Assembly: GCA_025284135.1 (NCBI GenBank)
Contig: GCA_025284135.1_3646.1
Length of the DNA stretch: 64,000 bases
Reading direction: 5' to 3' (one strand)
Source of the DNA: a phage
Below are positions 1 through 64,000 of this stretch, piece by piece (the stretch's first letter is position 1; every line of letters begins with the position of its first letter). The position numbers and the translations under genes were made by a program. Under the pieces are notes generated by a model. The model had not been told where the DNA came from. It worked only from the letters and a program-made list of their open reading frames with translations, and searched no databases.

Positions 1-127
1 AACTAAAATAACTAAATAATAAAAAAAAATAAAAGATCTAGTACTTATGGTACTAAGTACATATACTTAACTTATGTAGAATATACTAGATCCTAAGTAC
101 CATGTTTTAAATTTATTACTTTCTATA

Positions 128-365
128 GGTAGTGTCGGCCCTTCATTGGCACTCGCCTACGAGGGGCGAGATGCCGGGCCTCCATAGTGCACACAATAAC
201 AGAAGTGCATACATGCAGGACTGTTAACATGTGTGGGAGCGAAGCGATAGCGCAGGCCAAAGGCCGAGCACTAATGTGGACCACCGACGAAAGCTTGCCA
301 GCGCCGGAAGGAGTCGGTTGAGAGCCTCCCGCGCGAGTTCGGATAAAGTTTATGTGTGGAAACTG
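128..365 (+). other. GC-rich noncoding element A (candidate structured RNA or cis element), homologous to 1640-1875
   Basis: Locally GC-rich with no convincing ORF; multiple hairpins (e.g. CTCGCC..GGCGAG); shares ordered motifs ATAGTGCAC, ACATG, GTTAACA, GAGCGAAGCG, AGGCC with element B. Confidence 0.35.
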
Positions 366-495
366 ACAAGAAGGTCCCTAAATCGCTCCACAGCTATATA
401 AACTATACCAAGTAAGGCAATCGCACCAGTTTGATAGAAAAGCTCGTTACAAAGCGATACAGTGAGTTTTTCTATAACTTGAAGAGGAGGCTGCT

Positions 496-1074
496 ATGAG
501 TTCACGCAAAGATGCCCGTGAAAAGATTGCAAAACGTTATCAGGATGAAGAACAGATGGAGAAAACTTTCAAGTGGAAGCCAGGTTTCCAGCGTAATCAT
601 TCTAACGCTCGTGATCGTAAGCATCCGGATAAGTGGTTAACACCGCCAAATGATGGCATGCAGGTTGGTGATGAGAAGGAGCTGTCACCTGGAAAAGATG
701 GCAACTACATTCGCACTAAGGAAGCAGGTCCAAAGGATGACAGCTATCTTGTAGATAAGGTTCTTGATGGTATTGATGTGGATGTTGACACTGCACGAAA
801 CCTTTTTCTTGGTTGGTATCGTACAGGGTTTTTCGACATCAAGGCTATTCGTCGTGTTTGCGATATTAAAAAGTCTGCCTATGATGATGACTCTCTACAT
901 CGCACTCTGAGACAATACTCAGAGAGATACGGTCATCCAGTCATCACTCTTGACGATATTAACGAAGTGATGTATCATGCAGAGGTTGTTGCAGGTAGAT
1001 TCGGTGATGCATATCTCGGTATTCTTTCTGCAAAAGATGAGGTAATGTTAAATAAAATTTACTATGAACGCTGA
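496..1074 (+). CDS. hypothetical protein (192 aa)
   Basis: ORF with strong RBS GAGGAGG about 7 nt upstream of ATG; no recognisable motif. Confidence 0.5.
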   Translation: MSSRKDAREKIAKRYQDEEQMEKTFKWKPGFQRNHSNARDRKHPDKWLTPPNDGMQVGDEKELSPGKDGNYIRTKEAGPKDDSYLVDKVLDGIDVDVDTARNLFLGWYRTGFFDIKAIRRVCDIKKSAYDDDSLHRTLRQYSERYGHPVITLDDINEVMYHAEVVAGRFGDAYLGILSAKDEVMLNKIYYER

Positions 1075-1084
1075 GGAGCGCTTA

Positions 1085-1273
1085 ATGAACAACCCGGTAG
1101 CAAAGAACTGTAATAAGTTCAACAAGTCTGCAATTCACACTGACAGGAAAAAGAGCTGGTCTCCTGACATTGACGAGGAGCTTGAGAGTTACTTTGAAGA
1201 CCTGGTCACTAATGCAGATGAGGTTGCGATTAAAGAATACGCAGACAGGAAGGATAAGGCCGGAATCTGTTGA
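1085..1273 (+). CDS. hypothetical small protein (start moved to ATG 1085)
   Basis: Track ORF 1064-1273; internal ATG at 1085 is preceded by GAGGAG. Confidence 0.35.
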   Translation: MNNPVAKNCNKFNKSAIHTDRKKSWSPDIDEELESYFEDLVTNADEVAIKEYADRKDKAGIC

Positions 1274-1298
1274 CAAAAATAGTGTTACCTGATAAGAT
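1270..1298 (+). promoter_or_regulatory. sigma70-like promoter TTGACA-N17-TAAGAT
   Basis: Consensus -35 and near-consensus -10 with 17-nt spacer upstream of ORF 1350. Confidence 0.45.
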
Positions 1299-1349
1299 CT
1301 GCAATACGATGTGATGCAATTTTAACTTACGAGGTCTACAGGTAATGCT

Positions 1350-1592
1350 ATGTTTAAGGTTAAGCTCGTTTTTCGTTCCATGAATGAGGATTATTTAGAA
1401 GATGAAGGTGAATTTCGTGCACTGGATGATGCAATAGATTTTGCCAACGACTTAGCTTGTATGAATACTGGTTATGGGTTATGCTGTTGGGATGGTGGTG
1501 TTCAGATCGGTGATAGCAAGATCTTCTACTTCTACCCTGAGCCTGATAACAAACAAATTAAGTATGTTTTATTTATTTGTGCTTTACAATGA
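1350..1592 (+). CDS. hypothetical small protein (80 aa)
   Basis: ORF downstream of promoter-like element; no known motif. Confidence 0.4.
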   Translation: MFKVKLVFRSMNEDYLEDEGEFRALDDAIDFANDLACMNTGYGLCCWDGGVQIGDSKIFYFYPEPDNKQIKYVLFICALQ

Positions 1593-1639
1593 GGTTGTTT
1601 TCGTGTATCATGATGAATATCCAATTTAAAGATGAATTT

Positions 1640-1875
1640 GATGGCTTTATCTCCGGATGCTTTGAAACAGGGTTCGGAGAAGGCTGAGTTCCCCTTAGAG
1701 GGCTTGATAGTGCACCACACTTAAAATGGTAGGGGGCAGCCAGCACATGACGATGTGACCCCAGCCAACCTGTAACAAGGTCGAGCCGAAGCGCGGGTAA
1801 TAGGCCTCTGGTAACCCACTTGTTGGGTCTTGCTGGTCCAGGACGCTGGACAAGTCGCAGGGAATATCTCCCTGC
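1640..1875 (+). other. GC-rich noncoding element B (candidate structured RNA or cis element), homologous to 128-365
   Basis: Same ordered motifs as element A (ATAGTGCACCACAC, ACATG, GTAACA, GAGCCGAAGCG, AGGCC); minus-strand ORFs here look compositional only. Confidence 0.35.
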
Positions 1876-1882
1876 GGCGAAC

Positions 1883-1911
1883 TTGACAATCAGTATTTGC
1901 TATGATAAAAT
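1883..1911 (+). promoter_or_regulatory. sigma70-like promoter TTGACA-N17-TAAAAT
   Basis: Consensus -35, 17-nt spacer, TAAAAT -10, about 30 nt upstream of ATG 1940. Confidence 0.5.
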
Positions 1912-1939
1912 CCACCTATCACGTGATAATGGAGGAAAC

Positions 1940-2278
1940 ATGGCGGATACAACTAAAAAGCGTCGCCGTAGAGGCAGACCTCTGAAAGAGGAGTCCAACG
2001 CCATTCAGCTAGAGAAGAACATCCTTGATATGAAGGAATCTTTTATAGCGATGGTTCCAGAAGCTCACAAAGTTTTAAGAGAGCTGATGTTGGACCCGAA
2101 AACCAAACAAAATATTCGTCAAAGCATTGCAGAGTATGTTCTTGATAAGGCAGACCGAATGCAGGAAGAATATGATGAGATGTTTGGTGAAGAGGAAGAG
2201 GTGGTAGTGGAAGAGGCTGAAAAACCAGCACCTTTTATGCCATTTACTACAGAAATACAGCCTGTTAGCAATAGCTAA
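1940..2278 (+). CDS. small AT-hook-like protein with basic N-terminus and acidic C-terminus (start moved to ATG 1940)
   Basis: Track ORF 1820-2278 runs through the promoter; ATG 1940 has RBS GGAGG; N-terminus KKRRRRGRPLKEE contains an RGRP AT-hook-like core; C-terminus EEEEVVVEEAE. Confidence 0.5.
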   Translation: MADTTKKRRRRGRPLKEESNAIQLEKNILDMKESFIAMVPEAHKVLRELMLDPKTKQNIRQSIAEYVLDKADRMQEEYDEMFGEEEEVVVEEAEKPAPFMPFTTEIQPVSNS

Positions 2279-2287
2279 AATATTTTC

Positions 2288-2316
2288 TTGACAAACTTTG
2301 CTTAACAGTGTAATAT
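2288..2316 (+). promoter_or_regulatory. sigma70-like promoter TTGACA-N17-TAATAT upstream of tRNA cluster
   Basis: Consensus -35 with 17-nt spacer and TAATAT -10 about 60 nt before the first tRNA. Confidence 0.5.
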
Positions 2317-2374
2317 TGTAAACATGGTCTCCCACCTTTTCTGGCGGCTCAGGTGTAAAAGAAAGCCACCCAGT

Positions 2375-2449
2375 GCCCTGTTAGCTTAGTGGATAAAGCA
2401 GCGGCCTTCTAAGCCGTTGACACTGGTTCGAGTCCAGTACGGGGTGCCA
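2375..2449 (+). tRNA. tRNA-Arg (anticodon TCT)
   Basis: Hand-folded cloverleaf: acceptor GCCCTGT/ACGGGGT (2 GU pairs), anticodon stem GCGGC/GCCGT with loop CTTCTAA, T-arm ACTGG-TTCGAGT-CCAGT, encoded CCA. Confidence 0.6.
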
Positions 2450-2579
2450 AGTTCTTTTTAATGTAGCTTACTTTAGCAGAGTAAATCTTCGGCAAGTGGC
2501 GGTAACCACTTTACCGATACCTCATAGTTAGTGGTGAGAACACTAGCTATTTTAAAAAGAATTTAAATATTAGTATTTA

Positions 2580-2667
2580 GGTGAGTTAATTCCGTAGGGG
2601 TAGCGGGGCAGACTGTAAATCTGTTATCATTGCGATTCGGGTGGTTCGACTCCATCACTCACCACCA
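2580..2667 (+). tRNA. tRNA-Tyr (anticodon GTA), long variable arm
   Basis: Acceptor GGTGAGT/ACTCACC, anticodon loop CTGTAAA, T-loop TTCGACT, encoded CCA. Confidence 0.6.
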
Positions 2668-2781
2668 AATTTATATTTTTAGATGCATAAATCATACAGA
2701 TAATGGCATTGATATTTATCGTCGTTTATACTAGTCACTAACTGCTCGAAAATCAGTGTCATTATCAGTATTGTTTATAAA

Positions 2782-2872
2782 AGAGGGTAGGGAGCAATGG
2801 TGCTCAAGCGGTCTTGAAAACCGTCCCGTTGAGGATGACTCGATGATGGTTCGATTCCATTACCCTCTGCCA
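2782..2872 (+). tRNA. tRNA-Ser (anticodon TGA), long variable arm
   Basis: Acceptor AGAGGGT/ACCCTCT, anticodon loop CTTGAAA, T-arm GATGG-TTCGATT-CCATT, encoded CCA. Confidence 0.6.
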
Positions 2873-2970
2873 TATTGTTGACCTTGTAATTAAGCGAAAG
2901 CCGGAAGCAGAACCGGATTATCAAATGTTACAGTCGTCATCGCCGACTAGCAACATGGTCAACATGCTGA

Positions 2971-3067
2971 GCTAGGTAAGCCCTTTGGCAAGGGCGAGGA
3001 TTTTTAATCCTGAAAATAGACGAGGTAGTCGTTGAATACATAGATGGTTCGATTCCATCACCTAGCA
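2971..3067 (+). tRNA. atypical tRNA-like gene (about 97 nt; anticodon-loop candidate TTTTTAA = UUU/Lys; about 30-nt variable region)
   Basis: Perfect acceptor pairing GCTAGGT/ACCTAGC, D-arm GCCC-TTTGGCAA-GGGC, T-arm GATGG-TTCGATT-CCATC, but only a 4-bp anticodon stem and an extra hairpin ACGA-GGTAG-TCGT; no encoded CCA. Confidence 0.35.
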
Positions 3068-3074
3068 CCTTTTT

Positions 3075-3150
3075 GCTGATGTAGCACAATTGGTAGTGCA
3101 ATTGATTTGTAATCAATAGGTTGCAGGTTCAAGTCCTGCCATCAGCACCA
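3075..3150 (+). tRNA. tRNA-Thr (anticodon TGT)
   Basis: Acceptor GCTGATG/CATCAGC, D-stem GCAC/GTGC, anticodon stem ATTGA/TCAAT with loop TTTGTAA, T-arm GCAGG-TTCAAGT-CCTGC, encoded CCA. Confidence 0.7.
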
Positions 3151-3151
3151 A

Positions 3152-3226
3152 GGCCCTGTAGCTGGAAGGTTCAAGCAAGCGACTCATAATCGCCAGACGG
3201 TGGTTCAATTCCACCCAGGGCCACCA
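3152..3226 (+). tRNA. tRNA-Met or Ile2 (anticodon CAT)
   Basis: Acceptor GGCCCTG/CAGGGCC, anticodon loop CTCATAA, T-arm GGTGG-TTCAATT-CCACC, encoded CCA. Confidence 0.65.
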
Positions 3227-3237
3227 AATAGTAGATA

Positions 3238-3314
3238 CTCCGCGTAGCTCAGCTTGGTAGAGCGCCTGATTTGGGATCAGGAGGTCGAGTGTTCGAATCA
3301 CTCCGTGGAGACCA
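3238..3314 (+). tRNA. tRNA-Pro (anticodon TGG)
   Basis: Acceptor CTCCGCG/CGTGGAG (1 GU), D-arm TAGCTCAGCTTGGTAGAGCG, anticodon stem CCTGA/TCAGG with loop TTTGGGA, T-loop TTCGAAT, encoded CCA. Confidence 0.65.
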
Positions 3315-3360
3315 CTTTCAGTTATACTTTAAACATATATAAACAAAAGGAACCTTTAAA

Positions 3361-3630
3361 ATGTATACACTTAAAATTGTAGAGCGTGTGAATCCAACCC
3401 ATACCGTAGATTTTCGTGACGATTTCAATCCTCTGGCTGTAAATCTTCGAGAGTCATATCATGAACTCAGCTGCGATGCAGTGGTGGTCTTTTTTGAAGA
3501 CAACTCTGAAGGGGCGGTAGCTTGTGTTGTTGATAGTGAGCAGAAGTTTTATATTTACAGAGATGTAGATGCATACTTGATGAATGAAAATGCAGTTACT
3601 GTTAGAATCATCCACCGAGTGCCTCGATAA
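3361..3630 (+). CDS. hypothetical protein (89 aa)
   Basis: ORF with AAGGA RBS; followed by a terminator-like hairpin. Confidence 0.45.
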   Translation: MYTLKIVERVNPTHTVDFRDDFNPLAVNLRESYHELSCDAVVVFFEDNSEGAVACVVDSEQKFYIYRDVDAYLMNENAVTVRIIHRVPR

Positions 3631-3686
3631 GTATTAGTCTCCTTTTAGTTAGTTTCGATCTATTTAGGTTACTCAATTTTAACCCG

Positions 3687-3717
3687 CCCCGTTAGCTGTA
3701 TAGCTGCGGGGTTTTTT
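3687..3717 (+). terminator. rho-independent terminator-like hairpin
   Basis: CCCCG..CGGGG stem followed by TTTTTT. Confidence 0.45.
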
Positions 3718-3735
3718 CGTTTCTGGAGCCTTAAA

Positions 3736-4134
3736 ATGATTTCAGGTTTAACATGGCTTAGTAGGTATAGAGGGATCATAAAAGGTTTAGTTTTTGCAGC
3801 GGCTATAGGTACAGCTTATCTTGGGGCCGTGTATTGGTTTAACTCTAAGCTCAATGATGCTTATCAGGAAGGTGTGTCAGCAACAGAGTTAAAGTGGGAA
3901 CGGATCCTTGACCAACAACAAAAGCAGGCCGACAAAATTAAAATGGGCCACGCAGAGGAGGTTAAAAACCTTGAAAAATCCCTTTCTGATCTACAGGATA
4001 AATTAAATATAGCTGAGAGGGCAGGTAGAGAAAAGCAGATTATCTACCTCCAATCACCTGAAGGTAAGAAGTCAACACTTCCTGATCAGCTTATAGATAT
4101 TTATAATGAGAGTATCAATCAGGAGGATCGATGA
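3736..4134 (+). CDS. i-spanin-like protein (N-terminal TM helix plus periplasmic coiled coil)
   Basis: N-terminal hydrophobic segment GLVFAAAIGTAYLGAVYWF then a charged helical region; start of next gene overlaps its stop. Confidence 0.5.
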   Translation: MISGLTWLSRYRGIIKGLVFAAAIGTAYLGAVYWFNSKLNDAYQEGVSATELKWERILDQQQKQADKIKMGHAEEVKNLEKSLSDLQDKLNIAERAGREKQIIYLQSPEGKKSTLPDQLIDIYNESINQEDR

Positions 4135-4418
4135 GAGTTGCCACACTGTTTATTGCGTGCTTGTTATTATGTGGGTGTGCAACCAGCGTTGAGAGAGAAT
4201 ACAAGATTGACCCTCCGGATGTAGGAAGGTTGATTGTTAAACCCCCAGAAGGTGCCATGAAACCACCTGCTAAAGCTATGCCTTTGAAGAAAGGTGCGCC
4301 AGATGCAGTGAATTCTGGCATTATGAGGGATAATAATCTGTCTTGTAGCAATGATAGAGCTAAATTGATCATTTTGCAAGACTATATTAGAACACTGTTT
4401 CCAAAGGAGAGAGGTTAA
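4131..4418 (+). CDS. o-spanin-like lipoprotein (proline-rich)
   Basis: Signal-like N-terminus MRVATLFIACLLLCGCA with Cys at lipobox-like position; Pro-rich mature region (KPPEGAMKPPAKAMP); overlaps upstream gene by 4 nt. Confidence 0.5.
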   Translation: MRVATLFIACLLLCGCATSVEREYKIDPPDVGRLIVKPPEGAMKPPAKAMPLKKGAPDAVNSGIMRDNNLSCSNDRAKLIILQDYIRTLFPKERG

Positions 4419-5965
4419 TGTCTAAGATTTACGGACCGTGTTCTGAAAAGCAGAAGATGATCCTCGAAAACGATGCAGATATCTTGGTAATCGGCGGTGC
4501 CGCAGGGTCTGGCAAGTCGTTCCTCTTGCAGTTGATGCCACTTAAAATTATTGATGACCCCCACAGCTCTGTGGTTATGTTCCGAAGAACAACCCCACAG
4601 TTAGAAGGTGAGGGTGGACTATGGCCTAAAGCAGTAGCTATTTATAGTGATCTGCCTGAAAACATTAAGCCAAAGTTCAGAGAGAAGGATCATAAGTTCA
4701 TTTTTCCACGGTTTGATCCGAACACTGGTAAGTGGGATAGAAGCAAAAAGGGAGCTGTTGTAAAATACTGCCATATGGAGTATGTACAAGATAAGCTTAA
4801 CCATCAGGGGCTTGAGTACACCATGGTTTGCTTCGATGAGGGCACGCAGTTCGAATGGGAGCAGATAGACTACCTGATGTCTCGTCTGCGATCTCAGTCA
4901 AAGTATCCATCAAGAATGGTTATCAGCTGTAACCCCGATTCAGAACACATGCTTGCCAAACTGGTTAGATGGTGGTTGGACGATGAAGGGTATCCAGATC
5001 CGGAGAAATGCGGTAAGAAAAGATATTTTATCCGACGCGACGGTGAATTTATCTGGGGGGACTCTAAAGAAGAGTTGATAGAGAAATACACCACGGTTAA
5101 CGGACTTGGTGTGGAGATCAAGCCAAGACCGTTGTCATTCTCGTTTATAGGCGCAACAATATTCGATAATCCTGTTTGCTTAAGAGACAACCCAGAATAC
5201 CTTGCTTTCCTTGAAGGTCTGCCGGAACTGGAAAAAGCTCAGCTTCTTCATGGTAACTGGTTTGCAAAGCCTGAGGGCGCAAACTATTTTCAAAGATCTT
5301 TCCTTCGTGATGCCGATAGAGTACCCCTTGGATCAGTATCTTGCAGGGCATGGGATAAGGCAGGAACCGAGAGAACTTCCGGTAATAAATTTCCTGACTT
5401 TACCGCCAGTGTTAAGGTAAGTAAAGATAGCGACGGCTTTTATTACCTGTCCGGTGATTATTGTCCTGAGAACGTGGATGACGGGAGGTATTCCACAGGC
5501 CTGGAAGGCAAGTTCTGTAAAAAGGCTGGTGAACGAGATGTGATCATCAGGAAACAGGCGCAGTTTGATGGTGATGATTGTATAATCGTATTCTCTGTGG
5601 ACCCCGGTCAGGCAGGTAAGAGTGAGTTCTTAACCTCATCCAGATCCTTGCTCGCAGAAGGGTTCAGGGTTGAAGAAGACCCAATGCCTTCCAACAAGTC
5701 TAAACTGACAAGGTTCTCACCTTTTGCCAATCTTGCCCAACAAGGGATGGTGAGGATTGTAAAATCCAGTTTCCATCCTGATACTCTGGAAGCATTTCTG
5801 ACCGAACTTGAAAAATTCAACGGGGAAAGATCAACATTTAACAGAAAAGACGACTGGGCCGACTGTGTAGCTTCTGCGATTAATTTCCTGGAGAAAGAGG
5901 AGGTAGCACTTCCTTGTGTGATTCCATCAATCTCCTCACCTTCTATGTTCAAGCGTTTTATCTAA
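4418..5965 (+). CDS. terL: terminase large subunit
   Basis: Walker A GGAAGSGKS, Walker B-like MVCFDEGTQ, C-terminal nuclease-like region with acidic residues (VFSVDPGQAGKSEF); sits immediately before the portal gene. Confidence 0.85.
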   Translation: MSKIYGPCSEKQKMILENDADILVIGGAAGSGKSFLLQLMPLKIIDDPHSSVVMFRRTTPQLEGEGGLWPKAVAIYSDLPENIKPKFREKDHKFIFPRFDPNTGKWDRSKKGAVVKYCHMEYVQDKLNHQGLEYTMVCFDEGTQFEWEQIDYLMSRLRSQSKYPSRMVISCNPDSEHMLAKLVRWWLDDEGYPDPEKCGKKRYFIRRDGEFIWGDSKEELIEKYTTVNGLGVEIKPRPLSFSFIGATIFDNPVCLRDNPEYLAFLEGLPELEKAQLLHGNWFAKPEGANYFQRSFLRDADRVPLGSVSCRAWDKAGTERTSGNKFPDFTASVKVSKDSDGFYYLSGDYCPENVDDGRYSTGLEGKFCKKAGERDVIIRKQAQFDGDDCIIVFSVDPGQAGKSEFLTSSRSLLAEGFRVEEDPMPSNKSKLTRFSPFANLAQQGMVRIVKSSFHPDTLEAFLTELEKFNGERSTFNRKDDWADCVASAINFLEKEEVALPCVIPSISSPSMFKRFI

Positions 5966-6014
5966 GTGTTGCCAATCTTAATTAGATGTGGTAGAATAGA
6001 GTAATCGGAGATAC

Positions 6015-6045
6015 TAGCCCTCTAACACGAGGGCTATTTTGTTAT
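6015..6045 (+). terminator. terminator-like hairpin
   Basis: AGCCCTC-N6-GAGGGCT followed by ATTTTGTT. Confidence 0.4.
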
Positions 6046-6067
6046 ACTGTTTTGAGGGGTAAAGCTT

Positions 6068-7624
6068 GTGTCCAAAAAGAACCGCAGGAAACACAACGCC
6101 ACAGCCAAAACTGTGAATAAATCTGGGAACGCAGGCGCACCAACTCATAATGTTCGTATGAGTGAGATCGGTTCTGGCGCACTTTCCCAAATTATGGCAG
6201 AATCGCAATCTATGATGGTTGAGGAATTGCGTTGGCCTCAGCTGATTGCCACAGTGGAGACTATGAAATGTGATTCCACAGTTGCTACTGCCTTAGATAC
6301 AAAATATGTTTTCATCACGAAAGCATTCAATGATTTTAAGATCCTTTATAATGTTAAAAGTGAAGACTCTAAGAAAGCTGCCGAGCTTATAGAGTATTCT
6401 TTGCGTAATTTGGCAAACCAACAAACTCTTCGAGATATTGCAAGAAGCGCAGCTACCTTTAACGAGTATGGTTTTTCACTGTTTGAGAAAGTATACCGCA
6501 GAGAGAAAGAAGGTAAATATGCCGGGATGCTTCTTATTGATAAAATTGCATTCCGACCTCAGGCCAGTCTGTCCAGATCAGAGCCGTTTGTCTTTGACAA
6601 GAATAGCAGAACACTGACAGGTATTTATCAGTCACCTAATGCATTTCTAAACACTCAGAATGCACGCTGGGCTGGACCTCTTGCTGCAATGCCTTCAAAA
6701 GGCTTTAATGAGCCTGAAATTTTCATCCCTGCTAAAAAGCTTATGCTCATGACCCTGTCAGGAACAGAATCTAACCCTGCAGGTGTGTCACCTATGATAG
6801 GTTGCTACAGATCTTTCCGTGAGAAAGTTCTGATTGAAAACCTTGAGGTTGTTGGCTGTTCCAAAGACCTTGGTGGTGTGCTTGAGCTGAAAATTCCTTC
6901 CAATATTTTGAACAAGGCCAGCATTGACCCTAATTCAATGGAAGGGAGAATGGTTGCAGACCTTATGCTTGACGCAGCAAACGCCCATAGTGGTGAGCAA
7001 AGTTTCTTTATACTTCCGTCTGATAGAGATAAGTCTGGTAAAGAGCTTTACTCCATGACCCTGAAGGGGGTTGACGGTATGGGTAAGCAGTATTCCACTA
7101 AAGATTTGATTGATGCCCGTAAGAAGGCGATTCTTGACCGTTTCGGTGCTGGCTTTATTAACCTCGGTAACGATAACGTTGGATCCTTCTCTCTGTCTGA
7201 GTCAAAACAGTCTATCCATGGTCATTTTGTTCAGCGTGATATAGATATTATCACTGAAGCCTTCAATAAAGATCTTATTCCACAGCTTCTGGCATTGAAT
7301 GGTATCATCCTTGAAGATGATGATATGCCTAAACTGAAACCTGGTCTGATTGAAGAAGTGGATATGGAGAGCTTCTCCAAGTTTGTCCAGAGGATCGGTG
7401 CTGTAGGTTACTTGCCAAAAACTCCTGCAGTAATTAATAAGATTCTTGAAGTAGGTGGGTTTGATGAAAGATTTGACGAGGACATGGATCAGGAAGAGCT
7501 GATGAAGCTCTTGGGCCAGGACATCAGTAGGGCTGGTGATGGAATGGCTGCAGGATCCACTGGTAACGGCACTTCTAAGATGTCATCAACCAGAGATAAT
7601 TCCATATCCAACATGGAAAATTAA
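6068..7624 (+). CDS. portal protein (518 aa)
   Basis: Large ORF directly after terminase; size and position typical of a portal; GTG start with GAGGGG RBS. Confidence 0.65.
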   Translation: MSKKNRRKHNATAKTVNKSGNAGAPTHNVRMSEIGSGALSQIMAESQSMMVEELRWPQLIATVETMKCDSTVATALDTKYVFITKAFNDFKILYNVKSEDSKKAAELIEYSLRNLANQQTLRDIARSAATFNEYGFSLFEKVYRREKEGKYAGMLLIDKIAFRPQASLSRSEPFVFDKNSRTLTGIYQSPNAFLNTQNARWAGPLAAMPSKGFNEPEIFIPAKKLMLMTLSGTESNPAGVSPMIGCYRSFREKVLIENLEVVGCSKDLGGVLELKIPSNILNKASIDPNSMEGRMVADLMLDAANAHSGEQSFFILPSDRDKSGKELYSMTLKGVDGMGKQYSTKDLIDARKKAILDRFGAGFINLGNDNVGSFSLSESKQSIHGHFVQRDIDIITEAFNKDLIPQLLALNGIILEDDDMPKLKPGLIEEVDMESFSKFVQRIGAVGYLPKTPAVINKILEVGGFDERFDEDMDQEELMKLLGQDISRAGDGMAAGSTGNGTSKMSSTRDNSISNMEN

Positions 7625-7691
7625 AAATTATCAACACAGGGGGTTGCAAAACCTCCTTTGGCGTGATAAAATAATCCACATGGGGAATAAT

Positions 7692-8111
7692 ATGCCACAG
7701 GAAGAAATGATTTCCTACGAAATCATCTACGAGCCTGACACTAAAGATGCTCACGGTGAGTGGATGAGTAAAGACACCATCAAAAAGGCTAAAGATAACT
7801 GGGACGCAGCATACGCCGCAGGCCTAGTTTCTGAGAACCTTTTCCACTTGACCTCTACAGATGCTTTCACCATTGAAAAGACGTGGATTCAAGAAGAGTT
7901 TGATGTTGTAGTAATTGGCACTGAGCAGGTCATCAAGGCTGGCTCTTGGGTTGCTAAAGTTAAATACAATAATCCTGAACTATGGGAAGCTAAGAAGGCT
8001 GGCATTGTTGGTGGCCTAAGCATTCAGGCAACAGGTAATGTTGATGAAGAAACTGGTGAAATTACCAACGTAAACTTCGGGATCAGTGTTGTAGAAGAGG
8101 GCAATGAATAA
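7692..8111 (+). CDS. head morphogenesis protein, function unknown (start moved to ATG 7692)
   Basis: Track ORF 7536-8111 overlaps the portal by about 90 nt; the internal ATG avoids the overlap. Confidence 0.4.
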   Translation: MPQEEMISYEIIYEPDTKDAHGEWMSKDTIKKAKDNWDAAYAAGLVSENLFHLTSTDAFTIEKTWIQEEFDVVVIGTEQVIKAGSWVAKVKYNNPELWEAKKAGIVGGLSIQATGNVDEETGEITNVNFGISVVEEGNE

Positions 8112-9088
8112 TGTCTGAAAAAACGATTACTATTAAAGAGAAGGGGATTGCCCTGTGCCATAAGGCGCAAGGCTATAGCGCTAACAACAGACCTGTATCT
8201 CTTTTGATGAAGAGTGATCTTAAGCCTGAGCAGTTAACAGACGATATTGTTAAGGCACTTCGCCAAGTTACTGTGGAGCTTAGTTTTGAAGAATACCTGC
8301 GTCGTTTCTTCGATATGTGGTATGATGATGCTAAAGCACTTGCACACATGCTTGGTTTTGAGATTGAAGAGGAGGCTTGGGCTAAAGAGCATCCTGATTG
8401 GGAATGGGCGCAAGCTGACGCAGAGTCTTGTATTGCATGGCTGGAAGAGCGTTGTGATAACGTGACCATTCATAAGGCTGCAAAAGAAGGCAAGCAGCTT
8501 AGTGTGGTAGATCAGTACAGCCTGTTAAAAACACAACAGATTTTTGAACAAGTAACCGCTGATCTCTTCGATAAAGAAGGGAACCTGATCAAGGCGGTAC
8601 AGGAACCTGCTGAGGTGGATAAAACTACCGAGGTGGATGATGTTGCAAAATCCGCAAATACCGAGGAGAATCCGGTGGACGTAACCAAAACTAAAGAGTA
8701 TCTGGATCTGCTGAAGCAAGTAGAAGAGCTGAAAGCAACCCAGAGTAAAGCTGAAGAAATCATCAAGGCCCAGGTTGAAGTTGAAAAAGCTAAAATGCTG
8801 ACTAAGGCTCAAGCTTTAAGCTTTGTTGGTGAAGAAGATCACGCAACCCTGGTTGACTTCATGCTGGAGAAAGCTAACGAACCTATCGTAGCTATGCTGG
8901 AGAAAGCTCAAGCAAAAATTGAAGAGCTGGAAGCAGAGGTGCATAAAACTAAAGAAGAGTTTGCCACCACTGAACATGGTAATGATGGCGAACCTGTTGT
9001 GGATGATATTGCAAAATCCGCAGAAGAAATTCTTGCTGAAAACGTTGCAAAAGCACTTGCTCGTGCACGTGCAGAATCTAACAAATAA
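8111..9088 (+). CDS. scaffolding protein-like (acidic, helical)
   Basis: Highly charged, helix-prone 325-aa protein between portal and capsid genes. Confidence 0.5.
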   Translation: MSEKTITIKEKGIALCHKAQGYSANNRPVSLLMKSDLKPEQLTDDIVKALRQVTVELSFEEYLRRFFDMWYDDAKALAHMLGFEIEEEAWAKEHPDWEWAQADAESCIAWLEERCDNVTIHKAAKEGKQLSVVDQYSLLKTQQIFEQVTADLFDKEGNLIKAVQEPAEVDKTTEVDDVAKSANTEENPVDVTKTKEYLDLLKQVEELKATQSKAEEIIKAQVEVEKAKMLTKAQALSFVGEEDHATLVDFMLEKANEPIVAMLEKAQAKIEELEAEVHKTKEEFATTEHGNDGEPVVDDIAKSAEEILAENVAKALARARAESNK

Positions 9089-9108
9089 GACATTAACGGG
9101 GGAAATAA

Positions 9109-9495
9109 ATGATTACCGCTCAATATTCTGATATCGTGCTCGGCAAAGTTGATTCTAGCGATGCTGGCTACAATTTTAAAGAGATTAAGGTAACACTGAC
9201 AGAGCATCACCACGCTGGTACTGTTGTAACAAAAACAGGTACCATCGCTAACGCAGACGGTTCTGATGTGTACGGCGTTCTTGTTGACCGTGCTCTTGTC
9301 AAAGATGCTGGTACGGTTCATCTTGCAAAACCTTTAGAAGTAGGTCAATCCTATAACCTGGTTGTTGCCGTCCATGGTGTTACCTTTGCAAAAGATATGC
9401 TGTTAGGTGCAGATGGAGCTAAAGCAGACCAAAGAATTCTGGATAAGTTGGAAGCTTTAGGTAACAAAGTTCACGTCCAGACTCTTGGTGAATAA
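9109..9495 (+). CDS. head protein (possible decoration or accessory capsid protein)
   Basis: 128-aa ORF immediately upstream of the major capsid gene. Confidence 0.35.
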   Translation: MITAQYSDIVLGKVDSSDAGYNFKEIKVTLTEHHHAGTVVTKTGTIANADGSDVYGVLVDRALVKDAGTVHLAKPLEVGQSYNLVVAVHGVTFAKDMLLGADGAKADQRILDKLEALGNKVHVQTLGE

Positions 9496-9546
9496 TAAGC
9501 CCTAAATTGTTCGGGAAAATATTTAAGTTTTACTTTGGAGAAATAA

Positions 9547-10557
9547 ATGATTACTCGTAAAGATGAATTTGGCATTGTCGATTTAGGTGCTACTCTGGAC
9601 CTTGTTCCGCGCCAATTCCGACTGATCACCGGTATGGATCTGTTCGAAACCCGTCTCGGCACCTCAACAATTGCTCAGATCGAGCGTGTTGATGAAGTTG
9701 TAACCGACATTCCGGCACGCCGTCGTGGTGGTGAACGTAACTATGTTGGTAGTGAACGTGCTCAGGTTAAAAACCTGAACATCCCGTTCTTCCCTCTGGA
9801 CAAAGGCATCACTGCCGCAGATGTTCAGAACTTCCGTCGTTACTTCACTCCTGATGCTCCGAAAACTGTTCAGGACGTAGTAACCCGCGTTGTTCGTCGT
9901 ATCCGTGTTTCTCATGAAGCACTGCGTGAGAAAGCTCTGTTCCAGGCTATTCTGGGTAAATCCTATGCACCTGGTGACGCTACCTGCCAGTATGATTACT
10001 ACACTCTGTGGGGTGTGTCTCAGAAATCTGTTGAGATCGACCCTGCAAAAGCAGATCAGGATCCTATGGAGGTTCTGGAAGAAGCTCGTCTGCACATCGC
10101 ACTGCAAGCTGGCGATAATGCAGCTGGCTATCGCATCGTAGCCCTGTGCTCACCAGAGTTCTTCAGTGCTATTACCCATCACCCGCTGGTAGAACTGGCA
10201 TACACCTATTACGGCTCTGCTCAGGAACCTCTGCGTCGCCGTCTGGGTGCGGGTGGTCAAGACAGCGTATACCGTGTGTTTGAGCATAAAGGTATCACCT
10301 TTATCGAAGATATCTCTGGCAATATTCCGAAGAAAGAAGCTCGCATTCTGCCTATGGGTATTGATCAGATGTTCCAGCTGCACTTTGCTCCAGCAGATGA
10401 TGTTAACGAAGCAAATACCCCAGCTCAGGAACTGTACATGTGGTATAAACACTCTGCATACCTGCGTGAAGAGAAGATTGAATCTGAAACTTCCATGCTG
10501 GCAGTTAACACCCGTCCAGAGCTGGTTGTTAAAGTAACTCTGAAAAACGGTGGCTAA
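9547..10557 (+). CDS. major capsid protein
   Basis: 336-aa ORF after the scaffold gene; visibly enriched in CTG/CGT/CCG-type codons; followed by a strong terminator. Confidence 0.65.
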   Translation: MITRKDEFGIVDLGATLDLVPRQFRLITGMDLFETRLGTSTIAQIERVDEVVTDIPARRRGGERNYVGSERAQVKNLNIPFFPLDKGITAADVQNFRRYFTPDAPKTVQDVVTRVVRRIRVSHEALREKALFQAILGKSYAPGDATCQYDYYTLWGVSQKSVEIDPAKADQDPMEVLEEARLHIALQAGDNAAGYRIVALCSPEFFSAITHHPLVELAYTYYGSAQEPLRRRLGAGGQDSVYRVFEHKGITFIEDISGNIPKKEARILPMGIDQMFQLHFAPADDVNEANTPAQELYMWYKHSAYLREEKIESETSMLAVNTRPELVVKVTLKNGG

Positions 10558-10579
10558 TCACTGATGTGATTCATCCCAT

Positions 10580-10612
10580 ATGGGGAGGGGGTTCTCCCCC
10601 TCCCCTTTTTAC
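10580..10612 (+). terminator. rho-independent terminator
   Basis: GGGGAGGGGG-TTCT-CCCCCTCCCC followed by TTTTT. Confidence 0.7.
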
Positions 10613-10638
10613 TTATTAGGGTTTAACAGGAGTGTCCC

Positions 10639-11484
10639 GTGAAGCGAACCGTCTACCCAGTCGAGTATGATCCTCTATTAAGAGTTTTCAACAATCAGTT
10701 AAGTTTTTATCAATTTTTAGCACAATATAACCCAGAAATCAATGTTGGTTTATCAGCCCTGCTGCCGCCAACAGAATTCGTTATTGGCAGTGTGCACTAT
10801 CCATGCAGAACGATTGTAGACTTCTTCCAGAAGATTGCAAAACACACAGGCCTGCCAATTGATACTGGTATTTCAACTATCCGTATGGGTGTTATTCTTC
10901 TGTTCTTCACAGAGAACCTTGATGAAAGCACTTTAACACTGCAAAGTGGGGATGTCAATATCACACTCACCCCGTCAGTGTTTAAAGAGGTAGATGCGGC
11001 TTTCCAAGTTTCCGTGGCAGAGGGCCATCTATGGGACCCTGTAGGGATGCCTAAAAAGGTGACCATAAACGATGAGCAATGCAACGTTGTTTATGAAGAA
11101 GATACCCAAACTTTCACCATTGAGTGGCCTAAGAAACGTTCTCAGGTTGTAAATCTTGGGCTGGTCTCTACGATAGCTCCACCGCCTCAACCAGAGCCGG
11201 AGCCGCCTGTAGGTCCTACTGAACCTGGTGGTGGTGAAGAATCCCAAGGTCCGACTGTACCGGAGGGAGGCACTGAGCAGGATCCTGAACAGGCACAAGA
11301 ATCAAGATCTTCTCGCAGTGATGTTGATGCCCTACTACAGCAGGCCGCAGCTCTTAACAACGAAGATGACAAAAGTGGTTCAAAAGATGCACTCCAAACC
11401 TTCGCCAAAGAGCACGGTGTTACCTTAAGTAAGGCAAAAACTTTCCAAAATATGATGAAAGATTTTGAGGCTGCACTGGCATAA
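10639..11484 (+). CDS. hypothetical virion-associated protein with Pro/Glu-rich linker
   Basis: GTG start with AGGAG RBS; linker PPPQPEPEPPVGPTEPGGGEE. Confidence 0.4.
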   Translation: MKRTVYPVEYDPLLRVFNNQLSFYQFLAQYNPEINVGLSALLPPTEFVIGSVHYPCRTIVDFFQKIAKHTGLPIDTGISTIRMGVILLFFTENLDESTLTLQSGDVNITLTPSVFKEVDAAFQVSVAEGHLWDPVGMPKKVTINDEQCNVVYEEDTQTFTIEWPKKRSQVVNLGLVSTIAPPPQPEPEPPVGPTEPGGGEESQGPTVPEGGTEQDPEQAQESRSSRSDVDALLQQAAALNNEDDKSGSKDALQTFAKEHGVTLSKAKTFQNMMKDFEAALA

Positions 11485-11493
11485 TTTTGTTAA

Positions 11494-11530
11494 GGCCCCT
11501 TCCAAATTAGGAATGGGGCTTTATTTTTAC
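11494..11530 (+). terminator. terminator-like hairpin
   Basis: GCCCC..GGGGC stem followed by TTTATTTTT. Confidence 0.45.
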
Positions 11531-11543
11531 GAGGTATTTTCAA

Positions 11544-12164
11544 ATGGCATGGTATGAAGATGAAGAGATTATCCCGTCCCCGCCTAACCATGATGGTGCA
11601 GTAGATACCCCAGAAGAACCACCAAAAGAAGATCCTGTACCTCCGGAACCTGATCCAGACCAACCTCTTATTAATATTATGAGGTTGTTGCTTGGCAATG
11701 TTGATGAGGAAACCCTCCCTGACGAGGTAATTAAAACATTCCTTGACATGGAGAAGTTGAAACTAAATTATCCGGCAGATCCTGATAAGCTGCCTCTGCT
11801 TAAGTACAATGTGCTTGTGCAGCTTGTGCGGTGGCTGATGATGCAGGAAGTGTCCAGCGGTAATGCAAGTATAACTTCCCGTCTGGAAAAAATAGGTGAT
11901 GAGACCATAGAGATTCGTGGTGGATCTTCCTACGCCCAATGGAAAGATTTCCTTGATTGGCTGCTGGCACACCCAGACTATGTAGATTCTGAGTTAGATG
12001 CTTACAGCAGAATGATTATCATTGGTGGTGTTCGTGTAGACGAAGGAATTCGGGTTAAATTTAATGAAAACAGCAACGGACCGTTCGATGTCCAGGGGAT
12101 TACACCTATCAGTGGTCTAAATAACCAACCTCCTCGCCACCCAAGACGCAAACGCAGTTTTTAA
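11544..12164 (+). CDS. head-tail connector or adaptor candidate
   Basis: Position between head and tail genes; no diagnostic motif. Confidence 0.35.
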   Translation: MAWYEDEEIIPSPPNHDGAVDTPEEPPKEDPVPPEPDPDQPLINIMRLLLGNVDEETLPDEVIKTFLDMEKLKLNYPADPDKLPLLKYNVLVQLVRWLMMQEVSSGNASITSRLEKIGDETIEIRGGSSYAQWKDFLDWLLAHPDYVDSELDAYSRMIIIGGVRVDEGIRVKFNENSNGPFDVQGITPISGLNNQPPRHPRRKRSF

Positions 12165-12170
12165 AAATTG

Positions 12171-12199
12171 TTGCTTTTGATGTATCTTTGTGGTAAAAT
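12171..12199 (+). promoter_or_regulatory. sigma70-like promoter TTGCTT-N17-TAAAAT (TGG before -10)
   Basis: Extended -10-like TGGTAAAAT with TTG -35 at 17-nt spacing. Confidence 0.4.
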
Positions 12200-12217
12200 A
12201 CATTAGTGAGGGATATA

Positions 12218-12676
12218 ATGCTAAAGGTTAAATGTCAAACAAGGTTCAACCTAAAGCGTTTAGATCGCTTCTACAAAGAACTTGTGAGACTTGAAAGTAA
12301 AACAATAACCTACGGCTTTTATGACGAACCTCACCCGTCAGGCTTAAATATGGCAACATTGGCAGCCATTCACAACTTCGGTTGGAACGGGCTGCCTGTT
12401 CGCAATTTCATGGAGACAGCCTTTGCATTTCACAGCACTCAACTACAGACCTTGACAGAAAAATTGTTGAGAGCTATGGCTAGAGGATCAAGTGCAGAGG
12501 CTATTCTTAAGCAGATGGGGGACACAGGGGCCAAAGCTATCCAGTTTGTTATTGAGGCTGGGCAGTTTAGTAATCCTACTGTTAGCGAGCAGTGGGCACA
12601 AGAGAAAGGCTTCAACGAGGCTATGCGGCATTACGATGTGCTGCTTGAATCTGCAACCTTTAAAATCGGACAGTAA
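12218..12676 (+). CDS. neck or head completion protein candidate (start moved to ATG 12218)
   Basis: Track start 12206 is GTG; ATG 12218 has GAGGGA RBS. Confidence 0.35.
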   Translation: MLKVKCQTRFNLKRLDRFYKELVRLESKTITYGFYDEPHPSGLNMATLAAIHNFGWNGLPVRNFMETAFAFHSTQLQTLTEKLLRAMARGSSAEAILKQMGDTGAKAIQFVIEAGQFSNPTVSEQWAQEKGFNEAMRHYDVLLESATFKIGQ

Positions 12677-12691
12677 AAATAAGGGGGTTGA

Positions 12692-13117
12692 GTGGCAGCA
12701 GGTTATAAGCTGATAGGAAAGAACAGACTAATACCTCGTAAAACATTCAAAGGTCGCCACAGAGTGTATAACAAAACAGTTGGTGGCCCTTTTGCCAACG
12801 AGGGGTTAGAACTTGAGTATGAAGAGTTTGATGTCTTAGAGTGTGTTGTGCAGCCGTTGACAGGAAGGGCGGCTAAAGATTACTCCTCTCAAATAAACCC
12901 TGAAGGTGACAGACAGTACGAGGCTTTTACAGTTTACTCCTCAACCAAGTTGTATAGTCCGGATGAAGGAACATACGCAATGGCTGATCAAATTCAACTT
13001 CCTGACATCCGTGGTGACTTGAAATGGTTTACCGTTTTAAAATGCGATGCATATGTTACCTCTGGTGGTGGGAGATATAGATTTTTTGTGGTAGAAGAGC
13101 CTGAAGGAGAAAACTAA
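12692..13117 (+). CDS. neck or tail completion protein candidate
   Basis: GTG start with AAGGGGG RBS; positional inference only. Confidence 0.35.
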   Translation: MAAGYKLIGKNRLIPRKTFKGRHRVYNKTVGGPFANEGLELEYEEFDVLECVVQPLTGRAAKDYSSQINPEGDRQYEAFTVYSSTKLYSPDEGTYAMADQIQLPDIRGDLKWFTVLKCDAYVTSGGGRYRFFVVEEPEGEN

Positions 13118-13668
13118 TGGAAGCTTTCGAAAAAGTTTTTTCTGATCTTGAAACAACCATTGCTAAGCTTGTCAAGGTTGCCACAGGAAGAACTGTAGTT
13201 CTGGCAGAAAGCTCTACCATACCGAAGCCGGAAGGTGAGTTTGTACTTTTACAAACCTTGGCGATAAATCCTACCACTTGGGAAGATAATGAGTTTCAAG
13301 ATGCGGAGGGTAATGCTTACGTCACCCACAGCTATACTGTTACCTATCTGCTAACAGCTTATCGTGGCAGGGCATATGCTGCACTTAGCAGAGTATTGCA
13401 AGCAATAAATCTTCCAATGTTTTATGACAAGTATTTCCCTCTGGGGTCGTGCTTTGCCTACTCTAACAATTCAACAATCTCACCTCAAAGAGTGCCGTTG
13501 AATAAGCAGACGTATGAAAATAGAGCCACTGTGATGCTGACATTTAACGTAAGGTTTGTTGAAACAGACATTGGGGCTTTTGAGGATCTTCAGGGAATTA
13601 AGGCTGAAATAACCACACACTTCCCTTCACCCAATTCTGGTAAAGCGGTTACAGACAGTGGTCAGTAA
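13117..13668 (+). CDS. tail completion or sheath-terminator candidate
   Basis: Positional inference; start overlaps the upstream stop. Confidence 0.35.
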   Translation: MEAFEKVFSDLETTIAKLVKVATGRTVVLAESSTIPKPEGEFVLLQTLAINPTTWEDNEFQDAEGNAYVTHSYTVTYLLTAYRGRAYAALSRVLQAINLPMFYDKYFPLGSCFAYSNNSTISPQRVPLNKQTYENRATVMLTFNVRFVETDIGAFEDLQGIKAEITTHFPSPNSGKAVTDSGQ

Positions 13669-13740
13669 TCGTTATAATTGTGTAGTGTAATGATTACACT
13701 GCGTGTTTGATATCCGTGCACAGATATTAAGAGGAAACAA

Positions 13741-15117
13741 ATGCCATATTTAGATAAGGTGGTAGATGTTACAGTTAACCTCGGAACCCAGCCTATTGAC
13801 ACTGTAGGTTTCGAAACTCCCCTGTTCATCGCTATCCACAACAACTTTACTGAGCGAGCTCGCGTATATGCGGAGCTGGATCAGATGGTGGAAGATGGTT
13901 TCGCACAAGGCTCTGCAGCGTATGAGTTTGCAGCAAAAGCTTTTGGTGGTGTATTCCCTCCACAATACGTTATGATCGGCAGACAGGCCAAAGAAAAGAC
14001 CACTGTAGATTTTAAAGGTATTGCTGCCGCAGCTGATACCGATGTCGTAATGACTATTGCAAAAGGTAGCTACAATACTTCTTTGATAGTGCCTATCTCT
14101 GGTGGAACAGGTGCAACTCAGATTGCAGAGTCAATGAAGACTAAAATTGAAGCAGATGATAGCTTGAACGATATCACTGTAGAGGCTGCTGAAGGTGTTC
14201 TCACCATCACTGGTAACTGCACTGTTGGTTATCATACTGGTAACTACACAATCAAAAATATCGCCAATGCTGAAAAACCTTCTACAGTAGTTGATAAGAT
14301 CAATGCTGAGCGTGACAATTGGTACTTCCTGTGCCATGAAGACCACACCGACATTGAAGCATGTGCCAAGTGGGCTCAGGCTAACTATAAGCTGCATGTC
14401 TACTCTACTGCAGAAGATGTGACTGGCAAAGATAATAACATCGCCACCAAACTGATGGCTGCACAGTATGACAGTGTCGGCATGTACGATCCTCGTGCTG
14501 ATAAAGATTTTCCAGAGGGTGGTATCGTAGGCGCTATGGCATCCAACGATCCGTCTTACGGTGACAGCTTGCACTTAAAACAGATGCCGGGTGTGATTGC
14601 ACCATCTCTGACTTTAACTCAGCGCATGGCGATTTGGGAAAACCACGTTAACTTCTATAGAATGATTAACGGTGTTGGTGCTTTCTGGGAAGGTAAGTGT
14701 GCTTCAGGTCAGTATGCAGACGCTATTCGTTTTGCACACTGGATCAAGTTCAGATCTGAAGAATCTATGTTTGGGTACATGCATCGCCGCTCCAACATGG
14801 GTTTAAGCATGAAGATGTCTGATGATGATCTTCCGGTTATCAAGTCTGTCTTGATGAACAACCCAATCAACACTGGCATTAAGAATGGTGCGATCCTGAC
14901 AGGTTTCGACGAAGACAATAATGTATTCTACGACCCGATCATTACAGTTCCTAAACGTGCAGAAATCCCAACTAATCAGTTGGCTGCTCGTGTTCTGGAA
15001 GGTGTGAAAGTAGAACTGGTGTATAACAACGCCCTGCACTTCGTTCGTATCCGGATCAACGTCCTTCTGGACAAAGTTGGTTCTAAATCCACCAATGCTG
15101 TTGCAATGACTGAATAA
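13741..15117 (+). CDS. tail sheath-like protein (458 aa)
   Basis: Gene order 458 aa, 157 aa, chaperone pair, tape measure matches the contractile-tail pattern; N-terminus VDVTVNLGTQPIDTVGFETPLFIA resembles sheath N-terminal pattern. Confidence 0.5.
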   Translation: MPYLDKVVDVTVNLGTQPIDTVGFETPLFIAIHNNFTERARVYAELDQMVEDGFAQGSAAYEFAAKAFGGVFPPQYVMIGRQAKEKTTVDFKGIAAAADTDVVMTIAKGSYNTSLIVPISGGTGATQIAESMKTKIEADDSLNDITVEAAEGVLTITGNCTVGYHTGNYTIKNIANAEKPSTVVDKINAERDNWYFLCHEDHTDIEACAKWAQANYKLHVYSTAEDVTGKDNNIATKLMAAQYDSVGMYDPRADKDFPEGGIVGAMASNDPSYGDSLHLKQMPGVIAPSLTLTQRMAIWENHVNFYRMINGVGAFWEGKCASGQYADAIRFAHWIKFRSEESMFGYMHRRSNMGLSMKMSDDDLPVIKSVLMNNPINTGIKNGAILTGFDEDNNVFYDPIITVPKRAEIPTNQLAARVLEGVKVELVYNNALHFVRIRINVLLDKVGSKSTNAVAMTE

Positions 15118-15127
15118 GGAAGCCTAG

Positions 15128-15601
15128 ATGGAAACTCAAATTTTAACTCCTTATGCGTATGACCCTAAAAAGGTCAAACTGTATCTGATGCAGCAGCGTG
15201 TCACTGGCTTCGCTGCTGACACCAAGATTGTTGTTTCAAGAAACGAAGACAACATTTATCCTCACGTCGGCGTGGATGGTGAAATGTCTGCAGCTCTGTC
15301 CCGTAACCAATCTGGTGTTATGACTGTATCTTTGCAGAACACTTCTGTATGGAACGCTTACCTTTCCGACTGGCAGAAACAGGCATCGATTACTGGCCTG
15401 GTATTCTTCCCGGTTCTGCTGGAAGGTAGCCAGGGCCCTGGTATTTCCACAATCGGTTGGATCCAGAAACAGCCTGACCTGACTTACGGAACCGAAGTAG
15501 GTCAACTGGACTGGGATATCGGTATTCTGGATGCATGGCTCAACCGTGATAACATCACTGGTGCTCTTACTGGCCTCGCAGGTCTTGCAGGTATTATCTA
15601 A
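15128..15601 (+). CDS. tail tube-like protein (157 aa)
   Basis: Size and position between the sheath-like gene and the chaperones. Confidence 0.45.
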   Translation: METQILTPYAYDPKKVKLYLMQQRVTGFAADTKIVVSRNEDNIYPHVGVDGEMSAALSRNQSGVMTVSLQNTSVWNAYLSDWQKQASITGLVFFPVLLEGSQGPGISTIGWIQKQPDLTYGTEVGQLDWDIGILDAWLNRDNITGALTGLAGLAGII

Positions 15602-15620
15602 GGGCACACTTTAGCATAAG

Positions 15621-15655
15621 CCTCACCTTCGGGTGGGGCTTTTTGCTTTTTATGG
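15621..15655 (+). terminator. rho-independent terminator (UUCG-type loop)
   Basis: CCTCACC-TTCG-GGTGGGG followed by CTTTTTGCTTTTT. Confidence 0.6.
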
Positions 15656-15692
15656 TTTTGACACACGTTCTTGAATTGCTTGAAAGGTTAAA

Positions 15693-15721
15693 TTGACAAT
15701 GCACCATAATCATGGTAAAAT
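15693..15721 (+). promoter_or_regulatory. sigma70-like promoter TTGACA-N17-TAAAAT (TGG before -10)
   Basis: Consensus -35, 17-nt spacer, TGGTAAAAT; lies inside the tail module upstream of the chaperone gene. Confidence 0.5.
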
Positions 15722-15764
15722 ACACAAATATGGTGCACAACATGACTAATAAGGATGCTATAAA

Positions 15765-16232
15765 ATGGCTATAAACTTTAGACCTACAACAGAGATTGAT
15801 TTAGCAGGGCACAACTTTGTGATCACCCACTGGGGACCGATGAAAGCAATGAAAAACATGCCTAAAATCGGTAAGATTGTGGCTGTTCCGCTAGGTGCTA
15901 TCGGTGGATCTATTATCTCAGGCGGTCAGAATATGGCAGAGGTACTTCCTACTGCTCTGGCTTACCTGTTCCAAGAACTTGATGATAACTCTATTGAAGA
16001 GTTATTTAAAATCTTGTTCGAAGATATTACCGTGGATGGTGTGGATAAGCTTAACCCGGATGTTGTGTTTGCAGGACATCTGCTGGAGATGATTAAGCTG
16101 GCAGGTAAGGTTCTGGAGGTTAACTACGGCTGTTTTTTCACACAAGACGGTTTAGGAAGCCTTCTGGAGATGTTACAGCAGATGGGTATGATTCAGCAGG
16201 TGAACAACCTGGATCAGACTCCGGAAGAGTAG
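15765..16232 (+). CDS. tail assembly chaperone
   Basis: 155-aa acidic protein immediately upstream of the tape measure gene. Confidence 0.5.
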   Translation: MAINFRPTTEIDLAGHNFVITHWGPMKAMKNMPKIGKIVAVPLGAIGGSIISGGQNMAEVLPTALAYLFQELDDNSIEELFKILFEDITVDGVDKLNPDVVFAGHLLEMIKLAGKVLEVNYGCFFTQDGLGSLLEMLQQMGMIQQVNNLDQTPEE

Positions 16233-16249
16233 GAATAAGCAAGGTTGTT

Positions 16250-16498
16250 GTGAGGGCCAGTGAGTGGGCAGCTAAGAACAGTTCACTCAACTGGTTCGAC
16301 TTTCTTTGGTGCAGGGTGCTCAAGAATTTCAAAGGGGAAAATTTTGAATCGCTAAATCTTGCAGATATGGCGTATTTCCTGAAGCTATGTGAGTATCTTG
16401 ATATCGAAGAATTCCTAGATACCGTCCAAAACAGGGAAATGGAGCGGGAGCAGAAGGCTGCCGCAGCTGCTGCGAAAGCTAAGCGCAGGAGAGGATAA
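16250..16498 (+). CDS. second chaperone-region ORF (possible frameshift extension)
   Basis: Short ORF in a different frame between chaperone and tape measure; basic Ala/Lys-rich C-terminus; no clear slippery site seen. Confidence 0.3.
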   Translation: MRASEWAAKNSSLNWFDFLWCRVLKNFKGENFESLNLADMAYFLKLCEYLDIEEFLDTVQNREMEREQKAAAAAAKAKRRRG

Positions 16499-16502
16499 TC
16501 TA

Positions 16503-16540
16503 AGGGCCGGATTCCTTTTCTGGGATCTGGCCCTTTTTAT
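16503..16540 (+). terminator. terminator-like hairpin
   Basis: GGGCCGGAT..ATCTGGCCC stem followed by TTTTTATT. Confidence 0.4.
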
Positions 16541-16552
16541 TATGAGGAAACC

Positions 16553-18889
16553 ATGGCTACAAACAAAATAGTTGCCACAACAGTCAACAAGATTGGCTTT
16601 GAGATAGAGAACTCCTCCTACAAAAAAGCTGTAGAGAAAATTCGCAGTATTGGGAGGGAGTTCAGGAAACTGGGCGAGGATTTTAACTCAGCCAACCCCA
16701 TGAGTAGATGGCAGGCAGTGGCGGTTAAAACTCAGCAGACAATGCAACGTGTTGCCAGACAACAATCTCAAGCAAATGCTAAACTGCACAGGGAGAGCGT
16801 TGCTCAGGCCAAGAAAGAGGCTGCAGTAAAGGCTGCAATAGAGCGTAGGGAGAATGCAAGACGTAGGCAAGCTGTAGGCAATCTTACCGCCAAAAACCCA
16901 GAGATGGCTAGGATGCGTAAGTTCTACCAGCAGCAAGCTAAAGAGGCTAAAAAAGCTGCCAAATCTGCACCAGTATCCTATGGGGGTTATAAGGCACCTA
17001 AGGCAAGAGTTCTTGCTAACGCCAAGTCTTTCAGATATATTCCAGGCAACCCGAACATGGGTGGGGTGGCTTCAGATCCTAATCTTGTGAAAGCCCAGAC
17101 CGCTGCCATGAATCGTTATCATAGACAGCTAAGAAGAGACAGTAAAGCTGGTATGGATAATAGGCTTATGTCGGATCGTGAGGCAAGGAGAACCCACCTC
17201 TACAACTCCGCGATAAGACTTTCTGCCAAGTATGGGGCCGGATTCCGTGGAAGCTTGCCAGGATACTCAGAGTTAGAGTCTAGGTTTGCTCGCGGGGAGA
17301 TGAAAAAGTCAACCTTTAACGCCCACCTGTCAGCTCTGCAGTCTGGATTTAAAAGCGCCACCAGCCAAACGCTTACACTAGGCGATGCCATGAGAGACTT
17401 ACGTAGATCTGTTATTAATGCAACAGCTGCGTATACAGCTTTTTCTGGATTTGCTGCGGTTAACAGATCCGGTCACATGATGGAGGGGGCAAGTGCTGCT
17501 CTTACTGCTGTTACTGGAGATCCAAACAAAGCCAACAGTGAGGTTGCGTTTGTCCAGCAAGAGGCTATGCGTCTTGGTTTTGATCTCAAATCTGGTCTTC
17601 AAGGTTACGCCCAGATGTCGGTAAACGCCAAAAACCAGATGACAAATCAGGAAGTGCATGAGCTGTTTTCTGCATACTCCCAGTATGCTGCTGCTTATGG
17701 TGCTGATGAGGTAAAATATCAGCGCGGTATCATGGCAATCCAGCAGATGCTTGGCAAGGGACAAGTAATGTCCGAGGAACTGAAGCAACAGCTTGCTGAA
17801 GCATTACCTGGTGCATACGAACCTTTTATCAAGGCCACCAAAGAGGCTTTTGGTCTTTCTGAACTCTCCATGGATCAGTTCATGGACATGATGAAGAAAG
17901 GTGAGGTTAAAACAGCCAAGATCATGAAGTATGTGGCTAAGTACATGAACGAGGCATCTGCAGCTGGTTATGAAAGAATGCAGAAGTCTAACGTGCTGGC
18001 AGAAAACAGACTGAAAACCTTCATCGAACTGACTCGTCAGAAACTGTTCACCCGTTGGTCTGACGAACTGACAGAGTTCTATTATACACTGATCCGCACT
18101 GGTGAGACTCTGCAATTTGTATGGGATGCCTCTGGTGATTTTGTTAGCGGGTTTGTGAGAGGCCTTAACTGGGTAGTTGGTGAACTAAACAACACCATAG
18201 TCAAGATCCGCATGTTTTTCCTTGAATGGGGGATTAAATGGGGATTCATAACAGCTAAGACGAAGGAATATTCTGAAGAGCTTCATGACACCTTTAGCTA
18301 TGCTAAATGGGCAGGGTTTGCTGCTGCCATCATGCTGGTCGTCAACGCTCTAACAAAAGGTTTTGTCATGGCATCCATGCTTGTAAAAACCTTTAAATTC
18401 CTTAACTCTCTAAGAGGTGCAGCTGGAGCAGCAGGTGCCGCTACTGCAGAAGGATCTGGTGGTGGCGCTCCGGCAGGAAAAGGTGGGGGTGGCCTCAAGA
18501 CACCTGGTGGCAAAGTTGGTCTGCTCGGTAAGCTGGGCATTATCGGCACAATACTAAGCGCCGGGGAATTATTTAATGACCGTTACAACCCGCTAAGTGA
18601 AAGAAATCAGCAGCTGGATACTATCAGCGATATGATTCGCAAAGATATCATATCGGGAGGTAACGGGTTTGTTAATCCTTTGGACACCTTACCTGGTGGG
18701 ACTCTTCCGTTGCCAGGTGGCCCTGGTTTTGCTTCTCAATTAAGAACTATGGAAATGCTACCTTTAGAGATCAGTGATGGGAAAATCACGATTTCAATAG
18801 ATGAGGGCGAGTTTAACAAAATATTTGATGCAAAACTTGAGTGGGAGAACAATAAAGATATCAACTTCATGTCTACCGACCTTTGGTAA
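16553..18889 (+). CDS. tail tape measure protein (778 aa)
   Basis: Ala/Lys/Gln-rich helical N-terminal region, central Gly-rich hydrophobic segment, position after chaperone pair. Confidence 0.75.
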   Translation: MATNKIVATTVNKIGFEIENSSYKKAVEKIRSIGREFRKLGEDFNSANPMSRWQAVAVKTQQTMQRVARQQSQANAKLHRESVAQAKKEAAVKAAIERRENARRRQAVGNLTAKNPEMARMRKFYQQQAKEAKKAAKSAPVSYGGYKAPKARVLANAKSFRYIPGNPNMGGVASDPNLVKAQTAAMNRYHRQLRRDSKAGMDNRLMSDREARRTHLYNSAIRLSAKYGAGFRGSLPGYSELESRFARGEMKKSTFNAHLSALQSGFKSATSQTLTLGDAMRDLRRSVINATAAYTAFSGFAAVNRSGHMMEGASAALTAVTGDPNKANSEVAFVQQEAMRLGFDLKSGLQGYAQMSVNAKNQMTNQEVHELFSAYSQYAAAYGADEVKYQRGIMAIQQMLGKGQVMSEELKQQLAEALPGAYEPFIKATKEAFGLSELSMDQFMDMMKKGEVKTAKIMKYVAKYMNEASAAGYERMQKSNVLAENRLKTFIELTRQKLFTRWSDELTEFYYTLIRTGETLQFVWDASGDFVSGFVRGLNWVVGELNNTIVKIRMFFLEWGIKWGFITAKTKEYSEELHDTFSYAKWAGFAAAIMLVVNALTKGFVMASMLVKTFKFLNSLRGAAGAAGAATAEGSGGGAPAGKGGGGLKTPGGKVGLLGKLGIIGTILSAGELFNDRYNPLSERNQQLDTISDMIRKDIISGGNGFVNPLDTLPGGTLPLPGGPGFASQLRTMEMLPLEISDGKITISIDEGEFNKIFDAKLEWENNKDINFMSTDLW

Positions 18890-18897
18890 TAAACTGT

Positions 18898-18932
18898 GCA
18901 GGGGGCTCCGGGCCCCCTTTATTTTATCGGTG
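18898..18932 (+). terminator. rho-independent terminator
   Basis: GGGGGC-TCCG-GGCCCCC followed by TTTATTTTAT. Confidence 0.6.
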
Positions 18933-18961
18933 TTGTAAAAACAGCTATTTTATGATACAAT
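18933..18961 (+). promoter_or_regulatory. sigma70-like promoter TTGTAA-N17-TACAAT
   Basis: Promoter-like hexamers directly after the terminator, upstream of the first post-tape-measure gene. Confidence 0.4.
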
Positions 18962-18994
18962 ATCTAGATGGTATCGGAGTGTCCTGGAGAGGTT

Positions 18995-19879
18995 ATGCCA
19001 AGCAATATAGTTGATGAAAAAGACCTGTACAAGCCTCAAGAGGTTAAATCTCCAAAGGCTGAAAAGGCAGAGCAGCAAACTGAAAGCGATGTAAAGTACA
19101 CTATGTTTGTCAGCGGTCTTAACTATGGTGGTCGCAATACGGAGATGAAGGGTAAAAACTTTACTAACGATCTTGCCATTATCTTCGACCAGGTTGAGAA
19201 CTATTCTTTCAAACATTCTGTTGATAAGACTGATTTTGCAGTGGAAGATAAATCTACCCTGTCAGACCACGCTGTAATTAAAGATGGTGTATTTTCTTTT
19301 ACTGGTAGGGTAAATACATCACCACATATAATCTATGAGCAAAACTACATTGACAGGAATACTGACTCTAAAAACCCTGCAGCATCTATGCGACCGGGCG
19401 CTGCACTGGAGGCTTTGACTGAAATCATTAATAAGCGCCAATTGGTTTCTTTGGTTACCGAGGAAAGACTCCTTGAGAACTACATTATAACCAGCCTTTC
19501 TGCCAGCAAGTCTGTTGGCGAAGGTGCTGCAATGGTTTTTGATGTAGAGCTTACAGAGTTCCGCACATTCTACTTGAACAAGGTTGTTAATGCAACTGTA
19601 TACAGCAATCCTAAGAAAGTAGGCAAGACCCAACAAAAAGGTGCTGTCAACGACTGTAAGAATGGTAGTAACGTAGGTAACAAGAGGGACACAGGAGCAT
19701 TCGCAGACACTGCATCCACAAACGCTGCAGAGGAGTGGCAGCCATACAAATCTATGATGTGGACAGATGAAAACGGTGTTACCCAATCGGCTGCGGATTG
19801 GTATTATCAGGAATATGGAAGACCTTCTACCATAGTCCCATCTGAGCAGGGAAACTACAACAAAGTTAACGGGAAATAA
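18995..19879 (+). CDS. baseplate or distal tail protein candidate (start moved to ATG 18995)
   Basis: ATG 18995 has GGAGAGG RBS; positional inference. Confidence 0.4.
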   Translation: MPSNIVDEKDLYKPQEVKSPKAEKAEQQTESDVKYTMFVSGLNYGGRNTEMKGKNFTNDLAIIFDQVENYSFKHSVDKTDFAVEDKSTLSDHAVIKDGVFSFTGRVNTSPHIIYEQNYIDRNTDSKNPAASMRPGAALEALTEIINKRQLVSLVTEERLLENYIITSLSASKSVGEGAAMVFDVELTEFRTFYLNKVVNATVYSNPKKVGKTQQKGAVNDCKNGSNVGNKRDTGAFADTASTNAAEEWQPYKSMMWTDENGVTQSAADWYYQEYGRPSTIVPSEQGNYNKVNGK

Positions 19880-19891
19880 GGGGAGCGTATA

Positions 19892-20272
19892 ATGGAGCTT
19901 AAAGATTGGTGCATAATCACCTTTGTGTGGGACATTGACGGCTTTCCTGATCAAACCATGCGTGTTGTTTTAGACAACGAAACGTATGAAATGCGTATGC
20001 AATGGAATGAGAGGGATGAGTCTTGGTGGTTATCTCTTGGTCCAGTAGGTGACAGCCCTTTAGTAACCAGAAAAGTAACAGCTTGTCAAGATATCTTAGA
20101 CGGACTGCATTATAGAGACGATTTACCGAAAGGTAGATTGATGGCACTGTCGTTTAAAGATGATCAATATTGGGGCAGGGTTGGAAGATACAACCTTGGA
20201 GCAAGATCCGAGCTACAACTTGTATACGGCACCCCAGTTGATCTTTACAAGGAACAGCAAGGGTTAGAATAA
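19892..20272 (+). CDS. baseplate-associated small protein
   Basis: AAGGGGAG RBS; position. Confidence 0.4.
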   Translation: MELKDWCIITFVWDIDGFPDQTMRVVLDNETYEMRMQWNERDESWWLSLGPVGDSPLVTRKVTACQDILDGLHYRDDLPKGRLMALSFKDDQYWGRVGRYNLGARSELQLVYGTPVDLYKEQQGLE

Positions 20273-21276
20273 TGGCAGAGTACAGACGTAGAACATGGCG
20301 ATTATTGTTTGGTCGTCCTGTAGAACATGGCGGTAAATCAAAAACCAATATCCCAAAATCTGTTGAAAAGAAAGGGGAGAGTGATTCCGGAGTTTATGAA
20401 GTTAGCTCAGACACTGGTGCTGCCAATATAGAGTTTGACATACAAAAGGACAATACCAAAGAGCCAAACAAAGGTTATGTGACAGTTTACAACCTGTCCG
20501 ACGATACAGTTAACTATCTGGATATGCATCAGGCTGATGCTCTTGCAGTTATGTTTGAAGCTGGCTATGATAATGAGAACCAGTTGATATTCTCCGGAAC
20601 TGTGGAGTTTGTTGAAGACAGATGGGAAGGTCCTACCAGAAAAACTAAGTTCATCTTTGGGGATGGCACTGAGAACATCATTAAGTGCCAAAGCACAAGA
20701 TCTTATCAGAAAGGCACACCTCTGAACTCTGTGCTTAATGACTTACTGAAGGATATGAACTTGCCAAAAGGTAGGGTTGTTGGTTTTGGAAACCAGACTT
20801 TGCAATACTCTATGGCTTTCTCTGGAAACACTGCAGAGAACCTCCGCAGGTTTGCAAGGCTGACCAACTCAACATTTAGCGTTCAGGATGGGGCTTTGTA
20901 TTGGACCAAGGTTGGAAAAAGGTTCAAAGACTCTGTGTTTGAAATAAGCGCAGAGTCTGGGATGCACGGATCTCCTACCCCTAAAAACCCAGAACCTGCT
21001 AAAAAACGAAAAGCTAAAGCTGCTGCCAAAGGTGGTTCGACATCTAAAAAGAAAAAGAAAAACCCGAGAGAGGATGTTGGCCTTACTGTAACCACATGCC
21101 TTAACGGAGCTATCCTCCCAGAGTCCACTATTTATCTTAAAAGCAAGCAATATACAGGCTTCTATAAGGTGATCACGGTGCATCATAAGGGCACCATAGA
21201 AGGTGGTGATTACACTACAGAGCTTGGCCTTGGGGAAACAGTGGGTGGAGTTGTTGACAAAACTGAGGAGGTATAA
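20272..21276 (+). CDS. baseplate protein (possible hub component)
   Basis: 334 aa with Lys-rich patch KKRKAKAAAKGGSTSKKKKK; position. Confidence 0.4.
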   Translation: MAEYRRRTWRLLFGRPVEHGGKSKTNIPKSVEKKGESDSGVYEVSSDTGAANIEFDIQKDNTKEPNKGYVTVYNLSDDTVNYLDMHQADALAVMFEAGYDNENQLIFSGTVEFVEDRWEGPTRKTKFIFGDGTENIIKCQSTRSYQKGTPLNSVLNDLLKDMNLPKGRVVGFGNQTLQYSMAFSGNTAENLRRFARLTNSTFSVQDGALYWTKVGKRFKDSVFEISAESGMHGSPTPKNPEPAKKRKAKAAAKGGSTSKKKKKNPREDVGLTVTTCLNGAILPESTIYLKSKQYTGFYKVITVHHKGTIEGGDYTTELGLGETVGGVVDKTEEV

Positions 21277-21953
21277 TGGCAATAAATAGGAAAGATGCTG
21301 CTGTAAGATCCTTCATAGAAAAAATAATGAGGGACTACCACACCAGTATCAGGGCCAGAGTTGTCAGTGTAGACTACAGTATCCCTTCTGCATCTGTGCA
21401 GCCAATAGCTGAAACCACGTTTGATGACGGAGATGTGGAGAGATACCCCCTTATCTATGACGTTCCAATTCAGGTGATGTCTGCAAACAGCGGAAAGGCA
21501 AGGTTAACACTTCCTATTAAGGCCGGAGATGTTGTAGGATTGCAGTTTTCAGAGAGGAATGAAAACAATAACGACGATCAACAAACTCACGGCCTGTTTC
21601 CAGGGTGGGCAATCACCTCCGTTCATTCAGACTCAAACGCTTTACAGATCGATCCTGATAACGTAGAGTTATGGAATGATAGGGTTTATTTTAAACTGAC
21701 ACCTTCTGGCGATTTTGAGCTTCAGACACCGGGTGGAACATTACGGTGCGACAGCAGCGGGGAGTTTTCTTTCACTAACGGTGCTGCCAATTTGCGAGCT
21801 GCTGTGGATGGAAATATCAGAATGAATGGTGCCACAATAGACCCATCTGGTAGAATTATAACTGCTGCTGGCGTGGATTTGGATTCATTCTATGCAGAAT
21901 ATAAAGGTCATACCCACTCTTGCCCTGATGGCGAGACAAGTGGACCGCACTAA
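21276..21953 (+). CDS. baseplate central spike-like protein (gpV-like)
   Basis: N-terminal OB-fold-like region; C-terminal GHTHSCPDGETSGP with HxH metal-binding-like motif typical of spike apex. Confidence 0.45.
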   Translation: MAINRKDAAVRSFIEKIMRDYHTSIRARVVSVDYSIPSASVQPIAETTFDDGDVERYPLIYDVPIQVMSANSGKARLTLPIKAGDVVGLQFSERNENNNDDQQTHGLFPGWAITSVHSDSNALQIDPDNVELWNDRVYFKLTPSGDFELQTPGGTLRCDSSGEFSFTNGAANLRAAVDGNIRMNGATIDPSGRIITAAGVDLDSFYAEYKGHTHSCPDGETSGPH

Positions 21954-21965
21954 TAGAGGGCTTTC

Positions 21966-22682
21966 ATGGCTACGCTTTATAGTGATATATTGATGGACCC
22001 ACAGACAGGCGATTTGGCGATAGACAAAGGTCTTGAGTTGATAGATTCAAACCAGGTGAGTCTGCGCCAGCGCTTGTGGATGAGATTTAATACGTGGAAG
22101 GGGAGCTGGTACTTTGACGAGTTGTTTGGCTTTCCTTATATGGACTTTCTCAGTAAGAAGGTCATGAAGACTGTTCTTGATAACAAGATTATGGAAGTGG
22201 CAAGACAAGAGCCGGATGTGCTAAACATCATAAACTTCCAGTCTACCATGGATCGAAGATCGAGAACATACCAAGCGTTCTTTGAGGTTGTTACCAAAGA
22301 GAACGAGATTGTAAGGCTGGCTTTCGTAGGTCTTGATCAGTTTACCTACCCACAGCCTGATTCTGGGACAACCTCTCTCTGTGATGATGAAGGTTGGATT
22401 AAGTGGGCTAATAAACTGTACTACCTGATCAACTTCAGATTGCCTAGAACCGGAGATGCCACATGGTGGAACCAGTATGCTGGTCCTGAGATGGAAAACC
22501 CGATCCCTGTAGGCTCTCTGTTGACTCAGGATAAAGATCTGCTGATGACCGAGGCAGAACAAACCATTAACCGCAATACCTGGACGCTTGCTCCAGATGA
22601 GCGCGAATACTCTGGTGTTATTGCTACCTCCAATGATGAGGCTATTGCCAACCAGTCTGGTCGTGCTATTGATGTTAACTAA
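21966..22682 (+). CDS. baseplate wedge protein (gp25/gpW-like N-terminal region)
   Basis: N-terminal pattern GDLAIDKGLELIDSNQVSLRQRLWMRFNTWKGSWYFDELFGFPY resembles gp25-like wedge family. Confidence 0.4.
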   Translation: MATLYSDILMDPQTGDLAIDKGLELIDSNQVSLRQRLWMRFNTWKGSWYFDELFGFPYMDFLSKKVMKTVLDNKIMEVARQEPDVLNIINFQSTMDRRSRTYQAFFEVVTKENEIVRLAFVGLDQFTYPQPDSGTTSLCDDEGWIKWANKLYYLINFRLPRTGDATWWNQYAGPEMENPIPVGSLLTQDKDLLMTEAEQTINRNTWTLAPDEREYSGVIATSNDEAIANQSGRAIDVN

Positions 22683-22691
22683 GGAGAAATC

Positions 22692-23360
22692 ATGGCTGTA
22701 GCTTATCCTACAATACCAATTCCAGATCTTGAAGATGCAGAAACAGTCCTGAGTGATGACTTCTTGGTTGTCAACCAGACTGATGGGACAAGAAAGGCTA
22801 AGATTGATGATGTTGTCAACGATCTCAGCATTACTAAAATAGTCTATTTCACAGAGGGTGGTTATCTTAAGAGCAAGAAGGACTTTGCTTATGATCCAGA
22901 GACCAAGCGCTACTACACGTGGAACGGGGACTATCCTAAAATAATCCTCCCAGACTCCACTGTAGAGGGTGCTGGGGGTGTGTCTGCAAATGCCTGGTCT
23001 GTTTTTGGTGAGCTTGCTGCAACTTCTTCTGGCAGAATAGTTGATTACGGATCTATCGGTGGTCAGCTTAATATGGATCTTGAAGTTGCGGATACCTTTA
23101 AGGTTCGACTAACTTCAAATACCACAATCTCTTTTGAAAATCAAACAGAAGGTCTTGAAGGGGTGGCGAGAACTATAACCGTATGCATTACTCAGACCTC
23201 TGGCGGCAACAAAGTCTATTGGCCCGGCAATGTTAAATGGTCCTACGGAAGAGATCCTATCCTAACATTTACAGCTGGTGCAACAGACATTTTCAAGTTG
23301 GAAACCTACGACAACGGGTTAACTTGGTACGGGGCACTGATTATCGCAGGAGCTATCTAA
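22692..23360 (+). CDS. tail fibre/spike N-terminal anchor-domain protein (222 aa)
   Basis: N-terminus is paralogous to the N-terminus of the 25996 fibre. Confidence 0.45.
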   Translation: MAVAYPTIPIPDLEDAETVLSDDFLVVNQTDGTRKAKIDDVVNDLSITKIVYFTEGGYLKSKKDFAYDPETKRYYTWNGDYPKIILPDSTVEGAGGVSANAWSVFGELAATSSGRIVDYGSIGGQLNMDLEVADTFKVRLTSNTTISFENQTEGLEGVARTITVCITQTSGGNKVYWPGNVKWSYGRDPILTFTAGATDIFKLETYDNGLTWYGALIIAGAI

Positions 23361-23361
23361 G

Positions 23362-25959
23362 ATGCGTATTCAACATAACATTGATAACGTATTTCAGATG
23401 ATTGAGGGGCACAGGAAGTGCCTCGATAACAACACAGGTATTACCAACACCCCTACACAAAATAAGCTAGTAAACCCTGATGGTCTTATAGCTGCAGGGT
23501 GGGCAGGTAATAAGATAAATAATGATTGGGCAATGCATGAGTCCCAAGCTGTGTTGATTCTGGGATACATTGAAGCATACAGGGCATCGAAAAGCGATTT
23601 CTATCTGGATAGGGCAAAAGATGCTTGGGAAGCTTACAATAGTCATCTTCTGGGTGCATATGCAGTAGAAAGTAAAATGCAAAGATTGTCCCACTACCCT
23701 CTATCTACAGATGGGGTTCCATCACATGGTGGGTTTAAAGATGTGGTGGTGTCTTTTACCAATGGTAGAGGAAAAATCCCAGCTGGATCTCCGACATGGG
23801 GAGAATACCTGGACAAGGCATTCCAAGCGTATAACGGTGTGTTAGGAAGAAACACGGTAGACTCCGATGTTTACGGTGGCACAGATGCTGACCCAGATTG
23901 GACAACATCCGGATTAAGTTGGTGGGTTGAGTGGTATATAGCATGGGATGGTAACCGCTATTGGGCTAACGGTAGCATAGCCGACAGTGGTCATACGTCT
24001 GTAGAGTTCGGCACAATCCAATTACAAGATAAGGGTGTTACAGGAAGCCACAAGGTAACCTATTGTGTAAGATTACCTCAAGAGCAGGGTGGATCGGTGA
24101 TACCTGCAGGATCCCCTGTAATTGTGAATCCTATAAACGTGGTTGCAGACAATCAAGCCCCAGAGTTGGACGGGGAAGAAATGTGGTGTGACGCTTGTTA
24201 TCAACTCTACACCTTGACAGGTGAGGAAAAGTATTACACCGCGTTTAAACAGTCTTACAACAAGTTGCTTAATTTCAGTGATATAAACGCCTACGACAAA
24301 CTGTTTAGAAAGACCACGTTGATTAAGGCACCATTTACAGATGGTGCTTGTCTTGTTGCAGGAACAGTTCCTGTCATGAGCAGGGATAGTGACGGGTATA
24401 TCAATTTTAGAATGAACGCACGCCAGCCTTGCGAAATAATTCAAAAAGGGACTACATACAAAATAGGCAGAGATGCTGAAATTGTTATGAATTTCGGAGG
24501 AGAAGGGGTTCTGTTCCAGCCACATTTCATCCTTAATGATGGCAACAATAACAAAAAACAGTACAGGATAGGTGTTCCTTTTGGGGGTGCAGAGGTAACA
24601 GAAATAGTTGCCAAGGTTACTGATTTCGTAGAGGTAGTTGGTAAAGACGGTAATCCGTACCTCTTACCTAAAGAGGAAAACATTGCCGTGAGCGGTGGTG
24701 CCAGTGTTAGTATGCAGTACGATACCGACATTTACAACCACTCTGACAACTTCACCCGTTGTAATATAGCAAGGGGCAAAGTAACTTTCAATTTTGGAAG
24801 AGAGATTTCTTTAAACTCAGTAACTTATCGATCAGATGATGAGATGGTAAGGGTCAAATTTCTTGACAAAGACAGGTGGTTATGGTATGCTGATCTATAT
24901 GCCACTAATGGACAATGGATAACAGAAACTCTTACTCTAGGAGATTTCAAACTAGATCCGACACAACCTCATCACACCGAAGAAGAGATTAAACCTTTCT
25001 TTGCTAATCCTAAGGGGCTCACCTCTGTAGATTTCAGCCTAAGCGACAGGCAGATAGGTAATGGCTTGTTTGACCTATATTGCGTCAACACACTGCCACA
25101 ATTTTATATTGCAGATAGAGATGCTTATCTAATCTGGTTTAGCGTATGGATGGCAAGCAAGACAGAATCAACCGCTAGGGTTGGCGATTGCTATGTCAGA
25201 AACTACAAGCAAGGCGCATACAGGCACACACCGGGTGTGTTCCCTGCCGGAAAGGTGATAGATAAGGAAAACTATCTCTTAGAGGAAAAGCCAAATTGGC
25301 CCTACCCTGGCATGCAATATCCAGCAATCTACTGCATGGGTGCAGAAAACATAGATCGCCATAGATTGTCAAATACAATAGGCTTTCTGTATGACGCTCA
25401 AGTCTGGTATAATAATACATTTAAGACAGAGGGTCCAGTTGCCTCGCGTTATGTATGGCAGAGAGGTAATGAAGGGCTGACTGGTTGGTGGGAGATGGTA
25501 GATAACTCTAAACTCCAGTCAAGATCTTTTGTTGCTGCGTGCCGCACAATATATGAGCTCAAGAAACATAAAGAACCTGTTGATGAAAGACTATTCCTGT
25601 TCTGCCAGAAATGGGCATGGTTCCTCAACAGATTCCAGTCATCTCATTCAGGAAATCTGCCCACAGACTTTAACACCTCTGGGGGATATTCTTATCAAGA
25701 CAGAGGAGACAGGATGTGGGTGGTAGGTGAATGGCTTGCAGGTTGCTGCTGGCTAGGTCTGTGCGGGTATTCAGAGACAATACCTCAAATAGATATTGTT
25801 GTGGAAGCCTGTGTGAAGCTACTGCAAAAGCACCACTTCATTAATGGGGATAATATTTTAAACGGCTGCTGGGCAGTTTCTGATCCGGTTGGCTATCACT
25901 CTGGCGAAATCCTTCGCGGTCTGGGCCTTTATGCTCAATACCGTGGATTGTACCTTTAA
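23362..25959 (+). CDS. tailspike-like protein, possible glycanase (865 aa)
   Basis: Starts 1 nt after the anchor ORF stop; large Trp/Tyr-rich protein in the tail-fibre region; enzymatic role is a guess. Confidence 0.35.
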   Translation: MRIQHNIDNVFQMIEGHRKCLDNNTGITNTPTQNKLVNPDGLIAAGWAGNKINNDWAMHESQAVLILGYIEAYRASKSDFYLDRAKDAWEAYNSHLLGAYAVESKMQRLSHYPLSTDGVPSHGGFKDVVVSFTNGRGKIPAGSPTWGEYLDKAFQAYNGVLGRNTVDSDVYGGTDADPDWTTSGLSWWVEWYIAWDGNRYWANGSIADSGHTSVEFGTIQLQDKGVTGSHKVTYCVRLPQEQGGSVIPAGSPVIVNPINVVADNQAPELDGEEMWCDACYQLYTLTGEEKYYTAFKQSYNKLLNFSDINAYDKLFRKTTLIKAPFTDGACLVAGTVPVMSRDSDGYINFRMNARQPCEIIQKGTTYKIGRDAEIVMNFGGEGVLFQPHFILNDGNNNKKQYRIGVPFGGAEVTEIVAKVTDFVEVVGKDGNPYLLPKEENIAVSGGASVSMQYDTDIYNHSDNFTRCNIARGKVTFNFGREISLNSVTYRSDDEMVRVKFLDKDRWLWYADLYATNGQWITETLTLGDFKLDPTQPHHTEEEIKPFFANPKGLTSVDFSLSDRQIGNGLFDLYCVNTLPQFYIADRDAYLIWFSVWMASKTESTARVGDCYVRNYKQGAYRHTPGVFPAGKVIDKENYLLEEKPNWPYPGMQYPAIYCMGAENIDRHRLSNTIGFLYDAQVWYNNTFKTEGPVASRYVWQRGNEGLTGWWEMVDNSKLQSRSFVAACRTIYELKKHKEPVDERLFLFCQKWAWFLNRFQSSHSGNLPTDFNTSGGYSYQDRGDRMWVVGEWLAGCCWLGLCGYSETIPQIDIVVEACVKLLQKHHFINGDNILNGCWAVSDPVGYHSGEILRGLGLYAQYRGLYL

Positions 25960-25965
25960 CATAGG

Positions 25966-25993
25966 GGGGCTGTTTGCCCCCTTTCAGGAGAAA
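25966..25993 (+). terminator. terminator-like hairpin
   Basis: GGGGGC-TGTT-TGCCCCC followed by TTTC. Confidence 0.4.
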
Positions 25994-25995
25994 GA

Positions 25996-28900
25996 ATGGC
26001 TGATATTAAAGTTGTCAGAATTGAATCTCTTCCTGCCACTACCGCAGTGACAGAGGATGATTACCTGGTTGTTCAACAACCAGACCTGACCCGTCGTGTA
26101 AAAATTGGCGATGTTGTCCATGTTGATGGGACTGTTTCTCATGTAATCTCCTTTAAGGAAGGTGGTAAGTTAAACGGCCCAATGGATTTTGCCTACTTCG
26201 AAGAGGAAGACCTCTACCTGCGTTGGAAAGGCGAATTTCCGCACACTGTTCCTGCACTATCTTCACCGTACTCCGATGGCGGGATTACTGACGCTGCATG
26301 GATGGTATATACAGACCCGTCATTAAGGGAGGAGCTGGAATCTACCATTGGCGCATCTATGATCATGACAGCCGAAGGGCAGTCTGTCCAGGATGTAATG
26401 GATGTTACTGTTCAGACAGCTAACGATGCCAAAGCACTTGCACAGCGTGTAGATTTTGGTACAGTGCACACTGTAGGCGATGTTATTCACCTTGATAACT
26501 TTGTTGGCCCTGCAGTTATTGAAGAGGGAAGAACTACCAACTACCCTTCTGCAGCAGCTGGTGAAAAATTTCTGAACGGTGTGGTATCTCGTCGTGATAC
26601 TACAACTGTTGATGGTATTTTCCGTGGCGCTACCTCCGGAGCCATGTATACCATTGCAGTAACCAACGGTGTAGCAACAACAAAAAGAATAGCACTTCGT
26701 GATGAATTTAAACGCCTGGAGGCAAACAACCCAACAAGAACAGTTATCCGTGCTGGAGATGATTTAAACACGGCAGGGTACTTGCAGCTTGATGCAACAG
26801 GCCGTTGGGGTATGTGGAACCAACAAACAGCCTCGTGGCAACCTCTTGCTATAGAGCAAGGCGGTACAGGGGCCAGAGATGCCGCTGGAGTCCGTATCAA
26901 TATCGGGGCTTTCTATAAGCAACGTGCAGCCCTTGAGCCAAATTTCAATATCAATAACTTGACTGGTAATCAGGATGGTGTATACTACCAGCCGATGACT
27001 GCTTATGCAACTGAGGCAAATGGTTATCCTGCAGGTTCTGGTGCTGGTCACTTGATTGTTTGGCAGAACAATGCTAACGGTGGTACAGGTTGTCGTCAGG
27101 AATACTATCCATTCTCTAACGTAGATGTTTGGTATTTGAGAACCTATCAGGCCAATACAAACCAGTGGACTGCATGGCAGCCGATGGTCAGACCTCGTAA
27201 CGATGATACCTTTAGATCGCACATCGGCCTTGGTAAAAACAACTCACCAGCCTTCGGGCACCTTTACTTAGCTCAATACTCTGGAGATGTCAAATCGGCC
27301 TCAGGTATTCTCCATGGAGATAAATATAACACTGATGGTGTTCTTGAGCATGGCTATAGGATCTATTCTGAGGTAAGAAACGACAATAAGGCTTGGTTGA
27401 CAATCCACCTGCACAAAGGTGCAAAAGGATCTGAAACCCATAGATATTTAGGCTTCCGTGAGGATGGGGTCTTAGATTGTCCTAAATATATGCAGGTTGG
27501 TGATCTGAACGGTCAGATGGCAAACTGGGGACTTGGAGAATGGATCCGCAGTTCAGGAGCAGAAAGAGGTTTCTGGGGATCTAAGAAAGCCGCCAAGATG
27601 GTCATCTGGGATGGCGGTATGGACGAGCAAGGTGAAGGAACGCTTGAGTGGGGTGTTTATAACAACCGGAAAGCCAAATGGGAACCACTACCGATAGCTT
27701 GTGGTGGTACCAGTGCCAGGACTGTAGGGGATGCTCAAGCACAATTCAGAATCCCTCTGGCAGCAGGTACTAGACCATATGTAAACCTGCCTAGAACTGC
27801 AGCTATGCAGGACGGTAAGTATTATCCTATTATCGTCAGAACTGACCCCAACTTTGCAGCAACTATCGGGACAGATTTAACCATTGTCACCAGATCTTCT
27901 TCTGGCGGCGACCCAATGAACTGTGCTACACTACAGTGTCACTACAGAACTGGTGGCTGGACAGACAGAGGTGATTCTTTCCAAGGGGTTATTAATTTCT
28001 ACCAAAACGAGAAAGCAATCCTCGGATGTGTATCTCCAACCAGAGGTAAGCAGGAGTATGTTGCATTCTATGTAGAGGCACGTGCATTCCCTGTTACAGT
28101 ATATGCTGGTGCTACTGTAATAGAAGTGTCAACCAGGGAGGTTGATTGGCAGGTAGGCAACGTGACAGGTAACCAAGATGGTGTCAAGTTCTGTGCTCCT
28201 CTGGCATCTGCAGATTTGAGTCTTGCAATCAAAGGTGATGATGTAACAAACACCAGACCTCTGGTTGAGTTCAAAGGAACATCAGGTTTCTACACTGGTG
28301 GTGGAACTATGTGGCACTACCTGGGGACTCCTGAACGCTATGCAGTGATGAGCAAAATGAACATGCCTAAAGTCGAGCTTTGGGCAGACGGTATTGACTA
28401 CATTTGTCCTGGTAGTCAGACCACTAGAAAAGCACTGTTCTCTAACGCAGGGTTCCAAGCTGCATCGGAAGGAACAGAGGATCTGATCAACAACACCTTT
28501 ACCTCTAAATGTGGTAATGGTGCAAGACTGCAAGGCCAGGCAGAGTTCAGATCTACTCCGGAAGCTGGTCAAGTTATCGTTCGCGATGTTGTAGGTACAG
28601 CTCATAAGTTCTACAATTTCAACAAAGACGGCACATTTTTCCCTCCTGGAGGCTATGTTTGCCAGACAGGCGCTGACTGGAACAATCAGTTTGGTAATAC
28701 AAACCCCTCCAAGATAATGGCTGGCAATGTCAACGGGCCGGAAGGTTCGATGGTTGTTGGAGGACTGTCTGTGGCGTTTTCTGGAAACTATGCTTTCCAA
28801 ATGGCTGGTCGCCTTGATCAGTTATACACCAGATCTATCGAGGGTGGTAACCATAGGGCATGGAACAAAGTTATTCAGCACCGTGGTCAAGGTCTGGGGA

Positions 28901-29808
28901 CAGAAGACCTTAATAACTACGATGGTAGCCGTGAAGGTTTCTATCACCAGGGTTCAAACGCTGACGCACTTGTAATAGCTCGTCACTACCCTGCTCCGTA
29001 CGCTGGTACGCTGCTTGTTTACAAAAACACAGCCAACAGACCGCAAGGTTGTGTGCAGGAATACATTACCTATTTTGGTGACAGATATACTCGTGCTGGT
29101 AACTACGTTGGCGATGTCTTTACTTGGGAAGAATGGAGACACGATGCTGGTAAGGGCATTCAGTTAAGACCTAATTACAATTTCGGTGAAAACAGTACTC
29201 AGCTGGAAATTCATGTTGGTGCTAATGGTCTTCCATCCAACGCCGATAACTTACCTACCAACAGTGCTATACTCCATTATTGGGGTAACGGCAGTGCAGG
29301 GACTCGTCCAAACGTGTTAGAGTTTAAGGTTCTTGACGAGTCTCAATCGGCTTATGTATGGCATTGCGGTACCTTGCCGGATAAATCAAGATATCTTTCT
29401 GTAAACGGTGCTGTGAATTGCACATCTGTCAATCAGAGTTCTGACAGAGACCTGAAAGATAACATATCTGTTATTCCTGATGCGTTAGAAGCTATCCGGA
29501 AGATGAAGGGTTATACTTACACTCTTAAAGAGAACGGTATGCCTTATGCAGGTGTTATAGCACAAGAAGTGCTTGAAGCGTTGCCGGAAGCAGTTAGCTC
29601 TTTCGTGCAAAGAAAGGAAATCCCAAACCCTGATCAAGATGGAACTCCTTTGATAACAGAGGAAAGATTCTACAGCGTGGATTACGCAGCCGTAACAGGC
29701 TTGCTTGTCCAGGTTTGCAGGGAACAGGACGATAAAATAACCGCCCTTGAGGAGCAGGTTAAAAAATTGACGGAGGTTGTTACTGGGTTGCAAGAGAAAC
29801 TGAAGTAA
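25996..29808 (+). CDS. tail fibre protein with C-terminal intramolecular chaperone (peptidase S74-type)
   Basis: C-terminal SSDRDLKDNISVIPDALEAIRKMKGYTYTLKENGMPYAGVIAQEV matches the autoproteolytic chaperone signature; N-terminal anchor domain shared with ORF 22692. Confidence 0.8.
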   Translation: MADIKVVRIESLPATTAVTEDDYLVVQQPDLTRRVKIGDVVHVDGTVSHVISFKEGGKLNGPMDFAYFEEEDLYLRWKGEFPHTVPALSSPYSDGGITDAAWMVYTDPSLREELESTIGASMIMTAEGQSVQDVMDVTVQTANDAKALAQRVDFGTVHTVGDVIHLDNFVGPAVIEEGRTTNYPSAAAGEKFLNGVVSRRDTTTVDGIFRGATSGAMYTIAVTNGVATTKRIALRDEFKRLEANNPTRTVIRAGDDLNTAGYLQLDATGRWGMWNQQTASWQPLAIEQGGTGARDAAGVRINIGAFYKQRAALEPNFNINNLTGNQDGVYYQPMTAYATEANGYPAGSGAGHLIVWQNNANGGTGCRQEYYPFSNVDVWYLRTYQANTNQWTAWQPMVRPRNDDTFRSHIGLGKNNSPAFGHLYLAQYSGDVKSASGILHGDKYNTDGVLEHGYRIYSEVRNDNKAWLTIHLHKGAKGSETHRYLGFREDGVLDCPKYMQVGDLNGQMANWGLGEWIRSSGAERGFWGSKKAAKMVIWDGGMDEQGEGTLEWGVYNNRKAKWEPLPIACGGTSARTVGDAQAQFRIPLAAGTRPYVNLPRTAAMQDGKYYPIIVRTDPNFAATIGTDLTIVTRSSSGGDPMNCATLQCHYRTGGWTDRGDSFQGVINFYQNEKAILGCVSPTRGKQEYVAFYVEARAFPVTVYAGATVIEVSTREVDWQVGNVTGNQDGVKFCAPLASADLSLAIKGDDVTNTRPLVEFKGTSGFYTGGGTMWHYLGTPERYAVMSKMNMPKVELWADGIDYICPGSQTTRKALFSNAGFQAASEGTEDLINNTFTSKCGNGARLQGQAEFRSTPEAGQVIVRDVVGTAHKFYNFNKDGTFFPPGGYVCQTGADWNNQFGNTNPSKIMAGNVNGPEGSMVVGGLSVAFSGNYAFQMAGRLDQLYTRSIEGGNHRAWNKVIQHRGQGLGTEDLNNYDGSREGFYHQGSNADALVIARHYPAPYAGTLLVYKNTANRPQGCVQEYITYFGDRYTRAGNYVGDVFTWEEWRHDAGKGIQLRPNYNFGENSTQLEIHVGANGLPSNADNLPTNSAILHYWGNGSAGTRPNVLEFKVLDESQSAYVWHCGTLPDKSRYLSVNGAVNCTSVNQSSDRDLKDNISVIPDALEAIRKMKGYTYTLKENGMPYAGVIAQEVLEALPEAVSSFVQRKEIPNPDQDGTPLITEERFYSVDYAAVTGLLVQVCREQDDKITALEEQVKKLTEVVTGLQEKLK

Positions 29809-29814
29809 CTGTTT

Positions 29815-29842
29815 TGCCCTCGCTTCGGCGGGGGCTTTTTGT
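29815..29842 (+). terminator. rho-independent terminator (CGCTTCGGCG family)
   Basis: GCCCTCGC-TTCG-GCGGGGGC followed by TTTTTGTTTG. Confidence 0.65.
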
Positions 29843-29847
29843 TTGTA

Positions 29848-29876
29848 TTGCGTATTAACTCAAAATCTGGTAAAAT
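29848..29876 (+). promoter_or_regulatory. sigma70-like promoter TTGCGT-N17-TAAAAT (TGG before -10)
   Basis: TGGTAAAAT extended -10-like element 17 nt from a TTG -35. Confidence 0.4.
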
Positions 29877-29907
29877 AACTATCATGATTGTTTAACCTGG
29901 AGGCACA

Positions 29908-30498
29908 ATGTTTTTATGGGAAAGGCCTAGATACCTTCCAGATATTAGATTGGAGCTGCTGGCAGATATTGTTACGTTTAAAAGTCCGTTTACAGGTAAA
30001 ACGCAAAAAGTAACCTATGCCACACCTAACTGGAAAGGCACTTTGACGGTTTCCAATATCAGCGAGTCACAGTTGCTAGAGCTTAAGAGCTTTGTTGATC
30101 AGGTGTATAAAGATGGAAACATCTTTCTTATTAAAACTTACGGTCACTCAGTAACAGCTAATGAGCCAATCGCCCTTGGGCCTACTGGTAACGATGATTT
30201 TTTGAGGACGGTTGGGTGGGAGCCAAACAGAGACATAGCCAGAGTTGGGGATAAAATATCTGTCAATGATGAATTGAAAGTGGTAACAGCTCCAGTGCGT
30301 AGCGATGGTGTTGGGTCTGCTGTTATAAGCATATCTCCAAGACTTAGAAAACCTATTGCCGCAGGGGACACTATGAAGATAATAACTCAATCCCCGAAGG
30401 GTAGGTTTCATATCAGAGATATTTATAAAATTAAGCAAAAAGTCGATGCTATGCAAAAAGGTGATAATATAGTTATCAACTTCTTTGAGGATTTCTAA
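29908..30498 (+). CDS. minor tail protein (tail-tip complex, first of four)
   Basis: Gene order and sizes (196, 184, 142, 1381 aa) resemble lambda/GTA-type tail-tip sets. Confidence 0.4.
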   Translation: MFLWERPRYLPDIRLELLADIVTFKSPFTGKTQKVTYATPNWKGTLTVSNISESQLLELKSFVDQVYKDGNIFLIKTYGHSVTANEPIALGPTGNDDFLRTVGWEPNRDIARVGDKISVNDELKVVTAPVRSDGVGSAVISISPRLRKPIAAGDTMKIITQSPKGRFHIRDIYKIKQKVDAMQKGDNIVINFFEDF

Positions 30499-30499
30499 G

Positions 30500-31051
30500 A
30501 TGATCAGAGCGCCATTAGATAATTTATTTCTTGAAAAGCTGGAGCTTGATGGTGTTGAGATCTTAATTGCTGCAAAGCTGGAGCTACCGACAGGAACTGT
30601 CAGGGTGTGCTCAGGCACTGGTGTTGTAGTAATTGAGGGGCAACATTTTATAGGGATAGGTGGGTCAGCAACATTAACCGCTGTGTCTGAGAAAGATGCC
30701 ACCAACTTCGGATCTGTGGTAGCGACATTGAACGGGTTTGATCCTAAGTATGTGGGTGATCTGCTGAAGACTGAGTATTCTGGTTGTCGTGCCACGTTGT
30801 ACATTACCGCTATGGAGAATGGTCTGCCTGTTACAACTAATGGCTTGTTTGACGGCCTTATAACAGATATGGCTATTCAGACGGGTGAGAATAGCGCTTT
30901 GTCCATATCCATCTCTTCCATCTTCAACAGTTGGTTAAGAGGTTTTCCTTATCGGTACACGGAGGAAAGCCACAGCTCAAGAAACGATAACGACAGATTT
31001 TTTAAATATGTGGATCAGGTGGCGAGCCGCCCGATCATTTGGGAGGTTTAA
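30500..31051 (+). CDS. minor tail protein (start moved to ATG 30500)
   Basis: ATG 30500 has GAGGA RBS; position in four-gene set. Confidence 0.4.
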   Translation: MIRAPLDNLFLEKLELDGVEILIAAKLELPTGTVRVCSGTGVVVIEGQHFIGIGGSATLTAVSEKDATNFGSVVATLNGFDPKYVGDLLKTEYSGCRATLYITAMENGLPVTTNGLFDGLITDMAIQTGENSALSISISSIFNSWLRGFPYRYTEESHSSRNDNDRFFKYVDQVASRPIIWEV

Positions 31052-31476
31052 TGAGCACACATCCTCGTCTAGTGGACTGGCAAGAAAGATTGTGGAAAGT
31101 GTTTGACGAAGAGGCCACCATACCTTTTGAATGGGGATTCCACGATTGTTGCACCTTTGCAGCTAAGTGTGTTGATGCCCAATACGGAACAGATTTTCTT
31201 TCTAACTTCGAAGGAACGTATAAAACAGAGTTGGAAAGCAAAAGATGGTGCATGCTCCGTTTCAAAACCACACACCTGCCTACTATTTTTGATCTCTTTA
31301 TGACTCGGCTGGATACTCCTAAACAGGTTCAGCGTGGAGATATTGTCATTTTCGAAGGTCTGAACGGCCTCACCGCCGGTGTGTTCTGGAACAACCAGAT
31401 TTGGGCGAAAGGTGATAAAGGGGTCTTTATGTTCGATATGAAAGATTCTATCGTTGTTGATGTCTGGAGGTATTAA
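31051..31476 (+). CDS. tail protein with Cys/His motif (NlpC/P60-like) (start moved to ATG 31051)
   Basis: HDCCTF motif plus downstream His; GGGAGG RBS; precedes gpJ-like gene. Confidence 0.45.
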   Translation: MSTHPRLVDWQERLWKVFDEEATIPFEWGFHDCCTFAAKCVDAQYGTDFLSNFEGTYKTELESKRWCMLRFKTTHLPTIFDLFMTRLDTPKQVQRGDIVIFEGLNGLTAGVFWNNQIWAKGDKGVFMFDMKDSIVVDVWRY

Positions 31477-34400
31477 TGCCAATTGCAATGATTGATAACA
31501 TCGTTGCTTCTGCAAGATCTTCAAGTTATGACTGGAACGCATCCAAGGCAGCTCTGGCTGACAGCCTGAACACTGTTACCACCAGAACTCTGGATAAGAT
31601 TTTTGAGGGCAACAAATCTTACAGAAGTCAGCAAGATAGACAAAAGCTTCTCAGATCTTCTGCTGCACCCTGCTCTGTAGTGTATGGAAAGACACGCACA
31701 TCTGGATTGCTTGCGTTTTTGGAGCAGGATAGAGACAAAACCCTCCATTGTGCTATTGTTCTTGCCAATCACCCTCTGGAAGGTATAGAAGATATACTTA
31801 TCGACGGTAATCCGATTTCCTCGTATGGAGATCTGGTATCGTGGGAGCTACATAACGACAGAAAAACATCTGATCCTTTCATGGGTACACACTGCCCATC
31901 ATGGTCACCAGACATGATAGGTAGAGGGATCAGTTGGCTACGTGCCAGCTTCAGGTTTGACCCTAACAAGTTTCCTTTTGGGTTGCCAAACGTTACACTT
32001 GTCAAGGTTGGTAAAAAATGCTATGATCCTCGTATCAGTAAAGAGGTGTATACCAATAACGCGGCCTTGGTGATTCTGGACTATTTAAGAACGTACCTTA
32101 AATGTCCTGACGAAACCATCAACTGGGAGTCCTTCAAGGAGGCTGCCAACATATGCGATGAGGCGGTAAAAAACGCTGACGGAACCAGTGAGCGCCGTTA
32201 CACAATTAATGGCGAGTTCGATATGGATGAGGCTCCAGCAAGTATTATGGCAGAAATGCTGAAAGCTTGTGGAGCAGATCTCAGCTATGTAGCTGGTAAG
32301 TATGGTTTGCTGGTCGGTGCATATTATGGTCCGGCAACAATGACACTGAGTGAGGATTGTGTCTGCGGTGAGGTAAAGATCTATCCGGAAGCCTCATTTG
32401 ACAAAAGATCCAACACAATAACTGGCAGATTCACTAGTCCGACCAAAGGGTATTCTGAAACAGATTTTCCATCAGTGTTTGTCCCAGAGTGGATAGAGAA
32501 GGATGGAGAAAGAAAGATAATCGATATAGACTATCGCTTTGTTACCAGTCCTTATCAAGCTCAACGTGTTTCTGCAATCTTCCTAAGACGTGCCAGAGCT
32601 GGCAGGATTATTGAAGTCACCTGCAATATGCGAGGTTTTAAATTTAAGCCTGGCCGTTACGTTACAATGAATCTTCCAAGTATTGGTATAGTAGGCCAAG
32701 AAATGAGGGTTCTTGAATGGGAGTTCACCAAAAAGGGTGGTGTCAAGGTAAAACTTCGTCAAGATGCTAAAGAGTGGAATGATGCCACAGGGCAACTTCC
32801 GGATTCTGGTGATGTAGATATTCCGATATCTCCATCTGGTGTAGCTCAACCGCAAAACTTCAGATACTCCGTCCTCCAAGCTGGGGAAATAACTCACGGT
32901 GTTCTGGCTTGGGACAACGTTGGGACTTACGCTCAAAATATTGTGCAGGTAAGAAAGAACGGAGAGATTGTTTGGACAGCACAGACAGTTGAGCAGTTTG
33001 TCCGAGTAGAAGGCTTGACCAAGGGGTCATACACAGCAACCGTGGTTGCAACATCTTATAAAGGTGGTGTATCTCCAGAAGCGTACTGCGAGTTTAACAT
33101 TCAGGCACCTGAAGCTCCTGTTTCTGTAGAGGTTAAGCAGGGATACTTTGCTATCACCTTGATTCCACACAGCAGGGATTTAGCAAGTGTAAGCACCCAG
33201 TATGACTTTTGGACATCTGGTATGACAAGGTTGCCCGACACCAGCGATGCAACCGTTACTTCAAACGCCACCCGTATGGGTGTTGGTTCAACTTGGACAT
33301 CCGAAGGTCTGCAGAACGATAAGGTTTATTATTGGTATATTCGAACCACAAACGCTTTTGGTAGCTCTCAGTTTGTAGAGTGTGCTGCACGCTGCTATAC
33401 CTCCATTGAGGATTTGATGCCTCAGATAGATGCTGAATTCAAAAAGACAGAAACTTATAAAGAGTTGATGAGCACTTTGGATTCCTCTATTGAAGAGGTT
33501 GAAAATCGTGTCACAGAACTTAACAGGTACATGGATGGTAGAGTTGACGAGGCTTTTGACCACATGGAAGGTGAGTTCTCTAGAGTAGACAAGCTGTATG
33601 CTCAGTTGGGAGATAGGGTTGGAATATTCATCCAAGAAACCCACGACAACTTCCAGGACGTTAATGGAACGCTTACCACTCTAGATCAGAAACTGGTAGC
33701 CACTCAGAACAAGTTTGCAGATGATCTTTCTAAAGAAAGTGGCAAGCTTGCTTCTCTAATCCAGACCACTAACAAAGCTACAACCGATCTGTTAAATCAG
33801 AAAACTGAAGCTTTGGACGAGAAGATTGTTTCAACCAGGGGTGAGTTGGAAGATGCTTTAGCGCAGGAAAGCTCTGAGCTGAACTCCCTGATTGTATCAA
33901 CCAATAAAACGACTACAGATCTCCTTAATCGGAAAACCGAGGCTTTAGACAATAAGCTGACGGCAACGAAAGGTGAGTTGACCAACAATCTGCAGAATGA
34001 GAGTGCTAAACTATCGTCCTTGATTGAGTCAACCAACAAATCCACCACTGATCTTCTTAATAAGAAAACAGAGGCGTTGGATGAAAAACTGGTTGCTGCA
34101 CAGGGCGAGTTGACTGAGCAGATCGGAGATGTTGAAAAAGGCTATCTGGCTGGTGATAAGAGCCTAGAGGGCAAGTTGAATACTCAAAGATCTGAGTTGG
34201 ATGCGAGCATTCTGAGCACTAACCAGGCCACTGTGGACTTGCTGAACAGAACTTCTGAGACTCTTGACCAGAAGATTAGCCAGACCAACGCCACAGTGTC
34301 CAAAAACTACACCACGCTTGATGGTAAGATAAACACCGCCAAGTCTGATCTTAATACGTTGATTTCTACCACCAACAAGGCCACAACTGACCTGTTGAAT

Positions 34401-35621
34401 CAGAAAACGGCAGCTTTGACTGAGCAGTTAACCACTGCTAAAGGGCAGATTACAACCAACACCAATAATATTACTGGGTTGGACAATAAGCTGACTCAGA
34501 CTAAGAAAGATTTGTCTGCGAATATTTCTGAAACTAATAACGCCACTGTTGATCTGATTAACGGCACAGCGTCAGCTATTCGTCAAGAACTTGCTGTTGC
34601 TAAGCAGGAGATCATTGATGGTGTTGGTGATGTGTCCGAGATCAGGGCTGCAGTAGCTACAACAGCTAAGGCTGTAACCGACTTGGAGGGTAAAGTAAGT
34701 GCTCAATGGGGCACAAAAATACAGGTAGACTCCGCAGGGAATAAATATGTTGCAGGTATCCAGTTGGGGATGGAAGGGTCTGGGGGCCAAGTTCAATCCT
34801 ACTTCATGGTTAGTGCAAACAATTTTGCGGTATACAACCCTGGCAATGGAACAGCAACCCTTGCTTTTGCAATCAAGAACAACCAAGCGTTCTTGAAAGA
34901 CGCTTTTATAGAGAACGGGACGATTTCATCTGCCAAGATCGCACAAGAAATCTCGTCAAACAACTACGATGGCAACGGGTACCATAAATACGGTTGGTAT
35001 ATTAACAAGAACGGGCACGCCCAATTTATGGATGTGTGGGTGAAAGGCAACATCAACGCTAGTTCTGGTAACTTCACAGGGGCAGTTAACGCCACTAGTG
35101 GTACCTTCCGTGGGGATGTTTATGCCAATAATGGTAGCTTTAGAGGCACCATAGATGCAACCGGAGGTACCTTCCGTGGTCGTGTAGAAGCTTCTGTTAT
35201 CCGTGCTAACCAGTTCGAAGGTGCAATTGTTGCGCACAGGACTTATGGGGATTGTGCTCCAGTATATAACTCCCGGCAAAGGGTTTGCCGTTGGAGGTGG
35301 AGATACGTAGATAACGTTTCAGGTCAGGGTAAGAACGTAACATTCTTCTTTAAACTGAATGGTACTCTTGCCAGCTCCCAGCTCAACGTTTGGATAGCCG
35401 GACATCAAATCCTTGCAGGTAAGAAGTACGGAAACGACAACAACGGTATGTGTGCGGTAGGGATAACAGGTCTTGGTGAACAAACCATAGATATTGTTGT
35501 TGAAATCTACACACCATGGTCAACGTCTTCTGTAACAGGGGTCGCAATATCCTGTCCTACTGTTGTGGTAAGCCGTTCTAACTCAAGCTTCCAGGGACCT
35601 TGGAACGAGTCTCACGACTAA
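31476..35621 (+). CDS. central tail fibre / host-specificity protein (gpJ-like N-terminus, coiled-coil repeat shaft, GxFxG C-terminal repeats)
   Basis: N-terminal about 600 aa resemble gpJ-type tail-tip region (HCAIVLANHPLEGIEDILIDGNPI); six or so about 44-aa repeats (TNKATTDLLNQKTEALDEK...); C-terminal SGTFRGDVYANNGSFRGTIDATGGTFRG. Confidence 0.6.
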   Translation: MPIAMIDNIVASARSSSYDWNASKAALADSLNTVTTRTLDKIFEGNKSYRSQQDRQKLLRSSAAPCSVVYGKTRTSGLLAFLEQDRDKTLHCAIVLANHPLEGIEDILIDGNPISSYGDLVSWELHNDRKTSDPFMGTHCPSWSPDMIGRGISWLRASFRFDPNKFPFGLPNVTLVKVGKKCYDPRISKEVYTNNAALVILDYLRTYLKCPDETINWESFKEAANICDEAVKNADGTSERRYTINGEFDMDEAPASIMAEMLKACGADLSYVAGKYGLLVGAYYGPATMTLSEDCVCGEVKIYPEASFDKRSNTITGRFTSPTKGYSETDFPSVFVPEWIEKDGERKIIDIDYRFVTSPYQAQRVSAIFLRRARAGRIIEVTCNMRGFKFKPGRYVTMNLPSIGIVGQEMRVLEWEFTKKGGVKVKLRQDAKEWNDATGQLPDSGDVDIPISPSGVAQPQNFRYSVLQAGEITHGVLAWDNVGTYAQNIVQVRKNGEIVWTAQTVEQFVRVEGLTKGSYTATVVATSYKGGVSPEAYCEFNIQAPEAPVSVEVKQGYFAITLIPHSRDLASVSTQYDFWTSGMTRLPDTSDATVTSNATRMGVGSTWTSEGLQNDKVYYWYIRTTNAFGSSQFVECAARCYTSIEDLMPQIDAEFKKTETYKELMSTLDSSIEEVENRVTELNRYMDGRVDEAFDHMEGEFSRVDKLYAQLGDRVGIFIQETHDNFQDVNGTLTTLDQKLVATQNKFADDLSKESGKLASLIQTTNKATTDLLNQKTEALDEKIVSTRGELEDALAQESSELNSLIVSTNKTTTDLLNRKTEALDNKLTATKGELTNNLQNESAKLSSLIESTNKSTTDLLNKKTEALDEKLVAAQGELTEQIGDVEKGYLAGDKSLEGKLNTQRSELDASILSTNQATVDLLNRTSETLDQKISQTNATVSKNYTTLDGKINTAKSDLNTLISTTNKATTDLLNQKTAALTEQLTTAKGQITTNTNNITGLDNKLTQTKKDLSANISETNNATVDLINGTASAIRQELAVAKQEIIDGVGDVSEIRAAVATTAKAVTDLEGKVSAQWGTKIQVDSAGNKYVAGIQLGMEGSGGQVQSYFMVSANNFAVYNPGNGTATLAFAIKNNQAFLKDAFIENGTISSAKIAQEISSNNYDGNGYHKYGWYINKNGHAQFMDVWVKGNINASSGNFTGAVNATSGTFRGDVYANNGSFRGTIDATGGTFRGRVEASVIRANQFEGAIVAHRTYGDCAPVYNSRQRVCRWRWRYVDNVSGQGKNVTFFFKLNGTLASSQLNVWIAGHQILAGKKYGNDNNGMCAVGITGLGEQTIDIVVEIYTPWSTSSVTGVAISCPTVVVSRSNSSFQGPWNESHD
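33700..34650 (+). repeat. in-frame degenerate tandem repeats (about 132 nt units) encoding coiled-coil shaft of ORF 31476-35621
   Basis: Repeated ACCAACAA(A/G)(G/T)C(C/T)AC(A/T)AC(C/T)GAT CT..T(T/G)AAT..GAAAAC.GA(A/G)GC.TTGGA blocks seen at about 33770, 33900, 34030, 34370. Confidence 0.7.
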
Positions 35622-35628
35622 CCTTTAA

Positions 35629-35656
35629 AGCCCCGCTTCGGCGGGGTTTATTTTTA
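35629..35656 (+). terminator. rho-independent terminator (CGCTTCGGCG family)
   Basis: CCCCGC-TTCG-GCGGGG followed by TTTATTTTTAT. Confidence 0.65.
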
Positions 35657-35664
35657 TGCTCAGA

Positions 35665-35693
35665 TTGACTATTGTTACAAAATTTGGTAAAAT
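35665..35693 (+). promoter_or_regulatory. sigma70-like promoter TTGACT-N17-TAAAAT (TGG before -10)
   Basis: Near-consensus hexamers with extended -10-like TGG. Confidence 0.5.
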
Positions 35694-35726
35694 ACCTTGT
35701 AGAGATTTTCATACCGGAGGAGTGAC

Positions 35727-37217
35727 GTGGCTAAGTATGGATTGACAGAGGCTGGTTTCGTTATACCAACCCTAAATGACCTAATCGTTGAAACTAAGCA
35801 AAGCCTGATCCGTGCTTTTGGCGAAAACTTCAACGTACAGAGTAACTCCGTTGCAGATAAGCTGACCACTATCTTCAACGAGCGAGAGTATCAACTTATT
35901 CTTATGGCAGCATCTGTATATGCATCACAGACGCTGTATGGGGCAGAAGGTATTTACCTAGATGAGCTTCTTGGAAGACAGGGTATTTACCGAAGAGGCC
36001 GTTCTAAATCATCAGGTACCTGCCAGTTGACAATCAACACAACTGTGCCGTACAATATGATTTATGATTCCAAAACTTATACGCTGGACAGTGGCAACTT
36101 TGTTCTTAGCAACGATGTGCAAGTAGCAGGGAATCTTATTGCTCACAGAATAAATGCTCCAGACCTAAGGATTGGGAAATACAACTTCCAAATTACCAAC
36201 CAGACAGATGGAAGTATCAAAACAAAAAGCCTGGTTTTAACAGATAAGTCTCTGGACTCTTCTGATTTGCCAAGCTTTTACGGAGAGATTAAGCAATTCA
36301 TTGTCGATAATACAACTCTGTTGAACGACGATTTGATTCAAATCGATATGTTGACAGGAACGTTGTGGATAGGGTACAATTCGAATCTTGATCAGGTTGG
36401 ACTTAATAGTAGGGTAGATTTCAGAGTATCCCCGATTGTAGGGGAAAGAACTATCACTCTAGATGTTATCGCTAACGAGGCTGGTGAGCTGTCAAGGGAG
36501 GCAGAAACCGTGACAACAATGTCGCCTACCCCCAGCGGATTTATTAAGCTTACCAACCGAGAAAGATTCAATGAGGGAAGGGATGTTGAAAAAGACTCAG
36601 AGTATCGCTTAAGAGCTTCCAGCACAAAACAGTTAACATCGAAGGCTACCCGTCCTGCAATCCTTAGCGCTGTAAGCGAGGTAAAAGGTGTTGAGAAAGT
36701 GAGAGTGTTCTCCAACAACACCGATAAAACTGATGCTAAAGGTATACCTCCTTACAAGTTCCAAGTGGTTGTGTTTGGTGGTGCAACGGAGGACATTTGC
36801 CAAGCACTTTACCAAACTATAGCCTGTACGAACAGGACTTATGGTAATATTTTCTACGATATCGCTACATCTGACGGTCAAACTGAAAGAATTTATTACT
36901 CCAGGGCAAATACCTACCGCCTAGATGTAAGAATTACCTATTCCGGCGCTGCGCTTTCCACAACCGAAAAAGATGCCATTGTAGAGGCTCTTTTGCAGGT
37001 TGTTAACGGACTTGATGTTGCAGATACGTTGTACAATATCCAATTGGTCGGTGCTGCATCCGCTGCTGTGTCGATAGGTAGATTTAATAGACTGGTAATT
37101 CAAGTTAAACCAGTAGGAGCTTCTGATGAAGCTTACACGACAAACGATATTGTTGCGAACATGACCGAGGTGTTTGACCTCGACGAAAGTAATATAACTT
37201 TCCAACAAACTATTTAA
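35727..37217 (+). CDS. virion/tail-fibre module protein (496 aa)
   Basis: GTG start with GGAGG RBS; lies in fibre module; no diagnostic motif. Confidence 0.4.
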   Translation: MAKYGLTEAGFVIPTLNDLIVETKQSLIRAFGENFNVQSNSVADKLTTIFNEREYQLILMAASVYASQTLYGAEGIYLDELLGRQGIYRRGRSKSSGTCQLTINTTVPYNMIYDSKTYTLDSGNFVLSNDVQVAGNLIAHRINAPDLRIGKYNFQITNQTDGSIKTKSLVLTDKSLDSSDLPSFYGEIKQFIVDNTTLLNDDLIQIDMLTGTLWIGYNSNLDQVGLNSRVDFRVSPIVGERTITLDVIANEAGELSREAETVTTMSPTPSGFIKLTNRERFNEGRDVEKDSEYRLRASSTKQLTSKATRPAILSAVSEVKGVEKVRVFSNNTDKTDAKGIPPYKFQVVVFGGATEDICQALYQTIACTNRTYGNIFYDIATSDGQTERIYYSRANTYRLDVRITYSGAALSTTEKDAIVEALLQVVNGLDVADTLYNIQLVGAASAAVSIGRFNRLVIQVKPVGASDEAYTTNDIVANMTEVFDLDESNITFQQTI

Positions 37218-37228
37218 GGCGGCGAGAT

Positions 37229-37915
37229 ATGGCAGAGATTAAGTCGGATGTTAACCACATCCACACTCTGCCAGATTTTGTTCAGGGAGGTCTTGACTAC
37301 CTACCTGGAGATTTTCTGGCTGAGAAGGTTAATTTAGTCACATTCTTAACCGTATACCTTAAAAGGTTGGAGGATGTTGATAAGATGCTGGTAGGTTTGG
37401 CTGAAGGAAGATTGCTTAACAATGCCAGCGGAAGATACCTTGACGAAGTTGGTAATCAACTTGGTATTCTTAGGAATGGACTTTCAGATGCTGATTTTCG
37501 TGCCACACTAATTATTCAGCAGGCCGCAGCATCAAGGGGCGGGACTCGCGAAGATGTCATCTCCACCTTGCGACAATTGTTCGGAAGAGACAATTTCGAT
37601 ACGTGGAAAGGAGACAACTTCAGGTTTGACATAAATATTAGAAAAACTTGCTTTGACATATTGCAGTCTATCGATCAGATCTTAGATATGCTACCATTAC
37701 CTTGTCATTTGCGTCTTACAGAATCGCAAGGGCAAGCTTTTGGTTTTGAAGGGGACTCTACAGCTCTTGGCTTCGGATCAGTGTGGGAAGAAAACCAATT
37801 CGGAGTTGGTGGGCTGGCTACTTTGCTATATGTTCCTGACGTAAGACCTGATTGGGACACCACAACCATTTATTGTGAAAGTATTACAGTAAACGCAACT
37901 AGACAGGAGGGTTAA
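37229..37915 (+). CDS. tail-fibre module protein (228 aa)
   Basis: Position; start of next gene overlaps its stop. Confidence 0.35.
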   Translation: MAEIKSDVNHIHTLPDFVQGGLDYLPGDFLAEKVNLVTFLTVYLKRLEDVDKMLVGLAEGRLLNNASGRYLDEVGNQLGILRNGLSDADFRATLIIQQAAASRGGTREDVISTLRQLFGRDNFDTWKGDNFRFDINIRKTCFDILQSIDQILDMLPLPCHLRLTESQGQAFGFEGDSTALGFGSVWEENQFGVGGLATLLYVPDVRPDWDTTTIYCESITVNATRQEG

Positions 37916-39987
37916 TGGCAACAGCTGTTTTTAAACCTTACCGTGATTACTCTACAATGGCTGCACAGTTTCATTACCGAACAGTTCAGGATACTGCCGT
38001 TCCTGGTAGGGATTATAATCATGTTGAGGGCGATGTAACTATCCCAATTGGGGCAACCAGTATTGAAATCCCAGTGGAAATTGTTGACAAATTACCCAAC
38101 AGGTTACCAAGAAGCTTCTTTATGGAGTTTTCATCAAAATCTCAAGGGGTGATGATTGGGACACAAAGGGCAAAATGTACAATAGTTTCAGATGAGAATC
38201 TTGACAGGATATCTTGGGATACTGTTGAGGAGAGAATGTTTCACCCAAGATATTGGGTTACAAATACTCAGCAGACTGAAAGTACCTGTATTGTTGCAGA
38301 TGACAACTGTTGTATTAACCGTTTAGTGTCAAGAACATATGGAGGTATGGCTGGGTGCATTTGGGAAACAGTTGACAAGTATGACCATTTCGGTATTGGG
38401 TTTGATGATCACTATGAGATGAGAAACACCAAGCTTTGGTTCAGAATGTCAATAACCAATGCCAGCAACTTCTCCACCCCTGAAAAGATGATTATGACTG
38501 TAGACCTTGTCGATGGCACAATCATCTATGTTCCTTTAGCTCAATATGCTGTCAGCATCTCAGAGGATAAGAATGTTGCAGAAATTCATATTGATTTTGA
38601 GGACTGCGTCGGGATGGACCAGAACAACAACATGATGGGTGTTGATCCTCGGCAGGTTAGAAGGATTTTAATACCACTCATGCCTAAAGACTGGGTAAGT
38701 AATAGCACAGACCCGAGAACGGAAAATGTAGAGTGTGAGTTGCGCCTAGATTTGCTTCAGCCAGACACAGGCTGGAAAATGATGCAACTTAACAATATTC
38801 AGGTGAGAGAGCACGACGTTGGGATCTGCACCGCATATGACGATATGTGGAACGTATCCCCTTTAAGGGTGTTGAACAATATCAAGCGTCTGGGCTATAC
38901 CGGAACCATAAACCATTATGTTGGTATGAGTCATTATTATGACTACACATGGTCAGGAACTCAATGGTCTATAAACAGAACAGGAGCGCTAAACGCTGCA
39001 GCTTATAAATGGCATGATGATTTTATGTACAATGCCAAACGACATAACTTCGACGTTATGCAATCTGTAAGTTTTGAGCTTTTCAGCGATGCCTGCCCGT
39101 TGGAATGGACCCAAAGAGACTGGAACGATAACTACGCTAAAACAGGGTATACACCTTGTAGCTACCTCCTGTCTCCAACCATTGAAGAGGGTATGAATTT
39201 CCTTACTGCAGTATTTAAGAATTTTGCATCAGCCGCTATGAGAAACAACCTGCCAGTGATTATGCAGGTTGGTGAACCGTGGTGGTGGTACAATACCGAT
39301 ACTCGTAGACCTTGTATTTATGATTACCCTACAAAACAGGCGTTTTATGATGAGACAGGCGAGTATGCATTAGATATTGGGACTATTGACGATCCTAAAA
39401 CTGGCGGTGTTTACGATAAGTATGTAGCATTTTGTCGTGGTAAGCTTGGCGCTCGTATTGCGGCTATTTCAAAGGCAATAAAGGCACACGCTGCATCAGC
39501 TCAGATGACAGCTCTGCTGTTTTTCCCAACCATTATGGAAACCGAGCTTACGCAAAAGCTTAACCTTGCTGACCAATATAAAAAGGAAGCAGGTGCTCTT
39601 GATTTCTTCTGCACCGAGTGCTACGATTGGGTGATGCAGGGAGGTATTGAAAAGGCAAAAGAGTCTGTAAACATACCTATCGTTAAGTTAGGTTGGCAAC
39701 CGTCTGAAATACAATACCTTGCAGGGTTCGTTCCTAGTAAAGAGCTTGCTCCGGTATATGGCTACGACCCAACCAGGAATTACCAAGAATTTTTATGGAG
39801 ATGTATTTGCGGAAACATGGCAACTATAGAGTATAGATACCCTGAGGTAAAACAGTATGTGTGGGCATACCCGCAAGTAATGTCTGACAGCATCACTGTT
39901 ACCGCTAGAGATTCTACCGTGCTTCATATGGGGCAGGTTGCTCTGAAAGGGTATGTAGAAGATGTTGTCCCGCCAGACTTCTCATAA
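37915..39987 (+). CDS. tail-fibre module protein (690 aa), Trp/Tyr-rich, possible enzymatic domain
   Basis: Position; composition; no confident motif. Confidence 0.4.
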   Translation: MATAVFKPYRDYSTMAAQFHYRTVQDTAVPGRDYNHVEGDVTIPIGATSIEIPVEIVDKLPNRLPRSFFMEFSSKSQGVMIGTQRAKCTIVSDENLDRISWDTVEERMFHPRYWVTNTQQTESTCIVADDNCCINRLVSRTYGGMAGCIWETVDKYDHFGIGFDDHYEMRNTKLWFRMSITNASNFSTPEKMIMTVDLVDGTIIYVPLAQYAVSISEDKNVAEIHIDFEDCVGMDQNNNMMGVDPRQVRRILIPLMPKDWVSNSTDPRTENVECELRLDLLQPDTGWKMMQLNNIQVREHDVGICTAYDDMWNVSPLRVLNNIKRLGYTGTINHYVGMSHYYDYTWSGTQWSINRTGALNAAAYKWHDDFMYNAKRHNFDVMQSVSFELFSDACPLEWTQRDWNDNYAKTGYTPCSYLLSPTIEEGMNFLTAVFKNFASAAMRNNLPVIMQVGEPWWWYNTDTRRPCIYDYPTKQAFYDETGEYALDIGTIDDPKTGGVYDKYVAFCRGKLGARIAAISKAIKAHAASAQMTALLFFPTIMETELTQKLNLADQYKKEAGALDFFCTECYDWVMQGGIEKAKESVNIPIVKLGWQPSEIQYLAGFVPSKELAPVYGYDPTRNYQEFLWRCICGNMATIEYRYPEVKQYVWAYPQVMSDSITVTARDSTVLHMGQVALKGYVEDVVPPDFS

Positions 39988-39999
39988 TCAGGAGATAAA

Positions 40000-41040
40000 A
40001 TGTCAAAACCTAGTTTTCCATTAGAGATTTGGGCAGAGGAGGATCAGGTTCTGCCTAACACCCACAGACAGAACAGGCTACGCCCGATTGATGATTTGTG
40101 GAGAAAAGGTTGGGATCTTGGTCAAAAGCCCTCATGTGAAGAACTTAACTATATTTTCAATATGCTCGGAACTTGGGCAAAATACATTGCTGACGAGCAG
40201 ATCCCCGCTCAAGAAGGCCGTTATCTGGTACGTGATAATAACTTGAGTGATCTTTTGAACATCCCTGTTGCCCGTAGAAACCTTGGGATTATTACCAAGG
40301 AAGAGGCAGACGCCAGGTATGTAAAAGTTACAGGTGATACAATGACAGGCCCATTGGGTTTGCAACGTATCAACTTTAAGGCTGCCGAGACAGATAAGGC
40401 TTGGATAGAGACAACTATTGGCCCAGATAAGACAACTCTCGACTTCGGGTTAAGTGATAATATTGGGTCGTTTGATGATGGTGGTACATCTACAGTAGAT
40501 GCGTTTCGTTGGAGATTCCAGCCAACTCAGCCGGATATTAATCCAGAGTTCACTTTGATGTACCTTAACGCGATCACGGCGAACCGTGCGCTGTTGAAAG
40601 TGGTAGGCAATGTTGAAGTTGTCGATAACATGAGGTGCAATAACCTTACTATCAGCAATACAGCAACATTCACCAACTGTAATGTGGCTAGTCAGTTGAC
40701 GGCTGGGTCAGTATATGTTAATGGTGGTGCAAGTTGTGACAGCATGGTTGTAAGAAGTCAGCACTGTGTTGTCGGTAACAGAAATGTGGTTCGCTCTGTG
40801 AACGGAGTGACGGCTAACGGTAACGGTGATGTAACGATCACTATCCCGCAGACAGGTGTGCAAGACATCAGAATCGGTGCAAGACTTGTTGACGGCGTTT
40901 CTGAATCTCCAATTCGCAACGGCTACGTTGTCACAGGCTGGCATTTCGGTGACAAAAAAGAGATGCGTGGTTCAACCTACTGGGCAGGACCTTTACAAAA
41001 ACTTGTAAATGGTCAATGGATCACTGTTAATTATGCATAG
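40000..41040 (+). CDS. tail fibre / receptor-binding protein (paralog 1)
   Basis: Followed by a Tfa-like chaperone; paralogous throughout to ORF 42055 (shared FRWRFQP, LNAITANRA, C-terminal FVNGQWITVNYA). Confidence 0.6.
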   Translation: MSKPSFPLEIWAEEDQVLPNTHRQNRLRPIDDLWRKGWDLGQKPSCEELNYIFNMLGTWAKYIADEQIPAQEGRYLVRDNNLSDLLNIPVARRNLGIITKEEADARYVKVTGDTMTGPLGLQRINFKAAETDKAWIETTIGPDKTTLDFGLSDNIGSFDDGGTSTVDAFRWRFQPTQPDINPEFTLMYLNAITANRALLKVVGNVEVVDNMRCNNLTISNTATFTNCNVASQLTAGSVYVNGGASCDSMVVRSQHCVVGNRNVVRSVNGVTANGNGDVTITIPQTGVQDIRIGARLVDGVSESPIRNGYVVTGWHFGDKKEMRGSTYWAGPLQKLVNGQWITVNYA

Positions 41041-41054
41041 ATCGGAGGACTAGC

Positions 41055-41639
41055 ATGAAAATACTTCAAGAGTTTAAACTTTACCAACCGGGATCTGGCG
41101 AATACCACGCCAACAAGGAAACCAAAGAGCTGACCCCTCAAGAGGTTGAGGATTACACCGCATACACTGGGTATTTTTTACGTAATGATGATGGCGATTG
41201 GTATGTGCAGTCACGAACATTACGACAAGAAAATCCGGGTTGTATCTTCCTACTTGTTGACGAGAAGGGAATTCTTAAGACATCTACAGAAGAACCTGAT
41301 GCCTTATGGCCTGCTCCAGGTCTTCGTGTGGTTATCGCCAAAAAAGAAGAGGTACCAGAAAACATTATGCTTCACCACGACGCTTTGCGTTTAGTTGGTG
41401 ATGAATTTGTCACAGATAATGAATTCTTTGTTCAACAGGCAGAGGGTGTCATAGAGACAGAACTTGCTTGGGCTACTGCTAGAATTGGTGCCTATCAAGA
41501 CATGATTGACCTTGAATATGATCTTACTGATGACCAGAAACGTAACATCAGGGATTTGAAAATGTACAGGGTAAAACTTCTTGAAATAGATACATCTAAA
41601 GCCCCTGACATTTTCTTCCCGGAGCGACCTACCCTCTAA
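41055..41639 (+). CDS. tail fibre assembly protein (Tfa-like chaperone)
   Basis: C-terminal DDQKRNIRDLKMYRVKLLEIDTSKAPDIFFPERP matches the conserved Tfa C-terminal signature. Confidence 0.7.
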   Translation: MKILQEFKLYQPGSGEYHANKETKELTPQEVEDYTAYTGYFLRNDDGDWYVQSRTLRQENPGCIFLLVDEKGILKTSTEEPDALWPAPGLRVVIAKKEEVPENIMLHHDALRLVGDEFVTDNEFFVQQAEGVIETELAWATARIGAYQDMIDLEYDLTDDQKRNIRDLKMYRVKLLEIDTSKAPDIFFPERPTL

Positions 41640-41650
41640 GAGGAGGTGTT

Positions 41651-41965
41651 GTGGAGTTGGATTTGGCGGCATTGTACGGTATCTGCATGGGTACCGTTGT
41701 CCCGATCTGTGTATGGGCTTTCAACCAGTGGCACACTAAATGGAAAGGTATTTCCAAGAGGTTGGATGAACTGGAGAAAGACCTCATCTTAGTGAAAAAC
41801 AGTATGGTTACAAAAGATAAACTTGATTCCGTTATCGAGACCCGGTTAAGCAAGCTAGAGGCCGATATTAACGACCTTAAGCAGGATGTCAGGACAGATG
41901 TCTCCGGTATCCGAGCTGATGTACAAAAGATTTTGCACATGCTTGTAGAGCATAGTAAAAGGTAA
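41651..41965 (+). CDS. small single-TM protein with C-terminal coiled coil
   Basis: TM segment LAALYGICMGTVVPICVWAF; GTG start with GAGGAGG RBS. Confidence 0.4.
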   Translation: MELDLAALYGICMGTVVPICVWAFNQWHTKWKGISKRLDELEKDLILVKNSMVTKDKLDSVIETRLSKLEADINDLKQDVRTDVSGIRADVQKILHMLVEHSKR

Positions 41966-42054
41966 ACAAAGGTCAGAACGGAAAGGACTCCGTTCTTGCA
42001 TTTTGTTCTCTAAAGTGTTAAAATAGTCCTAAGGAATTTTCTCAGGAGAACGTG

Positions 42055-43098
42055 ATGACTAAACCAGTTATCCCTCTTGATATTTGGGCCAATCAGGATG
42101 TTGTGCTTGAAAATACGGGAGAGTTGAATAAGTCTCAACCAAAAAAAGAAGATAGATTGAAAGGTTGGGATATGACACAAAGAATGGCATGTGAAGTTGT
42201 TAACTTTGAACTTCACATGCTTTCTGCGTGGTTGAAGCATTTAACAGAAGATGTTGTCCCGGGATGGGATAATAGATTCTTAAGGGTCACTAATAATCTA
42301 GCAGACGTTCCAGACAAAGCTGCTGCACGTCAAGTTCTCAATGTATACTCGCCTGAAGAAATGGACGATCTATATGTTGACAAGTCTGGAGACATAATGA
42401 CTCAGACTCAAACTTTAGGTCTTCAAAGAATCGAGTTTGCATCTGCGTCAACAGACAATGCGGCAATATATACCACCATAACTCCAGACAAGACGACAAT
42501 GGACTTCTGGATTATGGACAACATCGGCGGTGCTGACGGCACAGACCTTGATGATCCTTCTCACCAAATAGACGGGTTCCGTTGGAGATTTCAACCTTCT
42601 GGTGGTCAGCCTGTGTTTTCGGCTATGAAGCTCAATGCTATAACTGCCAACCGTGCAAGACTGGCTATCCAAGGAAATCTTGAATGCAACGATGCAAAAA
42701 GTTCCTCTGCAAATGCCAATGCGGTCACGATACCAAGAGCCACTGTTAACGGACAACAGTCCTGCGGAAGCGCTCAAATAGGTGAAAGAGTTGATTGTAA
42801 CGATGAAACCGTTAGGGGCCAATATGCAACAGTCGGTGGAAGAAACGTGGTCCGTAGGGTAAATGGTAGTAGCGCAGACAGTAGTGGTAACCTTACTATT
42901 CCTATGCCTAGTAGGGGTGTTGAAGATGTAAGGATAGCAAACCGTTTCAGAACCACCTACAGAGAATCAAGAGTATACCCTGGGCATGTAATGTGCTCCG
43001 GCAATTACGCCTATAAACACCCGTATCAGGGCGACTATTGGACTGGAGCCATTCAAAAATTTGTAAATGGTCAATGGATCACTATATCTTATGCTTAA
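42055..43098 (+). CDS. tail fibre / receptor-binding protein (paralog 2) (start moved to ATG 42055)
   Basis: Paralogous to 40000-41040 over full length; C-terminal FVNGQWITISYA. Confidence 0.6.
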   Translation: MTKPVIPLDIWANQDVVLENTGELNKSQPKKEDRLKGWDMTQRMACEVVNFELHMLSAWLKHLTEDVVPGWDNRFLRVTNNLADVPDKAAARQVLNVYSPEEMDDLYVDKSGDIMTQTQTLGLQRIEFASASTDNAAIYTTITPDKTTMDFWIMDNIGGADGTDLDDPSHQIDGFRWRFQPSGGQPVFSAMKLNAITANRARLAIQGNLECNDAKSSSANANAVTIPRATVNGQQSCGSAQIGERVDCNDETVRGQYATVGGRNVVRRVNGSSADSSGNLTIPMPSRGVEDVRIANRFRTTYRESRVYPGHVMCSGNYAYKHPYQGDYWTGAIQKFVNGQWITISYA

Positions 43099-43109
43099 AA
43101 AGAGGGTAA

Positions 43110-43376
43110 ATGAAACTAACTCAGTTTTTATGGGGACTGGTTGCGGCATCTGATGACCCTACGAAAGTGTCCCAATCTAAGCTATGGTCGAATATAGGCA
43201 TGGCGGTGATGACTGGGGTGTTTATTCATATGGGGTATAATGATACGCTTCCGGAATGGTATGCGTGGATATACGCACCTTCAGTAGCCTGCCCCCAGCT
43301 TATTAGCAAATTCATCTCGCTCCGGTGGGGTTGCCAGCACCCTGACCACGTTAAAAACGAAGAGCAAAAAGCTTAA
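43110..43376 (+). CDS. small membrane protein (holin candidate)
   Basis: Two hydrophobic segments (LTQFLWGLVAA; IGMAVMTGVFIHMGY), charged C-terminus; 88 aa. Confidence 0.35.
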   Translation: MKLTQFLWGLVAASDDPTKVSQSKLWSNIGMAVMTGVFIHMGYNDTLPEWYAWIYAPSVACPQLISKFISLRWGCQHPDHVKNEEQKA

Positions 43377-43385
43377 GGAGAAATC

Positions 43386-45131
43386 ATGGCGCAAGACATG
43401 ACAAGCTTTGAGCAGGCGGTAGATCAAGTAATTGTTGATTCTGAACGTTTGCACTTGGTTGTCAACGGTAACGCTGTGGATGAAGTTGTCGTAGAGGATG
43501 GGACCACCATCCCTACGGTACGAAAAGCCATGCTTGACAACCTTTATTTTAAAACGCCACCGATCCCTTGGGCGTATGGTGCATCCACAACAGTTTTTAA
43601 CCAGCTGTATGAGTTTAAAGGGGACACAGGCCCTCAATGGTGGTACGCTCCCGCAGCATCAAAATCTAACCCGGTTAGAATGCCAGCAGATCCTTCACAA
43701 TCTCCAAACTGGAGATTATACACCGACTCTGCAGTAATGGCAAAATACTACGCAAAACTTAACAGCCCAAGGTTCGAAGGTGACCCGCGAGTACCTACAC
43801 CTCCAATGGACGATAAGTCTGAGTCTATAGCAAACACAGAGTTTGTTGTTGACTATGTGGATAGCATATTTAAAGCCATGGAGGGGATGAAAGTTACTGT
43901 AGGGTCTTTGGTGGTAAAAGGTCTTACAGAACTAGCTAACACCATAGTTGGGGGCACCCTTACCTTACATGGGCCTGTTAATGGAGCAGATTCTACTGCA
44001 CGCTTCAGGAACCTAATCCTCACGGCAAATACTTCTACACTTACTTTTGCGTGGAGCGATCCTAAGCATGCAGACTGGAGAAGCACAGAGCTGCAACCTC
44101 ATGAAGTGTCCACCCACAGGGTTATAGCTGACACTATAACCTCTGGGAAACCAGTGGCTAATAATAACGATGTACATTTTGATGGTCTGGGTAATAACTT
44201 TTTTGACTACGTGTACATTCGTGGTAATGCCATGAAGGCAGCAACCGAACCTACATTGCAGGTCGATGGGACCGCCAGGGTTAAGAACCTTGAGGTGACA
44301 GGCACCGTTACAGGGATAACCTACTCTGTCGATGGTACCATGATCTACCCTAGCTATATTGAAAGCACGGGTGATGCATTGATAAATGGCGATTTAGAGG
44401 TTGGTGGGTCTGTAGTTATTCGAGGTACAGCCTCTATCCAAAACATAGCTCTGAACACTCTGAGAGTCAATGAGCGTGCAACTTTTGAAGGGGAAGGGCT
44501 TACAGCTAACAAAGGCATAATTACCGAGCTGACAACAACTACTTTAACTGCAACAACTGCAAACTCTGAAAACTGCAACGTTACCAGAAACTTGCAGGTA
44601 AACGGCGATGTTAGCTTAAATGACAACGGCACAGGAACAACACGCCTTCATAACCTTGAAATATCCGGCACAGTGACTGGGTGGCTGCCAGACTTCTCTA
44701 ATGTCAATTTTGTTTGTAATGGTATTAACTCCAGCGGTAAGATAACCACCTCTCAAGGAATTGAGGCTGGTAAAACCATCACTGCCCCTACTTTCCACGC
44801 AGGAAAAGTAGACTTTGACTTAGAGGAGGTTGACGCATCTAGTGGGATATGGACACCTAACGGGCAGGCCAGTATGTATGTTGTCCACGCTAAAGGGGAT
44901 TTTACAATAGGGCAGTGGCCTGGGACATCAGCGGAAGATAAACCTTATCCATTCACTGCAGTTATCTATGTCATTCAGGATGCCGTAGGTCACAACGTGA
45001 CTTTGCACGATAAGTATGCTATCCTGTCGGCAACACCTGTTATTAACAACAAGGCTAACAGTGTTACCCTGCTGCAATTAACATATTGTGGTGTTGGTGA
45101 TATCGTAGACGTGGTAATTGCACAACGTTAA
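43386..45131 (+). CDS. tail fibre-like protein (581 aa)
   Basis: Gly/Thr/Asn/Val-rich beta-type repeats typical of fibre shafts; position. Confidence 0.5.
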   Translation: MAQDMTSFEQAVDQVIVDSERLHLVVNGNAVDEVVVEDGTTIPTVRKAMLDNLYFKTPPIPWAYGASTTVFNQLYEFKGDTGPQWWYAPAASKSNPVRMPADPSQSPNWRLYTDSAVMAKYYAKLNSPRFEGDPRVPTPPMDDKSESIANTEFVVDYVDSIFKAMEGMKVTVGSLVVKGLTELANTIVGGTLTLHGPVNGADSTARFRNLILTANTSTLTFAWSDPKHADWRSTELQPHEVSTHRVIADTITSGKPVANNNDVHFDGLGNNFFDYVYIRGNAMKAATEPTLQVDGTARVKNLEVTGTVTGITYSVDGTMIYPSYIESTGDALINGDLEVGGSVVIRGTASIQNIALNTLRVNERATFEGEGLTANKGIITELTTTTLTATTANSENCNVTRNLQVNGDVSLNDNGTGTTRLHNLEISGTVTGWLPDFSNVNFVCNGINSSGKITTSQGIEAGKTITAPTFHAGKVDFDLEEVDASSGIWTPNGQASMYVVHAKGDFTIGQWPGTSAEDKPYPFTAVIYVIQDAVGHNVTLHDKYAILSATPVINNKANSVTLLQLTYCGVGDIVDVVIAQR

Positions 45132-45138
45132 TATATCT

Positions 45139-45168
45139 AACCGCTCCTGACGGGGCGGTTTTCTTATC
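45139..45168 (+). terminator. terminator-like hairpin
   Basis: ACCGCTCC-TGAC-GGGGCGGT followed by TTTCTTATCT. Confidence 0.45.
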
Positions 45169-45179
45169 TGGAGAACACA

Positions 45180-48100
45180 ATGCTTCCAATCCCTTTGCTA
45201 AAACTTGGTCGTCATTTCCTCGATAAGAGGGGTGGAATTAAGGAACTTGCTGTTCTGTCATACCCAATAGACAACAGTGACGGTACAAGCACTACAGTAT
45301 CCTATGTAAACAGCTTGGCTATACTTTTTGACGATGGTCAACTTAATATTACGGGCTATAACAAGTTCGGGGAGTGTCGCACTGGGGATCGTAACCCTAT
45401 AAACTACCCGAGCGAAACAGCATGGAATGTTGATCATGTGTGGAGAGCAGACCGTGCGTTTGTGATCCGAACTTTTGATAATCAGTTTTTCTACATCGGC
45501 TGCACTGCAGGGCTTATTGGATCTGATGCTGCAGGTGGTAATGATGTTTGTGTAAGGGAGTGGACACCTCTTCCTGAACAGATTGTTAAAGGGTTGCACC
45601 TTGACACCCACCCGGAGCGCCTTGTTGAGGTGATGGGTGGTATTAACAACACTGTCTGGGTTATTGCAGAGGCAGAAGGCACAGGCATACTGAATCTGTA
45701 TGGGTCTGGTAACAACACCTACGGATCTTTGCATGTAGATAAAAATCAGCATGCAACCCCTGTAAAGATTGGTGAGACATCGGAAAATCCTGAAACAGGC
45801 CCTTGGAAAAACCCAAGCATTAACTGCGAGGTGCATGACAACTCTGTTATTTTCGGTGGTCCTAGAGGTTTCTGGATTGCTGGATACGACTTTCTGAGAA
45901 ATAACAGTAGAAACGACCTTGTTTGGCCTCCTGTGCAGATTACTCGTAACGATTTGAGAGGCATTCCTGCAGATGAGGAGTGGAAAGGGTTTATGTGTGG
46001 TCCTAACGGGGCAATAATCGCCACACAGAGGATGCACACACCCAATGACCAGCAGCTTGTTAACGTATTCTACGGGCAAGACGTCTGGGGAGATGACACA
46101 TGGCGTTCCTTAAATATCACCTACACCCATGAGGTGATAATGGCTCGTGGATACGGCACAAGTGGCATTTTCTTCAATAATGGCACTAAGCAGTATCGTG
46201 GATTCTCTCGCAACTTGTGCAATGATATTGGTGCACAATCTGCAAACAATAGCCCTAGGGCTAATTTTATCCACTATCGGGCTCTTGCTACAGCTAAATA
46301 TGTTGAGCAACGCCTGCCAGTTAGCTGGACAGAGAGTGTTTATTTCCAAGGCATTCACAGGGAAGGTTTCTTAGGAACCTTTACTGTTGTTAATGGCAAA
46401 CTTTGGTGGTCAGGCATCCCAAGGGGAAGTTTTGCAGGCTCTAACAACCTGTTTGGCGGCAGACTTAATAGTCAGGGGTTCACAGAGGTTCCTGAGAATT
46501 GGTATAAAAATGTCCCGGTAGATAGTTGGGGTGTTGATGATATTTTCGACGTTAACGGTGTTAGCAGCGTTAGCAATATTTACATTGGTGACACGGTCAA
46601 GATGAAATTGAAGCCTCAGCCAGAGGGGGCTACGTTCATTATTGACAAGATTGAACTGGTAAATGCTGCAGGCACGGTTGTTACAGATGCAAATTACCAA
46701 TTCTCCACCAACTGGAACCACGGCGGGGCCAACGAAGTTGTTGTTACCCAGTATAACAGAAATGTTAACAGACGTGGCCTGTACTCTGTAAAAATAACCT
46801 ATCATGACAAGCATGGCACAGGCAGAACTCACACAACAAGGACTTTGAACTGGAACACCATAGTTCCTGCGTATCCGTCCAACGGCAAGTGGCATACTGT
46901 CGGTAGAAACAAACAGTTCCATGTCAACAACACTGTATACTTTGGACTGAATGGGGCTCAGCCTGTAGTAGAAGGTGATACAGCATACATGGTCAGACTA
47001 CATAGAATGGATGCTGGATCAGCCACGTATGATGTTACCCAAGAGATTTATGATCAGCGACGAAATACTTACAACAACTTGGTGCAGACACAAGCTGTAT
47101 GGGAGTTCAATCCTAACGGCAGAGGTGGTAAAATGTTACAGGTTAACGAGCAAAACGGAACATCGTTGACTGTCCACGAACACCCAGACCCTTGGCGTGA
47201 TCCTGGAAAACCTAACCCAGGCGCTCGTACACTGAAAATTGTCAGCCATGATGTAGGATATTTCGGAATACGCTGGGAAGCTACAGTAAGATATGCCGAC
47301 GGGACGACAAACAATATTGGGATCACCCTTGGTGGCACTAGTGAGGATAACTCACTGAAAATTGCCTATACACCTAGAGGAATCTCTATTGATAGTATGG
47401 ATGTTGTTCGCAACGGTTACGGCGATGTGAATGTCAAAGTTACTCTTGGCGAACATCTTGGTGGGGAAAGGATCATCATGTATGCCTTTGATCATGACCC
47501 TCGCACCAATGGAACCTATGCAGACCAAGCATGGAGTTACCTGATAAGCGCACCTGAGCCAAATACTAAAGAATTCTACTATGGTATGAAACGAGATGTG
47601 TGCAAGAAAACAGGAACACATGACTGGATTGCTATCTGCGTTAAAGATGAACGAACAGCTTGGGATGAGCCTGTTAACAGATGGTTCATAGGAATTCCTG
47701 CCCGAAGTGATAAATATGTTGAAGAATATATTGTGTGCATGGGAGGCACCAACCTGAACTTGTGTTGGAACGAGGATGCAAACAAATACTCTGATTATGA
47801 CTATATGCGGGACTATTCTTGCAATCAGTGGTTTAACCAACCCGGATATGCTGATCGACAGGCAAGGGTGAATCCTGCAATCTTTACAGATACACAGGTT
47901 TTCTTGACAAAACAGGCTAACGAGGTTCAGACCTTCAAGAACAAATACGATCCTAACAAGTGGTTTTATAACTGTTATGGCGCATTTTTCTGGGGTCCTG
48001 GCGAACTACCTAATGGAGGATCTTGCTTCGAGGCTGCAACTTACGCCAGTGACAGGTTTATGGGGCAGGTTAAGAAGTACAAGATAATCCCCGGTCCTGA

Positions 48101-50804
48101 AACTCTGGGCAATGCCGTTGACCCTTATATCGTCATGACTGTGCTGAGATCAAACATGGATGGGACATCCATGTCTATGCAAGTTCCAGTAACAAACGGG
48201 TACAAACGTGTTGTGATGATCATTAAGTGCGACTTAATAGGTAAGCAAGTTCTTGCAGAAAACGGAACCTCAACACATTTATTCGAGACTGCTCTGCATT
48301 ATCAGTTTGCTGATTCACCTTTTGCAGGGGATAAGAGAATATCTGATACAGACAATGCTCGATGCAAGAAATTTATGCTTGGTGGTGGATGGTGGTGGTA
48401 TGAATTTGATTTAACAGACAAATTCACTGACACGTCTAAAGTGGTGACAGGGCTTCGTCTAGATCTTGGCGAAAACATGCACAAAAGTGTTTGTGATGGC
48501 ACCTACGGTGACCCAACAATCTACTTAAAGTATGTTTCTTTTGAGCACCCAGAGGATGTCGTTTATGGTCCAAAACTGAGACTGTTTGGCAATTGGATTG
48601 CTAAAGACAGGGCAGGTATGGGTAAAAAGGTAAGAGGGTTCTTAGTGGATGCAGGAACAGAAGACATGTTGGTTAATGCAGTGTGGCCTGAATTACCGGG
48701 AACTCAGTGGGACAACTCTGCTAAATCTATAAACTGGTTCAACATTCACAGAGCTATGTGGACAACTAACTGCTACCTGTGGAAAGAGTTGAATGACGGC
48801 GCTTTCGGGTTTACAGGTGGCAGAAGAATGGCAATCATCTGCTGGACAACGCTGCAAAGATGTTATGACCATGACTACGAGATTGGAGGTAGGGCATGGA
48901 AAAATATTAGAGATAGAATCATAACTAACTTCGCAGACCCTAATGGTGGTGGAGCGTATGGCTTCGACTGCAGCAGGCTCATCCATTTGAACGGGTCCTC
49001 TGCATATAAGAAAGAGGGTTACTCTGGGTCCATGATTGAGTGGGGTCTGGTGAAAGATGCTCGCGTATTGATGGGTCAACAACTTGCTGCTGCAATAGGA
49101 CCGAACGCAGTACAATCTGTTAAACCAGCGTGGTTCGATATCCCATTATGGTCCTCTGGAACACCAGGAACTGCTGTGATCAACCCTACCACTGGGGATC
49201 TGGAAATCTCTTGGGAGGACTTGAAGCAGGTCGGTGGTTGGGACAAAACAGGGTATCAGGTTCAATGGTGGAGGGCTGATGGATCTTTAGCCGCTGATGA
49301 GTTTGTTAGGGACAATTTCTACACCATGTCCTCTGCAAAAGCACAACAACTGTTCGGTCAGGCTACCCCGTCAACGATCACCATGTCCATGTGCTGTAAA
49401 GACAACAGGACTGGAGCTTTGGGGCCAAGGGTTGCTAAAGTTTTCTCAGGTATCAAATGGAATCTTCCTGTTCAAAGTGTTGCATGGAAGCAAATAGGTG
49501 ATAACAAGCTGCTGGTTACTCCTGCTTGTCAGTTCAACGCAACTCTTAACGTTGATCCTGCTGTTGCGGCAAACTCAGCTAAAGCTTCTGACTTCTCTGT
49601 GTCTAACACTGCTATGGCAGATGTGAGGAAGATTGACACGCTGAACGCCAGAATTACCTGTAAAAACACTTATGGCACATTCCAGATCATCAACAACTTC
49701 ACAGACGCGGACTCTAAGGTAGTGAGGACAGCAAGCCAGACTCTGAGTTTAGGAACTCTGGCCTATGCGGCCCTGATCACTGAACAGTCAGCAACACTCC
49801 AAGGGGGTGGTGTAGGCAAGTCCATTACAACACCTGTGTGGAAGCCAAATGAGTGGGTTGTGTTTGATTTGACTGTAGACTTCTCCAGCGATAATAACTG
49901 GACATGGGTAAGGAATTGTTTGTCACAGTTGATGGGCGGTCCAAGCTCCATTAGCGATAGTCACGACTCTACTGACCCGAGTGTGTTCCAGGTAGGCAAA
50001 ACTCACCCGGAGACTGGAGCAACGTTGCCTGACAGGAAGTATGCTTTGGTTTGCATCTCTTACGGGAAGGCAGATGTCACCTTCTCAGGGACACACACTT
50101 ATAACGGAACCTACAATTTCTCAAGGAAGTATAGTCTCAAAGCGGGAAACATTGTAGACGAGGTTGGTGTGCTGTATAATCCTGGCAACGGCATAGGGAT
50201 TGTGGGTGGTAAACTGCAGATGCAGGAACCTTCTATTACCCCTTCCAATGTGTCTGGGATTAGAAAGACTTGGGAAAGCAGTAATACCAACATTGCAACA
50301 GTGGATGCTACCACAGGGCTGGTAACATTTAAAGCTACTGGGAATGTCACCATAAAGTTTGTAGTTACTGATGATGCAGGGCGCAAAACGTCTTCAACAT
50401 CGTTTACTGTCAGACAGATGGCACCTCAGTGGTTTATTTGGGAAGGAAATCCTCTTGACGGGACTTACCCTAGACCTGCAGGAACGTCCAATATGAGGGT
50501 CTTTACCGGTCCGGTCATGGACAATCCGACCACAACCACCAACCCTACATTTTTTGGTGCTTACATACCTGAAATTATTGGCCTACCAAGGAACCAGATA
50601 CAACTGCTTTTCGGAGCAGGTGTTGATGGCCTAGCCACTTTTGGGTACAGTGACAACATCGATGCAGCCAGAAGCTCGGGTTGGATTGGATTTAAGTTCC
50701 AGTGGAACCCTGGTGGTAGAACATTAGGTCTTGCAAGCATAGGTGTTATGCTACCTGGTAACCAGCAATACCATCTCGAAGCTTATACAAACTTCCCTAG
50801 TTAA
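45180..50804 (+). CDS. giant virion-associated protein (1874 aa) with C-terminal bacterial Ig-like (Big_2-type) domain
   Basis: Single uninterrupted ORF; C-terminal ITPSNVSGIRKTWESSNTNIATVDATTGLVTFKATGNVTIKFVVTDDAGRKTSSTSFTV matches Big_2 pattern; ends at a bidirectional terminator. Confidence 0.55.
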   Translation: MLPIPLLKLGRHFLDKRGGIKELAVLSYPIDNSDGTSTTVSYVNSLAILFDDGQLNITGYNKFGECRTGDRNPINYPSETAWNVDHVWRADRAFVIRTFDNQFFYIGCTAGLIGSDAAGGNDVCVREWTPLPEQIVKGLHLDTHPERLVEVMGGINNTVWVIAEAEGTGILNLYGSGNNTYGSLHVDKNQHATPVKIGETSENPETGPWKNPSINCEVHDNSVIFGGPRGFWIAGYDFLRNNSRNDLVWPPVQITRNDLRGIPADEEWKGFMCGPNGAIIATQRMHTPNDQQLVNVFYGQDVWGDDTWRSLNITYTHEVIMARGYGTSGIFFNNGTKQYRGFSRNLCNDIGAQSANNSPRANFIHYRALATAKYVEQRLPVSWTESVYFQGIHREGFLGTFTVVNGKLWWSGIPRGSFAGSNNLFGGRLNSQGFTEVPENWYKNVPVDSWGVDDIFDVNGVSSVSNIYIGDTVKMKLKPQPEGATFIIDKIELVNAAGTVVTDANYQFSTNWNHGGANEVVVTQYNRNVNRRGLYSVKITYHDKHGTGRTHTTRTLNWNTIVPAYPSNGKWHTVGRNKQFHVNNTVYFGLNGAQPVVEGDTAYMVRLHRMDAGSATYDVTQEIYDQRRNTYNNLVQTQAVWEFNPNGRGGKMLQVNEQNGTSLTVHEHPDPWRDPGKPNPGARTLKIVSHDVGYFGIRWEATVRYADGTTNNIGITLGGTSEDNSLKIAYTPRGISIDSMDVVRNGYGDVNVKVTLGEHLGGERIIMYAFDHDPRTNGTYADQAWSYLISAPEPNTKEFYYGMKRDVCKKTGTHDWIAICVKDERTAWDEPVNRWFIGIPARSDKYVEEYIVCMGGTNLNLCWNEDANKYSDYDYMRDYSCNQWFNQPGYADRQARVNPAIFTDTQVFLTKQANEVQTFKNKYDPNKWFYNCYGAFFWGPGELPNGGSCFEAATYASDRFMGQVKKYKIIPGPETLGNAVDPYIVMTVLRSNMDGTSMSMQVPVTNGYKRVVMIIKCDLIGKQVLAENGTSTHLFETALHYQFADSPFAGDKRISDTDNARCKKFMLGGGWWWYEFDLTDKFTDTSKVVTGLRLDLGENMHKSVCDGTYGDPTIYLKYVSFEHPEDVVYGPKLRLFGNWIAKDRAGMGKKVRGFLVDAGTEDMLVNAVWPELPGTQWDNSAKSINWFNIHRAMWTTNCYLWKELNDGAFGFTGGRRMAIICWTTLQRCYDHDYEIGGRAWKNIRDRIITNFADPNGGGAYGFDCSRLIHLNGSSAYKKEGYSGSMIEWGLVKDARVLMGQQLAAAIGPNAVQSVKPAWFDIPLWSSGTPGTAVINPTTGDLEISWEDLKQVGGWDKTGYQVQWWRADGSLAADEFVRDNFYTMSSAKAQQLFGQATPSTITMSMCCKDNRTGALGPRVAKVFSGIKWNLPVQSVAWKQIGDNKLLVTPACQFNATLNVDPAVAANSAKASDFSVSNTAMADVRKIDTLNARITCKNTYGTFQIINNFTDADSKVVRTASQTLSLGTLAYAALITEQSATLQGGGVGKSITTPVWKPNEWVVFDLTVDFSSDNNWTWVRNCLSQLMGGPSSISDSHDSTDPSVFQVGKTHPETGATLPDRKYALVCISYGKADVTFSGTHTYNGTYNFSRKYSLKAGNIVDEVGVLYNPGNGIGIVGGKLQMQEPSITPSNVSGIRKTWESSNTNIATVDATTGLVTFKATGNVTIKFVVTDDAGRKTSSTSFTVRQMAPQWFIWEGNPLDGTYPRPAGTSNMRVFTGPVMDNPTTTTNPTFFGAYIPEIIGLPRNQIQLLFGAGVDGLATFGYSDNIDAARSSGWIGFKFQWNPGGRTLGLASIGVMLPGNQQYHLEAYTNFPS

Positions 50805-50817
50805 CAGGAGGCAAATA

Positions 50818-50848
50818 AAAAGGGGCCGTTTGGCCCCTTTCTTTTTAT
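50818..50848. terminator. bidirectional rho-independent terminator between convergent transcription units
   Basis: AAAAAGGGGCC-GTTT-GGCCCCTTTCTTTTT; symmetric A/T flanks. Confidence 0.75.
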
Positions 50849-50850
50849 AA

Positions 50851-51051
50851 TTAGTAATATTCCCAACACGACCCATCTTCAGACGGCTGGACACGCTTAC
50901 CTTCATGATCGACATAGGTGTAACCACAGCCTTCACAGATAACAGGTGCCGCGTAACCTTCCTTCCACTGCTTCTCCGTGATCAGTCCTTTCAGATCTCC
51001 GCAGTCACGACCAAACAACTCTTCAGAGCAATCTTTACAAAAATCAGCCAT
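50851..51051 (-). CDS. small Cys-rich zinc-ribbon-like protein (66 aa)
   Basis: CKDC...C...CEGCGY...C pattern. Confidence 0.45.
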   Translation of the reverse strand: MADFCKDCSEELFGRDCGDLKGLITEKQWKEGYAAPVICEGCGYTYVDHEGKRVQPSEDGSCWEYY

Positions 51052-51054
51052 TTC

Positions 51055-51462
51055 TCAGTCCTCGCATTTAACAAATTTTTCTACAGATCCGCCAAGCACA
51101 GCTTGTTGCTTGATGGCACTTCCTTCATCATAGTGGATAGATTTATGCTCCGTTCCACCAAACTTCCCTGTGTGGAAGGTGTGCACCCAAATCTCTTTGG
51201 GAAGGGATTTATTCTCTTCTTCCACCAACTCCCACATTCCCCATAGGTGATCTGTGATATCTCTGATGAAATATCCCTCGCCGAGGTTTGTATTCACACT
51301 ATAGGCCGATTCGTGAACTGGGTGAGTATAACGGAAGGCAGTGTACTCTTTTCCCGGTGTGAAGTGGGTATCCATTAGTATAGCTGTTAAAGAATAAGGG
51401 TCTCGAAAGCCCAAGAACTTTAGTTTAACAATTTCGACATTCACACTTGCAAGATTCTCCAT
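51055..51462 (-). CDS. hypothetical protein, His-rich (135 aa)
   Basis: Strong RBS GAGGAG; own promoter-like TTGACA upstream on minus strand. Confidence 0.45.
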   Translation of the reverse strand: MENLASVNVEIVKLKFLGFRDPYSLTAILMDTHFTPGKEYTAFRYTHPVHESAYSVNTNLGEGYFIRDITDHLWGMWELVEEENKSLPKEIWVHTFHTGKFGGTEHKSIHYDEGSAIKQQAVLGGSVEKFVKCED

Positions 51463-51625
51463 GACAGTCTCCTCTGTTCGGTTGGTGAGATAATCCTATA
51501 CAAATCTGGTATTGGTGTCAAGCTTAATTTTAAGAGATCTGAGATGGTATTTTATTCAGGAAGGCAATCGCACAGGGTGTGGCAATTTATGAAGGCACAG
51601 GCCTCTTTTGAGGCCTTAAAATCGA

Positions 51626-52006
51626 TTATGACACTTTGACGTAGCGCTCTGACAGAGCTGGAAAGCCAAAAGCAGTACCTATACTGCCGTATGCTACCCA
51701 CCATTGAAGTTCATCGTGACACCATTTTCCGATCAGGAAGATGCTGGGGTATCGGGTCAGTATTTTGGCATAAGCTTTAGGGTCTGCATCTTCTGGGATA
51801 ATGATACTTGGAACATCTTTGTTATGACCACAGCAGCAGTTTAGAGTTTTCAATCCTGCCGCCCATAGACTCATGATAGGCTTAGCCATGCACTTATCAA
51901 GGCACACACGTTTTTTGCCGTCACGGAGCTTTTTAGGCACATCAACGATAACATTTTGATGCTTGGCACCTTTCACTTTCCAATTATAGGATTTACACTT
52001 GCACAT
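51626..52006 (-). CDS. Cys-rich putative zinc-binding protein (126 aa)
   Basis: CKCK, CLDKC, NCCCGHN, WCHDE Cys/His clusters. Confidence 0.45.
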   Translation of the reverse strand: MCKCKSYNWKVKGAKHQNVIVDVPKKLRDGKKRVCLDKCMAKPIMSLWAAGLKTLNCCCGHNKDVPSIIIPEDADPKAYAKILTRYPSIFLIGKWCHDELQWWVAYGSIGTAFGFPALSERYVKVS

Positions 52007-52203
52007 TTAATCAGTCTCCATCTAGAAAGCAATACTTTACTTAAAATCTTTGTCACCTATTACGATTGCACGAATCCACTCATTGTGATGTTCGATGGCG
52101 GTAAGGTGCAACATAATGCAGTGATTGTCATTACCAAACACGGTGCGGTAAGCTTTAGCAGCACCATGATATAACTTCCACATCAGGTAATGATATCTTC
52201 GCC

Positions 52204-52683
52204 TCATGGCTCTTTCTCCGGTTCAGGATCTGGGTAATCTTCAATAATAAAAGGCCATCCATTACGCTTTGCTTCAGACTTATACTTAATCTCCTTCATT
52301 GCAAACTCTAATTGATTCTTAGCCGGAATACATGCCGGAGAATCATCAATCCAGATATCTGGGTAGATATCAAACTGCGCCAGATAGGCTGCCTTCTGAA
52401 CACCTCCAGTATAAAACACACCAACATCAAGCTCCTTGCGCCAATACTCAATGTCTACATTGTCTTGAGTAATGAATCGGAAAGTCACAAGGTAGACTGC
52501 CCACCCCTCCTTCTTCAGATCTCTGATCAGGCGGGAGAAGATGAAAGGACTCGCATTAAATGTTCCATCAAAGTCAATGGCAATGATGTGCGTTCCGTGG
52601 CGAGTCTCATATGGATTGCTTGTGGTAAGATTGCTGTAGTTAAAAGGGACCTCTTCCCCGCAGTAGCTGTAGTCCATATTCAC
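52204..52683 (-). CDS. HAD-superfamily phosphatase (nucleotidase-like)
   Basis: HAD motif I IAIDFDGTF, motif II LVTFR, motif IV IWIDDSP. Confidence 0.6.
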   Translation of the reverse strand: MNMDYSYCGEEVPFNYSNLTTSNPYETRHGTHIIAIDFDGTFNASPFIFSRLIRDLKKEGWAVYLVTFRFITQDNVDIEYWRKELDVGVFYTGGVQKAAYLAQFDIYPDIWIDDSPACIPAKNQLEFAMKEIKYKSEAKRNGWPFIIEDYPDPEPEKEP

Positions 52684-52955
52684 ACCTTCTCGTTGATAAA
52701 TTTACGGGCGGTTTGGTGAGTTGTTTCTGCTGTCTTCAGAATGATATTAATTTTATCGTCAAGATCATTCATCTCAGCAGTTAATTCAGGAATCTCCCCG
52801 GCATGCATGGTGAAATCATACATAGACATGCCCAGGATCTCATTGATTCGGCGGTTGCATTCTGCAGCACGTTGGTTCATTTTCCAAGCTAACACCAGAG
52901 CCTCTTGCGTAGCCTCCAGTGCAAAGTCTAATACGTCGGCTTCTTCTTTCGTCAT
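52680..52955 (-). CDS. hypothetical protein (91 aa)
   Basis: ORF with overlapping stop/start to neighbour. Confidence 0.4.
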   Translation of the reverse strand: MTKEEADVLDFALEATQEALVLAWKMNQRAAECNRRINEILGMSMYDFTMHAGEIPELTAEMNDLDDKINIILKTAETTHQTARKFINEKV

Positions 52956-53010
52956 CTCAGTCTCTCTTGTTGTATTGTTAGTAGGTGCATGAACACCTTA
53001 TATCTTACTT

Positions 53011-53577
53011 TTATTCAAACTGCAATAGCAAGTCCACCACCGCACTAGGCCTGTCAACAAATTCCCCAGGCCCACATGCCCATAGAGGGTATCCATCAAC
53101 ATACCGCCATATCCAACCTGCAGTGTGAAGTTCAAGCAGGGCAGTGCCGTCCTTACTGTCAACCACCCTTTCCCACAGTGTTGGGCAGCGAAGCTTGAGA
53201 ATCGGGTCCCCGCCCTTATACCCATCCATGTAGATACCCATTGCAAAGTTCAGCATCATCTTTTTGTGCACTGATCTCTTATTGAGAGTGCTCATCACTT
53301 CCTCTTTGTGAATGTTTGTAAGCTTCTCTCTGGCTACCCGCAGATCGTTGCAACCATTGTTCAGAAGATCTTCCAGGCACTTGATCCGAAGGTCGTGAAT
53401 GTCTTTGTCGTGTACCGTTGGCACAGGGTCGTAGCGGTATAGCACTGTTGATACAAGATTGCTCGGGTGTGGGTCTGACAGCAACCCATAACCCCAATAC
53501 TCTTCTGTATCTGAAAGGACAAGACACCCAATATCTCTGTCAAGCTTTCCTGTGTTGTAAGCCACATTGACAGCCAT
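53011..53577 (-). CDS. hypothetical protein (188 aa)
   Basis: ORF in tightly packed minus-strand operon. Confidence 0.45.
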   Translation of the reverse strand: MAVNVAYNTGKLDRDIGCLVLSDTEEYWGYGLLSDPHPSNLVSTVLYRYDPVPTVHDKDIHDLRIKCLEDLLNNGCNDLRVAREKLTNIHKEEVMSTLNKRSVHKKMMLNFAMGIYMDGYKGGDPILKLRCPTLWERVVDSKDGTALLELHTAGWIWRYVDGYPLWACGPGEFVDRPSAVVDLLLQFE

Positions 53578-53579
53578 GG

Positions 53580-53825
53580 CTATAGCTCCACTAGCAAAGT
53601 GCTTTCAAAGTGCCGTTCATGCAAACCGTTGTAAGGGACCACTTCTACAACGCCATCACGGACATATGGGGCCATCATGGTGGTATAATCTCCAAACGGG
53701 TTGGTATTGTCACTAACCACAACCACCTTCTGCCCTTCCTTGGCAGAGTGCCAAATAGATCTGCACTTCATCAGGTGTTCGAGAGCTCCAGGTAAAATTT
53801 TGTTACGTTCTTTACGGGTCTTCAT
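53580..53825 (-). CDS. hypothetical protein (81 aa)
   Basis: ORF, operon context. Confidence 0.4.
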   Translation of the reverse strand: MKTRKERNKILPGALEHLMKCRSIWHSAKEGQKVVVVSDNTNPFGDYTTMMAPYVRDGVVEVVPYNGLHERHFESTLLVEL

Positions 53826-54271
53826 AACAGATATAGCTCCTTATGAAAGTGGTCTTTTAATTTCTCACTGAGAAACTTCTTGATACCTTCCTCTAAAGTG
53901 TTTTCGATGTAGTCCAGCTTAACTGCCTCGATGGACATATCATAGATCGCCAGCTCTAAGCTGTCAAGTCCCATCATAGCATGAACCATAAGATTTTCAT
54001 CTTCAGATACATTCAGGGGACTCCCTATAACATCTGTAGGTAGGATAGTTTCCCAATTATTCTGGGGGGTAGTTCTCCCGCCATCCACTTTACGGCGCAG
54101 TTCGAAGGTGTTTTTAGTGTAGAACACTTCATAGGAAACGATACGACTGTCGCTCTCATAATAAACGAAGTTCAGGTAGGAGCCTAGCCGCAGTCGGCAA
54201 ACTTCTACCCCAAACCATTGTTTCTTATAAGAATTCAGGCTAATGCTGTCGCATTCACGCTTGCTCAACAC
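53822..54271 (-). CDS. hypothetical protein (149 aa)
   Basis: ORF, operon context. Confidence 0.45.
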   Translation of the reverse strand: MLSKRECDSISLNSYKKQWFGVEVCRLRLGSYLNFVYYESDSRIVSYEVFYTKNTFELRRKVDGGRTTPQNNWETILPTDVIGSPLNVSEDENLMVHAMMGLDSLELAIYDMSIEAVKLDYIENTLEEGIKKFLSEKLKDHFHKELYLL

Positions 54272-54287
54272 GGCTATCTCCTTTTTG

Positions 54288-54521
54288 TTAATCTTCGTAA
54301 ATCAGGATTTCTGCTTTAGGTTTTCGTGCTTTCAGGTCCAGCTCTATCCAGTGCACCATAGCTGTTTCAAGAAAAACAGCTTGGATGCATCCGTCCTCAG
54401 CGTGCCCCACCAACATAACAAGATCTTCACATTCGTCATCTGCATCACGAACATACAGAATCTCTCCAGATTCAAAGTCTTTCACAACCTGATTGCTGGA
54501 TAATTTACGAATTTTTGCCAT
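54288..54521 (-). CDS. hypothetical protein (77 aa)
   Basis: ORF, operon context. Confidence 0.4.
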   Translation of the reverse strand: MAKIRKLSSNQVVKDFESGEILYVRDADDECEDLVMLVGHAEDGCIQAVFLETAMVHWIELDLKARKPKAEILIYED

Positions 54522-54522
54522 A

Positions 54523-54786
54523 TCAGAAACCCTCTAAAAAGCTCTTGTAGAAAATAATTTCAGTGTCCACACCTGTCACGATCTTATCGTTTCGGATCTC
54601 ATCTGTGAGGTAGGTATCGAAACGTAGTACTTGTGTGGTATTGTCACACATCCACTCAGCTGTGACCATTGCGAAAATCTTAGCATCTTCATTATCTGGT
54701 GTGAATGTTACCACCTCGCCGCACTTAAACTTTTCGATAGGTTGAGTGTTAGCTTTCGGTTCTGCGATAGTGATTTTCGTGGTCAT
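54523..54786 (-). CDS. hypothetical protein (87 aa)
   Basis: ORF, operon context. Confidence 0.4.
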   Translation of the reverse strand: MTTKITIAEPKANTQPIEKFKCGEVVTFTPDNEDAKIFAMVTAEWMCDNTTQVLRFDTYLTDEIRNDKIVTGVDTEIIFYKSFLEGF

Positions 54787-55052
54787 TACTCTTCCTCCAT
54801 AGTTTCACCAAATACTTCGATACGAGCATCGAGCTCGGTTGCTTTCAGCTCCCCAACAAAATCTTTTAGTTCTTTCTCGTCCAGATCGTAAGCCCACACA
54901 CAAGAAGAACATGCAGATTTCACAATCAGCAGAGTAGATACCTGTCCTGACTCTGTAATCAGGCTCACAACAGTTCCCACAGGGAACGTGTTGAGAGCTT
55001 TTTTAACCGGGCGCTCAGCTTTAATTACTACCTCTGTTGCCATAAATAACAC
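54786..55052 (-). CDS. hypothetical protein (88 aa)
   Basis: ORF, operon context. Confidence 0.4.
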   Translation of the reverse strand: MLFMATEVVIKAERPVKKALNTFPVGTVVSLITESGQVSTLLIVKSACSSCVWAYDLDEKELKDFVGELKATELDARIEVFGETMEEE

Positions 55053-55058
55053 CCTTTC

Positions 55059-56540
55059 TTACTTAGCGTACTCGATTAATTCCACAGTTTTCCCAAAGCT
55101 CGGGATATAATTTTTATTATACCCTTCGGTGAGAACCCACAAAGTATCGTACTTTTTCCACTTGTTGTCAACAGCCTTTTGTTCAAAGTTATGCTCAAAG
55201 TATAGGTCGGTCAGGACGATGACATCTTTTGCATTCGGTATGTTGGCATCCAAATACTCGAACACGCAAGCAGCTGTTGTGCCCCATGTTGAGTGGACCT
55301 CATAGTTGATCATCTCGTCTATGTTGCCGCGAGTATATACTTTAACCTCTCCGACTTCAGTTGACCAACAGAACATTGTAACCTTAAACTCTTTATACAG
55401 GTTGCACAATCCGGTGATTTCATTGAACATTTTCTTTAAAGTTCTTTGAGAGATCGAGCCAGAAACGTCTAAAGCCACCACAATATCTATAGTGTTTTCC
55501 GGATTACGACCCGGAACAATAACGTGTTGGTTCTTGTTTATAGCTCCAACTTTTCGCATTGTGCTGGTCAAAGACCCAGATCGGCGACCAGGTTTTCTGT
55601 AGGTCAGTTCGGCCTTTCGTTTAGACAACATGCGTTGCTTGATGATGTCTATATAATTGATTACAGGCTTACCTCTGTTCTTGACAAACTCACGAACCGC
55701 CTCAGGGCAACGACCTCCGGAAGCTTGCATTGCTGCCTCCAGCATGTCACCAGAGTCCTGCATGGCCTGATCTTTATCAGATTGGCTGATTACAGGTTGT
55801 GGCTGATCATACCCCATAGCCTTTCCAAGATCATCACTAGTGCCACCGTTCCCACTCATGTGATCATCGGTTTGTCGCTTATCACCTTGAGAGTTCTCAC
55901 CTTTACCGTTCTTACTTTTACCGTTATTTTGATCTCTTTGCTTATCAAGAACTGCATAAACGTTCTCAGCAATCCATCCATGAAACTTCATGTCGCAGTA
56001 GCAGCTGGCTAAGAAGCCAAAAGGCTTACCTTTTACGAACGTAGTGCTTTTCCCTTTTGGGAAGAAAACACAAGGAGGCTTGCTAAAGTCAACCACAAGG
56101 CCTGTGTTGATGACGTGATCACAAGCAATGTTGAACAGTTCCGGTTCAAAGCTTTTACCACGGACCAGGTGATCACAGATAATATGTCCCACCTCATGTG
56201 ACAGAAGAAAGGCCACCTCTTTCACAGATTTGGGGGAATAGAAAACCTCAGCCATCTCAAACTGCCCGTCAGTTAGAGAAGCCTTAAGAATAGCCTTGCG
56301 TTCATCAGCCAACCCCATAATGAACTCAGGACTGTAATAGATGCGTTTATGGTCGGTTGCCATGGTGGAGCACCATGTGTGGTTTTCTACGAACTGCAAC
56401 CCTGACAGTAGCGTGCCATAAAACGGCAGCTTTTCAAGAAGATACATACGTGCAGCTTGCAACATTCTCAGGGCATCATCTTTCTGTGAGGCAATGATTT
56501 CTGAACTTCTGCTATCCATTAAAACTCCAGAAGGGGCCAT
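55059..56540 (-). CDS. vWA-domain protein with N-terminal HExxH metallopeptidase-like domain
   Basis: HExxH in LLSHEVGHIICDHL; MIDAS motif D-x-S-G-S in VVALDVSGSIS; low-complexity acidic/Gly linker between domains. Confidence 0.7.
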   Translation of the reverse strand: MAPSGVLMDSRSSEIIASQKDDALRMLQAARMYLLEKLPFYGTLLSGLQFVENHTWCSTMATDHKRIYYSPEFIMGLADERKAILKASLTDGQFEMAEVFYSPKSVKEVAFLLSHEVGHIICDHLVRGKSFEPELFNIACDHVINTGLVVDFSKPPCVFFPKGKSTTFVKGKPFGFLASCYCDMKFHGWIAENVYAVLDKQRDQNNGKSKNGKGENSQGDKRQTDDHMSGNGGTSDDLGKAMGYDQPQPVISQSDKDQAMQDSGDMLEAAMQASGGRCPEAVREFVKNRGKPVINYIDIIKQRMLSKRKAELTYRKPGRRSGSLTSTMRKVGAINKNQHVIVPGRNPENTIDIVVALDVSGSISQRTLKKMFNEITGLCNLYKEFKVTMFCWSTEVGEVKVYTRGNIDEMINYEVHSTWGTTAACVFEYLDANIPNAKDVIVLTDLYFEHNFEQKAVDNKWKKYDTLWVLTEGYNKNYIPSFGKTVELIEYAK

Positions 56541-56552
56541 TGGCCCCTGTCA

Positions 56553-57530
56553 TTATTTAACGTGTTTGAAAATACCTGCCAACTCGGTCATTGTCATGCG
56601 GGTGGTCTTCATAAGATCTGTCATAGCTTTCTCCATAATTGGAGATACTACCATAAAGTTTCCTTTAGTGAAACCTTTATTCCAGTCGGTCACCAACAGT
56701 GGTTTAAGTCCAGCTCCGAGACGTTCACCAGTTAAAGCACAGCATTTGCGAATATACGAACTCTTAAATTGGCTGAACGACAGATCAACTTTCATACCTG
56801 CATCGTAGAACGTTTGACAATAGAAAGTGTAAGCCTTAGCAATCTCAACATCATCAGGCAGTGCAGGAACTTCTTCTGCAATACCCTCTTCGACCTCCTG
56901 AGGATCTTTTTCCTCTTCAGAGTTCTGTTCTTCAATTTCTTCTGTCACAGTCTCGTTTACGATGTCTGAAATGTGTTTGTTGGCTGCACGATCAGCCATG
57001 AAATTTTTAAAGTCCTGCATTGGTGACATATCTTCCTCCTCTTCGTCAAATAGTGCTAGTTTATCTTCTTCTGTCCCGTATTGCAAGATGAAATCTTCAA
57101 AAGTATAATCACCTTTCAATTTCTCCATACGCTCTTCGCTCAGGTGGAGCATCATCTGCTGGACAATTTTTCGATCAGTTTTGTCTTTTATCAAGATTGC
57201 AGTCTTTTTATCTACCAGACAGTCCTTCAGAGCGTTGCACCTCAATCCCACCACACAACAATTATCAATTGAGTAAGGACCTTCATCATCTATCCGCTCC
57301 AGAGATGGATAGAAAGGATTTCCCAGCCCGTTTTCATCTGTGTGCATGTCAAAAGGTATAAGGGTGTAATCGCACACTCCATCTCCTAAAAGTTTTTTAC
57401 CAAATAGGAGGTATTCTTCCCATGACAGGTTGAACTCTATATCCCGTTTCCGTGCATTATTCTGTTTGCGTCTATATTTTTTGAGCAGGCGCTCTAACTC
57501 TTCTGGTGTATAATATTTTTCAAGATTCAT
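56553..57530 (-). CDS. hypothetical protein with acidic linker and two degenerate HNH_3-like segments (start moved to ATG at 57530)
   Basis: Track start 57596 would overlap the promoter; segments SLERIDDEGPYSIDNCCVV and LVTDWNKGFTKGNFMVV; acidic stretch EEEEDMSPMQDF...EEIEEQNSEEEKDPQEVEE. Confidence 0.45.
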   Translation of the reverse strand: MNLEKYYTPEELERLLKKYRRKQNNARKRDIEFNLSWEEYLLFGKKLLGDGVCDYTLIPFDMHTDENGLGNPFYPSLERIDDEGPYSIDNCCVVGLRCNALKDCLVDKKTAILIKDKTDRKIVQQMMLHLSEERMEKLKGDYTFEDFILQYGTEEDKLALFDEEEEDMSPMQDFKNFMADRAANKHISDIVNETVTEEIEEQNSEEEKDPQEVEEGIAEEVPALPDDVEIAKAYTFYCQTFYDAGMKVDLSFSQFKSSYIRKCCALTGERLGAGLKPLLVTDWNKGFTKGNFMVVSPIMEKAMTDLMKTTRMTMTELAGIFKHVK

Positions 57531-57561
57531 GAGTTGTCTCTTGTGCTCTGTAGGTGAAGAA

Positions 57562-57590
57562 ATCTTATCAAGTGCCTCAACAGATGTCAA
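57562..57590 (-). promoter_or_regulatory. sigma70-like promoter (minus strand) TTGACA-N17-TAAGAT
   Basis: Reverse complement of about 57562-57590 reads TTGACATCTGTTGAGGCACTTGATAAGAT. Confidence 0.45.
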
Positions 57591-57603
57591 CCTCAAAAAC
57601 GTG

Positions 57604-57632
57604 TTGACTTTACCCTAAATCCACGATATAGT
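57604..57632 (+). promoter_or_regulatory. sigma70-like promoter TTGACT-N17-TATAGT
   Basis: Near-consensus hexamers with 17-nt spacer, back-to-back with the minus-strand promoter. Confidence 0.5.
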
Positions 57633-57672
57633 GCACCCATTCGAAAGAAAACGAACACAGGAGTACTTAATC

Positions 57673-58584
57673 ATGGCAAATCTTAACAGCTTTAGCACTC
57701 GGTGGAAACAAGATATCACAACCAATCTCTCAGCAGGCGATATCCTTTCTGCAATTTACGAGGCTTTGGATGATAAAGCTACTTCAAAAGCGGTTTGTAC
57801 CAACCCACTAATTCCTGTAGTGATGAAGGTTATTGAGCGTAGATTGGTATCTGGGTCTGATAAGTGGACATATTTAGATAATGAAGGACACACCTATTCC
57901 AATGGGTACGTCGATATAAAAGTAGAATACGCGGTATCATACCGCCGGAGCGGTTCTGTAACTTTCAACTTCTCTGGAGGTTTTCGATCTCTGGCTACCT
58001 CACCTTTTGTTTCCTCAGAGGAGAAGTATGAGCTTCCATTTCTTTGGATGATGGCTAACGCGACAGGAAAAACCCCCGTTAGCATCCGAGTAAAATACAA
58101 CTACAACGGATCTAGTAAGATCTATGCCGAGAGTGTCTCAGCAAGTTTTTATTTTGTGATGGGGGATGGAATCCTCAAACATATAAAGATGTGCGATATG
58201 CATGATGTTATAAATGAAGTGACTGATAAGAATGTTCTGGTGAAGGATCTCAACAATTTTTATACACCCGGAGACTATTACGTCAGCCGTCCACTGTGCA
58301 TCTTTAATGCCGCACACCCTCTAGGTGAGTATTTGATCGCCAATAGCGATATTGCCAATAACCGCTTCGAGGTAGCAAGAGTACAGAATGAGGTATTGAC
58401 ATCTTGCAAGAGCGGTGATAAGTTTACCGAAGAAGAGATGGGTGTTTTAGAAATGATGGGATATAAGTGTAGCCTTTGGGTAGATGAGGTGTTTAATGAT
58501 TGCATCTATGGACAGGATATTTACCCATTAAAGAAGTATACTGATTCCAGTTTAATATTTGACTATGATGAAGTCATGTGGTAG
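57673..58584 (+). CDS. hypothetical protein (304 aa; start moved to ATG 57673)
   Basis: Track GTG start 57631 lies inside the -10 element; ATG 57673 has AGGAG RBS at 9-nt spacing. Confidence 0.5.
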   Translation: MANLNSFSTRWKQDITTNLSAGDILSAIYEALDDKATSKAVCTNPLIPVVMKVIERRLVSGSDKWTYLDNEGHTYSNGYVDIKVEYAVSYRRSGSVTFNFSGGFRSLATSPFVSSEEKYELPFLWMMANATGKTPVSIRVKYNYNGSSKIYAESVSASFYFVMGDGILKHIKMCDMHDVINEVTDKNVLVKDLNNFYTPGDYYVSRPLCIFNAAHPLGEYLIANSDIANNRFEVARVQNEVLTSCKSGDKFTEEEMGVLEMMGYKCSLWVDEVFNDCIYGQDIYPLKKYTDSSLIFDYDEVMW

Positions 58585-58837
58585 TGTATATTATGTTGGT
58601 GAGAATGTTCAGGCAGATAGTGTGTGGAAATCCATTAAGTCCACCACCGATGATGCCTTTCTGAGCGGGTTATGCTTTCCCAGCCCAGGGGACACTCTCC
58701 CTTACCCTGGAGATTTTGTTGTCAACAAGATGGACGGTTATACCGTGTGCCTGATGGTTGAAAAAATCTTTTTAGACACTAGACACAATCACCGTCTTGT
58801 GTTAAAATTTCAAGAATGTAAAATGACAATTGCCTAA
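58559..58837 (+). CDS. hypothetical small protein
   Basis: ORF overlapping upstream gene by about 26 nt; start uncertain. Confidence 0.3.
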   Translation: MTMMKSCGSVYYVGENVQADSVWKSIKSTTDDAFLSGLCFPSPGDTLPYPGDFVVNKMDGYTVCLMVEKIFLDTRHNHRLVLKFQECKMTIA

Positions 58838-58850
58838 GGAGACCTTGCCG

Positions 58851-59207
58851 ATGTCTAAAGTTACTTATCGTGCAGCTATTTACTGCAATGAACACCCAAT
58901 CTATAATGATGGTCACTGCCTTTTTAAAGAAAATCAATTGGGCTGTATTGTCCTCCCTGATGAAGGTGAAGGTTATCTGATTGCGTTGACAGGGTTTGAA
59001 CCTGAAGCTCTGGAAGCCAATCTTGACTACCTGGTAGAAGAGGGTGCTGCAGACCTGGTTGCCAATGGCCTATCCGTAAGCCTTGATGAAGTGGAGCGCT
59101 TCATGGGCAATTACCGTGTAGTGCGTGAGTTTACTATCGAGGTGGAAACTCCAGAGTGGGGTAGCACTGAAACTAATGCCGAAGAAAAAGAAGAGGAGGT
59201 AGAATAA
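58851..59207 (+). CDS. small acidic protein (start moved to ATG 58851)
   Basis: AAGGAG RBS; C-terminus EEKEEEVE whose codons contain the RBS of the next gene. Confidence 0.4.
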   Translation: MSKVTYRAAIYCNEHPIYNDGHCLFKENQLGCIVLPDEGEGYLIALTGFEPEALEANLDYLVEEGAADLVANGLSVSLDEVERFMGNYRVVREFTIEVETPEWGSTETNAEEKEEEVE

Positions 59208-59464
59208 TGAAAGTGCAGATCTTGACTAATGCCGAGAAGATGTTTATTGAAGATACACCTTTTGAAGCTGGTGAGCTACAGTTCGTTTATTTTGTTGACT
59301 TAGATAAGGTGTTCCCTGCACTGAATCTGGGTCTGGATGAAGTTCCTCATAAGGTTTTGTGCCAAGTTGTTCGTGCCTTAGCGGCAGAGGGGGAGTTCCA
59401 CACCCTTCAAGATATCCAGACCTACGGGTATCTTGAACTACAACGAGAAGAAGAGGTGGACTGA
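59207..59464 (+). CDS. small acidic protein (85 aa)
   Basis: RBS GAGGAGG embedded in upstream coding sequence; C-terminus REEEVD. Confidence 0.45.
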   Translation: MKVQILTNAEKMFIEDTPFEAGELQFVYFVDLDKVFPALNLGLDEVPHKVLCQVVRALAAEGEFHTLQDIQTYGYLELQREEEVD

Positions 59465-59466
59465 TA

Positions 59467-59847
59467 ATGGCTCAGTGGAAGACAACAGTTGACCTTCATG
59501 ATCAGTGGTTAGGACGCATCACTGAAGACGGGAAGTTAGTTGAGTGGGACAATAAGCATGTTAGCGAGTTGGCAAGTATTGTGGCTGGCAAGTTACGATC
59601 CAAGTTCCCTGAACAACTGGATCCTGATAGTTCAAAGTTCGATCCTGAGTTGGAGGATGTTGTATACTACTTCGACACCGTGGATGACTACGATGCGTGG
59701 TTTGCAGCACGGGAGCTTTACCCACAAGGATCTGCTATGCGCCAGATGGAAGAAGATTATCCTCCGTGCGAGCAATTCAATAGTGCAATGACTTGCCTCT
59801 ACGATTGGGCAGATAAGAACCTTGTCTGGATTCGGACTGCATTTTAG
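59467..59847 (+). CDS. hypothetical acidic protein (126 aa)
   Basis: ORF; RBS within upstream EEEVD codons. Confidence 0.45.
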   Translation: MAQWKTTVDLHDQWLGRITEDGKLVEWDNKHVSELASIVAGKLRSKFPEQLDPDSSKFDPELEDVVYYFDTVDDYDAWFAARELYPQGSAMRQMEEDYPPCEQFNSAMTCLYDWADKNLVWIRTAF

Positions 59848-59891
59848 TGGGCAGGAATGGCGGCAAGGATGCTGCTTAAGGAGTAGTAGAG

Positions 59892-60161
59892 ATGTTATAC
59901 CAGCAATATGAACTTCGTGCAGAAAAAGAGTTAAATTTTGACAAAGATATTCACAGATATTATTATGGGAAAGTTAGAGGGCAAGCAAGAAAGTGTACTC
60001 CAACACTCTTTTATGCCAGCAGACGACTAGCGCCAGAAGAGGCAACAGCAGAAAGGGTTGCGTACAACTGGAGAGTCACGTATGATATTGACAGATCCGA
60101 TGTGATATCTGTTTTGGAAAACTTTGAAAACACTTACACACAAGTAGAGGACTTTTACTAA
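59892..60161 (+). CDS. hypothetical protein (89 aa)
   Basis: ORF with AAGGAG RBS. Confidence 0.45.
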   Translation: MLYQQYELRAEKELNFDKDIHRYYYGKVRGQARKCTPTLFYASRRLAPEEATAERVAYNWRVTYDIDRSDVISVLENFENTYTQVEDFY

Positions 60162-61345
60162 TGTCAAGAAACGTATTTGAAAGTGGTCAAATCACTGTCC
60201 GTGAGTTGCCAGCTATCATTCAGTTTGCCCAGCGTCATAACCGATCTGTCCTGATTTTAGGACCAATGGGCGTGGGAAAGAGCCGGGTGATGAAGCAGAT
60301 CGCAGACAATATGTTCGGTGAGCGAGATGACAACTTGGTTGACGTGCGGTTGTCAGATAAAGATCCTGCCGACTTATCTGGGCTACCTATCCCTGTAGAA
60401 GCGGATGGAACTACACGTACAGTGTTTGCAATTCCAGAATTTTGGCCTGCGGATCCTGACTGGAGCGGAATTATCTTTCTGGATGAGCTCACTCATGCAG
60501 ATAACTACCTGCAAAAGGTTGCAATGCAAATTATGCTCGACCACAAGTGCGGTACCTATGCATTCCCTAAAGGTTCTGTTTTTGTGGCTGCTGGTAACCG
60601 TTCTACAGATGGTGCGGTTCTTTCGGCGCTCGAAGCCCCTCTGGCTAACCGTTTTATCATTGTAGAAGTTACAAGCAATGCAGAGGTGTTTATTGAGGAC
60701 TACGCATTCCTTAATGGGGTGCATTCCTCTGTAATTGGATATCTGAAAAGAGTTCCATCAGCTATCGATAATTATGAGGCTATGGCTGAGATTAATTGTC
60801 CATCTTTTGCCACACCGCGATCTTGGGTTGCTGCATCTGATATCTTGCACGATTTTGACAGCGGCATTATTTCTGACGCTATGGCCCGTGTTCTTCTGCA
60901 AGGTGCTATTGGTCACACTGCAGCGGTAGAGATCTGGACTTACCACACCAAGAAACGCAACTTACCGGAAATCGGTCGGATTATGGCAGGAGGTTGCAAA
61001 GAATATGTAGGTCCTAAACAGCCAGACATCTTGTGGATTCTTGGATCTGAAGGTTGTATCGCTATTCGTAATATGATGGAAAATGCAAGTATCTCCGACG
61101 AAGATCTTGTTAGCTGTGTGGCAAACTTCCTCGATTTCCTTTGGGGAAACTTCAAGGATGAGAACCGAGATTTTGTATTCTCAGTCTTTATGGCGATGAT
61201 GAAACCTAATGCCTTAGGAAATGCCTTGCTTATCGGTAAAGGTCGTGACAAGATTGTTGCTCAGCTGATCAAAGCATACCCAAACCTGATGAAGATTGTA
61301 AAAGAGTTTGGTGAAGAGTTTAGCGCCATTTTGGCTAAAGCTTAA
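60161..61345 (+). CDS. MoxR-like AAA+ ATPase
   Basis: Walker A LILGPMGVGKS, Walker B IIFLDELTHA, sensor-1-like VFVAAGNRS, Arg in ALEAPLANRF. Confidence 0.7.
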   Translation: MSRNVFESGQITVRELPAIIQFAQRHNRSVLILGPMGVGKSRVMKQIADNMFGERDDNLVDVRLSDKDPADLSGLPIPVEADGTTRTVFAIPEFWPADPDWSGIIFLDELTHADNYLQKVAMQIMLDHKCGTYAFPKGSVFVAAGNRSTDGAVLSALEAPLANRFIIVEVTSNAEVFIEDYAFLNGVHSSVIGYLKRVPSAIDNYEAMAEINCPSFATPRSWVAASDILHDFDSGIISDAMARVLLQGAIGHTAAVEIWTYHTKKRNLPEIGRIMAGGCKEYVGPKQPDILWILGSEGCIAIRNMMENASISDEDLVSCVANFLDFLWGNFKDENRDFVFSVFMAMMKPNALGNALLIGKGRDKIVAQLIKAYPNLMKIVKEFGEEFSAILAKA

Positions 61346-61354
61346 GGAGGTTGT

Positions 61355-61735
61355 ATGGCTAAAGTAGGTAAGCGGGGAAACTACCTAGTGGTATTGACCG
61401 AGGAGCCCGAGAAGGAGTACGAATGCAGCTCCACTTGCGTGATCGATATCCGAGAAAAAGATGTAGATGAAATCTGGTTTGAAATATTGGACGCTTGCGA
61501 TAGCAGTGATTATTTCTTCATCTATGTCAACGATAAGGCTGGGTTCTTCCATGACGACGGAGAGTTGCCGTATGAAATCTATGAACTTGTAGAGGCTTGC
61601 CATCGTGGAGATGCGGAGTTGTTTGGCTTACGGCTGAAAAGCGGTAAATTCTTCTATCAAGATGAGTGCATGAATCTTCATAACTTTGTAGAGGGAACTT
61701 GCAACGATGGAGAGATTCTGGCACACTACGATTAA
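61355..61735 (+). CDS. hypothetical Cys-containing acidic protein (126 aa)
   Basis: ORF with AAGGAGG RBS; followed by terminator. Confidence 0.45.
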   Translation: MAKVGKRGNYLVVLTEEPEKEYECSSTCVIDIREKDVDEIWFEILDACDSSDYFFIYVNDKAGFFHDDGELPYEIYELVEACHRGDAELFGLRLKSGKFFYQDECMNLHNFVEGTCNDGEILAHYD

Positions 61736-61743
61736 TTTCTAAG

Positions 61744-61772
61744 ACCACCCCGCTTCGGCGGGGATTTTCTAT
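61744..61772 (+). terminator. rho-independent terminator (CGCTTCGGCG family)
   Basis: CCCCGC-TTCG-GCGGGG followed by ATTTTCTATTT. Confidence 0.6.
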
Positions 61773-61783
61773 TTGGAGTTATT

Positions 61784-62284
61784 GTGAAAATTAAGATCTT
61801 TGCTATTATTTTGAGCGCATTTTTATCGCTGCCTGTTGTTGCAGCACCAAAACAAAAAGTATACCATACTTGCAAGCCATCAGATACTAAGGAAAACATT
61901 CTAGCATGCAATATCTACAGGGAAGCTAGAGGAGATGGCACGATGGGTATGCTGGCATCTGGGTTTGCCACCCTAAACAGAAAATCTCATCCCAAATACC
62001 CAGACACTATAAGAAAGATTGTCTACCAACCTAATCAGTTTTCGTGGACAAACTACGGCAAAACTTTTAAGGTGACAGAAAAAGATTCATGGGATCACGC
62101 TAAAAGTCTTGCAAAGATGCTTCTAAAGGTCTATAATAACAACCATGTTGCATACATGGCTATGGATATAACAGGTGGAGCAACACACTACCATACAACC
62201 AAAGTACGACCGAAATGGGCAAAAAAGATGCAGAGGACAGCTCAATTCGGGAGCCATATCTACTACAAGGAGCGCAATAAATGA
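61784..62284 (+). CDS. secreted SleB/CwlJ-type cell-wall hydrolase (endolysin candidate)
   Basis: Signal peptide MKIKIFAIILSAFLSLPVVAAP; hydrolase motifs NIYREARGDG, ATLNR, YPDTIRKIVYQPNQFSW. Confidence 0.65.
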   Translation: MKIKIFAIILSAFLSLPVVAAPKQKVYHTCKPSDTKENILACNIYREARGDGTMGMLASGFATLNRKSHPKYPDTIRKIVYQPNQFSWTNYGKTFKVTEKDSWDHAKSLAKMLLKVYNNNHVAYMAMDITGGATHYHTTKVRPKWAKKMQRTAQFGSHIYYKERNK

Positions 62285-64000
62285 TCGTAAACAGTAATGA
62301 AACTAAAGCGGTACTAACCGGGAATATGGAGGTCACCAGGGGCTCAATTTCTCTGAACAAAGAGACTTTTGGGCTAATCATTAAAGGGATTTACGAAGAT
62401 AAGGTGCTGGCAAGCTGCCGTGAACCAATCTTCAACGCCGTGGACTCCCATGTTGAGTCTGGACGGGGTGATGTACCGATCATTATTCACTCTCCTACAG
62501 ACCTTGAACCGTACTTCTTTGTGCAGGACGTCGGATTGGGCATGTCAGAAGAGATGGTCCGCAACACTTTCATGAACCTCGGGGAGTCAACCAAGCGCAA
62601 CAGCAACGCTCTGGTAGGTAATAAAGGTGTTGGTTCAAAGGCTCCGTTCAGCATGGTGGACACTTTCGATGTGATCAGTGTGCATAATGGTGTTGAAAGC
62701 ACATATCTATTGTTCTTGGATCAGGGTATCCCAAACGTTACCAAGATTCGCGAGCGGAAGACTGAAGAGCACAACGGGGTAAAAGTTCAGTTCCATGTTA
62801 AGAAAGAGCATGTCCTGAAATATCGCACTGCTATTGCATCGTGCTTACGCTATGCGAAGTTTCCGTTCACCGTCACCGATCCCATGACCAGTAAGATGTT
62901 AGAAGGTGACAAGGTTGAGGCACAGTATCATTACGAGAAGGATGGCTGGAAAATGACCATCCTGAAAGGTTATACCAGTTCTGATGAGAGCCGTGTTGTG
63001 ATGGGTCACCAACCTTACCGCTCTAAGTTCCTGGAGACATTGACCGATTACCCTGCAATCTGCGTGGAAATTCCTATTGGGGATTGCAATATTAACCCTG
63101 GGCGTGAATGGACCATAGAGGGCCATGACGACGGTGGATTCCAGGATCGCCTGGAGGCCTTTGTCAAAGAAGGTATACGTCTTCGCGGGGCAGAAGTTGT
63201 TGCAGAACTGGAGACGGCAAAAACCTCCGCAGAAGCACGTGAAATGATGAAGAATAGTGGAGTGTTCGGGCACATCTTCGGTAAGAATTTTATGTATGAC
63301 CGCTGGGAAGAAACAGGGCTAGGGAATTTGGGGGACTGCGAGATCTTCGCTGGCGGCTTAAATAAAGGCCGCATAGGTTACGCCTGCTACGGAAAGGTAG
63401 AATTCTTACGGGGAGTTTATTTAGTATTTAACGACGGAGACGGCAAATATAACCGGAATAAGTGTAACTACTTAAGCGAGATCACCGGACGCAACGTTTT
63501 CTATTGCCGTAACACGGATCTGGTGAAAGAGTTTAAAGAGGCGGCACACCATCCGTTTTTTGCAGATACGGTCAAATTGTTATCTGAGCTTCCACGCCGA
63601 CCTACGAAGAAAGGTGAAACCAAAACCCGTTACGAACCAGGCTATTGGGTTAAAAAACTTGAGAAGGATGGTTACTTCCGGCGTGAGCGTATTACTAAGG
63701 CAGAGTTCAGGAAGATTAAGTACTGCATTCCCTACGAGGGGGATATCCAACGTGGAAGTTGTTGGCTGGGACAGCTGAGTAACATCTACCAGCAAAATTA
63801 TGACCGTGTGCGTGCGGCACTCCAGATTCCTGAAGGGGAAGATCTGTACCTGGTATCGGAATCTCGTCTGCTTTGGACTGATCCTGATTGCCAGTATGTT
63901 ACAGAGAAGAATGTGGAACATTTGTTGAAAGAGGATGCTTGGAAATTCTTACTGACTCGCGCAGCAAATGAAACTTCATATGACAGCCTGTATAGACAAT
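62281..64000 (+). CDS. rIIA: rIIA-like GHKL-ATPase-domain protein (5' partial; ORF continues past window end)
   Basis: Not in ORF track because no stop in window; read in frame from ATG 62281 (ATGA overlap with upstream stop). N box EPIFNAVDSH, G1 box VQDVGLGMS, G2 box GNKGVGSKAPFS. Confidence 0.55.
   Translation, partial: MIVNSNETKAVLTGNMEVTRGSISLNKETFGLIIKGIYEDKVLASCREPIFNAVDSHVESGRGDVPIIIHSPTDLEPYFFVQDVGLGMSEEMVRNTFMNLGESTKRNSNALVGNKGVGSKAPFSMVDTFDVISVHNGVESTYLLFLDQGIPNVTKIRERKTEEHNGVKVQFHVKKEHVLKYRTAIASCLRYAKFPFTVTDPMTSKMLEGDKVEAQYHYEKDGWKMTILKGYTSSDESRVVMGHQPYRSKFLETLTDYPAICVEIPIGDCNINPGREWTIEGHDDGGFQDRLEAFVKEGIRLRGAEVVAELETAKTSAEAREMMKNSGVFGHIFGKNFMYDRWEETGLGNLGDCEIFAGGLNKGRIGYACYGKVEFLRGVYLVFNDGDGKYNRNKCNYLSEITGRNVFYCRNTDLVKEFKEAAHHPFFADTVKLLSELPRRPTKKGETKTRYEPGYWVKKLEKDGYFRRERITKAEFRKIKYCIPYEGDIQRGSCWLGQLSNIYQQNYDRVRAALQIPEGEDLYLVSESRLLWTDPDCQYVTEKNVEHLLKEDAWKFLLTRAANETSYDSLYRQ

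Follow-up and report, generated by a model that had tools for sequence, protein, structure and literature searches.

Genes 29908-35621 of the phage DNA studied here (the window, 64,000 nucleotides in full) appear to form a complete siphovirus tail-tip cassette, encoding a Dit-like protein, a gpL-like 'hub-1' protein, a DUF6950 protein with NlpC/P60 fold, and a J-like protein. We consider it rather probable that the cassette serves as an acquired accessory adhesion fibre, and not as the tip of the central channel. The 5.7 kb tested are 94-98% identical at the nucleotide level to 119 phage records, nearly all Vequintavirus, and synteny with EduardKellenberger holds at the protein level from the sheath gene through the wedge gene. 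By this identity and synteny with type members, the source phage belongs to the genus Vequintavirus, the rV5-like E. coli myoviruses.

The four consecutive open reading frames that a sequence-only reading had picked out are present on the + strand where it had put them; its 184 and 142 aa for the second and third products correspond to 183/188 and 141/145 aa. The genes and their surroundings are as follows:

25996..29808, + strand, fibre of 1270 aa with a Tail_spike_N docking domain and an S74 chaperone domain, directly upstream of the cassette
29816..29845, + strand, upstream boundary hairpin, intrinsic-terminator-like (GCCCTCGCTTCGGCGGGGGC plus a T-run; 8 pairs, 7 GC), directly after the 1270-aa fibre gene
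29862..29877, + strand, promoter-like 16-mer of extended -10 type (AAAATCTGGTAAAATA), then a GGAGG ribosome-binding site and the ATG at 29908
29908-30498, + strand, Dit-like distal tail protein, 196 aa (phrog_1302 'distal tail protein', E 8e-50)
30485-31051, + strand, gpL/DUF2163-type 'hub-1', 188 aa from TTG or 183 aa from the ATG at 30500
31039-31476, + strand, DUF6950, NlpC/P60 fold, 145 aa from TTG or 141 aa from the ATG at 31051
31476-35621, + strand, J-like tail-tip/fibre protein, 1381 aa (phrog_31 'central tail fiber J', E 1.5e-161), orthologue of rV5 gp37
35628..35659, + strand, downstream boundary hairpin, intrinsic-terminator-like (AAGCCCCGCTTCGGCGGGGTTT plus a T-run), after the J gene
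35679..35694, + strand, promoter-like 16-mer, copy 2 (AAAATTTGGTAAAATA), upstream of the wedge gene
35727..37217, + strand, baseplate wedge subunit (Baseplate_J), directly downstream of the cassette

The PHROG and Pfam matches bear out the earlier suggestion of a lambda/GTA-type tail-tip set in a contractile-tail genome. The set had also been described as downstream of the tail genes, which is too simple: it starts at 29908, 11 kb after the end of the tape measure gene at 18889, with eight baseplate/fibre genes and a terminator between, and it forms its own terminator-bounded unit. Its slot follows a full myovirus baseplate and has fibre genes on one side and the wedge gene on the other. It does not adjoin a tape measure gene as in non-contractile tails, and a sheath gene is present in the genome. 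The promoter-like 16-mer occurs only twice in the window (29862 and 35679), against 0.25 occurrences expected by chance, and Seunavirus and Mydovirus have a single equivalent terminator-promoter unit, before the wedge gene. It appears that the cassette is an autonomous unit, with a terminator-promoter unit of similar look on either side.

A complete contractile tail core is predicted at 13741..21953 (+):

13741-15117, + strand, sheath (phrog_205 'tail sheath', E 9e-118; Pfam DUF3383)
15128-15601, + strand, tube (ORF 15128 matches KPP10_Orf10, tube family)
between tube and tape measure, + strand, chaperones
16553-18889, + strand, tape measure (ORF 16553 matches TMP_3)
18968-19879, + strand, tube initiator
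19892-20272, + strand, plug
20272-21276, + strand, hub
21276-21953, + strand, central spike, Fe-apex-type

The assignments follow Pfam/PHROG matches, the EduardKellenberger annotation, and the phi92 cryo-EM assignments (PMC13450770). The sheath/tube/chaperone/tape-measure order read earlier from the letters is confirmed by phrog_205, KPP10_Orf10, and TMP_3. With genes for sheath, tube, tape measure, tube initiator, plug, hub, spike, and wedge in the window, the virion is contractile, and rV5 itself is reported to be a myovirus by electron microscopy (PMC3606486). By homology with phi92, the initiator, hub, and spike would occupy the tube end in the source phage. The name 'central fibre', which the sequence-only reading had used, is therefore unlikely to be appropriate, because hub and spike take the central position. 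The likeness to phi92 (PMC13450770) covers sheath, tube, initiator, plug, hub, spike, sheath initiator, and wedges, as well as a multi-fibre adsorption apparatus. However, phi92-like phages have no Dit/L/K/J cassette, and thus the solved phi92 baseplate ('Swiss army knife', PMC13450770) cannot locate the complex.

The first gene product is predicted to be Dit-like. It is 31% identical to, and collinear over its full length with, the 196-aa protein encoded directly after the tape measure of Nonagvirus ChristophMerian, and about 48 further loci carry a collinear homologue directly after the tape measure. It has no Pfam, NCBIfam, or PDB sequence match, and a homologue search with Dit alone returned only near-identical Vequintavirus proteins and one 32% match. 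The second product, L, is encoded just upstream in the module and has the fold of lambda gpL and DUF2163 hub proteins, with no Pfam or NCBIfam family assigned. It lacks the conserved C-terminal GSKKDAPxFxY tail of siphovirus homologues: in the homologue alignment the C-terminus is at least 7 aa longer in 58 of 61 sequences, most ending in KKDAPxFxY, and the remaining three add 0-1 aa (the one checked, P0070, is Vequintavirus-like). Lambda gpL holds a four-Cys Fe-S site. Such a site is not possible in L, since it has two Cys only.

The third, K-like product lies between L and J, has the NlpC/P60 fold, and is the positional equivalent of lambda gpK and GTA g14. The 'HDCC Cys/His motif' pointed out earlier is found at residues 35-38 of the 145-aa frame (nt 31141-31152), but in the family its first Cys alone is invariant and its His is not conserved. 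The catalytic Cys and His of active NlpC/P60 (C40) enzymes were not found as a pair, Cys33 being invariant and no His being conserved (13 or 89 homologues); the strands at the MepS-type His positions, placed by secondary-structure order and not by superposition, read LTAGVF and QIWAK. None of the three small proteins gave a match against PDB, either as single sequences or as 13-16-member profiles, nor did a search with the concatenated Dit+L+K alignment give matches. When the Dit, L, and K family alignments were compared with lambda gpM, gpL, and gpK by hhalign, the probabilities were below 3%; therefore, the lambda link for L and K rests on fold, not on sequence.

The 1381-aa product had been read as a gpJ-like protein with an inserted coiled-coil repeat region, and both its 55% identity to Nonagvirus J and its phrog_31 match agree with that description. 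Its parts are:

31476..32945, + strand, N-terminal hub region, aa 1-490 (tblastn; COG4733 and HHpred in the rV5 paper)
32952..33431, + strand, two Ig/FN3-like J domains, aa 493-652 (Pfam Ig_J, Ig_J_second)
33408..34655, + strand, proline-free coiled-coil shaft, aa ~645-1060 (alignment gaps against lambda J and Nonagvirus J)
33633..34658, + strand, shaft repeat array, 6-7 units, starting at aa 720 (degenerate), 764, 808, 852, 914, 965, and ~1018
34650..35072, + strand, lambda-J-type central fibre domain (Phage_Tail_Tip), aa 1059-1199 (Pfam PF09327, E 4e-39)
35067..35180, + strand, four GxFxG beta-type units, aa 1198-1235, within the stretch aligned with lambda J 849-990
35193..35618, + strand, distal C-terminal domain, aa 1240-1381, conserved within the genus

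The hub region, Ig/FN3 domains, and central-fibre domain of a large J-type protein are thus all present. The N-terminal 660 aa are J-like: aa 48-713 share the identity with Nonagvirus J (BLASTP), and the protein matches lambda gpJ (8iyk) at E 1.5e-27 and NCBIfam lambda_TipJ at E 6e-43, below the model cut-off. The Ig/FN3 region is 30% identical to lambda J 666-850, and the central fibre domain aligns with lambda J 849-990 and matches gpJ C-terminal fragments in PDB (8xcj, 9wca; E 1e-23). For rV5 gp37, COG4733 and HHpred similarity to the Mu-type hub 3CDD were reported (PMC3606486).

The shaft has no Pro in 411 aa and shows weak matches to coiled-coil families (Apolipoprotein, DUF7217, SpiroCoCo). 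Compared with lambda J it is an insertion, and it is longer than the corresponding part of Nonagvirus J. The six 44-aa repeats proposed earlier are real as repeats but not a clean 6 x 44: the anchors from 764 to ~1018 are spaced 44, 44, 62, 51, and ~53 aa apart. Pairwise identity among units 764, 808, 852, and 965 is 41-61%, the background being ~8%, and the repeats are visible at the protein level only, as Tandem Repeats Finder detected no DNA-level tandem array in 33000-35621. Repeat number differs among relatives, as had been anticipated; the protein has 1381 aa here, whereas the rV5 and EduardKellenberger proteins have 1279 aa, two 44-aa units and a further 14 aa making up the difference. 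The predicted GxFRG-type repeats correspond to the four GxFxG units. The distal domain is presumably the receptor-binding end. By tblastn, identity over aa 1190-1381 is at least 90% in 115 records and 80-90% in a further two (V18, 84%); beyond the genus it drops to 29%, with the J of Seuratvirus JenK1.

Among known systems, the closest likeness is to Queuovirinae (Nonagvirus ChristophMerian/9g and Seuratvirus), in which TMP-proximal proteins of 196, 194, and 138 aa are followed by a J-like protein in the same order as in the window, with a shared J N-terminus and a shared NDCC/HDCC motif. In contrast to these phages, the set in the window is not beside a tape measure or tube gene but is flanked by fibre and wedge genes and bounded by terminators, its J has ~330 extra coiled-coil repeat residues and a different distal domain, and its tail-less L and its Dit are markedly more diverged than J and K. 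Compared with lambda (gpM, gpL, gpK, gpI, gpJ; 8iyk), gpI is lacking and there is no ORF between K and J; the K-like protein is a single domain without the JAB/MPN half and without a conserved catalytic His; L does not have four Cys; and Dit (196 aa) has no detectable sequence similarity to gpM (109 aa). The hallmarks of a specifically lambda-type tail tip (gpI, JAB/MPN in K, four-Cys L) are thus absent. Whereas the FN3 domains of lambda J abut the fibre domain, ~380 aa of coiled coil lie between them here. The RcGTA and GTA-like set consists of g12 DUF2460, g13 DUF2163 hub, g14 NlpC/P60 peptidase, and g15 megatron (e.g. roseophage R4C, 8gtc). The window L (183-188 aa) is without the second domain of g13 (267-272 aa), and an RcGTA-type set was not recognised, the matches to DUF2460 (E 0.17), PF09931 (E 0.002), and NLPC_P60 (E 0.023) being sub-threshold and from single members.

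The J homology has been partly noted before, as COG4733 in 2013, in PHROG labels, and by RBPseg in 2025. The orthologue rV5 gp37 was described as a 1279-aa tail protein (PMC3606486), and in a 'TC5' fibre of Vequintavirinae an N-terminal region 'common in central tail fibers' was noted, together with a long coiled coil and, at the C-terminus, a beta-helix (PMC12143355). Both papers treat the large protein alone, as one among many fibres; the available text of either describes neither the three small upstream genes nor the relationship to the Queuovirinae cassette, and neither the absence from sister genera nor the virion location of the cassette (PMC3606486, PMC12143355).

All four cassette genes are under strong purifying selection, with dN/dS of 0-0.085 (Dit 0.053, L 0.000, K 0.025, J-N 0.024, J-C 0.085; wedge 0.024 and sheath 0.073). 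A decaying relic is ruled out by these values. Every siphovirus homologue of Dit and L shares 28-38% identity with the window protein, those homologues being ~40-53% identical to each other, and J-N and K are not divergence outliers.

A possible assembly can be described as follows. A J trimer would be capped by an L trimer and a Dit ring, as in a siphovirus (that Dit6-L3-J3 forms without tape measure or tube is an assumption), with the K-like protein as an assembly factor or minor component. The Dit-L-J complex would then be the anchoring knob of an accessory adhesion fibre, and would no longer close the tail tube because the phage's own tube initiator, hub, and spike occupy the central axis. 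The expanded coiled coil may form a shaft of ~60 nm, varying in length by gain or loss of 44-aa repeats, and the business end may consist of the lambda-J-type beta-fibre and the genus-conserved distal domain. Thin fibres of ~70 nm on rV5 (PMC3606486) and a cryo-EM density without assignment on a fibre end of a Vequintavirinae phage (PMC12143355) count among the points in favour of such a fibre. Dit and L, which face the tube and tape measure in siphoviruses, may have diverged fast after transfer; their divergence and the loss of the L tail would fit re-tooling for a new docking partner, either the baseplate periphery or another fibre. Alternatively, the fast divergence could reflect descent from another donor that has not been sampled.

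That Dit-L-J sits on the tail axis, sleeved over the gp138-type spike tip as the complex normally surrounds the tape-measure C-terminus, is unlikely. It would then act as a lambda-like central fibre with 3 J copies per virion, which senses a receptor and comes off or opens up either ahead of contraction or in its course. In favour of such a cap, J occupies a central position in all known siphoviruses, and the whole ring-forming set (Dit, L), not just the fibre, has been kept, all under purifying selection. The 5 spectra (4.2% coverage) obtained for gp37 by mass spectrometry of rV5 virions fit few copies per virion, but the published table is too shallow for stoichiometry, the sheath itself giving only 15 spectra (PMC3606486). 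The spike, moreover, keeps the Fe-apex-type architecture meant as a membrane-piercing tip; five to six thin fibres of ~70 nm, not one, were seen on rV5 by electron microscopy (PMC3606486); and no central cone and no J-type tail-tip complex are reported in the available text of the RBPseg cryo-EM study of two Vequintavirinae phages (Bas49/Bas54), in which three of nine fibres were placed and density without assignment was left on the end of one of them (PMC12143355). It is decidedly improbable that a Dit ring with L and J trimers forms a lambda-like axial cap over the spike as a receptor-triggered tip that gates contraction.

There is also little likelihood that the products are not part of the virion and instead function within the host cell during infection or as unattached complexes, whether by scaffolding the assembly of other fibres, by serving as a decoy, or, for the NlpC/P60-fold protein, in lysis. 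Lambda gpK, which is an assembly factor and is not known to be a major virion protein, would be a precedent. The three small proteins (gp38-40) were not seen in the shallow 19-protein virion dataset of rV5 (PMC3606486). However, 4 peptides of gp37 were detected in CsCl-purified virions in that dataset (PMC3606486), one of which, high-scoring and tryptic, occurs in the J-like protein of the window. Furthermore, the latter has a full fibre architecture and a conserved distal domain, and the cassette lies in the late structural cluster and shares its promoter motif with the wedge operon. An accessory adhesion fibre remains the reading that we prefer.

As for the origin, homology, synteny, and distribution together point to acquisition. 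The cassette proteins are 31/37/47/55% identical (BLASTP) to those encoded directly after the ChristophMerian tape measure, collinear and near-equal in size, and the order TMP, Dit, L, K, J recurs at ~48 IMG/VR loci (siphovirus-type contigs) and in Vibrio phage K449. By tblastn, the J N-terminus is at least 95% identical only in Vequintavirus (117 records; wedge orthologues reach this level in 118 records). The next class, of 350 records, is below 60%, the best being 57% in Queuovirinae siphoviruses; the rows inspected are genomes of 29-128 kb, and in the two examined in detail, ChristophMerian and K449, the cassette comes right after the tape measure. Eight relatives, which represent seven sister genera (Mydovirus with two phages, Seunavirus, Certrevirus, Henunavirus, Justusliebigvirus, Phapecoctavirus, and Plateaulakevirus), gave no match to Dit, L, K, or J in their tail regions at E<=0.01. 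For the fibre slot the KNP2 RefSeq record was left out and KB57 used in its place. The KNP2 record is open in three frames at 10495-16674, which suggests a masked stretch.

Most probably, an ancestor of this one genus acquired the cassette horizontally from a siphovirus lineage near Queuovirinae (Nonagvirus/Seuratvirus). The cassette would have entered the variable fibre slot, which has the sheath-initiator gene on one side and the wedge gene on the other, as a late unit with its own transcription signals. It is very improbable that the cassette was ancestral to Vequintavirinae and lost in all other genera. Losses would be plausible, since that slot is highly variable among genera, but seven or more independent ones would be required, and the sister genera keep no trace of the cassette while their core genes are 50-85% identical to the window. 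Moreover, at the other loci examined the cassette always follows a tape measure, and J-N and K fall among the siphovirus sequences, with Nonagvirus the nearest (58% and 48%), at a distance as small as that of siphovirus lineages from each other.

An ordinary siphovirus tail tip on a non-contractile virion, with ORF 13741 as the major tail protein, had been allowed for in the sequence-only reading and is refuted, with no point found in its favour, by the phrog_205 sheath match, the full hub, spike, and wedge set, and the genome identity to rV5-like myoviruses, whose tails are contractile by electron microscopy (PMC3606486).

rV5-like phages are common candidates for therapy and biocontrol. In the usual understanding, tail-tip complexes (Dit, hub, J/Tal) form the end of the tail tube. 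The phage studied here keeps a complete set although its tube already ends in another one, of myovirus type. Should the complex be part of the virion, which we think likely, a whole tail-tip organelle would be transplantable between tail types and reused as an adhesion module, and the phage would offer a natural system for finding the Dit/gpL-like surfaces that dictate docking. If it were the axial cap, the virion would be a structural hybrid of both tail types, with a siphovirus-type tip on a myovirus contraction machine. The correspondence between genes and fibres in rV5-like phages is described as unsettled (PMC8594841, PMC12143355). The cassette is a defined, deletable candidate both for a fibre without assignment and for the RBPseg cryo-EM density, and gain and loss of its 44-aa repeats may provide a natural series of fibre lengths.

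The cassette consists of four consecutive genes, which the sequence-only reading had placed at the same coordinates and which ORF calling confirmed; in the second and third ORFs, TTG starts lie a few codons 5' of the ATGs.

29908-30498, plus strand, Dit (distal tail protein)
30485-31051, plus strand, L (gpL-like protein)
31039-31476, plus strand, K (DUF6950, NlpC/P60 fold)
31476-35621, plus strand, J (1381 aa; orthologue of the 1279-aa gp37 of phage rV5)

In a nucleotide search, this 5.7-kb region showed 94-98% identity to 119 phage records, nearly all of them E. coli Vequintavirus myoviruses such as VB-EcoM-WM, BP9, and EduardKellenberger. Eighteen GenBank 'Campylobacter phage' records (MG0656xx) with C. 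jejuni as host are 96-97% identical to the same Vequintavirus region; probably their host label is wrong or the samples were contaminated. By tblastn, J residues 1-500 are found at 95% identity or more only in Vequintavirus (117 records). The next-best matches (57%) are in the Queuovirinae siphoviruses ChristophMerian, SLUR76, slur01, and 9g, and identity falls further across other siphovirus-sized genomes. In ChristophMerian, the tape measure gene is directly followed by genes for 196-, 194-, and 138-aa proteins and an 879-aa 'J-like tail tip protein', in the same order as in the window and with identities of 31% (Dit), 37% (L), 47% (K), and 55% (J). Fifty-two cassette loci were found in IMG/VR, and all those long enough to judge have the order tape measure (~950-1160 aa), Dit (~197 aa), L (~194 aa), K (~132 aa), and J; a fibre gene 5' and a wedge gene 3' of the cassette were seen in Vequintavirus contigs only. 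The cassette is likewise linked to the tape measure in Vibrio phage K449 (83 kb).

Dit matches phrog_1302 'distal tail protein' (E 8e-50), and J residues 497-684 and 1064-1228 align with lambda J residues 666-850 and 849-990, respectively, each with 30% identity. The sequence profiles of Dit, L, and K gave no connection to lambda M, L, K, or any solved chain; Dit is a putative assignment from the PHROG match and synteny only, and L and K are linked to lambda-type proteins by predicted fold. From the siphovirus comparison, the phrog_1302 match, and the lambda gpJ matches, it follows that this is a bona fide siphovirus tail-tip cassette ending in a protein with a gpJ-like N-terminal region, as had been proposed from the sequence. 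The lambda tip is encoded by five genes, whereas the window set has four, gpI being absent and K consisting of one domain, an organisation in common with GTA-type and Queuovirinae tips. L matches phrog_2048 only at positions 173-359 of the 390-position profile; in some phages an L homologue may be fused to another N-terminal part, possibly Dit-like.

In the window, the cassette lies 11 kb 3' of the tape measure gene, with the whole baseplate core and three fibre genes in between, and directly before the wedge gene.

13741-15117, sheath (phrog_205, E 9e-118; Pfam DUF3383)
15128-15601, tube (KPP10_Orf10)
16553-18889, tape measure (TMP_3)
18968-19879, tube initiator (Dit_like)
19892-20272, Pam3-gp18-type plug
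20272-21276, hub (phrog_196)
21276-21953, spike (gp138-type N-terminal domain)
22692-23360, 222-aa protein (Tail_spike_N (TSP1/Gp66) docking domain)
25996-29808, 1270-aa fibre (Tail_spike_N (TSP1/Gp66) docking domain and C-terminal S74 intramolecular chaperone domain)
between baseplate core and cassette, 865-aa fibre (third fibre gene)
35727-37217, wedge subunit (Baseplate_J)

The sheath, tube, and tape measure genes suspected upstream are thus present, and ORF 13741, for which a major tail protein had been the other option, is a sheath. The two Tail_spike_N domains suggest, by analogy, a branched fibre complex as in CBA120 and G7C. Further 3', a 690-aa fibre (37915-39987) shares its N-terminal and TIM-barrel domains with the 'non-contractile tail sheath' protein gp65 of N4; these phages reportedly bind the NGR glycan, with which such domains agree. 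At ~50000-58000, both GC skew and AT skew switch sign, marking a minus-strand gene block past the structural cluster.

Terminator-like hairpins with the common core CGCTTCGGCGGGG are present at both ends of the cassette (29816-29835 and 35628-35649). Each is followed 3' by the 16-mer AAAATNTGGTAAAATA, which has two sites only in the 64-kb window (0.25 expected by chance), and then by a GGAGG site; the flanking ~105-nt intergenic regions (29806-29910 and 35619-35729) are ~62% identical. In Seunavirus and Mydovirus, a single terminator and TG-TAAAATA unit precedes the wedge gene. The terminator-promoter-RBS units in the window look like a regulatory junction that the insertion duplicated. Eight relatives outside Vequintavirus, belonging to seven genera (Mydovirus KNP2 and KB57, Seunavirus SPLA5a, Certrevirus F2M1E, Henunavirus pEp_SNUABM_01, Justusliebigvirus PaulScherrer, Phapecoctavirus DIJ07P1, and Plateaulakevirus phiA019), had no homologues of Dit, L, K, or J at E<=0.01 in their tail regions. 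A ~6-kb stretch of KNP2 (NC_048647, 10495-16674) is open in three frames with no annotated CDS, probably reflects masking or a run of Ns in the database entry, and was left out of the fibre-slot comparison. Since a sheath-initiator-like gene adjoins the wedge gene in Certrevirus F2M1E and Henunavirus pEp_SNUABM_01 (~19350-20000), the position is a variable fibre slot, empty or filled across the subfamily. Taken together, the position, the flanking units, the single unit in sister genera, and the absence from the eight relatives indicate that the whole siphovirus operon was probably acquired once by the Vequintavirus lineage. It would have been inserted at the terminator/promoter junction preceding the wedge operon, and the best identity points to a donor near the Queuovirinae.

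The cassette genes are under constraint. With EduardKellenberger as reference, dN/dS is 0.053 for Dit, 0.000 for L, 0.025 for K, 0.024 for J residues 1-660, and 0.085 for the last 360 residues of J, values comparable to those of the wedge (0.024) and the sheath (0.073). The J N-terminus and the wedge are found at 95% identity or more in almost equal numbers of records (117 and 118). According to the rV5 report, gp37 was identified in purified virions (PMC3606486); its high-quality tryptic peptide GYSETDFPSVFVPEWIEK occurs in the window J, together with three weaker peptides. There, gp38-40 are not among the proteins detected, in a shallow analysis of 19 proteins in which even the sheath gave only 15 spectra (PMC3606486).

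The four proteins did not diverge evenly. The N-terminal part of J (58%) and K (48%) resemble Nonagvirus as closely as one siphovirus lineage resembles another, whereas Dit and L show 28-38% identity to every siphovirus homologue, those homologues being mostly 40-53% identical among themselves. In addition, Vequintavirus L stops right after a conserved Trp (nt ~31040-31051) and is without the GSKKDAP(G/P)F(T/R)Y tail present in all 15 siphovirus homologues of a smaller alignment. In a larger alignment, 58 of 61 homologues run at least 7 aa past the end of the window L, most ending in KKDAPxFxY; the remaining three add 0-1 aa, and the one checked (P0070) is Vequintavirus-like. In the solved siphovirus tips (lambda, T5, and GTA), Dit and the gpL-like protein form the layers facing the tube and the tape measure. 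Once uncoupled from the tube, Dit and L may have passed through relaxation and then adaptation, a course which the divergence and the tail loss fit. The divergence could also reflect a mosaic origin, with Dit and L from an unsampled donor.

J has the features of a long fibre. The anchor [ST]TN[KQ]xT[TV]DL[LI]N recurs at residues 764, 808, 852, 914, 965, and ~1018, with a degenerate copy at 720, and pairwise identity among the better repeat units is 41-61%, the background being ~8%. The repeats recognised in the sequence-only reading (about six) are real, but their supposed regular spacing of 44 aa is not, since the anchors are 44, 44, 62, 51, and ~53 aa apart; in the DNA they have diverged too far for Tandem Repeats Finder to detect them. 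Residues 650-1060 (411 residues) are without proline, and the GxFRG beta-type repeats noticed after the coiled coil are found as four GxFxG units at 1198-1235. Compared with lambda J, the FN3 domains are separated from the fibre domain by an insertion of ~380 coiled-coil residues, and the coil is longer by ~330 residues than in Nonagvirus J. At ~0.15 nm per residue, the shaft is computed to be ~60 nm, to which the beta-fibre and distal domain are added; the rV5 shaft is two repeats shorter. The rV5 paper describes five to six thin fibres of ~70 nm (PMC3606486), a length compatible with J, though not proof that they are J. Within the genus, J varies mostly in the coil (660-1020); identity in the hub and over the last 360 residues does not fall below 98%. 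For the distal domain, 115 records show 90% identity or more and another two, including V18 (84%), show 80-90%; outside the genus its only relative (29%) is in Seuratvirus JenK1. Given this conservation, the target of J is probably a conserved surface structure.

The HDCC motif noticed in the third ORF is located at residues 35-38 of K (nt 31141-31152). The K family (DUF6950) has 2092 representatives at 50% identity, and the first Cys of HDCC (Cys33) is the sole invariant residue across 89 diverse homologues, among which no conserved His was found, that of HDCC being variable. On the strands where MepS-type enzymes carry their pair of catalytic His, K has LTAGVF and QIWAK, as judged from the order of secondary structure in a model without superposition. 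Since a conserved His is missing, K does not qualify as a canonical Cys-His peptidase. Cys33, being invariant, argues for some chemistry or structural role, and the family may comprise pseudo-peptidases or users of non-canonical chemistry.

By homology, the tail axis is occupied by the window's own initiator, hub, and spike. A peripheral or fibre-borne position is therefore favoured for the cassette complex. In RBPseg cryo-EM of Bas49 and Bas54 (Vequintavirinae), only three of nine annotated fibres are resolved, and the TC8 fibre has unassigned density attached at its C-terminal head (PMC12143355), a concrete candidate site for the complex. A central cap over the spike on the tail axis has a low probability. 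A non-contractile virion, the fallback of the sequence-only reading, is refuted by the contractile-tail genes of the window, whose counterparts cryo-EM has located in the baseplate of phi92 (PMC13450770), and by the contractile tail that rV5 shows in EM (PMC3606486).

The individual genes have been noticed before. In 2013, rV5 gp37 was reported to be a tail protein, with a match to COG4733 and hub-like matches by HHpred (PMC3606486). PHROG-annotated GenBank records name the cassette genes 'distal tail protein', 'tail protein', and 'central tail fiber J'. In the BASEL paper, J is a 'lateral tail fiber protein with fibronectin type III domain', and the gene-to-fibre assignment is said to be unclear. 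RBPseg describes the N-terminal region of J as 'common in central tail fibers' (PMC12143355). In the open-access literature searched, no statement was found of a full siphovirus tail-tip operon with its nearest relatives in Queuovirinae, of its genus specificity, of a terminator-bounded unit, or of modified Dit and L, which is not proof of absence. The chimeric adsorption apparatus proposed earlier holds insofar as a siphovirus tip set is present in a contractile-tail genome; its fibre is probably not central, the axis being occupied. Overall, it appears that the siphovirus tail tip, a known organelle, has been kept in a new structural context within well-known phages.

Follow-up and report, generated by a model that had tools for sequence, protein, structure and literature searches.

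Paralogous short tail fibre genes of a Vequintavirus: a putatively ancestral copy and a faster-evolving duplicate

The window, meaning the whole stretch of 64,000 nucleotides of phage DNA that was analysed, is that of a Vequintavirus, an rV5-like myophage infecting E. coli, and two similar genes in it are rV5 gp33 and gp30, here called fibres A and B. The region 39500-44000 showed 92-99% nucleotide identity to 117 phage records, 112 of which cover at least 80% of the query. The genes at the locus map onto rV5 gp27-gp36, and the annotated loci of rV5 and HeinrichReichert are collinear with the window, with a gene order near-identical to rV5 gp34-gp28. The following features were identified.

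35685-35694, + strand: late-promoter-like motif near the gp36 gene, from the motif count in the window
35727-37217, + strand: baseplate wedge subunit (rV5 gp36; phi92 gp145 homologue; Pfam Baseplate_J, phrog_6)
37915-39987, + strand: 690-aa N4 gp65-like receptor-binding protein (rV5 gp34), just upstream of fibre A
40000-41040, + strand: short tail fibre A (rV5 gp33, 346 aa; phrog_4465, E 9e-172)
41055-41639, + strand: tail fibre assembly chaperone (rV5 gp32; Pfam Caudo_TAP, E 8e-12; phrog_136, E 2e-36)
41651-41965, + strand: 104-aa protein (rV5 gp31; phrog_5345), N-terminal TM segment and coiled-coil-like remainder
41975-41996, + strand: putative terminator-like hairpin with T-rich tail, in the gp31-gp30 gap (89 nt)
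42016-42025, + strand: putative late-promoter-like motif TGTTAAAATA, 30 nt upstream of fibre B
42055-43098, + strand: short tail fibre B (rV5 gp30, 347 aa; phrog_4465, E 6e-165)
43110-43376, + strand: 88-aa weakly hydrophobic protein (rV5 gp29; phrog_1322, "membrane protein")
43386-45131, + strand: 581-aa tail fibre protein (rV5 gp28), downstream of B (phrog_4549, E 2e-248)

The gp36 product aligned with phi92 gp145 over its full length at 32% identity (E 1e-67), and gp145 is the attachment protein of fibre III, the short fibre of phi92 (PMC13450770). Pfam domains NCTSP_N, TIM-barrel_NCTSP (E 4e-80) and Calx-beta were found in gp34, a deacetylase-domain fibre that the literature links to the ECA/NGR glycan receptor, and homologues of gp28 carry the precomputed Pfam assignments Phage_phiTE_241_N/C. 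Fibre A has wedge genes upstream and the Tfa gene directly downstream; as in Av-05, gp34 stands between it and gp35. Fibre B lies two genes beyond this Tfa, the only one in the locus, and the gene that follows B encodes the 88-aa protein, in which no similarity to Tfa was found.

A sequence-only reading of this stretch had described a Tfa-type chaperone and a single-TM protein after the first fibre and a two-TM protein after the second. The chaperone was confirmed by its Caudo_TAP and phrog_136 matches, and the single-TM protein by a single strongly hydrophobic segment at its N-terminus (Kyte-Doolittle 19-residue mean 1.91), after which a helical, coiled-coil-like region follows. The two-TM description of the 88-aa protein is weak: its two moderately hydrophobic stretches have means of 1.05 and 1.0, below the usual 1.6 cut-off, though PHROG 1322 is itself a membrane protein family. 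When the 104-aa and 88-aa proteins, and a 157-aa protein of sister genera considered below, were scanned against Pfam and NCBIfam, sub-threshold coiled-coil noise was all that appeared.

The two + strand open reading frames were present as previously claimed, and their collinear paralogy was borne out by an end-to-end alignment of A and B at 43% identity (E 1e-94), far beyond chance. Among the motifs listed earlier as shared, PLEIWA/PLDIWA, FRWRFQP and LNAITANRA occur in both proteins; the C-terminal FVNGQWIT does not, as the first protein ends in LVNGQWITVNYA. The pair had further been said to diverge in its central and distal segments. A conservation profile in 30-column windows gave a different picture, in which the central block (approximately columns 106-210) is the best conserved at 43-70% identity, and the poorly conserved columns are 46-90 (27-30%), 211-270 (20-30%) and 301-345 (27-30%), the last of these being followed by a conserved end of about 15 residues. 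Indels were present in the shaft. Each gene has its own ribosome binding site; for the second, ATG 42055 is the better start, with AGGAG 6 nt upstream, as GTG 42052 lies only 3 nt from AGGAG. The dN/dS ratio of the paralogous pair was not estimable because synonymous sites are saturated (pS 0.86), and selection was measured on orthologue comparisons instead.

The paralogue pair itself is already known from descriptions in 2013 and 2021, and is textbook-level knowledge for Vequintavirus. Kropinski et al. (2013) reported 42% identity between gp33 and gp30, detected gp30, gp33 and gp32 by proteomics of rV5 virions, and put forward two LPS chemotypes as the targets of the two fibres (PMC3606486), so that the two-receptor inference of the sequence-only reading was already in print in that year. 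No essential difference was found between rV5 gp33/gp30 and the pair in the window, which are the same genes with lengths of 346/347 aa, approximately 42-43% identity and the same chaperone between them. Maffei et al. (2021) regarded gp33 and gp30 as paralogous short tail fibres, akin to Mu GpS/GpU, that bind the LPS core; allelic variation was absent in both paralogues, and the tested phages all needed the same LPS core glucose (PMC8594841). These allele and core-glucose data fit one shared receptor as well as two. What is new here is the replacement of a membrane-protein gene (orf157), an asymmetry specific to the anchor of gp30, a separate late-promoter-like motif, and a clade in which the tips of the two fibres are near-identical.

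Comparison of the proteins with known fibres was performed at the level of both sequence and predicted fold. Residues 1-108 of A matched the anchor of the phiTE short fibre (9CUY chain c) with E 1.4e-19 in phmmer, and residues 1-83 of B matched the same chain with E 2.3e-8, the N-terminal wedge-docking domain of the phiTE fibre being taken as residues 3-92. At the other end, residues 286-343 of A matched residues 440-501 of the Mu GpS tip (5YVQ; E 1.7e-6). The tip of B gave no direct Mu GpS match when phmmer was run against PDB sequences, and aligned to the tip of A at 42% identity. AlphaFold2 monomer models of A and B were of low confidence (pLDDT 63 and 60, pTM 0.32 and 0.27), as expected for trimeric fibres, and the fold search was performed with the model of A, for which the Mu fibre-chaperone complex 5yvq_A was the sole significant Foldseek hit (E 2.5e-8, probability 1.00).

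Among known systems other than rV5, close parallels were phi92 gp147 and phiTE gp236 (9CUY). The N-terminal anchor of both is homologous to that of A and B, the tip of phi92 gp147 is also homologous to those of the window fibres, and in both phages the gene lies, like A, downstream of wedge genes and upstream of a Tfa gene. Phi92 gp147 is fibre III, present as six trimers on the wedge protein gp145 (PMC13450770), and the short fibre of phi92 and phiTE points downward and has been proposed to bind irreversibly (PMC13450770, PMC11972413). At 554 aa the phiTE fibre exceeds those of the window in length; it contains a coiled coil as well as Ig-like domains, and has been proposed to bind flagella (PMC11972413). 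Both phages have one such gene and six trimers per baseplate, whereas the window has two paralogues.

In phage Mu, a constant N-terminal exon is joined to either of two C-terminal segments, which are invertible and have a chaperone each (S/U versus S'/U'), and the Gin invertase switches the G segment so that a virion carries one variant. The likeness to Mu GpS/GpU lies in the tip of A, in the Foldseek match, in the Caudo_TAP gene directly downstream of A and in one genome having two fibre variants. Unlike Mu, the window has two complete genes on one strand, one chaperone and no inverted repeats; the virion contains both products, and the asymmetric change is greater at the N-terminus. A likeness to T4 gp12 lies in the proposed irreversible binding of the LPS core with signal transmission to the baseplate, and Kropinski et al. 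reported HHpred similarity to gp12 (PMC3606486). No gp12 chain was among the phmmer PDB hits at E <= 1 or among the 50 best Foldseek hits. Gp12 is encoded by a single gene and uses the chaperone gp57A, whereas the chaperone of the window is of a different type, Caudo_TAP.

The evolutionary relationship of the two fibres was analysed by comparison with related phages. In a neighbour-joining tree built with simple distances, the A and B clades were sisters with 97% bootstrap support and the B branch was long, which points to a duplication in the Vequintavirus stem lineage. The sister genera Avunavirus, Seunavirus and Mydovirus have a single fibre of this kind, in the order fibre, Tfa, orf104, orf157, orf88 and 581-aa fibre. 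Homologues of the 104-aa protein (approximately 33% identity) occupy the same position in Av-05, NINP13076, EspYZU14 and KpS8, and the 88-aa protein is 51-58% identical to the protein in the same position in the single-fibre genera; this shared order marks both as ancestral neighbours. B occupies the slot of orf157, a 157-aa polytopic membrane protein in the sister genera. Matches to orf157 were obtained in 107 records of other genera, with no Vequintavirus among the matches listed, and a tblastn search for a remnant in the window gave a best E of 0.07. In both position and sequence A remains ancestral, and B is the derived copy.

Both genes are kept intact and under constraint, and both products are virion components. 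A and B were intact in every full genome compared; in five genomes, all of them free of stop codons in these genes, omega was 0.01-0.05 for A and 0.05-0.07 for B, values that indicate strong purifying selection on both copies. Between the window and the relative L011, B is 78% identical and A about 87-88% (distance 0.14; per-region 73-94%), so that B evolved approximately twice as fast as A in this comparison. B was kept in three clades at 45-78% identity, and two more divergent clades have the same architecture. The protein search with B yielded five clusters; the L015-type B, 45% identical, was missed by the word-based search and found through synteny.

The faster change in B was not evenly distributed. 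Of 30 conserved anchor positions within residues 1-65, A retains 29 and B 15, and the other regions are equal in this respect. Family-invariant anchor residues common to both proteins are P4, P7, W11, A12, L18, N25, P29, G37, D39, E47, N50 and W59, and the positions replaced in B include the PIDDLW motif. Several replacements, among them P19E, W34R, Y51F and Y62H, are identical in the B proteins of the rV5 and L011 clades, which looks like adaptation to a different interface and not drift at a shared one. The derived B tip was confined to the rV5 clade, and in a sister clade, that of L015 and L017-L020, the tips of A and B are 87-95% identical; different receptor specificity is therefore not the general reason for having two copies. 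An origin of the identical L015 tips as an artefact of low-coverage assembly (coverage 1.5) was rejected, as four long IMG/VR contigs agree.

B also appears to be transcribed separately. The motif TGNTAAAATA occurs in six copies in the window, all on the + strand, against 0.9 expected, and none of 100 shuffled sequences reached six; it fits the rV5 late motif TggTAaAAtA (PMC3606486). The motif upstream of B is kept as TGCTAAAATA in the relatives L011, L015, L017 and L019, and a hairpin was also predicted at the equivalent site between gp31 and gp30 in L001, L008 and L009. The promoter and terminator assigned to B are putative consensus matches. No further late-promoter motif was found between 42025 and 50804, and gp28 would apparently belong to the same transcription unit as B.

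We consider it likely that the locus encodes two short tail fibres, of which A is ancestral and B a faster-evolving duplicate, both displayed and with tips that differ in the rV5 clade. A single ancestral fibre gene would have been duplicated in the Vequintavirus stem, the extra copy replacing the 157-aa membrane-protein gene two genes downstream. Both products would be Mu-GpS-type fibres, presumably trimeric, with an N-terminal wedge-docking anchor and a small Mu S-type tip. A would be expressed in the wedge-fibre-chaperone unit and B would head a gp30-gp27 fibre unit under its own late-promoter-like motif, its largest changes lying in the baseplate anchor and, for the rV5 clade, also in the receptor-binding tip. 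The phage would then display both short fibres simultaneously, with A docked at the canonical wedge site and B at one that is modified or different, and gp32 may fold both through their conserved last 15-20 residues or so (YW.G..QK.VNGQWIT). In rV5-clade phages, the different tips may allow irreversible binding to two LPS core variants, and a dual receptor specificity is plausible there. The absence of a dedicated chaperone for B and of a direct Mu GpS match for its tip was counted against this explanation. A literature search found neither a knock-out separating the roles of the fibres nor a Vequintavirus baseplate structure.

Other readings of the locus were weighed against this one. The sequence-only reading had seen alternative cassettes, each fibre with its own accessory genes (Tfa and a single-TM protein, or a two-TM protein), and the gene order does superficially resemble a fibre with accessories repeated twice. 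Such interchangeable host-range modules are highly improbable, as orf104 and orf88 are found, identically ordered, in single-fibre genera, and close matches to the two fibres occur in about equal numbers of Vequintavirus records (116 and 117), none with one module alone save for records of 3-6 kb; gp30 and gp33 were both detected in rV5 virions (PMC3606486). The same reading was right in preferring duplication and divergence on one strand to an invertible segment. The longest inverted-repeat arms in 39000-45500 were 20 nt at 80% and not significant, each gene has its own ribosome binding site, and none of the 10 ORFs in 35727-50804 matches a recombinase or a Gin/Cin-family invertase, all of them matching structural or unknown families. 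That B is redundant, or a duplicate in decay with no role of its own, is suggested by its roughly twofold faster evolution, and is hardly credible in view of its omega of 0.05-0.07, its freedom from stops and frameshifts in five genomes, its retention in three clades and its detection in virions (PMC3606486).

Collinearity, nearly equal length, a conserved central block and C-terminal end, and a single encoded chaperone would also suit A/B heterotrimers, in which one kind of short fibre is made from two gene products. We regard this as very unlikely, given the identity of only 43%, the indels in the shaft, the apparently separate transcription units and the homologues of sister genera, which work as a single gene and presumably as homotrimers; we know of no such heterotrimer among fibres of the Mu S / P2 H family. 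Somewhat less remote, and still unlikely, is a shared docking site, where A and B trimers compete for six wedge sites and give a stochastic mix per virion, a form of bet-hedging over LPS core variants that needs no new attachment site. Both N-termini are homologous to one phiTE anchor and have family-invariant residues in common, and the phi92 and phiTE baseplates show six short fibre trimers only; the replacement of 15 of 30 otherwise conserved anchor positions in B, several of them identically in two clades, speaks against it. Within the preferred explanation of two displayed fibres, we tentatively raise the possibility that gp30 is a fibre re-targeted on the virion to a second docking site, rather than a receptor variant of gp33. 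This is based on the anchor asymmetry (15/30 against 29/30), on gp30 heading a unit with gp28 and gp27, and on its having the tip of gp33 in the sister clade. If true, gp30 would dock on the wedge protein in its other conformer or on a different fibre, producing either a second short fibre ring (12 trimers) or a branched fibre, and selection would have acted on avidity or geometry and not on a second receptor.

The rV5-like phages are among the commonest E. coli phage isolates and are candidate agents for therapy and for O157:H7 biocontrol. It is probably their short fibres that contact the LPS core irreversibly and thereby trigger contraction. Which paralogue makes this contact, and where each of the two sits on the baseplate, bears on host-range engineering and on predicting resistance through LPS core mutations, and the anchor-specific divergence of gp30 poses a concrete question for cryo-EM or pull-downs.

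A nucleotide search of phage records matched positions 39500-44000 of the window to 117 records at 92-99% identity, nearly all of which were rV5-like coliphages of the genus Vequintavirus. Genes were mapped by collinearity with the annotated loci of rV5 and of the BASEL phage HeinrichReichert. About 16-21 unannotated GenBank 'Campylobacter phage' records (within MG065644-MG065682, including H2, H3, H14, H19 and H20; host C. jejuni) share 97-98% identity with rV5-like coliphages at this locus, and their host labels may be doubtful or the preparations contaminated.

Genes of the fibre locus, mapped by rV5 / HeinrichReichert collinearity
35727-37217, gp36, wedge subunit
37229-37915, gp35, baseplate protein
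37915-39987, gp34, 690-aa N4 gp65-like protein
40000-41040, gp33, fibre A
41055-41639, gp32, Tfa chaperone
41651-41965, gp31, 104-aa protein
42055-43098, gp30, fibre B
43110-43376, gp29, 88-aa protein
43386-45131, gp28, 581-aa fibre
45180-50804, gp27, 1874-aa protein

The gp34 product, encoded just 5' of fibre A, shares its N-terminal and TIM-barrel domains with the 'non-contractile tail sheath protein' gp65 of N4 and additionally has a Calx-beta domain; recent work has linked the ECA/NGR glycan receptor to a gp34-type fibre. Such a gene occupies the same position in phage Av-05 and is absent there in Seunavirus and Mydovirus. The very large gp27, at the end of the late cluster, carries a Big_2 Ig-like domain close to the C-terminus; its N-terminal region resembles a tail protein PHROG, and its gene is variable in length or split in related contigs (475 + 183 + 1209 aa in locus L011).

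Fibres A and B are paralogues, as the sequence-only reading had proposed, with 43% identity end to end (E 1e-94), and each of them covers the full length of PHROG 4465 'tail fiber protein'. The shared motifs quoted in that reading are present, except that the C-terminus of A is LVNGQWITVNYA and not FVNGQWIT. The gp32 product is indeed a Tfa-type chaperone (Caudo_TAP / phrog_136 assembly chaperone), and gp31 has one strong N-terminal hydrophobic segment, in keeping with the single-TM protein described; of the two TM segments assigned to gp29, both stretches exist, with hydrophobicity that is only moderate. The divergence had been placed in the central and distal segments. Measured in 30-column windows, the central block (approximately columns 106-210) is instead the best conserved (43-70% identity), and conservation is weak at columns 46-90, 211-270 and 301-345, with the last ~15 residues conserved again. 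The finding is real, correctly placed and well above chance.

At their N-termini, A (~100 residues, E 1.4e-19) and B (~80 residues, E 2.3e-8) match the phiTE short tail fibre (PDB 9CUY), residues 3-92 of which form a trimeric joint binding the baseplate wedge. At its other end, over residues 286-343, A resembles the C-terminus of Mu GpS (5YVQ, in complex with its chaperone; E 1.7e-6). AlphaFold2 monomer models of A and B were of low confidence (pLDDT 63 and 60), and the sole significant Foldseek match with the low-confidence model of A was 5YVQ (E 2.5e-8). A further homologue is phi92 gp147, by its N-terminus and, strongly, by its tip, and gp36 is a homologue of phi92 gp145 (32% identity, E 1e-67). 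In a 2026 cryo-EM study, gp147 is 'fibre III', present as six downward-pointing trimers on the wedge protein gp145 and proposed to mediate irreversible binding (PMC13450770).

Single-fibre relatives, namely Av-05 (Avunavirus), NINP13076 and EspYZU14 (Seunavirus), KpS8 (Mydovirus) and one metagenomic contig, share the gene order fibre, Tfa, orf104, orf157, orf88, 581-aa fibre. Since gp31 and gp29 are homologous to orf104 (33% identity) and orf88 (51-58% identity) of these relatives, they are ancestral neighbours and not fibre accessories; the earlier 'cassette' framing, in which each fibre forms a module with its own accessories, is contradicted by this synteny and was wrong. Fibre B occupies the exact slot of orf157, which encodes a 157-aa polytopic membrane protein. 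No trace of orf157 was found in the window; other genera have it, in 107 phage records, and no Vequintavirus is among the orf157 records listed.

Across the Vequintavirinae, three small proteins of 104, 157 and ~88 aa, membrane-associated or hydrophobic, are encoded within the tail-fibre cluster. The 104-aa member combines a TM segment with a coiled coil, and the middle, polytopic member (Av-05 orf157, at 5949-6422 of locus L002) has been lost in Vequintavirus. Family matches gave no function for the trio, the sole hint being a sub-threshold XhlA-like match of the 104-aa protein (E 0.016); roles in lysis timing, superinfection exclusion or assembly are conceivable.

An NJ tree built from 35 homologues placed the A and B clades as sisters in 97% of 200 bootstraps, which supports the duplication and divergence proposed earlier, and the B branch was much longer than the A branch. 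This topology points to a duplication in the Vequintavirus stem, after which B probably changed faster. The duplication is old, since the two paralogues are saturated at synonymous sites (pS 0.86). Gene order including B is also kept in two more divergent clades: in L011-L013, B is 78% identical to that of the window, and in L015 and L017-L020, A and B are 74% and 45% identical to the window copies, respectively.

To locate the change in B, columns with 85% conservation or more in 25 homologues from outside Vequintavirus were scored for retention in each paralogue.

Retention of conserved columns by region (A numbering)
Residues 1-65: 30 columns; A keeps 29, B keeps 15
Residues 66-118: 22 columns; A keeps 16, B keeps 15
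Residues 119-200: 13 columns; A keeps 11, B keeps 11
Residues 201-290: 17 columns; A keeps 13, B keeps 14
Residues 291-346: 7 columns; A keeps 7, B keeps 6

By these counts, it is chiefly in the baseplate anchor that B has changed asymmetrically. The PIDDLW motif of the anchor is lost in B, and several B-type replacements recur in the B orthologues of L011 and L015. At the other end, the A tip is of the type found in the outgroups and phi92 (GW.FG.KKE.RG), and the B tip is derived in the rV5 and L011 clades (CSGNYAYKHPYQG). Within each genome of the L015/L017-L020 clade, the A and B tips share 87-95% identity; over the last 15 codons the two proteins are 100% identical and third positions only 26-40%, and further in from the 3' end there are A/B patches of 93-100% nucleotide identity (L019). 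We read these tips as probably shaped both by strong selection at the very C-terminus and by short tracts of gene conversion. Because A and B tips are nearly identical in that clade, different tips are a feature of the rV5 clade and not a universal reason for two copies.

The 89-nt gap between gp31 and B contains a terminator-like hairpin (41975-41996), followed by TGTTAAAATA at 42016-42025. The hairpin has an 8-9 bp stem and a T-rich tail and scores on either strand; a terminator is annotated close to this site in the Murica record. The sequence TGNTAAAATA occurs six times in the window, always on the + strand (7664, 12191, 15713, 29868, 35685 and 42016), against ~0.9 expected, and none of 100 shuffles reached six. 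All six sites lie on the coding strand of late genes, at least four of them 30-45 nt upstream of a listed ORF start, and the sequence fits the T4-late-like late-gene motif TggTAaAAtA of rV5 (Kropinski et al., PMC3606486). Despite this motif, rV5 is without gp55/gp33/gp45 homologues. The late-promoter-like motif upstream of B is conserved in both divergent clades. Fibre A probably shares a transcription unit with the chaperone and wedge genes, from gp36 to gp31, and B would head a unit with gp29, gp28 and gp27.

The main rival explanation, that A and B compete for the same six sites, is improbable; in its favour, both N-termini match the wedge-binding joint, and against it, conserved anchor columns are retained very unevenly. 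Mixed A/B heterotrimers, for paralogues whose central block is well conserved and whose genes appear to lie in separate transcription units, are considerably less likely. True alternative cassettes are more unlikely still: close matches to A and B were found in 116 and 117 records, respectively, in phage-database searches, and all or part of one copy was seen to be missing only in records of 3-6 kb. No inverted repeats of note were found at the fibre locus, in agreement with the earlier statement that the segment is not invertible, and the longest DNA repeat between the two genes is 63 nt (79%, at the 3' ends). Least probable of all is that the long-branched B is a decaying duplicate; no stop codons were found in A or B of five other Vequintavirus genomes, and omega against these genomes was 0.012-0.048 for A and 0.049-0.067 for B.

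The A/B pair had already been published for this genus, which is very well sampled, and was interpreted there in the same way as in the sequence-only reading. rV5 gp30 (347 aa) and gp33 (346 aa) were described as tail fibre proteins, 42.3% identical, with HHpred similarity to T4 gp12 (Kropinski et al. 2013, PMC3606486), and the short fibre pair was related both to Mu GpS/GpU and to the short fibre of phi92-like phages, which have a single one (Maffei et al. 2021, PMC8594841). Neither a knock-out of gp30 or gp33 nor a Vequintavirus baseplate structure was found in the literature searched. The published account is refined here by the replacement of orf157, the asymmetry between the two anchors, a putative separate promoter for B and, in a sister clade, the homogenised tips.

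We read the locus as encoding two co-expressed Mu-S-type short tail fibres, A the conserved, canonical one and B a neofunctionalised duplicate; both are carried in the virion. Most likely, the docking of B differs from that of A, and gp32 acts on both fibres by way of their conserved C-terminal ends. Having two different tips may let rV5-clade phages recognise the LPS core more broadly.

Follow-up and report, generated by a model that had tools for sequence, protein, structure and literature searches.

An 1874-residue protein with a probable propeller and Ig-like domains, encoded last in the tail gene block of an rV5-like phage, a candidate accessory virion adhesin

The largest gene in a 64,000-nt stretch of phage DNA (GenBank assembly GCA_025284135.1, contig GCA_025284135.1_3646.1; the window) closes the structural gene block, and its size raises the question of whether the open frame is genuine and what a protein of this length contributes to the phage. 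The gene is real and already catalogued as the last tail gene of the rV5-like phages of E. coli. Its product was read, on balance, as a low-copy, non-essential virion adhesin forming an accessory side fibre of Vequintavirus. The features on which this reading rests are collected in Table 1.

Codon differences between the gene and five orthologs were synonymous over non-synonymous by ~3.5-4:1 (266:73 to 377:109), and the gene is under purifying selection. It was found at full length in 108-110 phage records and intact in more than 100 Vequintavirus genomes. The coding frame of 45180-50804 was accepted as real on the basis of this synonymous excess and of the full-length records. The next longest frames in the window are of 1381 and 1270 aa, and the first-pass annotation was correct in describing a single 1874-aa frame, the largest of the window, at these exact coordinates; the frame begins with ATG. 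The product was also rightly described as rich in Gly, Asn, Thr and Trp (G 9.9%, T 8.1%, N 7.4%, W 3.1%). Three of the four longest antisense frames inside the gene are interrupted by stops in orthologs. The fourth (46410-46922) is open in orthologs, and its changes are nearly all non-synonymous antisense and synonymous in the sense frame. Antisense genes were ruled out by the ortholog stops and this substitution pattern, in agreement with their earlier dismissal as artefacts.

Table 1. Coordinates of the gene, its predicted protein segments and the flanking elements in the window
Feature	Position	Strand	Basis or remark
C-terminal ~105-aa head of the 581-aa fibre (gene 43386-45131)	44814..45128	+	putative docking site
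Terminator-like GC-rich hairpin AACCGCTCC-TGAC-GGGGCGGTT, then T-rich TTTCTTATCT	45139..45160	+	pattern scan, sequence
Shine-Dalgarno GGAG	45170..45173	+	ATG 6 nt downstream; read from sequence, kept in orthologs
Giant gene CDS	45180..50804	+	1874 aa, ATG start, 208 kDa, pI 6.4
N-terminal peptide MLPIPLLKLGRHFLDKRGG	45180..45236	+	begins MLPIP; alignment
RCC1-like beta-propeller, ~aa 20-445	45237..46514	+	weak Pfam, homolog Pfam, family profile, blades by eye
About three beta-sandwich (FN3/Ig-like) domains, aa 448-845	46521..47714	+	
Orphan core half 1, Cys/Trp/acid-rich, aa 846-960	47715..48059	+	conservation 0.55-0.78; AF2 pLDDT <30
Variable beta-sandwich, aa 961-1125	48060..48554	+	AF2 pLDDT 74-87, 11 strands
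Orphan core half 2, aa 1126-1330	48555..49169	+	invariant residues; AF2 pLDDT 21-44
FN3-like beta-sandwich, aa 1331-1430	49170..49469	+	AF2 pLDDT 66-78; weak Pfam fn3, E 0.16
Two to three Ig-like beta-sandwiches, aa 1431-1665	49470..50174	+	
Big_2 Ig-like domain ('intimin domain'), aa 1666-1750	50175..50429	+	Pfam
C-terminal tip, aa 1751-1874 (~125 aa)	50430..50801	+	two alleles among Vequintaviruses
Bidirectional intrinsic-terminator-like hairpin AAAGGGGCC-GTTT-GGCCCCTTT	50819..50840	.	pattern scan, sequence

The protein was assigned to PHROG 15684 (phrog_15684), annotated 'unknown function', with E = 0 and 4370.6 bits, residues 1-1873 aligning to positions 1-1877 of the 1878 in the profile. 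Its orthologs, rV5 gp27 and the BASEL 'lateral tail fiber protein with intimin domain' (bas54_0041, bas59_0040), are 90-97% identical in amino-acid sequence over the full length and occupy the same position; the rV5-type tip is only 48-76% identical to that of the window, where the final ~125 aa are of the minority allele. Baseplate and tail-fibre genes form a block that ends with the giant gene, and the order N4-sheath-like deacetylase fibre, short fibres, chaperone, ~580-aa fibre, giant gene, strand switch is kept in relatives 40-58% identical. More distantly, phAPEC8 gp086 'tail protein' matches residues 1-197 with 39% identity, and the homologs in GAP31, SSE121 and PVP-SE1 (gp040) do so with ~30%. 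An MxPIP N-terminus and Big_2 are common to the giant protein and phAPEC8 gp086, PVP-SE1 gp040, GAP31_232, SSE121 AFU63689 and phi92 gp152, and all of these except phi92 gp152 also have the predicted RCC1-like propeller (25-40% identity). Their genes are the last of the tail module in Phapecoctavirus, Seunavirus and Justusliebigvirus, and as in the window they are preceded by a hairpin and a fibre gene with the conserved head and followed by a strand switch. The five proteins are of 202-891 aa, as against 1874, and are without the ~1150-aa centre that includes the orphan core and without the dimorphic tip; the family as a whole ranges from 202 aa (phi92 gp152) to 1976 aa. Of two features singled out earlier as unusual, size and position as the last late gene, the size therefore stands and the position does not, since homologs fill the same slot in these three genera. 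The neighbouring phi92 gp153 was rejected as a relative, having no similarity. A word-indexed search with residues 1-450 recovered no more than 3 near-identical fragments, and the known relatives were not among them.

At the N-terminus, residues M1, P3, I4 and P5 are invariant across genera in the alignment of the relatives. In phi92 gp152 the propeller is deleted, yet MYPIPL is kept, and the N-terminal MLPIP peptide is proposed to be a docking element. The predicted propeller that follows shows the highest conservation within the protein, at 70-80% in relatives that are 50% identical overall, and seven blade-like repeats are recognisable in it by eye. With the giant protein alone, WD40_RLD was matched at aa 45-199 with E 5e-5 and 23 bits, below the gathering score (cut-off 150), and RCC1_2 with 13.4 bits against a cut-off of 22. 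The aligned homologs (25-40% identity) pass PF00415 RCC1 with 24.0-36.1 bits against 21.7. A four-sequence family profile matched the UVR8 structure with E 4.7e-14 over 5-6 blades, via one canonical profile blade, and also the HERC1, RPGR, HERC2, RCC2 and RCC1 structures. The likeness to the RCC1-like propellers of UVR8, the HERC1/2 RLD, RPGR and RCC1 is one of repeat signature, detected by profile, the giant protein alone falling below the Pfam thresholds. RCC1-annotated proteins have been detected by mass spectrometry in virions of phage W70, from another Vequintavirinae genus; they are encoded elsewhere in the W70 genome and are likened to the giant protein by annotation only. A 'chromosome condensation' role for RCC1-annotated phage proteins was discarded as a name-based inference; the giant protein has no relation to that process.

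Structure prediction with AF2 was run on the halves aa 1-950 and 951-1874 with alignments of 16-17 sequences, giving mean pLDDT values of 45.7 and 58.9. Confidence is low for roughly half of the chain, the propeller part included, and only some of the sandwich domains are usable. Pfam searches of overlapping segments with E up to 10 over aa 450-1650 gave only weak fn3 matches and a spurious LptD match, and PDB sequences, searched with the protein and also with the family profile as query, yielded no more than marginal Ig matches. Fold searches placed the Ig-like arrays near cadherins, S-layer proteins, LigB, intimin, lambda gpV-C, T5 pb6 and N4 gp65. An all-versus-all hhalign comparison of 14 putative domains revealed no internal repeats (best probability 13%).

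The Big_2-type segment reported near the C-terminus was recovered by Pfam at aa 1681-1732. It scored 33.5-38.1 bits (E 4e-8 to 1.5e-9), the curated cut-off being 22.8, and both this match above the gathering score and the Ig-like beta-sandwich fold place it in Big_2 (PF02368). The database 'intimin' names of the orthologs derive from this one match. Identity as an intimin was rejected: NCBIfam intimin_all scored 22.2 bits against a cut-off of 1400, over only 39 residues inside Big_2, and the PDB intimin match spanned 48 residues with E 0.004. The giant protein does not belong to the families of intimin/invasin, FdeC, LigB, B. anthracis Sap or SbsB/SbsC; no LysM, beta-barrel anchor, C-type lectin tip or signal peptide was found in it.

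Conservation falls from the N-terminus (70-80%) to the C-terminal third (12-45%), mosaic blocks are present, and as judged from these alignments the variation follows the usual pattern of tail fibres. The most distant homolog has another block of sequence in place of residues 450-750, and in half of the family clusters unrelated sequence replaces residues 1431-1665. The sandwich at aa 961-1125, apparently inserted in the orphan core, is 14-26% identical in P0008-P0015, with flanks at 60-68%, and occurs in at least two sequence types among family members. The tip is dimorphic: 38 phage records are 95-99% identical to the window and 76 records 61-64%, with none between, and the tip of the window is swapped relative to P0001 and P0002. 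Outside the giant gene the tip had no match in phage records, and a word-indexed search of 5.8 billion proteins with the 130-aa tip gave only one weak fragment. The tip is proposed to bind the ligand.

Published data on orthologs bear on location and function. In mass spectrometry of rV5 virions, gp27 was represented by 3 mostly non-tryptic peptides, 9 spectra and 3.1% coverage, and it is listed among the structural proteins detected by mass spectrometry (Table S6; PMC11370258). The Bas54 ortholog is dispensable on K-12, where transposons were tolerated at 281 of 336 TA sites and the gene was classed 'Non-essential' (10.1101/2025.11.20.689424). It contributes on a clinical isolate: on a uropathogenic strain, labelled inconsistently in the supplement as CFE303 or 311, its mutants were partially depleted (log2FC -2.23, adjusted p <1e-5, ~4.7-fold; 10.1101/2025.11.20.689424). 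The natural isolate Bas50 has a truncating frameshift in its ortholog. The domain content, the tail-fibre locus, the weak detection in rV5 virions and the transposon data fit the part of the first-pass annotation that proposed a large adhesin or virion-surface protein; its suggestion of a depolymerase-bearing fibre was not supported, as described below.

In the favoured reading, that of an accessory adhesin, the MLPIP peptide and the propeller would tie the protein into the network of tail fibres, most plausibly at the C-terminal head, a conserved region of the essential 581-aa fibre whose gene lies directly upstream. Within that fibre, only this head is conserved (48-56% identity) with the fibre that precedes the homologous gene in phAPEC8, phi92 and GAP31. 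In a Vequintavirus fibre class the C-terminal head reportedly contacts unassigned density (RBPseg, PMC12143355), and cryo-EM of Bas49 and Bas54 resolved three fibres, the giant-protein ortholog not being among those fitted (PMC12143355). Strict co-occurrence of the head with the giant-gene family was rejected, the head being found in 385 records against 213; many of the 385 are without the family, so the co-occurrence is one-sided. The other ~1400 residues would form a long chain in which about ten beta-sandwich, FN3 and Ig-like domains, each folding on its own, surround the family-specific Trp/acid-rich core, with the exchangeable 125-aa tip at the end. Such a chain would extend outwards and bind a surface structure that only some E. 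coli strains display and that is probably a glycan. Adsorption to those hosts would rise as a result, the protein being dispensable on K-12. A bolder and rather doubtful extension is a non-trimeric single-chain 'tentacle', in which MxPIP would dock on the upstream fibre head, gain and loss of whole domains would set the length (202-1976 aa), the core would be an unseen glycan-binding or glycan-cleaving fold with a swappable sandwich, and the unassigned fibre-head density in the Bas49 and Bas54 maps would be explained.

Among broad-host-range coliphages, the rV5-like phages belong to those isolated most often, and they serve in cocktails for therapy and food safety. The gene is the largest in the genome and is conserved in every Vequintavirus, no relative of its central 1150 residues was detected, and the published transposon data link it to a fitness effect on a clinical isolate; its interest lies in its details, the protein being of an already known kind. 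It bears on which gene builds which fibre of the rV5-like phages (Maffei 2021; phi92 2026). If the product is an optional adhesin with an exchangeable tip, it would offer a natural handle for host-range engineering, and its dispensability on the K-12 production host would make the gene a safe site for payload insertion.

A chain of Ig domains could instead decorate the capsid, neck or tail in the manner of Hoc and give weak, non-specific adherence to mucus or carbohydrate. Domains of the Ig-like and Big_2 kinds occur on lambda gpV, T5 pb6, a Hoc-like protein and capsid decoration proteins, the head and packaging class of PHROGs includes phrog_215 'structural protein with Ig domain', and phi92 gp151, the fibre before the homologous gene, has been likened to the head spike of phage Pa223. 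The non-essential status on K-12 would also suit a decoration protein. The giant gene, however, belongs to the tail-fibre module and lies a long way from the head genes, and the depletion of mutants was host-specific in a well-mixed culture assay. The fall in conservation towards the C-terminus and the discrete tip alleles indicate a specific ligand, and the protein is far longer than known decoration proteins. The lambda gpV C-terminal domain, T5 pb6, T4 Hoc-like proteins and the N4 gp65 sheath place one to a few Ig domains on a core structural protein, whereas the giant protein is a separate 208-kDa product that combines about ten sandwich domains with a predicted propeller and the orphan core. 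Decoration of the Hoc type was accordingly considered unlikely.

The orphan core (aa 846-960 and 1126-1330) is the segment from which an enzymatic function might come. It would then be a new glycan hydrolase, lyase or esterase acting on capsule or exopolysaccharide, with the Ig domains as spacers. It is the best conserved part outside the propeller and is rich in invariant Trp/Tyr, Asp/Glu, one His and paired Cys, as is typical of carbohydrate-active sites; other fibres of the locus carry glycosidase or deacetylase domains. The second half contains the motifs EDMLVNAVWP, NWFNxHRAMW, CWxxLxRCY and EGYSGSMIEWG and may be a glycan-binding or catalytic domain. The first half (aa 846-960) had no match in Pfam or PDB sequence searches. 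An exhaustive HMMER search of 1.84 billion representatives with an aa 301-1450 profile found no relatives of the core outside the family, recovering only the family and two fragments. No similarity to an enzyme family was seen in Pfam, NCBIfam, PHROGs, the PDB sequence profile search or this HMMER search. The depolymerase domains looked for (pectate-lyase-like beta-helix, sialidase, GH, SGNH, deacetylase) were absent from Pfam, NCBIfam, PHROGs, PDB sequence and fold searches, and the earlier depolymerase label was not supported. The AF2 models contain no beta-helix; the core fold itself was not seen in them, because the split at residue 950 probably cut the core. An enzyme-bearing fibre was therefore judged quite improbable, the core leaving it a small opening.

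Least probable is a canonical homotrimeric long tail fibre, for which the BASEL name 'lateral tail fiber protein', the trimeric fibres encoded by neighbouring genes and the thin 70-nm fibres observed on rV5 speak, since Pfam and PHROGs detected no coiled coil, collagen repeat, beta-helix or triple beta-helix, no Tail_spike_N or other known N-terminal adaptor and no S74 chaperone domain or Tfa-dependent tip, the same scans finding such modules in the neighbours and their relatives, the recognisable propeller, FN3, Ig and Big_2 domains all close on a single chain, and internal repeats are absent.

Terminators had been noted on both sides of the gene, and hairpins were located there by pattern matching. 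The upstream one follows the 581-aa fibre gene and directly precedes the giant gene. A hairpin and T-tract were found at the equivalent intergenic site in 6 BASEL Vequintaviruses, two distant contigs, phAPEC8, GAP31, SSE121 and phi92, and the phAPEC8 annotation places a terminator at the equivalent position. The position is conserved across genera and the stem sequences are unrelated. The hairpin is proposed to attenuate transcription into the giant gene, and for a low-copy accessory adhesin it would hold expression below that of the essential fibre genes. The downstream hairpin, a strong one, is located where the late and minus-strand gene blocks converge and is bidirectional by pattern, being flanked by an A-run and a T-run. 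Equivalent hairpins also lie 3' of the homologs in other phages, and the strand switch downstream of the giant gene is seen in both the ORF map and the GC skew.

No ORF in the window is longer than the giant gene (45180..50804), whose coordinates and length of 1874 aa were exactly those assigned in the first-pass annotation. The product has a predicted mass of 208 kDa and a pI of 6.4, and its content of Gly (9.9%), Asn (7.4%), Thr (8.1%) and Trp (3.1%) bears out the richness in these residues described earlier. The frame is under purifying selection, codon differences from five orthologs being synonymous in 266-377 cases and non-synonymous in 73-109, and is present at full length in more than 100 Vequintavirus genomes. 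The flanking terminators reported for the gene correspond to two predicted hairpins, and coding strand and GC skew both change past the downstream one. Long antisense ORFs inside the gene, taken as artefacts in the same annotation, were disrupted in orthologs in three of four cases. The fourth (46410-46922, minus strand; 170 aa, ATG-initiated) was open in 5/5 orthologs checked and was rejected as a gene on its substitution pattern. Its changes are almost all non-synonymous in its own frame (e.g. 54 vs 6) and are synonymous when read in the sense frame, which makes the ORF a by-product of sense codons. Overall, what was noted earlier about the gene itself was confirmed.

Features of the giant gene, its product and the adjoining fibre gene
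Feature	Position	Strand	Details
Mobile C-terminal module of 581-aa fibre	44814-45128		~100-105 aa; gene 43386-45131
Upstream hairpin	45139-45160		GC-rich, T-rich tail; 5' of giant gene
GGAG (Shine-Dalgarno)	six bases 5' of ATG	+	from sequence
Giant gene	45180..50804	+	ATG start, 1874 aa
Downstream hairpin	50819-50840		flanked by A-run and T-run; 3' of giant gene; stronger than upstream hairpin
N-terminal peptide MLPIPLLKLGRHFLDKRGG	aa 1-19		M1, P3, I4, P5 invariant, even in homologs 25-32% identical
RCC1-like repeat domain	aa 20-445		sequence profiles and alignment
Beta-sandwich domains, about three	aa 448-845
Orphan core	aa 846-960 and 1126-1330		conserved; invariant Trp, Tyr, Asp, Glu, Cys
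Variable beta-sandwich interrupting core	aa 961-1125		AF2 pLDDT 74-87
FN3-like domain	aa 1331-1430
Further Ig-like sandwiches	aa 1431-1665
Big_2 domain	aa 1666-1750		AF2 pLDDT 79-92; Pfam match aa 1681-1732
Small terminal domain	aa 1751-1874

The DNA of the gene was 90-93% identical over its full length to that of more than 100 Vequintavirus (rV5-like) E. coli myophages, with 90-97% identity between the proteins. By sequence the giant protein is the ortholog of rV5 gp27 (1878 aa, 208 kDa, 'conserved hypothetical protein' with Big_2; PMC3606486 Table S3) and of the genes that the BASEL collection of E. coli phages lists as 'lateral tail fiber protein with intimin domain'. PHROG 15684 (function unknown) matches it end to end. 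The Big_2 segment noted earlier near the C-terminus was the sole Pfam domain above threshold. The intimin model scored 22 bits against a cut-off of 1400; the protein does not belong to the intimins, and where the database name says 'intimin domain' it denotes the Big_2 fold only. Baseplate, short-fibre, chaperone and lateral-fibre genes lie 5' of the giant gene, which thus closes the tail module. Among the fibre genes in this 5' region, that at 37915-39987 (690 aa, with homologs also at loci L011 and L012) carries N4 non-contractile-sheath-protein domains (PF23844 and PF23845, precomputed annotation of homologs), in agreement with published proposals of a glycan receptor-binding module common to Vequintaviruses and N4. 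Between 15 and 20 GenBank records (MG0656xx) named 'Campylobacter phage', host C. jejuni, were 89-95% identical to E. coli Vequintaviruses across the giant gene, which suggests mislabelled or contaminant genomes. At 4418-5965 the window has a contiguous 515-aa ORF equal in length to the spliced large terminase of rV5, whose gene is interrupted by an HNH endonuclease; the window phage may lack this insertion.

Published experiments on orthologs were then collated. In virion mass spectrometry of rV5, gp27 was represented by 3 peptides and 9 spectra (3.1% coverage), at least one peptide being non-tryptic, and it is named among the MS-detected rV5 proteins (PMC11370258). Transposon insertions were mapped in Bas54 (MaxBurger) by HIDEN-SEQ (10.1101/2025.11.20.689424), where the ortholog, bas54_0041, lies at 42024-47651, the coordinates of our tblastn match. 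On K-12, bas54_0041 carried insertions at 281 of 336 TA sites (class 'Non-essential'), against 1/123 in the adjoining 581-aa fibre gene (class 'Essential'). Reads per site on K-12 were several-fold below those of downstream non-essential genes, which may reflect a mild cost. From K-12 to a uropathogenic isolate they fell from 30.9 to 5.8 (log2FC -2.23, adjusted p <1e-5); between these hosts, other fibre genes switched to being fully required or newly dispensable (10.1101/2025.11.20.689424). Supplementary file 9 of that study (sheet Data S6), in which the table is given twice, is titled 'K-12_vs_CFE303' and has 311 in its command line and data files; these labels conflict and leave it ambiguous, in the supplement copy, which strain underlies the Bas54 fibre phenotypes.

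The giant protein is, on a reading we hold at somewhat better than even, a low-copy adhesin of the virion with an accessory role. It falls within a known kind of phage protein, the accessory fibres and adhesins composed of Ig-like domains. The strongest rival, a Hoc-like decoration protein, is considered unlikely. Searches of Pfam, NCBIfam, PHROGs and PDB sequences found no enzyme domain, coiled coil, collagen, beta-helix, known fibre adaptor or chaperone domain, and domain-versus-domain comparison found no internal sequence repeats. No module that defines depolymerases was seen, and the depolymerase-bearing fibre suggested earlier was not supported. A fibre whose orphan core is a new enzyme is less likely than the Hoc-like protein. 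The core holds conserved motifs (including EDMLVNAVWP, NWFNxHRAMW, CWxxLxRCY and EGYSGSMIEWG), and a profile of aa 301-1450 searched against 1.84 billion representative proteins returned only its own family and two fragments. AF2 input was divided at residue 950, which probably cut the core and would account for the very low confidence of the models either side of the cut. A conventional trimeric fibre is the least probable reading, none of the modules that define such fibres having been found.

With the giant protein alone, Pfam matches to the N-terminal repeat domain were sub-threshold (WD40_RLD E 5e-5, RCC1_2 E 0.07). The domain aligned over its full length with phAPEC8 gp086, GAP31_232 and SSE121 AFU63689, all above the Pfam RCC1 cut-off, and a four-sequence profile matched structures of UVR8, HERC1, RPGR, HERC2, RCC2 and RCC1 with E down to 4.7e-14. 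Seven blade-like repeats were readable, and the domain is assigned as RCC1-like from these profiles; the AF2 model was poor, so support for the propeller fold comes from sequence only. Counterparts of the first ~197 aa are encoded by the last tail gene in three other groups, with homologs in Phapecoctavirus phages including phAPEC8 (gp086, 891 aa, 39% identity to aa 1-197) and in the Seunaviruses GAP31 (GAP31_232, 567 aa), SSE121 (AFU63689, 604 aa) and PVP-SE1 (gp040), each at ~30%. In phi92, gp152 (202 aa) has lost the propeller, keeps the MYPIPL start and matches the two Big_2 domains of GAP31_232 at 57% identity. The shared N-terminus and slot define a length-variable family of 'MxPIP, propeller, Ig-like domains' proteins always ending the tail module.

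Intergenic regions 5' of the homologous genes were compared across loci L001-L012, the loci around giant-gene homologs. In all lineages examined, namely Vequintavirus, two metagenomic relatives at a distance, phAPEC8, GAP31, SSE121 and phi92, a GC-rich hairpin with a T-tract separated the upstream fibre gene from the last tail gene; in phAPEC8 the site is annotated as a terminator. The stems (-13 to -18 kcal/mol) are unrelated in sequence between lineages; the hairpin is thus conserved in position and structure, which argues for function. The upstream fibres (the 581-aa protein, phAPEC8 gp087, phi92 gp151 and GAP31_231) have unrelated N-terminal and central parts, some with Tail_spike_N and collagen repeats, and share a C-terminal domain of ~100 aa at 48-56% identity. 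This domain is more widespread than the giant-gene family (385 vs 213 records) and also occurs in 'long tail fiber proximal subunit' genes of jumbo phages and in phiTE. Cryo-EM of Bas49 and Bas54 resolved 3/9 annotated fibres; one class, built of a helical bundle at the N-terminus, two beta-helices and a head, may correspond to the 581-aa protein, and its C-terminal head contacts density fitted by no model (PMC12143355).

In the proposed mechanism the conserved N-terminal module would anchor the giant protein in the network of fibres, and its long run of single-chain folds would give flexible reach. The variable insert and dimorphic tip would recognise a surface structure specific to certain strains and so improve adsorption to some hosts, while expression would be limited by the upstream hairpin. 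From the adjacency of the genes, the co-conservation of modules, the types of domain and the cryo-EM density left unassigned, we infer docking on the upstream-fibre head, a monomeric state and a glycan ligand. The gene was already in databases and its dispensability already published. New here are the recognition of the N-terminal domain as RCC1-like, the connection to far shorter homologs that fill this slot in three other genera, the finding that the central 1150 residues are a sequence orphan, the insertion of a variable domain, the existence of two alleles of the tip, the conservation of a hairpin upstream and a testable docking hypothesis. A confirmed single-chain 'tentacle' architecture or new glycan-active fold would make the protein of greater interest.

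Full-length members formed only 15 clusters in a 5.8-billion-protein collection. Twelve shared aa 1-1430 at 52-58% identity with a different C-terminal third, one was 40% identical throughout, and gene order around members on contigs of 123 kb and 142 kb was that of the window. Conservation is 70-80% at the N-terminus and drops to 12-45% at the C-terminus, with mosaic blocks at aa 450-750 and 950-1150. The tip, the last ~125 aa, occurs within Vequintavirus as two discrete alleles, one 95-99% identical to the window (38 records) and one 61-64% (76 records, including rV5); no relative outside the giant gene was found in phage records, and a search of the same collection gave one weak fragment only. 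In DrSchubert (Bas50; L006, MZ501060.1, locus 301-5927), a BASEL isolate obtained on K-12, the ortholog is one base shorter and shifts frame near codon 1790. The annotated protein is truncated at residue 1818 with loss of the tip domain, a change that may be genuine or due to sequencing error.
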